Shown: positions 1-59,496 of the stretch, one piece after another
Layout: each line of letters opens with the position of its first letter
Position numbering within the stretch: the stretch's first letter is position 1
Assembly (NCBI GenBank): GCA_043228905.1
Contig: JBHGNT010000178.1
Location: 1 to 59,496, forward strand
DNA length: 59,496 nt
Source of the DNA: Azolla caroliniana
Lineage: Eukaryota; Plantae; Polypodiophyta
Reading direction: 5' to 3'
The notes under the pieces: generated by a model
Databases searched by the model: none
The model's input: the letters and a program-made list of their open reading frames with translations, nothing else
Told to the model about the DNA's origin: nothing
Made by a program: the position numbers and the translations under genes

Positions 1-3000
1 AGCCAGGTATGAACATTTTAATTTACTCAAGGGCTCCTCTCAACTCACTCCTCAAATTTGGTAATTCCGTCATGTATCTCGACCTGAGTTTCAAAATCTT
101 GATTTTTTAATTCCATATCAGAGCTAGCGTTGTTAGCTTCGATTCCCATGTTTGAACACAAAAATCCGATATCACACGTGCCAGGTATGAACATTTTCAT
201 TTACTCAAGGGCTCCTCTCAACTCACTACTCAAATTTGGTAATTTCGTCATGTCTCTCGACCTGAGTTTCAAAATCTTGATTTTTTAATTCCATATCATA
301 GCTAGCGTTGTTAGCTTCGATTCGCATGTTTGAACACAAAAATCTGATATGATACGAGCCAGGTATGAACATTTTAATTTACTCAAGGGCTCCTCTCAAC
401 TCACTCCTCAAATTTGGTAATTCCGTCATGTGTCTCGACCTGAGTTTCAAAATGTTGATTTTTTAATTCCGTATCATACCTAGCGTTGTTAGCTTCGATT
501 CGCATGTTTGACCACAAAAATCCGATATCACACGAGCCAAGTATGAACATTTTAATTTACCTCCTAGCTCTTCTCCACTCACTCCTCAAATTTGGTAATT
601 TCTTCAAGTCTCTCGACCTGAGTTTCAAAATCTTGATTTTTTAATTCCATATCATACCTAGCGTTGTTAGCTTCGATTCGCATGTTTGACCACAAAAATC
701 CGATATCACACGAGCCAGGTATGAACATTTTAATTTACCTCCTAGCTCTTCTCCACTCACTCCTCAAATTTGGTAATTTCTTCATGTCTCTCGACCTGAG
801 TTTCAAAATCTTGATTTTCTAATTCCATATCATAGCTAGCGTTGTTAGCTTCGATTCGCATGTTTGAACACAAAAATCCGATATTACAAGAGCCAGGTAT
901 GAACATTTTAATTTACTCAAGGGTTCCTCTCAACTCACTCCTCAAATTTGGTAATTCCGTCATGTATCTCGACCTGAGTTTTAAAATCTTGATTTTTTAA
1001 TTCCATATCAGAGCTACGTTGTTAGCTTCGATTCCCATGTTTGAACACAAAAATCCGATATTACACGAGCCAGGTATGAACATTTTCATTTACTCAAGGG
1101 CTCCTCTCAACTCACTCCTCAAATTTGGTAATTTCGTCATGTCTCTCGACCTGAGTTTCAAAATCTTGATTTTTTAACTCCATATCATAGCTAGCGTTGT
1201 TAGCTTCGATTCGCATGTTTGAACACAAAAATTCGATGTTACACGAGCCCGGTATGAACTATTTAATTTACCTCCTAGCTCTTCCTGAGTTTGCATGCGT
1301 TGTTAATTTACTCAAGGGCTCCTCTCAACTCACTCCTCAAATTTGGAAATTTCGTCATGTCTCTCGACCTGAGTTTCAAAATCTTGATTTTTTAATTCCA
1401 TATCATAGCTAGCGTTGTTAGCTTCGATTCGCATGTTTGAACACAAAAATCCGATATGATACGAGCCAGGTATTAACATTTTAATTTACTCAAGGGCTCC
1501 TCTCAACTCACTCCTCAAATTTGGTAATTCCGTCATGTATCTCGACCTGAGTTTTAAAATCTTGATTTATTAATTCCATATCATAGCTAGCGTTGTTAGC
1601 TTCGATTCGCATGTTTGAACACAAAAATCCGATATGATACGTGCCAGGTATGAACATTTTAATTTACTCAGGGCTCCTCTCAACTCACTCCTCAAATTTG
1701 GAAATTTCTTGATGTCTCTCGACCTGAGTTTCAAAATCTTGATTTTTTAATTCCATATCATAGCTAGCGTTGTTAGCTTCGATTCACATGTTTGAACACA
1801 AAAACCCTATATTACACGAGCCAGGTATGAACATTTTAATTTACTCAAGGGCTCCTCTCAACTCACTCCTCAAATTTGGTAATTCCGTCATGTATCTCGA
1901 CCTGAGTTTCAAAATCTTGATTTTTTAATTCCATATCAGAGCTAGCGTTGTTAGCTTCGATTCCCATGTTTGAACACAAAAATCCGATATCACACGTGCC
2001 AGGTATGAACATTTTCATTTACTCAAGGGCTCCTCTCAACTCACTACTCAAATTTGGTAATTTCGTCATGTCTCTCGACCTGAGTTTCAAAATCTTGATT
2101 TTTTAACTCCATATCATAGCTAGCGTTGTTAGCTTCGATTCGCATGTTTGAACACAAATTTCGATGTTACACGAGCCCGGTATGAACTATTTAATTTACC
2201 TCCTAGCTCTTCCTGAGTTTGCATGCGTTGTTATTTTACTCAAGGGCTCCTCTCAACTCACTCCTCAAATTTGGAAATTTCGTCATGTCTCTCGACCTGA
2301 GTTTCAAAATCTTGATTTTTTAATTCCAAATCATAGCTAGCGTTGTTAGCTTCGATTCGCATGTTTGAACACAAAAATCCGATATGATACGAGCCAGGTA
2401 TTAACATTTTAATTTACTCAAGGGCTCCTCTCAACTCACTCCTCAAATTTGGTAATTCCGTCATGTATCTCGACCTGAGTTTTAAAATCTTGATTTATTA
2501 ATTCCATATCATAGCTAGCGTTGTTAGCTTCGATTCGCATGTTTGAACACAAAAATCCGATATGATACGTGCCAGGTATGAACATTTTAATTTACTCAGG
2601 GCTCCTCTCAACTCACTCCTCAAATTTGGAAATTTCTTGATGTCTCTCGACCTGAGTTTCAAAATCTTGATTTTTTAATTCCATATCATAGCTAGCGTTG
2701 TTAGCTTCGATTCACATGTTTGAACACAAAAACCCTATATTACACGAGCCAGGTATGAACATTTTAATTTACTCAAGGGCTCCTCTCAACTCACTCCTCA
2801 AATTTGGTAATTCCGTCATGTATCTCGACCTGAGTTTCAAAATCTTGATTTTTTAATTCCATATCAGAGCTAGCGTTGTTAGCTTCGATTCCCATGTTTG
2901 AACACAAAAATCCGATATCACACGTGCCAGGTATGAACATTTTCATTTACTCAAGGGCTCCTCTCAACTCACTACTCAAATTTGGTAATTTCGTCATGTC

Positions 3001-3960
3001 TCTCGACCTGAGTTTCAAAATCTTGATTTTTTAATTCCATATCATAGCTAGCGTTGTTAGCTTCGATTCGCATGTTTGAACACAAAAATCTGATATGATA
3101 CGAGCCAGGTATGAACATTTTAATTTACTCAAGGGCTCCTCTCAACTCACTCCTCAAATTTGGTAATTCCGTCATGTGTCTCGACCTGAGTTTCAAAATG
3201 TTGATTTTTTAATTCCGTATCATACCTAGCGTTGTTAGCTTCGATTCGCATGTTTGACCACAAAAATCCGATATCACACGAGCCAAGTATGAACATTTTA
3301 ATTTACCTCCTAGCTCTTCTCCACTCACTCCTCAAATTTGGTAATTTCTTCAAGTCTCTCGACCTGAGTTTCAAAATCTTGATTTTTTAATTCCATATCA
3401 TACCTAGCGTTGTTAGCTTCGATTCGCATGTTTGACCACAAAAATCCGATATCACACGAGCCAGGTATGAACATTTTAATTTACCTCCTAGCTCTTCTCC
3501 ACTCACTCCTCAAATTTGGTAATTTCTTCATGTCTCTCGACCTGAGTTTCAAAATCTTGATTTTCTAATTCCATATCATAGCTAGCGTTGTTAGCTTCGA
3601 TTCGCATGTTTGAACACAAAAATCCGATATTACAAGAGCCAGGTATGAACATTTTAATTTACTCAAGGGTTCCTCTCAACTCACTCCTCAAATTTGGTAA
3701 TTCCGTCATGTATCTCGACCTGAGTTTTAAAATCTTGATTTTTTAATTCCATATCAGAGCTACGTTGTTAGCTTCGATTCCCATGTTTGAACACAAAAAT
3801 CCGATATTACACGAGCCAGGTATGAACATTTTCATTTACTCAAGGGCTCCTCTCAACTCACTCCTCAAATTTGGTAATTTCGTCATGTCTCTCGACCTGA
3901 GTTTCAAAATCTTGATTTTTTAACTCCATATCATAGCTAGCGTTGTTAGCTTCGATTCAC
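1..3960. repeat. Local higher-order duplications with periods of 2746 and 928 bp
   Basis: The private AAATGTTGA variant sits at 454 and 3200 (offset 2746). The patchwork insertion sits at 1285 and 2213 (offset 928). Confidence 0.8.
1190..1407. other. 218-bp variant monomer with a complex +40-bp junction (copies with junctions at ~2213, 4031, 4826, 7001, 7931)
   Basis: Reads CCTCCTAGCTCTTC-CTGAGTTT-GCATG-CGTTGTT-AATTTACTCAAGGG. Confidence 0.9.
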
Positions 3961-6900
3961 ATGTTTGAACACAAAAACCCTATATTACACGAGCCAGGTA
4001 TGAACATTTTAATTTACCTCCTAGCTCTTCCTGAGTTTGCATGCGTTGTTAATTTACTCAACCCTATATTACACGAGCCAGGTATGAACATTTTAATTTA
4101 CTCAAGGGCTCCTCTCAACTCACTCCTCAAATTTGGTAATTCCGTCATGTGTCTCGACCTGAGTTTCAAAATCTTGATTTTTTAATTCCGTATCATACCT
4201 AGCGTTGTTAGCTTCGATTCGCATGTTTGACCACAAAAATCCGATATCACACGAGCCAGGTATGAACATTTTAATTTACCTCCTAGCTCTTCTCCACTCA
4301 CTCCTCAAATTTGGTAATTTCTTCATGTCTCTCGACCTGAGTTTCAAAATCTTGATTTTTTAATTCCATATCATAGCTAGCGTTGTTAGCTTCGATTCGC
4401 ATGTTTGAACACAAAAATCCGATATTACACGAGCCAGGTATGAATATTTTAATTTACTCAAGGGCTCCTCTCAACTCACTCCTCAAATTTGGTAATTCCG
4501 TCATGTATCTCGACCTGAGTTTCAAAATCTTGATTTTTTAATTCCATATCAGAGCTACGTTGTTAGCTTCGATTCCCATGTTTGAACACAAAAATCCGAT
4601 ATTACACGAGCCAGGTATGAACATTTTCATTTACTCAAGGGCTCCTCTCAACTCACTCCTCAAATTTGGTAATTTCGTCATGTCTCTCGACCTGAGTTTC
4701 AAAATCTTGATTTTTTAACTCCATATCATAGCTAGCGTTGTTAGCTTCGATTCGCATGTTTGAACACAAAAATTCGATGTTACACGAGCCCGGTATGAAC
4801 TATTTAATTTACCTCCTAGCTCTTCCTGAGTTTGCATGCGTTGTTAATTTACTCAAGGGCTCCTCTCAACTCACTCCTCAAATTTGGAAATTTCGTCATG
4901 TCTCTCGACCTGAGTTTCAAAATCTTGATTTTTTAATTCCATATCATAGCTAGCGTTGTTAGCTTCGATTCGCATGTTTGAACACAAAAATCCGATATGA
5001 GACGAGCCAGGTATTAACATTTTAATTTACTCAAGGGCTCCTCTCAACTCACTCCTCAAATTTGGTAATTCCGTCATGTATCTCGACCTGAGTTTTAAAA
5101 TCTTGATTTTTTAATTCCATATCATAGCTAGCGTTGTTAGCTTCGATTCGCATGTTTGAACACAGAAATCCGATATGATACATGCCAGGTATGAACATTT
5201 TAATTTACTCAGGGCTGTTCTCAACTCACTCCACAAATTTGGAAATTTCGTCATGTCTCTCGACCTGAGTTTCAAAATCTTGATTTTTTAATTCCATATC
5301 ATAGCTAGCGTTGTTAGCTTCAATTCACATGTTTGAACACAAAAATCCGATATCACACGAGCCAGGTATGGACATTTTCATTCACTCAAGGGCTCCTCTC
5401 CACTACTTCCTCAAGTTTGCTAATTTCGTCATCTCTCTCGACCTGAGTTTCAAAATCTTGATTTTTTAATTCCATATCATAGCTAGCGTTGTTAGCTTCG
5501 ATTCGCATGTTTGAACACAAAAATCCGATATCACAGGAGCCAGGTATGAACTATTTAATTTACCTCCTAGCTCTTCCCAACTCACTCCTCACATTTGGTA
5601 ATTTCGTCATGTCTCTCGACCTGAGTGTCAAAATCTTGATTTTTTAATTCCATATCATAGGTAGCGTTGTTAGCTTCAATTCGCATGTTTGAACACAAAA
5701 ATCCGATATTACACGAGCCAGGTATGAACATTTTAATTTACTCAAGGGCTCCTCTCAACTCACTCCTCAAATTTGGTAATTTCGTCATGTCTCTCGACCT
5801 GAGTTTCAAAATCTTGATTTTTTAATTCCATAATATAGCTAGCGTTGTTAGCTTCGATTCGCATGTTTGAACACAAAAATTCGATATCACACAAGCCAGG
5901 TATGAACATTTTAATTTACCTCCTAGCTCTTCTGAACTCACTCCTCAAATTTGGTGATTTCATCATGTCTCTCGATCTGAGTTTCAAAATCTTGATTTTT
6001 TAATTCCATATCATAGCTAGCGTTGTTAGCTTCGATTCCCATGTTTGAACACAAAAATCTGATATGAGACGAGCCAGATATGAACATTTTAATTTACTCA
6101 TGGGCTCCTCCCAACTCACTCCTCAAATTTGGAAATTTCGTCATGTCTCTCGACCTGAGTTTCAAAATCTTGATTTTTTAATTCCATATCATAGCTAGCG
6201 TTGTTAGCTTCGATTCGTATGTTTGAACACAAAAATCCGATATGATACGAGCCAGGTATGAACCTTTTTGATTTACTCAAGGGCTCCTCTCAACTCACTC
6301 CTCAAATTTGGTAATTCCGTCATGTGTCTCGACCTGAGTTTCAAAATCTTGATTTTTTAATTCCGTATCATACCTATCGTTGTTAGCTTCGATTCGCATG
6401 TTTGAACACAAAAATCCGATATCACACGAGCCAGGTATGAACATTTTAATTTACCTCCTAGCTCTTCTCCACTCACTCCTCAAATTTGGTAATTTCTTCA
6501 TGTCTCTCGACCAGAGTTTCAAAATCTTGATTTTTTAATTCCATATCATAGCTAGCGTTGTTAGCTTCGATTCGCATGTTTGAACACAAAAATCCGATAT
6601 TACACGAGCCAGGTATGAACATTTTAATTTACTCAAGGGCTCCTCTCAACTCACTCCTCAAATTTGGTAATTCCGTCATGTATCTCGACCTGAGTTTCAA
6701 AATCTTGATTTTTTAATTCCATATCAGAGCTACGTTGTTAGCTTCGATTCCCATGTTTGAACACAAAAATCCGATATTACACGAGCCAGGTATGAACATT
6801 TTCATTTACTCAAGGGCTCCTCTCAACTCACTCCTCAAATTTGGTAATTTCGTCATGTCTCTCGACCTGAGTTTCAAAATCTTGATTTTTTAACTCCATA

Positions 6901-8663
6901 TCATAGCTAGCGTTGTTAGCTTCGATTCGCATGTTTGAACACAAAAATTCGATGTTACACGAGCCCGGTATGAACTATTTAATTTACCTCCTAGCTCTTC
7001 CTGAGTTTTCATGCGTTGTTAATTTACTCAAGGGCTCCTCTCAACTCACTCCTCAAATTTGGAAATTTCGTCATGTCTCTCGACCTGAGTTTCAAAATCT
7101 TGATTTTTTAATTCCGTATCATACCTATCGTTGTTAGCTTCGATTCGCATGTTTGAACACAAAAATCCGATATGATACGAGCCAGGTATGAACCTTTTTG
7201 ATTTACTCAAGGGCTCCTCTCAACTCACTCCTCAAATTTGGTAATTCCGTCATGTGTCTCGACCTGAGTTTCAAAATCTTGATTTTTTAATTCCGTATCA
7301 TACCTAGCGTTGTTAGCTTCGATTCGCATGTTTGAACACAAAAATCCGATATCACACGAGCCAGGTATGAACATTTTAATTTACCTCCTAGCTCTTCTCC
7401 ACTCACTCCTCAAATTTGGTAATTTCTTCATGTCTCTCGACCTGAGTTTCAAAATCTTGATTTTCTAATTCCATATCATAGCTAGCGTTGTTAGCTTCGA
7501 TTCGCATGTTTGAACACAAAAATCCGATATTACAAGAGCCAGGTATGAACATTTTAATTTACTCAAGGGCTCCTCTCAACTCACTCCTCAAATTTGGTAA
7601 TTCCGTCATGTATCTCGACCTGAGTTTTAAAATCTTGATTTTTTAATTCCATATCAGAGCTACGTTGTTAGCTTCGATTCCCATGTTTGAACACAAAAAT
7701 CCGATATTACACGTGCCAGGTATGAACATTTTCATTTACTCAAGGGCTCCTCTCAACTCACTCCTCAAATTTGGTAATTTCGTCATGTCTCTCGACCTGA
7801 GTTTCAAAATCTTGATTTTTTAACTCCATATCATAGCTAGCGTTGTTAGCTTCGATTCGCATGTTTGAACACAAAAATTCGATGTTACACGAGCCCGGTA
7901 TGAACTATTTAATTTACCTTCTAGCTCTTCCTGAGTTTGCATGCGTTGTTAATTTACTCAAGGGCTCCTCTCAACTCACTCCTCAAATTTGGAAATTTCG
8001 TCATGTCTCTCGACCTGAGTTTCAAAATCTTGATTTTTTAATTCCATATCATAGCTAGCGTTGTTAGCTTCGATTCGCATGTTTGAACACAAAAATCCGA
8101 TATGATACGAGCCAGGTATTAACATTTTAATTTACTCAAGGGCTCCTCTCAACTCACTCCTCAAATTTGGTAATTCCGTCATGTATCTCGACCTGAGTTT
8201 TAAAATCTTGATTTATTAATTCCATATCATAGCTAGCGTTGTTAGCTTCGATTCGCATGTTTGAACACAAAAATCCGATATGATACGTGCCAGGTATGAA
8301 CATTTTAATTTACTCAGGGCTCTTCTCAACTCACTCCACAAATTTGGAAATTTCGTCATGTCTCTCGACCTGAGTTTCAAAATCTTGATTTTTTAATTCC
8401 ATATCATAGCTAGCGTTGTTAGCTTCAATTCGCATGTTTGAACACAAAAATCCGATATCACACGAGCCAGGTATGGACATTTTCATTTACTCAAGGGCTC
8501 CTCTCCACTACTTCCTGAAGTTTGCTAATTTCGTCATCTCTCTCGACCTGAGTGTCAAAATCTTGATTTTTTACCTCCTAGCTCTTCTCCACTCACTCCT
8601 CAACTTTGGTAATTTCTTCAAGTCTCTCGACCTGAGTTTCAAAATCTTGATTTTTTAATTCCA

Positions 8664-11600
8664 TATCATACCTAGCGTTGTTAGCTTCGATTCACATGTT
8701 TGAACACAAAAACCCTATATTACACGAGCCAGGTATGAACATTTTAATTTACTCAAGGGCTCCTCTCAACTCACTCCTCAAATTTGGTAATTCCGTCATG
8801 TATCTCGACCTGAGTTTCAAAATCTTGATTTTTTAATTCCATATCAGAGCTAGCGTTGTTAGCTTCGATTCCCATGTTTGAACACAAAAATCCGATATCA
8901 CACGTGCCAGGTATGAACATTTTCATTTACTCAAGGGCTCCTCTCAACTCACTACTCAAATTTGGTAATTTCGTCATGTCTCTCGACCTGAGTTTCAAAA
9001 TATTGATTTTTTAATTCCATATCATAGCTAGCGTTGTTAGCTTCGATTCGCATGTTTGAACACAAAAATCTGATATGATACGAGCCAGGTATGAACATTT
9101 TAATTTACTCAAGGGCTCCTCTCAACTCACTCCTCAAATTTGGTAATTCCGTCATGTGTCTCGACCTGAGTTTCAAAATCTTGATTTTTTAATTCCGTAT
9201 CATACCTAGCGTTGTTAGCTTCGATTCGCATGTTTGACCACAAAAATCCGATATCACACGAGCCAAGTATGAACATTTTAATTTACCTCCTAGCTCTTCT
9301 CCACTCACTCCTCAAATTTGGTAATTTCTTCAAGTCTCTGGACCTGAGTTTCAAAATCTTGATTTTTTAATTCCATATCATAGCTAGCGTTGTTAGCTTC
9401 GATTCGCATGTTTGAACACAAAAATCCGATATCACACGAGCCAGGTATGAACTATTTAATTTACCTCCTAGCTCTTCTCAACTCACTCCTCAAATTTGGA
9501 AATTTTGTCATGTCTCTCGACCTGAGTTTCAAAATCTTGATTTTTTAATTCCATGTCATAGCTAGCGTTGTTAGCTTCGATTCGCATGTTTGAACACAAA
9601 AATCCGATATTACACGAGCCAGGTATGAACATTTTCATTTACTCAAGGGCTCCTCTCAACTCACTACTCAAATTTGGTAATTTCGTCATGTCTCTCGACC
9701 TGAGTTTCAAAATCTTGATTTTTTAATTCCATATCATAGCTAGCGTTGTTAGCTTCGATTCGCATGTTTGACCACAAAAATTCGATATCACAAAAGCCAG
9801 GTATGAACATTTTAATTTACCTCCTAGCGTTGTTAGCTTCGATTCGCATGTTTGAACACAAAAACCCTATATTACACGAGCCAGGTATGAACATTTTAAT
9901 TTACTCAAGGGCTCCTCTCAACTCACTCCTCAAATTTGGTAATTCCGTCATGTATCTCGACCTGAGTTTCAAAATCTTGATTTTTTAATTCCATATCAGA
10001 GCTAGCGTTGTTAGCTTCGATTCCCATGTTTGAACACAAAAATCCGATATCACACGTGCCAGGTATGAACATTTTCATTTACTCAAGGGCTCCTCTCAAC
10101 TCACTACTCAAATTTGGTAATTTCGTCATGTCTCTCGACCTGAGTTTCAAAATATTGATTTTTTAATTCTATATCATAGCTAGCGTTGTTAGCTTCGATT
10201 CGCATGTTTGAACACAAAAATCTGATATGATACGAGCCAGGTATGAACATTTTAATTTACTCAAGGGCTCCTCTCAACTCACTCCTCAAATTTGGTAATT
10301 CCGTCATGTGTCTCGACCTGAGTTTCAAAATCTTGATTTTTTAATTCCGTATCATACCTAGCGTTGTTAGCTTCGATTCGCATGTTTGACCACAAAAATC
10401 CGATATCACACGAGCCAAGTATGAACATTTTAATTTACCTCCTAGCTCTTCTCCACTCACTCCTCAAATTTGGTAATTTCTTCAAGTCTCTGGACCTGAG
10501 TTTCAAAATCTTGATTTTTTAATTCCATATCATAGCTAGCGTTGTTAGCTTCGATTCGCATGTTTGAACACAAAAATCCGATATCACACGAGCCAGGTAT
10601 GAACTATTTAATTTACCTCCTAGCTCTTCTCAACTCACTCCTCAAATTTGGAAATTTTGTCATGTCTCTCGACCTGAGTTTCAAAATCTTGATTTTTTAA
10701 TTCCATGTCATAGCTAGCGTTGTTAGCTTCGATTCGCATGTTTGAACACAAAAATCCGATATTACACGAGCCAGGTATGAACATTTTCATTTACTCAAGG
10801 GCTCCTCTCAACTCACTACTCAAATTTGGTAATTTCGTCATGTCTCTCGACCTGAGTTTCAAAATCTTGATTTTTTAATTCCATATCATAGCTAGCGTTG
10901 TTAGCTTCGATTCGCATGTTTGACCACAAAAATTCGATATCACAAAAGCCAGGTATGAACATTTTAATTTACCTCCTAGCGTTGTTAGCTTCGATTCGCA
11001 TGTTTGAACACAAATATACGATATCACATGAGCCAAGTATGAACTATTTAATTTACCTCCTAGCTCTTCTCAACTCACTCCTCAAATTTGGAAATTTTGT
11101 CATGTCTCTCGACCTGAGTTTCAAAATCTTGATTTTTTAATTCCATATCATAGCTAGCGTTGTTAGCTTCGATTCACATGTTTGAACACAAAAACCCTAT
11201 ATTACACGAGCCAGGTATGAACATTTTAATTTACTCAAGGGCTCCTCTCAACTCACTCCTCAAATTTGGTAATTCCGTCATGTGTCTCGACCTGAGTTTC
11301 AAAATCTTGATTTTTTAATTCCGTATCATACCTAGCGTTGTTAGCTTCGATTCGGATGTTTGACCACAAAAATCCGATATCACACGAGCCAAGTATGAAC
11401 ATTTTAATTTACCTCCTAGCTCTTCTCCACTCACTCCTCAAATTTGGTAATTTCTTCATGTCTCTCGACCTGAGTTTCAAAATCTTGATTTTTTAATTCC
11501 ATATCATAGCTAGCGTTGTTAGCTTCGATTCGCATGTTTGAACACAAAAATCCGATATAATACGAGCCAGGTATGAACATTTTGATTTACTCAAGGGCTC

Positions 11601-14600
11601 CTCTCAACTCACTCCTCAAATTTGGTAATTCCGTCATGTATCTCGACCTCAGTGTCAAAATCTTGATTTTTTAATTCAATATCATAGGTAGCGTTGTTAG
11701 CTTCAATTCGCATGTTTGAACACAAAAATCCGATATTACACGAGCCAGGTATGAACATTTTAATTTACTCAAGGGCTCCTCTCAACTCACTCCTCAAATT
11801 TGGTAATTACGTCATGTCTCTCGACCTGAGTTTCAAAATCTTGATTTTTTAATTCCATATCATAGCTAGCGTTGTTAGCTTCGATTCGCATGTTTGAACA
11901 CAAAAATACGATATGATACGTGCCAGGTATGAACATTTTAATTTACTCAGGGCTCTTCTCAACTCACTCCACAAATTTGGAAATTTCGTCATGTCTCTCG
12001 ACCTGAGTTTCAAAATCTTGATTTTTTAATTCCATATCATAGCTAGCGTTGTTAGCTTCGATTCGCATGTTTGAACACAAAAATCCGATATAATACGAGC
12101 CAGGTATGAACATTTTAATTTAGTCAAGGGCTCCTCTCAACTCACTCCTCAAATTCGGTAATTCCGTCATGTGTCTCGACCTGAGTTTCAAAATCTTGAT
12201 TTTTTAATTCCGTATCATACCTAGCGTTGTTAGCTTCGATTCCCATGTTTGACCACAAAAATCCGATATCACACGAGCCAAGTATGAACATTTTAATTTA
12301 CCTCCTAGCTCTTCTCCACTCACTCCTCAAATTTGGTAATTTCTTCATGTCTCTCGACCTGAGTTTCAAAATCTTGATTTTTTAATTCCATATCATAGCT
12401 AGCGTTGTTAGCTTCGATTCGCATGTTTGAACACAAAAATCCGATATTACACGAGCCAGGTATGAACATTTTCATTTACTCAAGGGCTCCTCTCAAGTCA
12501 CTCCTCAAATTTGGTAATTTCTTCATGTCTCTCGACCTGAGTTTCAAAATCTTGATTTTTTAATTCCATATCATAGCTAGCATTGTTAGCTTCGATTCGC
12601 ATGTTTGAACACAAATATACGATATCACACGAGCCAGGTATGAACTATTTAATTTACCTCCTAGCTCTTCTCAACTCACTCCTCAAATTTGGAAATTTCG
12701 TCATGTCCCTCGACCTGAGTTTCAAAATCTTGATTTTTTAATTCCATATAATAGCTAGCGTTGTTAGCTTCGATTCGCATGTTTGAACACAAAAATCCGA
12801 TATTACACGAGCCAGGTATGAACATTTTCATTTACTCAAGGGCTCCTCTCAAGTCACTCCTCAAATTTGGTAATTTCTTCATGTCTGTCGACCTGAGTTT
12901 CAAAATCTTGATTTTTTAATTCCATATCATAGCTAACGTTGTTAGCTTCGATTCGCATGTTTGAACACAAAAACCCTATATTACACGAGCCAGGTATGAA
13001 CATTTTAAATTACTCAAGGGCTCCTCTCAACTCACTCCTCAAATTTGGTAATTCCGTCATGTATCTCGACCTGAGTGTCAAAATCTTGATTTGTTAATTC
13101 CATATCATAGGTAGCGTTGTTAGCTTCAATTCGCATGTTTGAACACAAAAATCCGATATTACACGAGCCAGGTATGAACATTTTAATTTACTCAAGGGCT
13201 CCTCTCAACTCACTCCTCAAATTTGGTAATTTCGTCATGTCTCTCGACCTGAGTGTCAAAATCTTGATTTTTTAATTCCATAATATAGCTAGCGTTGTTA
13301 GCTTCGATTCGCATGTTTGAACACAAAAATTCGATATCACACAAGCCAGGTATGAACATTTTAATTTACCTCCTAGCTCTTCTCAACTCACTCCTCAAAT
13401 TTGGTGATTTCATCATGTCTCTCGATCTGAGTTTCAAAATCTTGATTTTTTAATTCCATATCATAGCTAGCGTTGTTAGCTTCGATTCCCATGTTTGAAC
13501 ACAAAAATCCGATATGAGACGAGCCAGATATGAACATTTTAATTTACTCAAGGGCTCCTCTCAACTCACTCCTCAAATTTGGAAATTTCGTCATGTCTCT
13601 CGACCTGAGTTTCAAAATCTTGATTTTTTAATTCCATATCATAGCTAGCGTTGTTAGCTTCGATTCGCATGTTTCAACACAAAAATCCGATATTACACGA
13701 GCCAGGTATGAACATTTTGATTTACTCAAGGGCTCCTCTCAACTCACTACTTAAATTTGGAAATTTCGTCATGTCTCTCGACCTGAGTTTCAAAATCTTG
13801 ATTTTTTAATTCCATATCATAGCTAGCGTTGTTAGCTTCGATTCGCATGTTTGAACACAAAAATCCGATATCACACGAGCCAGGTATGGACATTTTCATT
13901 TACCTCCTAGCTCTTCTCCACTCACTCCTCAAATTTGGTAATTTCTTCAAGTCTCTCGACCTGAGTTTTAAAATCTTGATTTTTTAATTTCATATCATAG
14001 CTAGCGTTGTTAGCTTCGATTCGCATGTTTGAACACAAAAATCCGATATGATACGTGCCAGGTATGAACATTTTAATTTACTCAGGGCTCTTCTCAACTC
14101 ACTCCACAAATTTGGAAATTTCGTCATGTCTCTCGACCTGAGTTTCAAAATCTTGATTTTTTAATTCCATATCATAGCTAGCGTTGTTAGCTTCGATTCG
14201 CATGTTTGAACCCAAAAATCCGATATAATACGAGCCAGGTATGAACATTTTAATTTAGTCAAGGGCTCCTCTCAACTCACTCCTCAAATTCGGTAATTCC
14301 GTCATGTGTCTCGACCTGAGTTTCAAAATCTTGATTTTTTAATTCCGTATCATACCTAGCGTTGTTAGCTTCGATTCCCATGTTTGACCACAAAAATCCG
14401 ATATCACACGAGCCAAGTATGAACATTTTAATTTACCTCCTAGCTCTTCTCCACTCACTCCTCAAATTTGGTAATTTCTTCATGTCTCTCGACCTGAGTT
14501 TCAAAATCTTGATTTTTTAATTCCATATCATAGCTAGCGTTGTTAGCTTCGATTCGCATGTTTGAACACAAAAATCCGATATTACACGAGCCAGGTATGA

Positions 14601-17600
14601 ACATTTTCATTTACTCAAGGGCTCCTCTCAAGTCACTCCTCAAATTTGGTAATTTCTTCATGTCTGTCGACCTGAGTTTCAAAATCTTGATTTTTTAATT
14701 CCATATCATAGCTAACGTTGTTAGCTTCGATTCGCATGTTTGAACACAAAAACCCTATATTACACGAGCCAGGTATGAACATTTTAAATTACTCAAGGGC
14801 TCCTCTCAACTCACTCCTCAAATTTGGTAATTCCGTCATGTGTCTCGACCTGAGTTTCAAAATCTTGATTTTTTAATTCCGTATCATACCTAGCGTTGTT
14901 AGCTTCGATTCGGATGTTTGACCACAAAAATCCGATATCACACGAGCCAAGTATGAACATTTTAATTTACCTCCTAGCTCTTCTCCACTCACTCCTCAAA
15001 TTTGGTAATTTCTTCATGTCTCTCGACCTGAGTTTCAAAATCTTGATTTTTTAATTCCATATCATAGCTAGCGTTGTTAGCTTCGATTCGCATGTTTGAA
15101 CACAAAAATCCTATATTACACGAGCCAGGTATGAACATTTTGATTTACTCAAGGGCTCCTCTCAACTCACTCCTCAAATTTGGTAATTTCGTCATGTCTC
15201 TCGCCCTGAGTTTCAAAATCTTGCTTTTTTAATTCCATGTCATAGCTAGCGTTGTTAGCTTCGATTCGCATGTTTGAACACAAAAATCCGATATCACACG
15301 AGCTAGGTATGAACATTTTCGTTTACCCACTAGCTTGTCTTAACTCACTCCTCAAATTTGGTAATTTCATCATGTCTCTCGACCTGAGTTTCAAAATCTT
15401 GATTTTTTAATTCCATATCATAGCTAGCGTTGTTAGCTTCGATTCGCATGTTTGAACACAAAAATCCGATATCACACGTGCCAGGTATGAACATTTTAAT
15501 TTACTCAAGGGCTCCTCTCAACTCACTCCTCAAATTTGGTAATTTCTTCATGTCTCTCGACCTGAGTTTCAAAATCTTGATTTTTTAATTCCATATCATA
15601 GCTAGCATTGTTAGCTTCGATTCGCATGTTTGAACACAAATATACGATATCACACGAGCCAGGTATGAACTATTTAATTTACCTCCTAGCTCTTCTCAAC
15701 TCACTCCTCAAATTTGGAAATTTCGTCATGTCTCTCGACCTGAGTTTCAAAATCTTGATTTTTTAATTCCATATCATAGCTAGCGTTGTTAGCTTCGATT
15801 CGCATGTTTGAACACAAAAATCCGATATTACACGAGCCAGGTATGAACATTTTCATTTACTCAAGGGCTCCTCTCAAGTCACTCCTCAAATTTGGTAATT
15901 TCTTCATGTCTGTCGACCTGAGTTTCAAAATCTTGATTTTTTAATTCCATATCATAGCTAACGTTGTTAGCTTCGATTCGCATGTTTGAACACAAAAACC
16001 CTATATTACACGAGCCAGGTATGAACATTTTAAATTACTCAAGGGCTCCTCTCAACTCACTCCTCAAATTTGGTAATTCCGTCATGTGTCTCGACCTGAG
16101 TTTCAAAATCTTGATTTTTTAATTCCGTATCATACCTAGCGTTGTTAGCTTCGATTCGGATGTTTGACCACAAAAATCCGATATCACACGAGCCAAGTAT
16201 GAACATTTTAATTTACCTCCTAGCTCTTCTCCACTCACTCCTCAAATTTGGTAATTTCTTCATGTCTCTCGACCTGAGTTTCAAAATCTTGATTTTTTAA
16301 TTCCATATCATAGCTAGCGTTGTTAGCTTCGATTCGCATGTTTGAACACAAAAATCCTATATTACACGAGCCAGGTATGAACATTTTGATTTACTCAAGG
16401 GCTCCTCTCAACTCACTCCTCAAATTTGGTAATTTCGTCATGTCTCTCGCCCTGAGTTTCAAAATCTTGATTTTTTAATTCCGTATCATACCTAGCGTTG
16501 TTAGCTTCGATTCACATGTTTGAACACAAAAACCCTATATTACACGAGCCAGGTATGAACATTTTAATTTACTCAAGGGCTCCTCTCAACTCACTCCTCA
16601 AATTTGGTAATTCCGTCATGTATCTCGACCTGAGTTTCAAAATCTTGATTTTTTAATTCCATATCAGAGCTAGCGTTGTTAGCTTCGATTCCCATGTTTG
16701 AACACAAAAATCCGATATCACACGTGCCAGGTATGAACATTTTCATTTACTCAAGGGCTCCTCTCAACTCACTACTCAAATTTGGTAATTTCGTCATGTC
16801 TCTCGACCTGAGTTTCAAAATATTGATTTTTTAATTCCATATCATAGCTAGCGTTGTTAGCTTCGATTCGCATGTTTGAACACAAAAATCTGATATGATA
16901 CGAGCCAGGTATGAACATTTTAATTTACTCAAGGGCTCCTCTCAACTCACTCCTCAAATTTGGTAATTCCGTCATGTGTCTCGACCTGAGTTTCAAAATC
17001 TTGATTTTTTAATTCCGTATCATACCTAGCGTTGTTAGCTTCGATTCGCATGTTTGACCACAAAAATCCGATATCACACGAGCCAAGTATGAACATTTTA
17101 ATTTACCTCCTAGCTCTTCTCCACTCACTCCTCAAATTTGGTAATTTCTTCAAGTCTCTGGACCTGAGTTTCAAAATCTTGATTTTTTAATTCCATATCA
17201 TAGCTAGCGTTGTTAGCTTCGATTCGCATGTTTGAACACAAAAATCCGATATCACACGAGCCAGGTATGAACTATTTAATTTACCTCCTAGCTCTTCTCA
17301 ACTCACTCCTCAAATTTGGAAATTTTGTCATGTCTCTCGACCTGAGTTTCAAAATCTTGATTTTTTAATTCCATGTCATAGCTAGCGTTGTTAGCTTCGA
17401 TTCGCATGTTTGAACACAAAAATCCGATATTACACGAGCCAGGTATGAACATTTTCATTTACTCAAGGGCTCCTCTCAACTCACTACTCAAATTTGGTAA
17501 TTTCGTCATGTCTCTCGACCTGAGTTTCAAAATCTTGATTTTTTAATTCCATATCATAGCTAGCGTTGTTAGCTTCGATTCGCATGTTTGACCACAAAAA

Positions 17601-20600
17601 TTCGATATCACAAAAGCCAGGTATGAACATTTTAATTTACCTCCTAGCGTTGTTAGCTTCGATTCGCATGTTTGAACACAAAAACCCTATATTACACGAG
17701 CCAGGTATGAACATTTTAATTTACTCAAGGGCTCCTCTCAACTCACTCCTCAAATTTGGTAATTCCGTCATGTATCTCGACCTGAGTTTCAAAATCTTGA
17801 TTTTTTAATTCCATATCAGAGCTAGCGTTGTTAGCTTCGATTCCCATGTTTGAACACAAAAATCCGATATCACACGTGCCAGGTATGAACATTTTCATTT
17901 ACTCAAGGGCTCCTCTCAACTCACTACTCAAATTTGGTAATTTCGTCATGTCTCTCGACCTGAGTTTCAAAATATTGATTTTTTAATTCTATATCATAGC
18001 TAGCGTTGTTAGCTTCGATTCGCATGTTTGAACACAAAAATCTGATATGATACGAGCCAGGTATGAACATTTTAATTTACTCAAGGGCTCCTCTCAACTC
18101 ACTCCTCAAATTTGGTAATTCCGTCATGTGTCTCGACCTGAGTTTCAAAATCTTGATTTTTTAATTCCGTATCATACCTAGCGTTGTTAGCTTCGATTCG
18201 CATGTTTGACCACAAAAATCCGATATCACACGAGCCAAGTATGAACATTTTAATTTACCTCCTAGCTCTTCTCCACTCACTCCTCAAATTTGGTAATTTC
18301 TTCAAGTCTCTGGACCTGAGTTTCAAAATCTTGATTTTTTAATTCCATATCATAGCTAGCGTTGTTAGCTTCGATTCGCATGTTTGAACACAAAAATCCG
18401 ATATCACACGAGCCAGGTATGAACTATTTAATTTACCTCCTAGCTCTTCTCAACTCACTCCTCAAATTTGGAAATTTTGTCATGTCTCTCGACCTGAGTT
18501 TCAAAATCTTGATTTTTTAATTCCATGTCATAGCTAGCGTTGTTAGCTTCGATTCGCATGTTTGAACACAAAAATCCGATATTACACGAGCCAGGTATGA
18601 ACATTTTCATTTACTCAAGGGCTCCTCTCAACTCACTACTCAAATTTGGTAATTTCGTCATGTCTCTCGACCTGAGTTTCAAAATCTTGATTTTTTAATT
18701 CCATATCATAGCTAGCGTTGTTAGCTTCGATTCGCATGTTTGACCACAAAAATTCGATATCACAAAAGCCAGGTATGAACATTTTAATTTACCTCCTAGC
18801 GTTGTTAGCTTCGATTCGCATGTTTGAACACAAATATACGATATCACATGAGCCAAGTATGAACTATTTAATTTACCTCCTAGCTCTTCTCAACTCACTC
18901 CTCAAATTTGGAAATTTTGTCATGTCTCTCGACCTGAGTTTCAAAATCTTGATTTTTTAATTCCATATCATAGCTAGCGTTGTTAGCTTCGATTCGCATG
19001 TTTGAACACAAAAATCCTATATTACACGAGCCAGGTATGAACATTTTGATTTACTCAAGGGCTCCTCTCAACTCACTCCTCAAATTTGGTAATTTCGTCA
19101 TGTCTCTCGCCCTGAGTTTCAAAATCTTGATTTTTTAATTCCGTATCATACCTAGCGTTGTTAGCTTCGATTCACATGTTTGAACACAAAAACCCTATAT
19201 TACACGAGCCAGGTATGAACATTTTAATTTACTCAAGGGCTCCTCTCAACTCACTCCTCAAATTTGGTAATTCCGTCATGTATCTCGACCTGAGTTTCAA
19301 AATCTTGATTTTTTAATTCCATATCAGAGCTAGCGTTGTTAGCTTCGATTCCCATGTTTGAACACAAAAATCCGATATCACACGTGCCAGGTATGAACAT
19401 TTTCATTTACTCAAGGGCTCCTCTCAACTCACTACTCAAATTTGGTAATTTCGTCATGTCTCTCGACCTGAGTTTCAAAATATTGATTTTTTAATTCCAT
19501 ATCATAGCTAGCGTTGTTAGCTTCGATTCGCATGTTTGAACACAAAAATCTGATATGATACGAGCCAGGTATGAACATTTTAATTTACTCAAGGGCTCCT
19601 CTCAACTCACTCCTCAAATTTGGTAATTCCGTCATGTGTCTCGACCTGAGTTTCAAAATCTTGATTTTTTAATTCCGTATCATACCTAGCGTTGTTAGCT
19701 TCGATTCGCATGTTTGACCACAAAAATCCGATATCACACGAGCCAAGTATGAACATTTTAATTTACCTCCTAGCTCTTCTCCACTCACTCCTCAAATTTG
19801 GTAATTTCTTCAAGTCTCTGGACCTGAGTTTCAAAATCTTGATTTTTTAATTCCATATCATAGCTAGCGTTGTTAGCTTCGATTCGCATGTTTGAACACA
19901 AAAATCCGATATCACACGAGCCAGGTATGAACTATTTAATTTACCTCCTAGCTCTTCTCAACTCACTCCTCAAATTTGGAAATTTTGTCATGTCTCTCGA
20001 CCTGAGTTTCAAAATCTTGATTTTTTAATTCCATGTCATAGCTAGCGTTGTTAGCTTCGATTCGCATGTTTGAACACAAAAATCCGATATTACACGAGCC
20101 AGGTATGAACATTTTCATTTACTCAAGGGCTCCTCTCAACTCACTACTCAAATTTGGTAATTTCGTCATGTCTCTCGACCTGAGTTTCAAAATCTTGATT
20201 TTTTAATTCCATATCATAGCTAGCGTTGTTAGCTTCGATTCGCATGTTTGACCACAAAAATTCGATATCACAAAAGCCAGGTATGAACATTTTAATTTAC
20301 CTCCTAGCGTTGTTAGCTTCGATTCGCATGTTTGAACACAAAAACCCTATATTACACGAGCCAGGTATGAACATTTTAATTTACTCAAGGGCTCCTCTCA
20401 ACTCACTCCTCAAATTTGGTAATTCCGTCATGTATCTCGACCTGAGTTTCAAAATCTTGATTTTTTAATTCCATATCAGAGCTAGCGTTGTTAGCTTCGA
20501 TTCCCATGTTTGAACACAAAAATCCGATATCACACGTGCCAGGTATGAACATTTTCATTTACTCAAGGGCTCCTCTCAACTCACTACTCAAATTTGGTAA

Positions 20601-23600
20601 TTTCGTCATGTCTCTCGACCTGAGTTTCAAAATATTGATTTTTTAATTCTATATCATAGCTAGCGTTGTTAGCTTCGATTCGCATGTTTGAACACAAAAA
20701 TCTGATATGATACGAGCCAGGTATGAACATTTTAATTTACTCAAGGGCTCCTCTCAACTCACTCCTCAAATTTGGTAATTCCGTCATGTGTCTCGACCTG
20801 AGTTTCAAAATCTTGATTTTTTAATTCCGTATCATACCTAGCGTTGTTAGCTTCGATTCGCATGTTTGACCACAAAAATCCGATATCACACGAGCCAAGT
20901 ATGAACATTTTAATTTACCTCCTAGCTCTTCTCCACTCACTCCTCAAATTTGGTAATTTCTTCAAGTCTCTGGACCTGAGTTTCAAAATCTTGATTTTTT
21001 AATTCCATATCATAGCTAGCGTTGTTAGCTTCGATTCGCATGTTTGAACACAAAAATCCGATATCACACGAGCCAGGTATGAACTATTTAATTTACCTCC
21101 TAGCTCTTCTCAACTCACTCCTCAAATTTGGAAATTTTGTCATGTCTCTCGACCTGAGTTTCAAAATCTTGATTTTTTAATTCCATGTCATAGCTAGCGT
21201 TGTTAGCTTCGATTCGCATGTTTGAACACAAAAATCCGATATTACACGAGCCAGGTATGAACATTTTCATTTACTCAAGGGCTCCTCTCAACTCACTACT
21301 CAAATTTGGTAATTTCGTCATGTCTCTCGACCTGAGTTTCAAAATCTTGATTTTTTAATTCCATATCATAGCTAGCGTTGTTAGCTTCGATTCGCATGTT
21401 TGACCACAAAAATTCGATATCACAAAAGCCAGGTATGAACATTTTAATTTACCTCCTAGCGTTGTTAGCTTCGATTCGCATGTTTGAACACAAATATACG
21501 ATATCACATGAGCCAAGTATGAACTATTTAATTTACCTCCTAGCTCTTCTCAACTCACTCCTCAAATTTGGAAATTTTGTCATGTCTCTCGACCTGAGTT
21601 TCAAAATCTTGATTTTTTAATTCCATATCATAGCTAGCGTTGTTAGCTTCGATTCACATGTTTGAACACAAAAACCCTATATTACACGAGCCAGGTATGA
21701 ACATTTTAATTTACTCAAGGGCTCCTCTCAACTCACTCCTCAAATTTGGTAATTCCGTCATGTGTCTCGACCTGAGTTTCAAAATCTTGATTTTTTAATT
21801 CCGTATCATACCTAGCGTTGTTAGCTTCGATTCGGATGTTTGACCACAAAAATCCGATATCACACGAGCCAAGTATGAACATTTTAATTTACCTCCTAGC
21901 TCTTCTCCACTCACTCCTCAAATTTGGTAATTTCTTCATGTCTCTCGACCTGAGTTTCAAAATCTTGATTTTTTAATTCCATATCATAGCTAGCGTTGTT
22001 AGCTTCGATTCGCATGTTTGAACACAAAAATCCGATATAATACGAGCCAGGTATGAACATTTTGATTTACTCAAGGGCTCCTCTCAACTCACTCCTCAAA
22101 TTTGGTAATTCCGTCATGTATCTCGACCTCAGTGTCAAAATCTTGATTTTTTAATTCAATATCATAGGTAGCGTTGTTAGCTTCAATTCGCATGTTTGAA
22201 CACAAAAATCCGATATTACACGAGCCAGGTATGAACATTTTAATTTACTCAAGGGCTCCTCTCAACTCACTCCTCAAATTTGGTAATTACGTCATGTCTC
22301 TCGACCTGAGTTTCAAAATCTTGATTTTTTAATTCCATATCATAGCTAGCGTTGTTAGCTTCGATTCGCATGTTTGAACACAAAAATCCGATATTACACG
22401 AGCCAGGTATGAACATTTTCATTTACTCAAGGGCTCCTCTCAAGTCACTCCTCAAATTTGGTAATTTCTTCATGTCTCTCGACCTGAGTTTCAAAATCTT
22501 GATTTTTTAATTCCATATCATAGCTAGCATTGTTAGCTTCGATTCGCATGTTTGAACACAAATATACGATATCACACGAGCCAGGTATGAACTATTTAAT
22601 TTACCTCCTAGCTCTTCTCAACTCACTCCTCAAATTTGGAAATTTCGTCATGTCCCTCGACCTGAGTTTCAAAATCTTGATTTTTTAATTCCATATAATA
22701 GCTAGCGTTGTTAGCTTCGATTCGCATGTTTGAACACAAAAATCCGATATTACACGAGCCAGGTATGAACATTTTCATTTACTCAAGGGCTCCTCTCAAG
22801 TCACTCCTCAAATTTGGTAATTTCTTCATGTCTGTCGACCTGAGTTTCAAAATCTTGATTTTTTAATTCCATATCATAGCTAACGTTGTTAGCTTCGATT
22901 CGCATGTTTGAACACAAAAACCCTATATTACACGAGCCAGGTATGAACATTTTAAATTACTCAAGGGCTCCTCTCAACTCACTCCTCAAATTTGGTAATT
23001 CCGTCATGTATCTCGACCTGAGTGTCAAAATCTTGATTTGTTAATTCCATATCATAGGTAGCGTTGTTAGCTTCAATTCGCATGTTTGAACACAAAAATC
23101 CGATATTACACGAGCCAGGTATGAACATTTTAATTTACTCAAGGGCTCCTCTCAACTCACTCCTCAAATTTGGTAATTTCGTCATGTCTCTCGACCTGAG
23201 TGTCAAAATCTTGATTTTTTAATTCCATAAAATAGCTAGCGTTGTTAGCTTCGATTCGCATGTTTGAACACAAAAATTCGATATCACACAAGCCAGGTAT
23301 GAACATTTTAATTTACCTCCTAGCTCTTCTCAACTCACTCCTCAAATTTGGTGATTTCATCATGTCTCTCGATCTGAGTTTCAAAATCTTGATTTTTTAA
23401 TTCCATATCATAGCTAGCGTTGTTAGCTTCGATTCCCATGTTTGAACACAAAAATCCGATATGAGACGAGCCAGATATGAACATTTTAATTTACTCAAGG
23501 GCTCCTCTCAACTCACTCCTCAAATTTGGAAATTTCGTCATGTCTCTCGACCTGAGTTTCAAAATCTTGATTTTTTAATTCCATATCATAGCTAGCGTTG

Positions 23601-26030
23601 TTAGCTTCGATTCGCATGTTTCAACACAAAAATCCGATATTACACGAGCCAGGTATGAACATTTTGATTTACTCAAGGGCTCCTCTCAACTCACTACTTA
23701 AATTTGGAAATTTCGTCATGTCTCTCGACCTGAGTTTCAAAATCTTGATTTTTTAATTCCATATCATAGCTAGCGTTGTTAGCTTCGATTCGCATGTTTG
23801 AACACAAAAATCCGATATCACACGAGCCAGGTATGGACATTTTCATTTACCTCCTAGCTCTTCTCCACTCACTCCTCAAATTTGGTAATTTCTTCAAGTC
23901 TCTCGACCTGAGTTTTAAAATCTTGATTTTTTAATTTCATATCATAGCTAGCGTTGTTAGCTTCGATTCGCATGTTTGAACACAAAAATCCGATATGATA
24001 CGTGCCAGGTATGAACATTTTAATTTACTCAGGGCTCTTCTCAACTCACTCCACAAATTTGGAAATTTCGTCATGTCTCTCGACCTGAGTTTCAAAATCT
24101 TGATTTTTTAATTCCATATCATAGCTAGCGTTGTTAGCTTCGATTCGCATGTTTGAACCCAAAAATCCGATATAATACGAGCCAGGTATGAACATTTTAA
24201 TTTAGTCAAGGGCTCCTCTCAACTCACTCCTCAAATTCGGTAATTCCGTCATGTGTCTCGACCTGAGTTTCAAAATCTTGATTTTTTAATTCCGTATCAT
24301 ACCTAGCGTTGTTAGCTTCGATTCCCATGTTTGACCACAAAAATCCGATATCACACGAGCCAAGTATGAACATTTTAATTTACCTCCTAGCTCTTCTCCA
24401 CTCACTCCTCAAATTTGGTAATTTCTTCATGTCTCTCGACCTGAGTTTCAAAATCTTGATTTTTTAATTCCATATCATAGCTAGCGTTGTTAGCTTCGAT
24501 TCGCATGTTTGAACACAAAAATCCGATATTACACGAGCCAGGTATGAACATTTTCATTTACTCAAGGGCTCCTCTCAAGTCACTCCTCAAATTTGGTAAT
24601 TTCTTCATGTCTGTCGACCTGAGTTTCAAAATCTTGATTTTTTAATTCCATATCATAGCTAACGTTGTTAGCTTCGATTCGCATGTTTGAACACAAAAAC
24701 CCTATATTACACGAGCCAGGTATGAACATTTTAAATTACTCAAGGGCTCCTCTCAACTCACTCCTCAAATTTGGTAATTCCGTCATGTGTCTCGACCTGA
24801 GTTTCAAAATCTTGATTTTTTAATTCCGTATCATACCTAGCGTTGTTAGCTTCGATTCGGATGTTTGACCACAAAAATCCGATATCACACGAGCCAAGTA
24901 TGAACATTTTAATTTACCTCCTAGCTCTTCTCCACTCACTCCTCAAATTTGGTAATTTCTTCATGTCTCTCGACCTGAGTTTCAAAATCTTGATTTTTTA
25001 ATTCCATATCATAGCTAGCGTTGTTAGCTTCGATTCGCATGTTTGAACACAAAAATCCTATATTACACGAGCCAGGTATGAACATTTTGATTTACTCAAG
25101 GGCTCCTCTCAACTCACTCCTCAAATTTGGTAATTTCGTCATGTCTCTCGCCCTGAGTTTCAAAATCTTGCTTTTTTAATTCCATGTCATAGCTAGCGTT
25201 GTTAGCTTCGATTCGCATGTTTGAACACAAAAATCCGATATCACACGAGCTAGGTATGAACATTTTCGTTTACCCACTAGCTCGTCTTAACTCACTCCTC
25301 AAATTTGGTAATTTCATCATGTCTCTCGACCTGAGTTTCAAAATCTTGATTTTTTAATTCCATATCATAGCTAGCGTTGTTAGCTTCGATTCGCATGTTT
25401 GAACACAAAAATCCGATATCACACGTGCCAGGTATGAACATTTTAATTTACTCAAGGGCTCCTCTCAACTCACTCCTCAAATTTGGTAATTTCTTCATGT
25501 CTCTCGACCTGAGTTTCAAAATCTTGATTTTTTAATTCCATATCATAGCTAGCATTGTTAGCTTCGATTCGCATGTTTGAACACAAATATACGATATCAC
25601 ACGAGCCAGGTATGAACTATTTAATTTACCTCCTAGCTCTTCTCAACTCACTCCTCAAATTTGGAAATTTCGTCATGTCTCTCGACCTGAGTTTCAAAAT
25701 CTTGATTTTTTAATTCCATATCATAGCTAGCGTTGTTAGCTTCGATTCGCATGTTTGAACACAAAAATCCGATATTACACGAGCCAGGTATGAACATTTT
25801 CATTTACTCAAGGGCTCCTCTCAAGTCACTCCTCAAATTTGGTAATTTCTTCATGTCTGTCGACCTGAGTTTCAAAATCTTGATTTTTTAATTCCATATC
25901 ATAGCTAACGTTGTTAGCTTCGATTCGCATGTTTGAACACAAAAACCCTATATTACACGAGCCAGGTATGAACATTTTAAATTACTCAAGGGCTCCTCTC
26001 AACTCACTCCTCAAATTTGGTAATTCCGTC
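8664..26030. repeat. Nested higher-order duplications with periods of 1152, 7820 and 2660 bp
   Basis: The 84-bp truncated-monomer junction occurs at 9824, 10976, 17644, 18796, 20304 and 21456 (offsets 1152, 7820, 2660). 1152=6x178+84 and 2660=14x178+2x84. Later markers align at offset 9947 (=10480-533). Confidence 0.85.
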
Positions 26031-29000
26031 ATGTATCTCGACCTGAGTGTCAAAATCTTGATTTGTTAATTCCATATCATAGGTAGCGTTGTTAGCTTCA
26101 ATTCGCATGTTTGAACACAAAAATCCGATATTACACGAGCCAGGTATGAACATTTTAATTTACTCAAGGGCTCCTCTCAACTCACTCCTCAAATTTGGTA
26201 ATTCCGTCATGTGTCTCGACCTGAGTTTCAAAATCTTGATTTTTTAATTCCGTATCATACCTAGCGTTGTTAGCTTCGATTCGGATGTTTGACCACAAAA
26301 ATCCGATATCACACGAGCCAAGTATGAACATTTTAATTTGCCTCCTAGCTCTTCTCCACTCACTCCTCAAATTTGGTAATTTCTTCATGTCTCTCGACCT
26401 GAGTTTCAAAATCTTGATTTTTTAATTCCATATCATAGCTAGCGTTGTTAGCTTCGATTCGCATGTTTGAACACAAAAATCCTATATTACACGAGCCAGG
26501 TATGAACATTTTGATTTACTCAAGGGCTCCTCTCAACTCACTCCTCAAATTTGGTAATTTCGTCATGTCTCTCGCCCTGAGTTTCAAAATCTTGCTTTTT
26601 TAATTCCATGTCATAGCTAGCGTTGTTAGCTTCGATTCGCATGTTTGAACACAAAAATCCGATATCACACGAGCTAGGTATGAACATTTTCGTTTACCCA
26701 CTAGCTCGTCTTAACTCACTCCTCAAATTTGGTAATTTCATCATGTCTCTCGACCTGAGTTTCAAAATCTTGATTTTTTAATTCCATATCATAGCTAGCG
26801 TTGTTAGCTTCGATTCGCATGTTTGAACACAAAAATCCGATATCACACGTGCCAGGTATGAACATTTTAATTTACTCAAGGGCTCCTCTCAACTCACTCC
26901 TCAAATTTGGTAATTTCTTCATGTCTCTCGACCTGAGTTTCAAAATCTTGATTTTTTAATTCCATATCATAGCTAGCATTGTTAGCTTCGATTCGCATGT
27001 TTGAACACAAATATACGATATCACACGAGCCAGGTATGAACTATTTAATTTACCTCCTAGCTCTTCTCAACTCACTCCTCAAATTTGGAAATTTCGTCAT
27101 GTCTCTCGACCTGAGTTTCAAAATCTTGATTTTTTAATTCCATATCATAGCTAGCGTTGTTAGCTTCGATTCGCATGTTTGAACACAAAAATCCGATATT
27201 ACACGAGCCAGGTATGAACATTTTCATTTACTCAAGGGCTCCTCTCAAGTCACTCCTCAAATTTGGTAATTTCTTCATGTCTGTCGACCTGAGTTTCAAA
27301 ATCTTGATTTTTTAATTCCATATCATAGCTAACGTTGTTAGCTTCGATTCGCATGTTTGAACACAAAAACCCTATATTACACGAGCCAGGTATGAACATT
27401 TTAAATTACTCAAGGGCTCCTCTCAACTCACTCCTCAAATTTGGTAATTCCGTCATGTGTCTCGACCTGAGTTTCAAAATCTTGATTTTTTAATTCCGTA
27501 TCATACCTAGCGTTGTTAGCTTCGATTCGGATGTTTGACCACAAAAATCCGATATCACACGAGCCAAGTATGAACATTTTAATTTACCTCCTAGCTCTTC
27601 TCCACTCACTCCTCAAATTTGGTAATTTCTTCATGTCTCTCGACCTGAGTTTCAAAATCTTGATTTTTTAATTCCATATCATAGCTAGCGTTGTTAGCTT
27701 CGATTCGCATGTTTGAACACAAAAATCCGATATTACACGAGCCAGGTATGAACATTTTGATTTACTCAAGGGCTCCTCTCAACTCACTCCTCAAATTTGG
27801 TAATTTCGTCATGTCTCTCGCCCTGAGTTTCAAAATCTTGCTTTTTTAATTCCATGTCATAGCTAGCGTTGTTAGCTTCGATTCGCATGTTTGAACACAA
27901 AAATCCGATATCACACGAGCTAGGTATGAACATTTTCGTTTACCCACTAGCTCGTCTTAACTCACTCCTCAAATTTGGTAATTTCATCATGTCTCTCGAC
28001 CTGAGTTTCAAAATCTTGATTTTTTAATTCCATATCATAGCTAGCGTTGTTAGCTTCGATTCGCATGTTTGAACACAAAAATCCGATATCACACGTGCCA
28101 GGTATGAACATTTTAATTTACTCAAGGGCTCCTCTCAACTCACTCCTCAAATTTGGTAATTTCTTCATGTCTCTCGACCTGAGTTTCAAAATCTTGATTT
28201 TTTAATTCCATATCATAGCTAGCATTGTTAGCTTCGATTCGCATGTTTGAACACAAATATACGATATCACACGAGCCAGGTATGAATATTTTCATTTACT
28301 CAAGGGCTCCTCTCAAGTCACTCCTCAAATTTGGTAATTTCTTCATGTCTGTCGACCTGAGTTTCAAAATCTTGATTTTTTAATTCCATATCATAGCTAA
28401 CGTTGTTAGCTTCGATTCGCATGTTTGAACACAAAAACCCTATATTACACGAGCCAGGTATGAACATTTTAAATTACTCAAGGGCTCCTCTCAACTCACT
28501 CCTCAAATTTGGTAATTCCGTCATGTATCTCGACCTGAGTGTCAAAATCTTGATTTGTTAATTCCATATCATAGGTAGCGTTGTTAGCTTCAATTCGCAT
28601 GTTTGAACACAAAAATCCGATATTACACGAGCCAGGTATGAACATTTTAATTTACTCAAGGGCTCCTCTCAACTCACTCCTCAAATTTGGTAATTCCGTC
28701 ATGTGTCTCGACCTGAGTTTCAAAATCTTGATTTTTTAATTCCGTATCATACCTAGCGTTGTTAGCTTCGATTCGGATGTTTGACCACAAAAATCCGATA
28801 TCACACGAGCCAAGTATGAACATTTTAATTTGCCTCCTAGCTCTTCTCCACTCACTCCTCAAATTTGGTAATTTCTTCATGTCTCTCGACCTGAGTTTCA
28901 AAATCTTGATTTTTTAATTCCATATCATAGCTAGCGTTGTTAGCTTCGATTCGCATGTTTGAACACAAAAATCCGATATTACACGAGCCAGGTATGAACA

Positions 29001-29800
29001 TTTTGATTTACTCAAGGGCTCCTCTCAACTCACTACTTAAATTTGGAAATTTCGTCATGTCTCTCGACCTGAGTTTCAAAATCTTGATTTTTTAATTCCA
29101 TATCATAGCTAGCGTTGTTAGCTTCGATTCGCATGTTTGAACACAAAAATCCGATATCACACGAGCTAGGTATGAACATTTTCGTTTACCCACTAGCTCG
29201 TCTTAACTCACTCCTCAAATTTGGTAATTTCCTCATGTCTCTCGACCTGAGTTTCAAAATCTTGATTTCTTAATTCCATATCATAGCTAGCGTTGTTAGC
29301 TTCGATTCGCATGTTTGAACACAAATATACGATATCACACGAGCCAGGTATGAACTATTTAATTTACCTCCTAGCTCTTCTCAACTCACTCCTCAAATTT
29401 GGAAATTTCGTCATGTCTCTCGACCTGAGTTTCAAAATCTTGATTTTTTAATTCCATATCATAGCTAGCGTTGTTAGCTTCGATTCGCATGTTTGAACAC
29501 AAATATCCGATATCACACGAGCTAGGTATGAACATTTTCGTTTACCCACTAGCTCGTCTTAACTCACTCCTCAAATTTGGTAATTTCCTCATGTCTCTCG
29601 ACCTGAGTTTCAAAATCTTGATTTCTTAATTCCATATCATAGCTAGCGTTGTTAGCTTCGATTCGCATGTTTGAACACAAATATACGATATCACACGAGC
29701 CAGGTATGAACTATTTAATTTACCTCCTAGCTCTTCTCAACTCACTCCTCAAATTTGGAAATTTCGTCATGTCTCTCGACCTGAGTTTCAAAATCTTGAT
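24480..29800. repeat. Imperfect 7-8-monomer higher-order repeat region
   Basis: The variant GTTTACCCACTAGCTCGTCTTAAC has its CCC at 25273, 26697, 27943, 29189 and 29545 (spacings of 8, 7, 7 and 2 monomers). The TTTGCCTCC variant repeats at 2492 bp (14 monomers). Confidence 0.8.
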
Positions 29801-30405
29801 TTTTTAATTCCGTATCATACCTAGCATTGTTAGCTTCGATTCGCATGTTTGACCACAAAAATCCGATATCACACGAGCCAAGTATGAACATTTTAATTTA
29901 CCTCCTAGCTCTTCTCCACTCACTCCTCAAATTTGGTAATTTCTTCATGTCTCTCGACCTGAGTTTCAAAATCTTGATTTTTTAATTCCATATCATAGCT
30001 AGCGTTGTTAGCTTCGATTCGCATGTTTGAACACAAAAATCCTATATTACACGAGCCAGGTATGAACATTTTGATTTACTCAAGGGCTCCTCTCAACTCA
30101 CTCCTCAAATTTGGTAATTCCGTCATGTATCTCGACCTGAGTTTCAAAATCTTGATTTTTTAATTCCATATCAGAGCTAGCGTTGTTAGCTTCGATTCCC
30201 ATGTTTGAACACAAAAATCCGATATGATACGTGCCAGGTATGAACATTTTAATTTACTCAAGGGCTCCTCTCAACTCACTCCTCAAATTTGGAAATTTCG
30301 TCATGTCTCTCGACCTGAGTTTCAAAATCTTGATTTTTTAATTCCATATCATAGCTAGCGTTGTTAGCTACAATTCGTATGTTTGAACACAAAAATCCGA
30401 TATCA

Positions 30406-30437
30406 GGGTTTAGGGTTTAGGGTTTTTGGGTTTAGGG
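30406..30437 (+). repeat. Short interstitial telomeric sequence (GGG TTTAGGG TTTAGGG TTTTTGGG TTTAGGG) replacing monomer positions 53-151
   Basis: Reads ...CCGATATCA|GGGTTTAGGGTTTAGGGTTTTTGGGTTTAGGG|ATCTTGATTTTTT... The 32 bp replace 99 bp (modulo 178) of satellite. Confidence 0.97.
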
Positions 30438-33400
30438 ATCTTGATTTTTTAATTCCGTATCATACCTAGCGTTGTTAGGTTCGATTCGCATGTTTGACCA
30501 CAAAAATCCGATATCACACGAGCCAAGTATGAACATTTTAATTTACCTCCTAGCTCTTCTCCACTCACTCCTCAAATATGGTAATTTCTTCAAGTCTCTC
30601 GACCTGAGTTTCAAAATCTTGATTTTTTAATTCCATCTCATAGCTAGCATTGTTAGCTTCGATTCGCATGTTTGAACACAAAAATCCGATATCACACGAG
30701 CCAGGTATGAACTATTTAATTTACCTCCTAGCTCTTCTCAACTCACTCCTCAAATTTGGAAATTTTGTCATGTCTCTCGACCTGAGTTTCAAAATCTTGA
30801 TTTTTTAATTCCATGTCATAGCTAGCGTTGTTAGCTTCGATTCGCATGTTTGAACACAAAAATCCGATATCACACGAGCCAGGTATGAACTATTTAATTT
30901 ACCTCCTAGCTCTTCTCAACTCACTCCTCAAATTTGGAAATTTCGTCATGTATCTCGACCTGAGTTTCAAAATCTTGATTTTTTAATTCCATATCAGAGC
31001 TAGCGTTGTTAGCTTCGATTCCCATGTTTGAACACAAAAATCCGATATGATACGTGCCAGGTATGAACATTTTAATTTACTCAGGGCTCCTCTCAACTCA
31101 CTCCTCAAATTTGGAAATTTCTTGATGTCTCTCGACCTGAGTTTCAAAATCTTGATTTTTTAATTCCATATCATAGCTAGCATTGTTAGCTTCAATTCGC
31201 ATGTTTGAACACAAAAACCCTATATTACACAAGCCAGGTATGAACATTTTAATTTACTCAAGGGCTCCTCTCAACTCACTCCTCAAATTTGGTAATTCCG
31301 TCATGTATCTCGACCTGAGTTTCAAAATCTTGATTTTTTAATTCCATATCAGAGCTAGCGTTGTTAGCTTCGATTCCCATGTTTGAACACAAAAATCCGA
31401 TATCACACGTGCCAGGTATGAACATTTTCATTTACTCAAGGGCTCCTCTCAACTCACTACTCAAATTTGGTAATTTCGTCATGTCTCTCGACCTGAGTTT
31501 CAAAATCTTGATTTTTTAATTCCATATCATAGCTAGCGTTGTTAGCTTCGATTCGCATGTTTGAACACAAAAATCCGATATGATACGAGCCAGGTATGAA
31601 CTATTTAATTTACTCAAGGGCTCCTCTCAACTCACTCCTCAAATTTGGTAATTCCGTCATGTGTCTCGACCTGAGTTTCAAAATCTTGATTTTTTAATTC
31701 CGTATCATACCTAGCGTTGTTAGGTTCGATTCGCATGTTTGACCACAAAAATCCGATATCACACGAGCCAAGTATGAACATTTTAATTTACCTCCTAGCT
31801 CTTCTCCACTCACTCCTCAAATATGGTAATTTCTTCAAGTCTCTCGACCTGAGTTTCAAAATCTTGATTTTTTAATTCCATATCATAGCTAGCATTGTTA
31901 GCTTCGATTCGCATGTTTGAACACAAAAATCCGATATCACACGAGCCAGGTATGAACTATTTAATTTACCTCCTAGCTCTTCTCAACTCACTCCTCAAAT
32001 TTGGAAATTTTGTCATGTCTCTCGACCTGAGTTTCAAAATCTTGATTTCTTAATTCTATATCATAGCTAGCGTTGTTAGCTTCGATTCGCATGTTTGAAC
32101 ACAAAAATCCGATATTACACGAGCCAGGTATGAACATTTTCATTTACTGAAGGGCTCCTCTCAAGTCACTCCTCAAATTTGGTAATTTCGTCATGTCTCT
32201 CGACCTGAGTTTCAAAATCTTGATTTTTTAATTCCATATCATAGCTAGCGTTGTTAGCTTCGATTCGCATGTTTGAACACAAATATACGATATCACACGA
32301 GCCAGGTATGACCTATTTAATTTACCTCCTAGCTCTTCTCAACTCACTCCTCAAATTTGGAAATTTCGTCATGTCTCTCGACCTGAGTTTCAAAATCTTG
32401 ATTTTTTAATTCCATGTCATAGCTAGCGTTGTTAGCTTCGATTCGCATGTTTGAACACAAAAATCCGATATTACACGAGCCAGGTATGAACATTTTCATT
32501 TACTCAAGGGCTCCTCTCAAGTCACTCCTCAAATTTGGTAATTTCTTCATGTCTCTCGACCTGAGTTTCAAAATCTTGATTTTTTAATTCCATATCATAG
32601 CTAGCATTGTTAGCTTCGATTCGCATGTTTGAACACAAATATACGATATCATACGAGCCAGGTATGAACTATTTAATTTACCTCCTAGCTCTTCTCAACT
32701 CACTCCTCAAATTTGGAAATTTCGTCATGTCTCTCGACCTGAGTATCAAAATCTTGATTTTTTAATTCCATATCATAGCTAGCGTTGTTAGCTTCGATTC
32801 GCATGTTTGAATACAAAAATCCGATATTACACGAGCCAGGTATGAACATTTTCATTTACTCAAGGGCTCCTCTCAACTCACTACTCAAATTTGGAAATTT
32901 CGTCATGTCTCTCGACCTGAGTTTTAAAATCTTGATTTTTTAATTCCATATCATAGCTAGCGTTGTTAGCTTCGATTCGCATGTTTGAACACAAAAATCC
33001 GATATTACACGAGCCAGGTATGAACATTTTCATTTACTCAAGGGCTCCTCTCAACTCACTACTCAAATTTGGTAATTTCGTCATGTCTCTCGACCTGAGT
33101 TTCAAAATCTTGATTTTTTAATTCCATATCATAGCTAGCGTTGTTAGCTTCGATTCGCATGTTTGAACACAAAAATCCGATATTACACGAGCCAGGTATG
33201 AACATTTTCATTTACTCAAGGGCTCCTCTCAACTCACTACTCAAATTTGAAAATTTCGTCATGTCTCTCGACCTGAGTTTTAAAATCTTGATTTTTTAAT
33301 TCCATATCATAGCTAGCATTGTTAGCTTCGATTCGCATGTTTGAACACAAAAATCCGATATTACACGAACCAGGTATGAACATTTTCATTTACTCAAGGG

Positions 33401-35362
33401 CTCCTCTCAACTCACTACTCAAATTTGGTAATTTCGTCATGTCTCTCGACCTGAGTTTCAAAATCTTGATTTTTTAATTCCGTATCATAGCTAGCGTTGT
33501 TAGCTTCGATTCGCATGTTTGAACACAAAAATCCGATATAATACGAGCCAGGTATGAACATTTTAATTTACTCAAGGGCTCCTCTCAACTCACTACTCAA
33601 ATTTGGTAATTTCGTCATGTCTCTCGACCTGAGTTTCAAAATCTTGATTTTTTAATTCCATATCATAGCTAGCGTTGTTAGCTTCGATTCGCATGTTTGA
33701 ACACAAAAATCCGATATGATACGAGCCAGCTATGAACATTTTAATTTACTCAAGGGCTCCTCTCAACTCACTCCTCCAATTTGGTAATTCCGTCATGTGT
33801 CTCGACCTGAGTTTCAAAATCTTGATTTTTTAATTCCGTATCATAGCTAGCGTTGTTAGCTTCGATTCCCATGTTTGAACACAAAAATCCGATATTACAC
33901 GTGCCAGGTATGAACATTTTCATTTACTCAAGGGCTCCTCTCAACTCACTACTCAAATTTGGTAATTTCGTCATGTCTCTCGACCTGAGTTTCAAAATCT
34001 TGATTTTTTAATTCCATATCATAGCTAGCGTTGTTAGCTTCGATTCGCATGTTTGAACACAAAAATCCGATATGATACGAGCCAGGTATGAACATTTTAA
34101 TTTACTCAAGGGCTCCTCTCAACTCACTCCTCAAATTTGGTAATTCCGTCATGTGTCTCGACCTGAGTTTCAAAATCTTGATTTTTTAATTCCGTATCAT
34201 ACCTAGCGTTGTTAGGTTCGATTCGCATGTTTGACCACAAAAATCCGATATCACACGAGCCAAGTATGAACATTTTAATTTACCTCCTAGCTCTTCTCCA
34301 CTCACTCCTCAAATTTGGTAATTTCTTCAAGTCTCTCGACCTGAGTTTCAAAATCTTGATTTTTTAATTCCATATCATAGCTAGCGTTGTTAGCTTCGAT
34401 TCGCATGTTTGAACACAAAAACCCTATATTACACGAGCCAGGTATGAACATTTTAATTTACTCAAGGGCTCCTCTCAAGTCACTCCTCAAATTTGGTAAT
34501 TTCGTCATGTCTCTCGACCTGAGTTTCAAAATCTTGATTTTTTAATTCCATGTCATAGCTAGCGTTGTTAGCTTCGATTCGCATGTTTGAACACAAAAAT
34601 CCGATATTACACGAGCCAGGTATGAACATTTTAATTTACTCAAGGGCTCCTCTCAACTCACTCCTCAAATTTGGTAATTCCGTCATGTGTCTCGACCTGA
34701 GTTTCAAAATCTTGATTTTTTAATTCCGTATCATACCTAGCGTTGTTAGGTTCGATTCGCATGTTTGACCACAAAAATCCGATATCACACGAGCCAAGTA
34801 TGAACATTTTAATTTACCTCCTAGCTCTTCTCCACTCACTCCTCAAATATGGTAATTTCTTCAAGTCTCTCGACCTGAGTTTCAAAATCTTGATTTTTTA
34901 ATTCCATATCATAGCTAGCATTGTTAGCTTCGATTCGCATGTTTGAACACAAAAATCCGATATCACACGAGCCAGGTATGAACTATTTAATTTACCTCCT
35001 AGCTCTTCTCAACTCACTCCTCAAATTTGGAAATTTCGTCATGTCTCTCGACCTGAGTTTCAAAATCTTGATTTTTTAATTCCATATCATAGCTAGCGTT
35101 GTTAGCTTCGATTCGCATGTTTGAACACAAAAATCCGATATTACACGAGCCAGGTATGAACATTTTCATTTACTGAAGGGCTCCTCTCAAGTCACTCCTC
35201 AAATTTGGTAATTTCGTCATGTCTCTCGACCTGAGTTTCAAAATCTTGATTTTTTAATTCCAGATCATAGCTAGCGTTGTTAGCTTCGATTCGCATGTTT
35301 GAACACAAATATACGATATCACACGAGCCAGGTATGAACTATTTAATTTACCTCCTAGCTCT

Positions 35363-38300
35363 TCTCAACTCACTCCTCAAATTTGGAAATTTCGTCATGT
35401 CTCTCGACCTGAGTTTCAAAATCTTGATTTTTTAATTCCATGTCATAGCTAGCGTTGTTAGCTTCGATTCGCATGTTTGAACACAAAAATCCGATATTAC
35501 ACGAGCCAGGTATGAACATTTTAATTTACTCAAGGGCTGCTCTCAACTCACTCCTCCAATTTGGTAATTCCGTCATGTGTCTCGACCTGAGTTTCAAAAT
35601 CTTGATTTTTTAATTCCGTATCATACCTAGCGTTGTTAGCTTCGATTCGCATGTTTGACCACAAAAATCCGATATCACACGAGCCAAGTATGAACATTTT
35701 AATTTACCTCCTAGCTCTTCTCCACTCACTCCTCAAATTTGGTAATTTCTTTATGTCTCTCGACCTGAGTTTCAAAATCTTGATTTTTTAATTCCATATC
35801 ATAGCTAGCGTTGTTAGCTTCGATTCGCATGTTTGAACACAAAAATCCTATATTACACGAGCCAGGTATGAACATTTTGATTTACTCAAGGGCTCCTCTC
35901 AACTCACTCCTCAAATTTGGTAATTCCGTCATGTATCTCGACCTGAGTTTCAAAATCTTGATTTTTTAATTCCATATCAGAGCTAGCGTTGTTAGCTTCG
36001 ATTCCCATGTTTGAACACAAAAATCCGATATAATACGTGCCAGGTATGAACATTTTAATTTACTCAAGGGCTCCTCTCAACTCACTCCTCAAATTTGGAA
36101 ATTTCGTCATGTCTCTCGACCTGAGTTTCAAAATCTTGATTTTTTAATTCCATATCATAGCTAGCGTTGTTAGCTTCAATTCGCATGTTTGAACACAAAA
36201 ATCCGATATCACACGAGCCAGGTATGGACATTTTCATTTACTCAAGGGCTCCTCCCCACTACTTCCTCAAGTTTGCTAATTTCATCATCTTTCTCGACCT
36301 GAGTGTCAAAATCTTGATTTTTTTATTCCATATCATAGCTAGCGTTGTTAGCTTCGATTCGCATGTTTGAACACAAAAATCCGATATTACACGAGCCAGT
36401 TATGAACATTTTCATTTACTCAAGGGCTCCTCTCAACTCACTCCTCAAATTTGGTAATTTCTTCATGTCTCTCGACCTGAGTTTCAAAATCTTGATTTTT
36501 TATTTCCATATCATAGCTAGCGTTGTTAGCTTCGATTCGCATGTTTGAACACAAAAATCCGATATAATACAAGCCAGGTATGAACATTTTAATTTACTCA
36601 AGGGCTCCTCTCAACTCACTCCTCCAATTTGGTAATTCCGTCATGTGTCTCGACCTGAGTTTCAAAATCTTGATTTTTTAATTCCGTATCATACCTAGCG
36701 TTGTTAGCTTCGATTCGCATGTTTGACCACAAAAATCCGATATCACACGAGCCAAGTATGAACATTTTAATTTACCTCCTAGCTCTTCTCCACTCACTCC
36801 TCAAATTTGGTAATTTCTTCATGTCTCTCGACCTGAGTTTCAGAATCTTGATTTTTTAATTCCATATCATAGCTAGCGTTGTTAGCTTCGATTCGCATGT
36901 TTGAACACAAAAATCCTATATTACACGAGCCAGGTATGAACATTTTGATTTACTCAAGGGCTCCTCTCAACTCACTCCTCAAATTTGGTAATTCCGTCAT
37001 GTATCTCGACCTGAGTTTCAAAATCTTGATTTTTTAATTCCATATCAGAGCTAGCGTTGTTAGCTTCGATTCCCATGTTTGAACACAAAAATCCGATATG
37101 ATACGTGCCAGGTATGAACATTTTAATTTACTCAAGGGCTCCTCTCAACTCACTCCTCAAATTTGGAAATTTCGTCATGTCTCTCGACCTGAGTTTCAAA
37201 ATCTTGATTTTTTAATTCCATATCATAGCTAGTGTTGTTAGCTTCAATTCGCATGTTTGAACACAAAAATCCGATATCACACGAGCCAGGTATGGACATT
37301 TTCATTTACTCAAGGGCTCCTCCCCACTACTTCCTCAAGTTTGCTAATTTCATCATCTTTCTCGACCTGAGTGTCAAAATCTTGATTTTTTAATTCCATA
37401 TCATAGCTAGCGTTGTTAGCTTCGATTCGCATGTTTGAACACAAAAATCCGATATTACACGAGCCAGTTATGAACATTTTCATTTACTCAAGGGCTCCTC
37501 TCCACTCACTCCTCAAATTTGGTAATTTCTTCAAGTCTCTCGACCTGAGTTTCAAAATCTTGATTTTTTAATTCCATATCATAGCTAGCGTTGTTAGCTT
37601 CGATTCGCATGTTTGAACACAAAAACCCTATATTACACGAGCCAGGTATGAACATTTAAATTTACTCAAGGGCTCCTCTCAACTCACTCCTCCAATTTGG
37701 TAATTCCGTCATGTGTCTCGACCTGAGTTTCAAAATCTTGATTTTTTAATTCCGTATCATACCTAGCGTTGTTAGCTTCAATTCGCATGTTTGACCACAA
37801 AAATCGGATATCACACGAGCCAAGTATGAACATTTTAATTTACCTCCTAGCTCTTCTCCACTCACTCCTCAAATTTGGTAATTTCTTCATGTCTCTCGAC
37901 CTGAGTTTCAAAATCTTGATGTTTTAATTCCATATCATAGCTAGCGTTGTTAGCTTCGATTCGCATGTTTGAACACAAAAATCCTATATTACACGAGCCA
38001 GGTATGAACATTTTAATTTAATCAAGGGCTCCTCTCAACTCACTCCTCAAATTTGGTAATTCCGTCATGTATCTCGACCTGAGTTTCAAAACCTTGATTT
38101 TTTAATTCCATATCAGAGCTAGCGTTGTTAGCTTCGATTCGCATGTTTGAACACAAAAATCCGATATCACACGAGCCAGGTATGGACATTTTCATTTACT
38201 CAAGGGCTCCTCCCCACTACTTCCTCAAGTTTGCTAATTTCATCATCTTTCTCGACCTGAGTGTCAAAATCTTGATTTTTTTATTCCATATCATAGCTAG

Positions 38301-41300
38301 CGTTGTTAGCTTCGATTCGCATGTTTGAACACAAAAATCCGATATTACACGAGCCAGTTATGAACATTTTCATTTACTCAAGGGCTCCTCTCAACTCACT
38401 CCTCAAATTTGGTAATTTCTTCATGTCTCTCGACCTGAGTTTCAAAATCTTGATTTTTTATTTCCATATCATAGCTAGCGTTGTTAGCTTCGATTCGCAT
38501 GTTTGAACACAAAAATCCGATATAATACAAGCCAGGTATGAACATTTTAATTTACTCAAGGGCTCCTCTCAACTCACTCCTCCAATTTGGTAATTCCGTC
38601 ATGTGTCTCGACCTGAGTTTCAAAATCTTGATTTTTTAATTCCGTATCATACCTAGCGTTGTTAGCTTCGATTCGCATGTTTGACCACAAAAATCCGATA
38701 TCACACGAGCCAGGTATGAACATTTTGATTTACTCAAGGGCTCCTCTCAACTCACTCCTCAAATTTGGTAATTCCGTCATGTATCTCGACCTGAGTTTCA
38801 AAATCTTGATTTTTTAATTCCATATCAGAGCTAGCGTTGTTAGCTTCGATTCCCATGTTTGAACACAAAAATCCGATATGATACGTGCCAGGTATGAACA
38901 TTTTAATTTACTCAAGGGCTCCTCTCAACTCACTCCTCAAATTTGGAAATTTCGTCATGTCTCTCGACCTGAGTTTCAAAATCTTGATTTTTTAATTCCA
39001 TATCATAAATCCGATATTACACGAGCCAGGTATGAACATTTTCATTTACTCAAGGGCTCCTCTCCACTACTTCCTCAAGTTTGCTAATTTCGTCATCTCT
39101 CTCGACCTGAGTTTCAAAATCTTGATTTTTTAATTCCATATCATAGCTAGCGTTGTTAGCTTCGATTCACATGTTTGAACACAAAAATCCGATATCACAC
39201 GAGCCAGGTATGGACATTTTCATTTACTCAAGGGCTCCTCTCCACTACTTCCTCAAGTTTGCTAATTTCGTCATCTCTCTCGACCTGAGTTTCAAAATCT
39301 TGATTTTTTAATTCCATATCATAGGTAGCGTTGTTAGCTTCAATTCGCATGTTTGAACACAAAAATCCGATATTACACGAGCCAGGTATGAACATTTTAA
39401 TTTACTCAAGGGCTCCTCTCAACTCACTCCTCAAATTTGGTAATTTCGTCATGTCTCTCGACCTGAGTTTGAACACAAATATACGATATCACACGAGCCA
39501 GGTATGAACTATTTAATTTACCTCCTAGCTCTTCTCAACTCACTCCTCAAATTTGGAAATTTCGTCATGTCTCTCGACCTGAGTATCAAAATCTTGATTT
39601 TTTAATTCCATATCATAGCTAGCGTTGTTAGCTTCGATTCGCATGTTTGAACACAAAAATCCGATATTACACGAGCCAGGTATGAACATTTTGATTTACT
39701 CAAGGGCTCCTCTCAAGTCACTCCTCAAATTTGGTAATTTCTTCAAGTCTCTCGACCTGAGTTTCAAAATCTTGATTTTTTAATTCCATATCATAGCTAG
39801 CGTTGTTAGCTTCGATTCGCATGTTTGAATACAAAAACCCTATATTACACGAGCCAGGTATGAACATTTTAATTTACTCAAGGGCTCCTCTCAACTCACT
39901 CCTCAAATTTGGTAATTCCGTCATGTATCTCGACCTGAGTTTCAAAATCTTGATTTTTTAATTCCATATCAGAGATAGCGTTGTTATCTTCGATTCCCAT
40001 GTTTGAACACAAAAATCCGATATCACACGTGCCAGGTATGAACATTTTCATTTACTCAAGGGCTCCTCTCAACTCACTACTCAAATTTGGTAATTTCGTC
40101 ATGTCTCTCGACCTGAGTTTCAAAATCTTGATTTTTTAATTCCATATCATAGCTAGCGTTGTTAGCTTCGATTCGCATGTTTGAACACAAAAATCCGATA
40201 TGATACGAGCCAGGTATGAACTATTTAATTTACTCAAGGGCTCCTCTCAACTCACTCCTCAAATTTGGAAATTTCGTCATGTCTCTCGACCTGAGTTTCA
40301 AAATCTTGATTTTTTAATTCCATGTCATAGCTAGCGTTGTTAGCTTCGATTCGCATGTTTGAACACAAAAATCCGATATTACACGAGCCAGGTATGAACA
40401 TTTTAATTTACTCAAGGGCTGCTCTCAACTCACTCCTCCAATTTGGTAATTCCGTCATGTGTCTCGACCTGAGTTTCAAAATCTTGATTTTTTAATTCCG
40501 TATCATACCTAGCGTTGTTAGCTTCGATTCGCATGTTTGACCACAAAAATCCGATATCACACGAGCCAAGTATGAACATTTTAATTTACCTCCTAGCTCT
40601 TCTCCACTCACTCCTCAAATTTGGTAATTTCTTTATGTCTCTCGACCTGAGTTTCAAAATCTTGATTTTTTAATTCCATATCATAGCTAGCGTTGTTAGC
40701 TTCGATTCGCATGTTTGAACACAAAAATCCTATATTACACGAGCCAGGTATGAACATTTTGATTTACTCAAGGGCTCCTCTCAACTCACTCCTCAAATTT
40801 GGTAATTCCGTCATGTATCTCGACCTGAGTTTCAAAATCTTGATTTTTTAATTCCATATCAGAGCTAGCGTTGTTAGCTTCGATTCCCATGTTTGAACAC
40901 AAAAATCCGATATAATACGTGCCAGGTATGAACATTTTAATTTACTCAAGGGCTCCTCTCAACTCACTCCTCAAATTTGGAAATTTCGTCATGTCTCTCG
41001 ACCTGAGTTTCAAAATCTTGATTTTTTAATTCCATATCATAGCTAGCGTTGTTAGCTTCAATTCGCATGTTTGAACACAAAAATCCGATATCACACGAGC
41101 CAGGTATGGACATTTTCATTTACTCAAGGGCTCCTCCCCACTACTTCCTCAAGTTTGCTAATTTCATCATCTTTCTCGACCTGAGTGTCAAAATCTTGAT
41201 TTTTTTATTCCATATCATAGCTAGCGTTGTTAGCTTCGATTCGCATGTTTGAACACAAAAATCCGATATTACACGAGCCAGTTATGAACATTTTCATTTA

Positions 41301-44300
41301 CTCAAGGGCTCCTCTCAACTCACTCCTCAAATTTGGTAATTTCTTCATGTCTCTCGACCTGAGTTTCAAAATCTTGATTTTTTATTTCCATATCATAGCT
41401 AGCGTTGTTAGCTTCGATTCGCATGTTTGAACACAAAAATCCGATATAATACAAGCCAGGTATGAACATTTTAATTTACTCAAGGGCTCCTCTCAACTCA
41501 CTCCTCCAATTTGGTAATTCCGTCATGTGTCTCGACCTGAGTTTCAAAATCTTGATTTTTTAATTCCGTATCATACCTAGCGTTGTTAGCTTCGATTCGC
41601 ATGTTTGACCACAAAAATCCGATATCACACGAGCCAAGTATGAACATTTTAATTTACCTCCTAGCTCTTCTCCACTCACTCCTCAAATTTGGTAATTTCT
41701 TCATGTCTCTCGACCTGAGTTTCAGAATCTTGATTTTTTAATTCCATATCATAGCTAGCGTTGTTAGCTTCGATTCGCATGTTTGAACACAAAAATCCTA
41801 TATTACACGAGCCAGGTATGAACATTTTGATTTACTCAAGGGCTCCTCTCAACTCACTCCTCAAATTTGGTAATTCCGTCATGTATCTCGACCTGAGTTT
41901 CAAAATCTTGATTTTTTAATTCCATATCAGAGCTAGCGTTGTTAGCTTCGATTCCCATGTTTGAACACAAAAATCCGATATGATACGTGCCAGGTATGAA
42001 CATTTTAATTTACTCAAGGGCTCCTCTCAACTCACTCCTCAAATTTGGAAATTTCGTCATGTCTCTCGACCTGAGTTTCAAAATCTTGATTTTTTAATTC
42101 CATATCATAGCTAGTGTTGTTAGCTTCAATTCGCATGTTTGAACACAAAAATCCGATATCACACGAGCCAGGTATGGACATTTTCATTTACTCAAGGGCT
42201 CCTCCCCACTACTTCCTCAAGTTTGCTAATTTCATCATCTTTCTCGACCTGAGTGTCAAAATCTTGATTTTTTAATTCCATATCATAGCTAGCGTTGTTA
42301 GCTTCGATTCGCATGTTTGAACACAAAAATCCGATATTACACGAGCCAGTTATGAACATTTTCATTTACTCAAGGGCTCCTCTCCACTCACTCCTCAAAT
42401 TTGGTAATTTCTTCAAGTCTCTCGACCTGAGTTTCAAAATCTTGATTTTTTAATTCCATATCATAGCTAGCGTTGTTAGCTTCGATTCGCATGTTTGAAC
42501 ACAAAAACCCTATATTACACGAGCCAGGTATGAACATTTAAATTTACTCAAGGGCTCCTCTCAACTCACTCCTCCAATTTGGTAATTCCGTCATGTGTCT
42601 CGACCTGAGTTTCAAAATCTTGATTTTTTAATTCCGTATCATACCTAGCGTTGTTAGCTTCAATTCGCATGTTTGACCACAAAAATCGGATATCACACGA
42701 GCCAAGTATGAACATTTTAATTTACCTCCTAGCTCTTCTCCACTCACTCCTCAAATTTGGTAATTTCTTCATGTCTCTCGACCTGAGTTTCAAAATCTTG
42801 ATGTTTTAATTCCATATCATAGCTAGCGTTGTTAGCTTCGATTCGCATGTTTGAACACAAAAATCCTATATTACACGAGCCAGGTATGAACATTTTAATT
42901 TAATCAAGGGCTCCTCTCAACTCACTCCTCAAATTTGGTAATTCCGTCATGTATCTCGACCTGAGTTTCAAAACCTTGATTTTTTAATTCCATATCAGAG
43001 CTAGCGTTGTTAGCTTCGATTCGCATGTTTGAACACAAAAATCCGATATCACACGAGCCAGGTATGGACATTTTCATTTACTCAAGGGCTCCTCCCCACT
43101 ACTTCCTCAAGTTTGCTAATTTCATCATCTTTCTCGACCTGAGTGTCAAAATCTTGATTTTTTTATTCCATATCATAGCTAGCGTTGTTAGCTTCGATTC
43201 GCATGTTTGAACACAAAAATCCGATATTACACGAGCCAGTTATGAACATTTTCATTTACTCAAGGGCTCCTCTCAACTCACTCCTCAAATTTGGTAATTT
43301 CTTCATGTCTCTCGACCTGAGTTTCAAAATCTTGATTTTTTATTTCCATATCATAGCTAGCGTTGTTAGCTTCGATTCGCATGTTTGAACACAAAAATCC
43401 GATATAATACAAGCCAGGTATGAACATTTTAATTTACTCAAGGGCTCCTCTCAACTCACTCCTCCAATTTGGTAATTCCGTCATGTGTCTCGACCTGAGT
43501 TTCAAAATCTTGATTTTTTAATTCCGTATCATACCTAGCGTTGTTAGCTTCGATTCGCATGTTTGACCACAAAAATCCGATATCACACGAGCCAGGTATG
43601 AACATTTTGATTTACTCAAGGGCTCCTCTCAACTCACTCCTCAAATTTGGTAATTCCGTCATGTATCTCGACCTGAGTTTCAAAATCTTGATTTTTTAAT
43701 TCCATATCAGAGCTAGCGTTGTTAGCTTCGATTCCCATGTTTGAACACAAAAATCCGATATGATACGTGCCAGGTATGAACATTTTAATTTACTCAAGGG
43801 CTCCTCTCAACTCACTCCTCAAATTTGGAAATTTCGTCATGTCTCTCGACCTGAGTTTCAAAATCTTGATTTTTTAATTCCATATCATAAATCCGATATT
43901 ACACGAGCCAGGTATGAACATTTTCATTTACTCAAGGGCTCCTCTCCACTACTTCCTCAAGTTTGCTAATTTCGTCATCTCTCTCGACCTGAGTTTCAAA
44001 ATCTTGATTTTTTAATTCCATATCATAGCTAGCGTTGTTAGCTTCGATTCACATGTTTGAACACAAAAATCCGATATCACACGAGCCAGGTATGGACATT
44101 TTCATTTACTCAAGGGCTCCTCTCCACTACTTCCTCAAGTTTGCTAATTTCGTCATCTCTCTCGACCTGAGTTTCAAAATCTTGATTTTTTAATTCCATA
44201 TCATAGGTAGCGTTGTTAGCTTCAATTCGCATGTTTGAACACAAAAATCCGATATTACACGAGCCAGGTATGAACATTTTAATTTACTCAAGGGCTCCTC

Positions 44301-45150
44301 TCAACTCACTCCTCAAATTTGGTAATTTCGTCATGTCTCTCGACCTGAGTTTGAACACAAATATACGATATCACACGAGCCAGGTATGAACTATTTAATT
44401 TACCTCCTAGCTCTTCTCAACTCACTCCTCAAATTTGGAAATTTCGTCATGTCTCTCGACCTGAGTATCAAAATCTTGATTTTTTAATTCCATATCATAG
44501 CTAGCGTTGTTAGCTTCGATTCGCATGTTTGAACACAAAAATCCGATATTACACGAGCCAGGTATGAACATTTTGATTTACTCAAGGGCTCCTCTCAAGT
44601 CACTCCTCAAATTTGGTAATTTCTTCAAGTCTCTCGACCTGAGTTTCAAAATCTTGATTTTTTAATTCCATATCATAGCTAGCGTTGTTAGCTTCGATTC
44701 GCATGTTTGAATACAAAAACCCTATATTACACGAGCCAGGTATGAACATTTTAATTTACTCAAGGGCTCCTCTCAACTCACTCCTCAAATTTGGTAATTC
44801 CGTCATGTATCTCGACCTGAGTTTCAAAATCTTGATTTTTTAATTCCATATCAGAGATAGCGTTGTTATCTTCGATTCCCATGTTTGAACACAAAAATCC
44901 GATATCACACGTGCCAGGTATGAACATTTTCATTTACTCAAGGGCTCCTCTCAACTCACTACTCAAATTTGGTAATTTCGTCATGTCTCTCGACCTGAGT
45001 TTCAAAATCTTGATTTTTTAATTCCATATCATAGCTAGCGTTGTTAGCTTCGATTCGCATGTTTGAACACAAAAATCCGATATGATACGAGCCAGGTATG
45101 AACTATTTAATTTACTCAAGGGCTCCTCTCAACTCACTCCTCAAATTTGG
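35363..45150. repeat. 4882-bp tandem duplication (28 monomers minus a 40-bp and a 62-bp deletion)
   Basis: Private variants and deletions repeat at a 4882 offset (39007/43889, 39470/44352; ORF pairs 36167/41049 and 38878/43760). 28x178-102=4882. Confidence 0.92.
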
Positions 45151-48100
45151 TAATTCCGTCATGTGTCTCGACCTGAGTTTCAAAATCTTGATTTTTTAAT
45201 TCCGTATCATACCTAGCGTTGTTAGGTTCGATTCGCATGTTTGACCACAAAAATCCGATATCACACGAGCCAAGTATGAACATTTAAATTTACCTCCTAG
45301 CTCTTCTCCACTCACTCCTCAAATATGGTAATTTCTTCAAGTCTCTCGACCTGAGTTTCAAAATCTTGATTTTTTAATTCCATATCATAGCTAGCATTGT
45401 TAGCTTCGATTCGCATGTTTGAACACAAAAATCCGATATCACACGAGCCAGGTATGAACTATTTAATTTACCTCCTAGCTCTTCTCAACTCACTCCTCAA
45501 ATTTGGAAATTTTGTCATGTCTCTCGACCTGAGTTTCAAAATATTGATTTCTTAATTCCATATCATAGCTAGCGTTGTTAGCTTCGATTCGCATGTTTGA
45601 ACACAAAAATCCGATATTACACGAGCCAGGTATGAATATTTTCATTTACTGAAGGGCTCCTCTCAAGTCACTCCTCAAATTTGGTAATTTCGTCATGTCT
45701 CTCGACCTGAGTTTCAAAATCTTCATTTTTTAATTCCATATCATAGCCAGCGTTGTTAGCTTCGATTCGCATGTTTGAACACAAATATACGATATCACAC
45801 GAGCCAGGTATGACCTATTTAATTTACCTCCTAGCTCTTCTCAACTCACTCCTCAAATTTGGAAATTTCGTCATGTCTCTCGACCTGAGTTTCAAAATCT
45901 TGATTTTTTAATTCCATGTCATAGCTAGCGTTGTTAGCTTCGATTCGCATGTTTGAACACAGAAATCCGATATTACACGAGCCAGGTATGAACATTTTCA
46001 TTTACTCAAGGGCTCTTCTCAAGTCACTCCTCAAATTTGGTAATTTCTTCATGTCTCTCGACCTGAGTTTCAAAATCTTGATTTTTTAATTCCATATCAT
46101 AGCTAGCGTTGTTAGCTTCGATTCGCATGTTTGAACACAAAAATCCTATATTACACGAGCCAGGTATGAACATTTTAATTTAATCAAGGGCTCCTCTCAA
46201 CTCACTCCTCAAATTTGGTAATTCCGTCATGTATCTCGACCTGAGTTTCAAAACCTTGATTTTTTAATTCCATATCAGAGCTAGCGTTGTTAGCTTCGAT
46301 TCCCATGTTTGAACACAAAAATCCGATATGATACGTGCCAGGTATGAACATTTTAATTTACTCAGGGCTCCTCTCAACTCACTCCTCAAATTTGGAAATT
46401 TCTTGATGTCTCTCGACCTGAGTTTCAAAATCTTGATTTTTTAATTCCATATCATAGCTAGCGTTGTTAGCTTCAATTCGCATGTTTGAACACAAAAATC
46501 CGATATCACACGAGCCAGGTATGGACATTTTCATTTACTCAAGGGCTCCTCTCAACTCACTCCTCAAATTTGGTAATTTCTTCATGTCTCTCGACCTGAG
46601 TTTCAAAATCTTGATTTTTTAATTCCATATCATAGCTAGCATTGTTAGCTTCGATTCGCATGTTTGAACACAAATATACGATATCACACGAGCCAGGTAT
46701 GAACTATTTAATTTACCTCCTAGCTCTTCTCAACTCACTCCTCAAATTTGGAAATTTCGTCATGTCTCTCGACCTGAGTTTCAAAATCTTGATTTTTTAA
46801 TTCCATGTCATAGCTAGCGTTGTTAGCTTCGATTCGCATGTTTGAACACAAAAATCCGATATTACACGAGCCAGGTATGAACATTTTCATTTACTCAAGG
46901 GCTCCTCTCAACTCACTACTCAAATTTGGTAATTTCGTCATGTCTCTCGACCTGAGTTTCAAAATCTTGATTTTTTAATTCCATATCATAGCTAGCGTTG
47001 TTAGCTTCGATTCGCATGTTTGAACACATAAATCCGATATGATACGAGCCAGGTATGAACATTTTAATTTACTCAAGGGCTCCTCTCAACTCACTCCTCC
47101 AATTTGGTAATTCCGTCATGTGTCTCGACCTGAGTTTCAAAATCTTGATTTTTTAATTCCGTATCATACCTAGCGTTGTTAGCTTCGATTCGCATGTTTG
47201 AACACAAATATACGATATCACACGAGCCAGGTATGAACTATTTAATTTACCTCCTAGCTCTTCTCAACTCACTCCTCAAATTTGGAAATTTCGTCATGTC
47301 TCTCGACCTGAGTTTCAAAATCTTGATTTTTTAATTCCATATGATAGCTAGCGTTGTTAGCTTCGATTCGCATGTTTGAACACAAAAATCCGATATTACA
47401 CGAGCCAGGTATGAACATTTTCATTTACTCAAGGGCTCCTCTCAACTCACTACTCAAATTTGGAAATTTCGTCATGTCTCTCGACCTGAGTTTTAAAATC
47501 TTGATTTTTTAATTCCATATCATAGCTAGCGTTGTTAGCTTCGATTCGCATGTTTGAACACAAAAATCCGATATTACACGAGCCAGGTATGAACATTTTC
47601 ATTTACTCAAGGGCTCCTCTCAACTCACTCCTCAAATTTGGTAATTTCTTCATGTCTCTCGACCTGAGTTTCAAAATCTTGATTTTTTAATTCCATATCA
47701 TAGCTAGCGTTGTTAGCTTCGATTCGCATGTTTGAACACAAAAATCCGATATAATACGAGCCAGGTATGAACATTTTAATTTACTCAAGGGCTCCTCTCA
47801 ACTCACTCCTCCAATTTGGTAATTCCGTCATGTGTCTCGACCTGAGTTTCAAAATCTTGATTTTTTAATTCCGTATCATACCTAGCGTTGTTAGCTTCGA
47901 TTCGCATGTTTGACCACAAAAATCCGATATCACACGAGCCAAGTATGAACATTTTAATTTACCTCCTAGCTCTTCTCCACTCACTCCTCAAATTTGGAAA
48001 TTTCGTCATGTCTCTCGACCTGAGTTTCAAAATCTTGATTTTTTAATTCCATGTCATAGCTAGCGTTGTTAGCTTCGATTCGCATGTTTGAACACAAAAA

Positions 48101-48770
48101 TCCGATATTACACGAGCCAGGTATGAACATTTTCATTTACTGAAGGGCTCCTCTCAACTCACTCCTCAAATTTGGTAATTTCTTCATGTCTCTCGACCTG
48201 AGTTTCAAAATCTTGATTTCTTAATTCCATATCATAGCTAGCGTTGTTAGCTTCGATTCGCATGTTTGAACACAAATATACGATATCACACGAGCCAGGT
48301 ATGAACTATTTAATTTACCTCCTAGCTCTTCTCAACTCACTCCTCAAATTTGGTAATTTCGTCATGTCTCTCGACCTGAGTTTCAAAATCTTGATTTTTT
48401 AATTCCATATCATAGCTAGCATTGTTAGCTTCGATTCGCATGTTTGAACACAAAAATCCGATATCACACGAGCCAGGTATGAACTATTTAATTTACCTCC
48501 TAGCTCTTCTCAACTCACTCCTCAAATTTGGAAATTTTGTCATGTCTCTCGACCTGAGTTTCAAAATCTTGATTTTTTAATTCCATGTCATAGCTAGCGT
48601 TGTTAGCTTCGATTCGCATGTTTGAACACAAAAATCCGATATTACACGAGCCAGGTATGAACATTTTCATTTACTCAAGGGCTCCTCTCAACTCACTACT
48701 CAAATTTGGTAATTTCGTCATGTCTCTCGACCTGAGTTTCAAAATCTTCATTTTTTAATTCCATATCATA

Positions 48771-48843
48771 GCTAGCGTTGTTAGCTTCGATTCCCATGTT
48801 TGAACACAAAAATCCGATATGATACGTGCCAGGTATGAACATA
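48771..48843. other. 73-bp truncated monomer (105-bp deletion at a CAT microhomology), single copy
   Basis: Reads GGTATGAA-CAT-AGCTAGCG, joining monomer positions 70-72 to 175-177. Confidence 0.9.
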
Positions 48844-51800
48844 GCTAGCGTTGTTAGCTTCGATTCGCATGTTTGAACACAAAAATCCGATATTACACGA
48901 GCCAGGTATGAACATTTTCATTTACTGAAGGGCTCCTCTCAACTCACTCCTCAAATTTGGTAATTTCTTCATGTCTCTCGACCTGAGTTTCAAAATCTTG
49001 ATTTCTTAATTCCATATCATAGCTAGCGTTGTTAGCTTCGATTCGCATGTTTGAACACAAATATACGATATCACACGAGCCAGGTATGAACTATTTAATT
49101 TACCTCCTAGCTCTTCTCAACTCACTCCTCAAATTTGGTAATTTCTTCATGTCTCTCGACCTGAGTTTCAAAATCTTGATTTTTTAATTCCATATCATAG
49201 CTAGCATTGTTAGCTTCGATTCGCATGTTTGAACACAAAAATCCGATATCACACGAGCCAGGTATGAACATTTTCATTTACTCAAGGGCTCTTCTCAAGT
49301 CACTCCTCAAATTTGGTAATTTCTTCATGTCTCTCGACCTGAGTTTCAAAATCTTGATTTTTTAATTCCATATCATAGCTAGCGTTGTTAGCTTCGATTC
49401 GCATGTTTGAACACAAAAATCCTATATTACACGAGCCAGGTATGAACATTTTAATTTAATCAAGGGCTCCTCTCAACTCACTCCTCAAATTTGGTAATTC
49501 CGTCATGTATCTCGACCTGAGTTTCAAAACCTTGATTTTTTAATTCCATATCAGAGCTAGCGTTGTTAGCTTCGATTCCCATGTTTGAACACAAAAATCC
49601 GATATGATACGTGCCAGGTATGAACATTTTAATTTACTCAGGGCTCCTCTCAACTCACTCCTCAAATTTGGAAATTTCTTGATGTCTCTCGACCTGAGTT
49701 TCAAAATCTTGATTTTTTAATTCCATATCATAGCTAGCGTTGTTAGCTTCGATTCGCATGTTTGAACACAAATATACGATATCACACGAGCCAGGTATGA
49801 CCTATTTAATTTACCTCCTAGCTCTTCTCAACTCACTCCTCAAATTTGGAAATTTCGTCATGTCTCTCGACCTGAGTTTCAAAATCTTGATTTTTTAATT
49901 CCATGTCATAGCTAGCGTTGTTAGCTTCGATTCGCATGTTTGAACACAAAAATCCGATATTACACGAGCCAGGTATGAACATTTTCATTTACTCAAGGGC
50001 TCCTCTCAAGTCACTCCTCAAATTTGGTAATTTCTTCATGTCTCTCGACCTGAGTTTCAAAATCTTGATTTTTTAATTCCATATCATAGCTAGCGTTGTT
50101 AGCTTCGATTCGCATGTTTGAACACAAATATACGATATCACACGAGCCAGGTATGAACTATTTAATTTACCTCCTAGCTCTTCTCAACTCACTCCTCAAA
50201 TTTGGAAATTTCGTCATGTCTCTCGACCTGAGTATCAAAATCTTGATTTTTTAATTCCATATCATAGCTAGCGTTGTTAGCTTCGATTCGCATGTTTGAA
50301 CACAAAAATCCGATATTACACGAGCCAGGTATGAACATTTTCATTTACTCAAGGGCTCCTCTCAACTCACTACTCAAATTTGGAAATTTCGTCATGTCTC
50401 TCGACCTGAGTTTTAAAATCTTGATTTTTTAATTCAAGATTATAGCTAGCGTTGTTAGCTTCGATTCGCATGTTTGAACACAAAAATCCGATATTACACG
50501 AGCCAGTTATGAACATTTTCATTTACTCAAGGGCTCCTCTCAACTCACTCCTCAAATTTGGTAATTTCTTCATGTCTCTCGACCTGAGTGTCAAAATCTT
50601 GATTTTTTAATTCCATATCATAGCTAGCGTTGTTAGCTTCGATTCGCATGTTTGAACACAAAAATCCGATATAATACGAGCCAGGTATGAACATTTTAAT
50701 TTACTTAAGGGCTCCTCTCAACTCACTACTCAAATTTGGTAATTTAGTCATGTCTCTCGACCTGAGTTTCAAAATCTTGATTTTTTAATTCCGTATCATA
50801 GCTAGCGTTGTTAGCTTCGATTCGCATGTTTGAACACAAAAATCCGATATAATACGAGCCAGGTATGAACATTTTAATTTACTCAAGGGCTCCTCTCAAC
50901 TCACTACTCAAATTTGGTAATTTCGTCATGTCTCTCGACCTGAGTTTCAAAATCTTGATTTTTTAATTCCATATCATAGCTAGCGTTGTTAGCTTCGATT
51001 CGCATGTTTGAACACAAATATACGATATCACACGAGCCAGGTATGACCTATTTAATTTACCTCCTAGCTCTTCTCAACTCACTCCTCAAATTTGGAAATT
51101 TCGTCATGTCTCTCGACCTGAGTTTCAAAATCTTGATTTTTTAATTCCATGTCATAGCTAGCGTTGTTAGCTTCGATTCGCATGTTTGAACACAAAAATC
51201 CGATATGATACGAGCCAGGTATGAACATTTTAATTTACTCAAGGGCTCCTCTCAACTCACTCCTCCAATTTGGTAATTCCGTCATGTGTCTCGACCTGAG
51301 TTTCAAAATCTTGATTTTTTAATTCCGTATCATAGCTAGCGTTGTTAGCTTCGATTCGCATGTTTGAACACAAAAATCCGATATCACACGTGCCAGGTAT
51401 GAACATTTTCATTTACTCAAGGGCTCCTCTCAACTCACTACTCAAATTTGGTAATTTCGTCATGTCTCTCGACCTGAGTTTCAAAATCTTGATTTTTTAA
51501 TTCCATATCATAGCTAGCGTTGTTAGCTTCGATTCGCATGTTTGAACACAAAAATCCGATATGATACGAGCCAGGTATGAACATTTTAATTTACGCAAGG
51601 GCTCCTCTCAACTCACTCCTCAAATTTGGTAATTCCGTCATGTGTCTCGACCTGAGTTTCAAAATCTTGATTTTTTAATTCCGTATCATACCTAGCGTTG
51701 TTAGGTTCGATTCGCATGTTTGACCACAAAAATCCGATATCACACGAGCCAAGTATGAACATTTTAATTTACCTCCTAGCTCTTCTCCACTCACTCCTCA

Positions 51801-59496: not shown

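Follow-up and report, generated by a model that had tools for sequence, protein, structure and literature searches.

Short ITSs inserted during the repair of double-strand breaks are best described in mammals (Nergadze et al. 2007, PMC2246262). Those of primates are mostly shorter than 50 bp, 50-52% of them come with a deletion, and in-register nucleotides are usual (PMC2246262). In plants, the CL14/CL34-telomere junctions of potato show telomere repeats that directly follow a truncated satellite monomer (PMC3276127), and telomeres on incomplete satellite monomers are the normal state in potato, tobacco and Silene. In Arabidopsis, telomerase caps CRISPR-broken CEN178 satellite with a sharp boundary, as seen in fission neo-telomeres (10.64898/2026.07.24.740321). 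For CenTel and Telo-islands, seeding by telomerase healing, by break-induced replication (BIR) or by MMEJ has been proposed (10.64898/2026.05.10.723265). Sub-terminal telomere relics have been described in Pyricularia (PMC8381367), and neotelomeres followed by fusion in cancer genomes (PMC11293586). Natural, base-resolved records of telomerase acting at internal breaks are scarce in plants.

Here we analyse one stretch of DNA of 59,496 nucleotides (the window), in which a 178-bp satellite occupies 54.1 kb and then gives way to a plant-type terminal telomere that runs to the window end. Well inside the satellite lies a single telomeric tract of 32 bp. In its length and in the deletion that flanks it at the break, this scar is like the short ITSs of mammals. 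It differs from them in that its unit is the plant heptamer, that its surroundings are a tandem satellite close to the end of a chromosome and that the pre-insertion state is read from paralogues. The description in PMC2246262 does not include imperfect pairing where the ends are rejoined, and no sequence derived from telomerase RNA is seen in the scar. As in the potato junctions and the CEN178 neo-telomeres, the join between telomere and truncated monomer is abrupt, at both junctions of the window; however, those telomeres are terminal and kilobases long, whereas the tract described here is internal, 32 bp long and followed by more satellite. The likeness to CenTel is that telomere repeats abut a truncated 178-bp satellite monomer, but CenTel forms domains of 69-484 kb with degenerate islands of ~180 bp, whereas we see one unamplified, nearly perfect tract. 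Finally, the scar is short, sub-terminal, in the terminal orientation and free of a target-site duplication, as are the Pyricularia relics and the cancer neotelomere-fusions; unlike in those cases, where another locus was captured or fused beyond the tract, the same satellite domain lies on both sides. Overall, it looks like a real, single, base-resolved repair event of a known kind, in a setting (the subtelomeric satellite of what is probably a non-seed plant) for which few have been described. Its novelty lies in the imperfect register where the satellite was rejoined, a detail that is statistically borderline. The features on which the analysis draws are collected in Table 1.

Table 1. Features of the scar, its surroundings and the terminal telomere (positions in the window; consensus positions refer to the 178-bp monomer; the stroke in TCA/GGG marks the junction)
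Feature	Position	Strand	Description
Seam between proximal homogenised and distal fine-mosaic domains	28900..31310	+	encloses the scar, which lies away from the proximal edge
Left flank	29776..30405	+	3.5 monomers from a higher-order block of the distal domain; truncated at consensus 96
Two rare substitutions	30370..30378	+	35 bp and 27 bp upstream of the left junction
Left junction TCA/GGG	30403..30408	+	A at 30405 common to satellite and telomere phase
Telomeric tract (32 bp)	30406..30437	+	two perfect heptamers, 8-nt variant, perfect heptamer, GGG
Variant third unit	30420..30427	+	8 nt, five T, no A; found in 0/770 terminal-array units
Tract end in imperfect register	30427..30437	+	against satellite consensus 7-17: 6 identities, 4 G-T wobble pairs, 1 mismatch
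Right flank	30438..30776	+	satellite restarts at consensus 18; distal-domain monomer type
Terminal satellite-telomere junction TCA/GGG	54105..54110	+	abrupt, at consensus 147; the next 30 units are perfect
Terminal telomere array	54108..59496	+	770 heptamer units, 26 variants; reaches the window end

A single telomeric tract joined out of register

The satellite of the window divides into 299 anchor-to-anchor segments that represent 160 sequence types. A literature search found no paper describing it, and it has no matches in prokaryotic genomes. A metagenome contig of 1 kb, found with a satellite 37-mer, resembles the satellite over its first ~90 bp and is non-satellite over the rest; it appears to hold the border of a satellite array from host plant DNA.

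Throughout the 54.1 kb of satellite, the tract is the only place where the telomere heptamer occurs on either strand, and any 14-nt stretch of telomere differs from the consensus monomer at 5-6 positions or more. The 20-mer across the right junction is unique in the window even at 3 mismatches, where none is expected (100 shuffles). The tract is real in the assembly, and a short, near-exact internal telomere tract of this sort is beyond chance. An earlier reading of this DNA from the sequence only had described it as four full telomere units plus GGG. The GGG and the four units are there, but only three of the units are perfect, the third being an 8-nt variant; the variant may be an extra-T unit whose final A later became T. 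The extra-T form is also the commonest variant of the terminal array (7 of the 770 units). The same reading correctly placed the tract in the orientation of the terminal telomere, both being G-rich on the + strand; the G-rich strand of the tract points toward that telomere, which begins at 54108, ~24 kb away. It was equally right that no target-site duplication is present at the tract edges. The insert is telomeric sequence only, with no foreign filler, and a search for Rfam families in 29.5-31.5 kb gave no match.

Two origins were rejected, a transposon insertion and a telomere-telomere fusion. Head-to-head telomere arrays and a strand switch, the marks of a fusion, are lacking: the satellite region has no C-strand heptamers, and satellite orientation and GC skew are the same on both sides of the tract.

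The satellite halts at consensus position 96 and restarts at 18, which is 99 bp out of register. This join effectively refutes an origin in situ, in which a point mutation would make a heptamer within the satellite and slippage would expand it, as in the first CenTel step. Single telomere motifs do arise by point mutation in Arabidopsis CEN178, but the chance of several motifs per monomer by mutation alone is negligible (10.64898/2026.05.10.723265). In addition, no other monomer of the window holds a heptamer, the satellite is unlike telomere at the left junction and 99 bp are missing, so that we give this origin almost no credence.

The terminal telomere itself lacks a degenerate transition zone, and its variants are clustered past 57.7 kb. 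Four extra-T units at 15-bp spacing (57780-57832) are possibly a small higher-order repeat or a consensus error.

The two junctions

At the left junction the microhomology is 1 nt (the shared A), a match expected by chance in 27% of cases, and the inserted DNA starts with GGG. The same TCA/GGG is found at the terminal junction, whose breakpoint is 54107/54108. The chance that two ends share their last three bases is 0.024, or 0.086 given that both end in A, and we regard the shared TCA as suggestive only. Perfect telomere matches of 2-4 nt are on offer at 53 of the 178 positions of the monomer, and neither junction uses one. Therefore, an enzyme with a preferred template start fits better than annealing of DNA to DNA. 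Fitzgerald and colleagues are said to have observed in 2001 that some plant telomerases start at a preferred template position in vitro. If the bases 3' of the telomerase RNA template continued with UGA, as they do in Arabidopsis, this would account for TCA at both junctions; our literature search found no fern or lycophyte telomerase RNA template sequence.

The unused matches also bear on an explanation that involves no telomerase, namely that 32 nt of telomere, either the one 24 kb away or another, were copied or captured in the course of polymerase-theta-type end joining, with a switch back to the satellite afterwards. Template switching is known in this array, both from a patchwork filler and from seams with 1-4 nt of microhomology (see the last section), and microhomologies of 0-3 nt at new telomeric sites in cancer genomes have been read as possible capture (PMC11293586). 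However, the sources of the templated fillers in the array are no more than a monomer or two away, and the 2-4 nt of microhomology normally expected of such a mechanism contrast with the 1 nt that was used. Moreover, the variant unit is missing from the terminal array, and the orientation of a filler would be free, which makes the observed one a 50% coincidence. We consider a DNA-templated filler unlikely.

Just upstream of the left junction, two substitutions had been called private. This is true of 30370 (T>A), whereas 30378 (C>T) recurs in one further monomer, the one starting at 6150. At the rate of the array, two such rare variants within 96 bp have a chance of 0.007-0.017; they are what would be expected if the end had been resected.

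At the right junction, where no clear microhomology had been noticed, perfect terminal microhomology is indeed absent, yet the junction is not homology-free. An ungapped alignment can be made between the final 11 nt of the tract and the 11 bases found, in every paralogue, just ahead of the point where the satellite resumes; its 4 wobble positions would be G-T pairs with the bottom strand of the satellite. This imperfect register is the best of 178 for tails of 10-12 nt, and in a ranking by DNA duplex energy it is tied best at 11 nt and second at 15 nt. After correction for tail length, scoring and telomere phase, the register has p = 0.022-0.037, in a test devised post hoc; we therefore see about even odds that wobble pairing at the right end was causal. 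Some support for the register comes from the array itself, which reuses the consensus 5-13 motif at two other rearrangement seams: in the 116-bp monomers it provides the 4-nt microhomology, and in the six-copy patchwork filler the first piece.

Flanks, domains and the size of the change

Paralogous monomers that continue intact on both sides make the pre-insertion state readable, the paralogues standing in for an orthologous empty allele. The left 630 bp differ by 5 mismatches from four distal copies (ending at 36211, 37279, 41093 and 42161), compared with 21 mismatches in the next best match and at least 21 in any proximal copy. All four intact copies run on as satellite, into a different monomer type. 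On the right, 161 bp are identical to copies at 31683, 34709 and 52198, and 339 bp show 1 difference from the copy at 31683. Each of the six copies of the right-flank monomer type is preceded by a type that differs from the left monomer, and the left and right types are never neighbours elsewhere in the window. Thus, the break likely joined positions that were not adjacent, and more than 99 bp probably changed. The statement that 99 bp of a monomer had been replaced therefore holds for the register, but the true size is 99 + 178n. Probably, either several monomers were lost (~3.0 kb, by the shortest intact path, from 42161 to 45185) or ~1.5 kb were re-copied (from 36211 to 34709). A plain deletion of 99 bp is the lesser possibility; it keeps an appreciable minority share of our belief because the distal domain switches haplotype in register every ~220 bp. 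We looked for a long tandem duplication whose seam would be the tract and found none in the window: similarity of the flanks to other copies extends over 630 bp to the left and ~340 bp to the right.

The scar falls within the seam between two satellite domains. Sharing of rare 60-mers across a boundary reaches its minimum at ~29-30.5 kb. Monomer by monomer, the proximal domain ends at ~28.9 kb, and the sequence is of distal type from 29776, before the tract, which puts the switch of repertoire ~1.5 kb upstream of it. The two domains differ in texture: 22000-28900 is composed of long near-identical blocks (mean ~1150 bp), and 31400-54100 is a fine in-register mosaic (mean ~220 bp), except for a 4.9-kb duplication.

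The domain structure is most relevant to the proposal that the tract is an eroded former chromosome end, which later captured 24 kb of satellite. In explicit form, the chromosome would once have ended at 30405, its healed telomere would have eroded or broken 32 bp from the base, and break-induced replication, by invasion of the stub into the sister, the homologue or another end, would have restored ~24 kb and a telomere. Such a former end would have the same orientation and the same TCA/GGG register as the present one (chance ~0.09, both ending in A), and it would lie within a seam of two separately homogenised domains, as the scar does; relics of this kind are those described in Pyricularia (PMC8381367). 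However, the left 630 bp already have the distal repertoire, so the distal 24 kb are not foreign to the left side. Since distal-type sequence starts upstream of the tract, the DNA on its two sides belongs to one lineage. The distal domain, with its fine mosaic, was not recently copied from anything in the window. Furthermore, a telomerase-positive plant would have had to lose >99% of a 5.4-kb telomere, for which a second event at a precise position is required. We also looked for capture of DNA from another locus starting at the tract and found none, in a test that is blind to capture from the sister or homologue. Taken together, these points disfavour a former chromosome end, including its version with an invading stub, and we hold either to be rather unlikely.

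Read-level data

Public sequencing data comprised 22 runs, as short-read unitigs only, and four of them were compared with 30200-30680. Neither junction is bridged by any of the unitig pieces listed, and pure-telomere unitigs (31-mers) could account for the depth inside the tract. In one other sample, unitig depth is zero just to the right of the tract, and in another it is zero in the 3' half of the tract. This missing depth is compatible with a polymorphic or private scar, and the samples may differ in genotype. The 26-mer of the left junction is absent from metagenome contigs, as expected of a single-copy plant locus.

The same data could be taken to mean that the scar is a chimera of assembly or library, made when a sheared satellite-telomere fragment was ligated or mis-assembled to another satellite fragment: no listed unitig piece spans a junction, and the tract interior or the right junction is uncovered in two other samples. 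Absence from unitigs, however, proves nothing, and a chance ligation would be at odds with both flanks coming from one local domain and with the non-random register of the right junction. For these two reasons we consider a chimera very improbable.

How the scar may have formed

Our preferred reading, to which we give slightly more than even credence, is that the satellite broke, was briefly extended by telomerase and was rejoined within the same array. It starts from the observed anatomy, single copy, orientation, flank identities and register statistics of the tract; from these we infer telomerase as the writer, the order of the steps, the part played by wobble pairing and the size of the loss. 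The distal satellite domain would first have suffered a double-strand break that exposed a 3' end finishing in TCA. Telomerase may then have used the final A to align this end on its template and synthesised ~4.4 repeats, one of them with an extra T. The short G-rich tail would then have been rejoined before a telomere was established, its partner being the other broken end or the sister chromatid, in the same array. The tail would probably have annealed imperfectly at the telomere-like motif of the satellite (consensus 7-17), and end joining or template-switch synthesis could have completed the repair, leaving a net change of 99 bp modulo 178.

Several observations favour break, telomerase extension and rejoining. 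The insert is purely telomeric, and its G-strand is directed away from the centromere-side end, as telomerase writes. The 1-nt in-phase microhomology and the start with GGG recur exactly at the terminal junction. Plant telomerase errs most often by adding an extra T (PMC2794166), which is also the commonest variant of the terminal array. Length and flanking deletion are like those of break-associated short ITSs in mammals. Moreover, both flanks come from the same distal domain, and the register at the right end is the best of 178. Several other points weaken this reading. It concerns a single event, and the 27% chance of the 1-nt match applies. A tail whose 3' end forms three G-T pairs primes poorly. 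Finally, a purely telomeric tract bears no mark that would separate telomerase from DNA-templated copying or from a Penelope-like reverse transcriptase (RT).

The last of these writers deserves a separate comment, as endonuclease-less Penelope-like elements are a class known for attachment to G-rich overhangs. In an abortive insertion, such an RT could have been primed on the broken satellite end and copied only telomere-like motifs at the 3' end of its RNA. Alternatively, it could have extended a short telomerase seed before rejoining. However, the insert contains no ribozyme, pseudo-LTR, RT or other element sequence, and we regard both versions as quite unlikely.

The sequence-only reading had already proposed that the arm broke, was briefly extended by telomerase and was rejoined. 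The anatomy fits that proposal, and it is the best reading of the locus, with telomerase as the probable writer. It overlooked two rival writers of the tract, DNA-templated filler synthesis and endonuclease-less Penelope-like elements. Its further suggestion of repeated cycles of breakage, healing and satellite re-extension is not borne out by the window, which has only one internal scar. The terminal junction adds little evidence for cycles, since a telomere on a truncated satellite monomer is an ordinary state in plants.

The satellite setting has the advantage that neighbouring monomers supply the pre-break sequence, which makes both junctions readable. A single event changes little; its value is that of one data point in a genome-wide tally of tract starts and satellite resumption points, by which one could test whether telomerase feeds the turnover of satellites at chromosome ends. 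Tandem amplification of a telomere-satellite hybrid unit, which defines CenTel, is not seen here, as the tract is present in a single copy in the window. The scar resembles an unamplified seed state, and the CenTel work says that such a seed needs more than point mutation. A more far-reaching idea is that telomerase-added repeats act as a recombination primer, the G-rich tail wobble-pairing with the motif present in every monomer and so restarting synthesis. We put this forward as a speculation that is improbable on present evidence. If it were true, telomerase would routinely pass broken satellite ends to end joining or break-induced replication, and the resulting scars would mark the borders of satellite domains that evolve separately and would give rise to hybrid repeats of telomere and satellite. 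In that case, many internal tracts of the genome would begin with TCA/GGG, with the satellite resuming at or near consensus 7-18.

Other rearrangement seams in the array

The array also carries a number of other rearrangements. The 4.9-kb duplication of the distal domain is an exact or near-exact tandem duplication of 4882 bp (35404-45167), and each of its copies holds deleted monomers of 138 and 116 bp. At 39466-39470 and 44348-44352, a 62-bp deletion shows 4 nt of microhomology between consensus 10-13 and 72-75; the motif used there is the one that stands in register at the right junction of the scar.

Monomers of 217/218 bp contain the patchwork filler, assembled from consensus 5-13, 68-72 and 50-57, after which the sequence continues from 121 onward. 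One such filler is located at 1284-1314, and copies are present near 2212, 4030, 4825, 7000 and 7930, six in all. This structure looks like the product of multi-step template switching in end joining, amplified afterwards. Out-of-register seams recur at 9820, 10972, 17640, 18792, 20300 and 21452, and also at 8578 and 48839. They involve segments of 262, 84 and 251 bp with 2-3 nt of microhomology, and the 262-bp type has been amplified six times.
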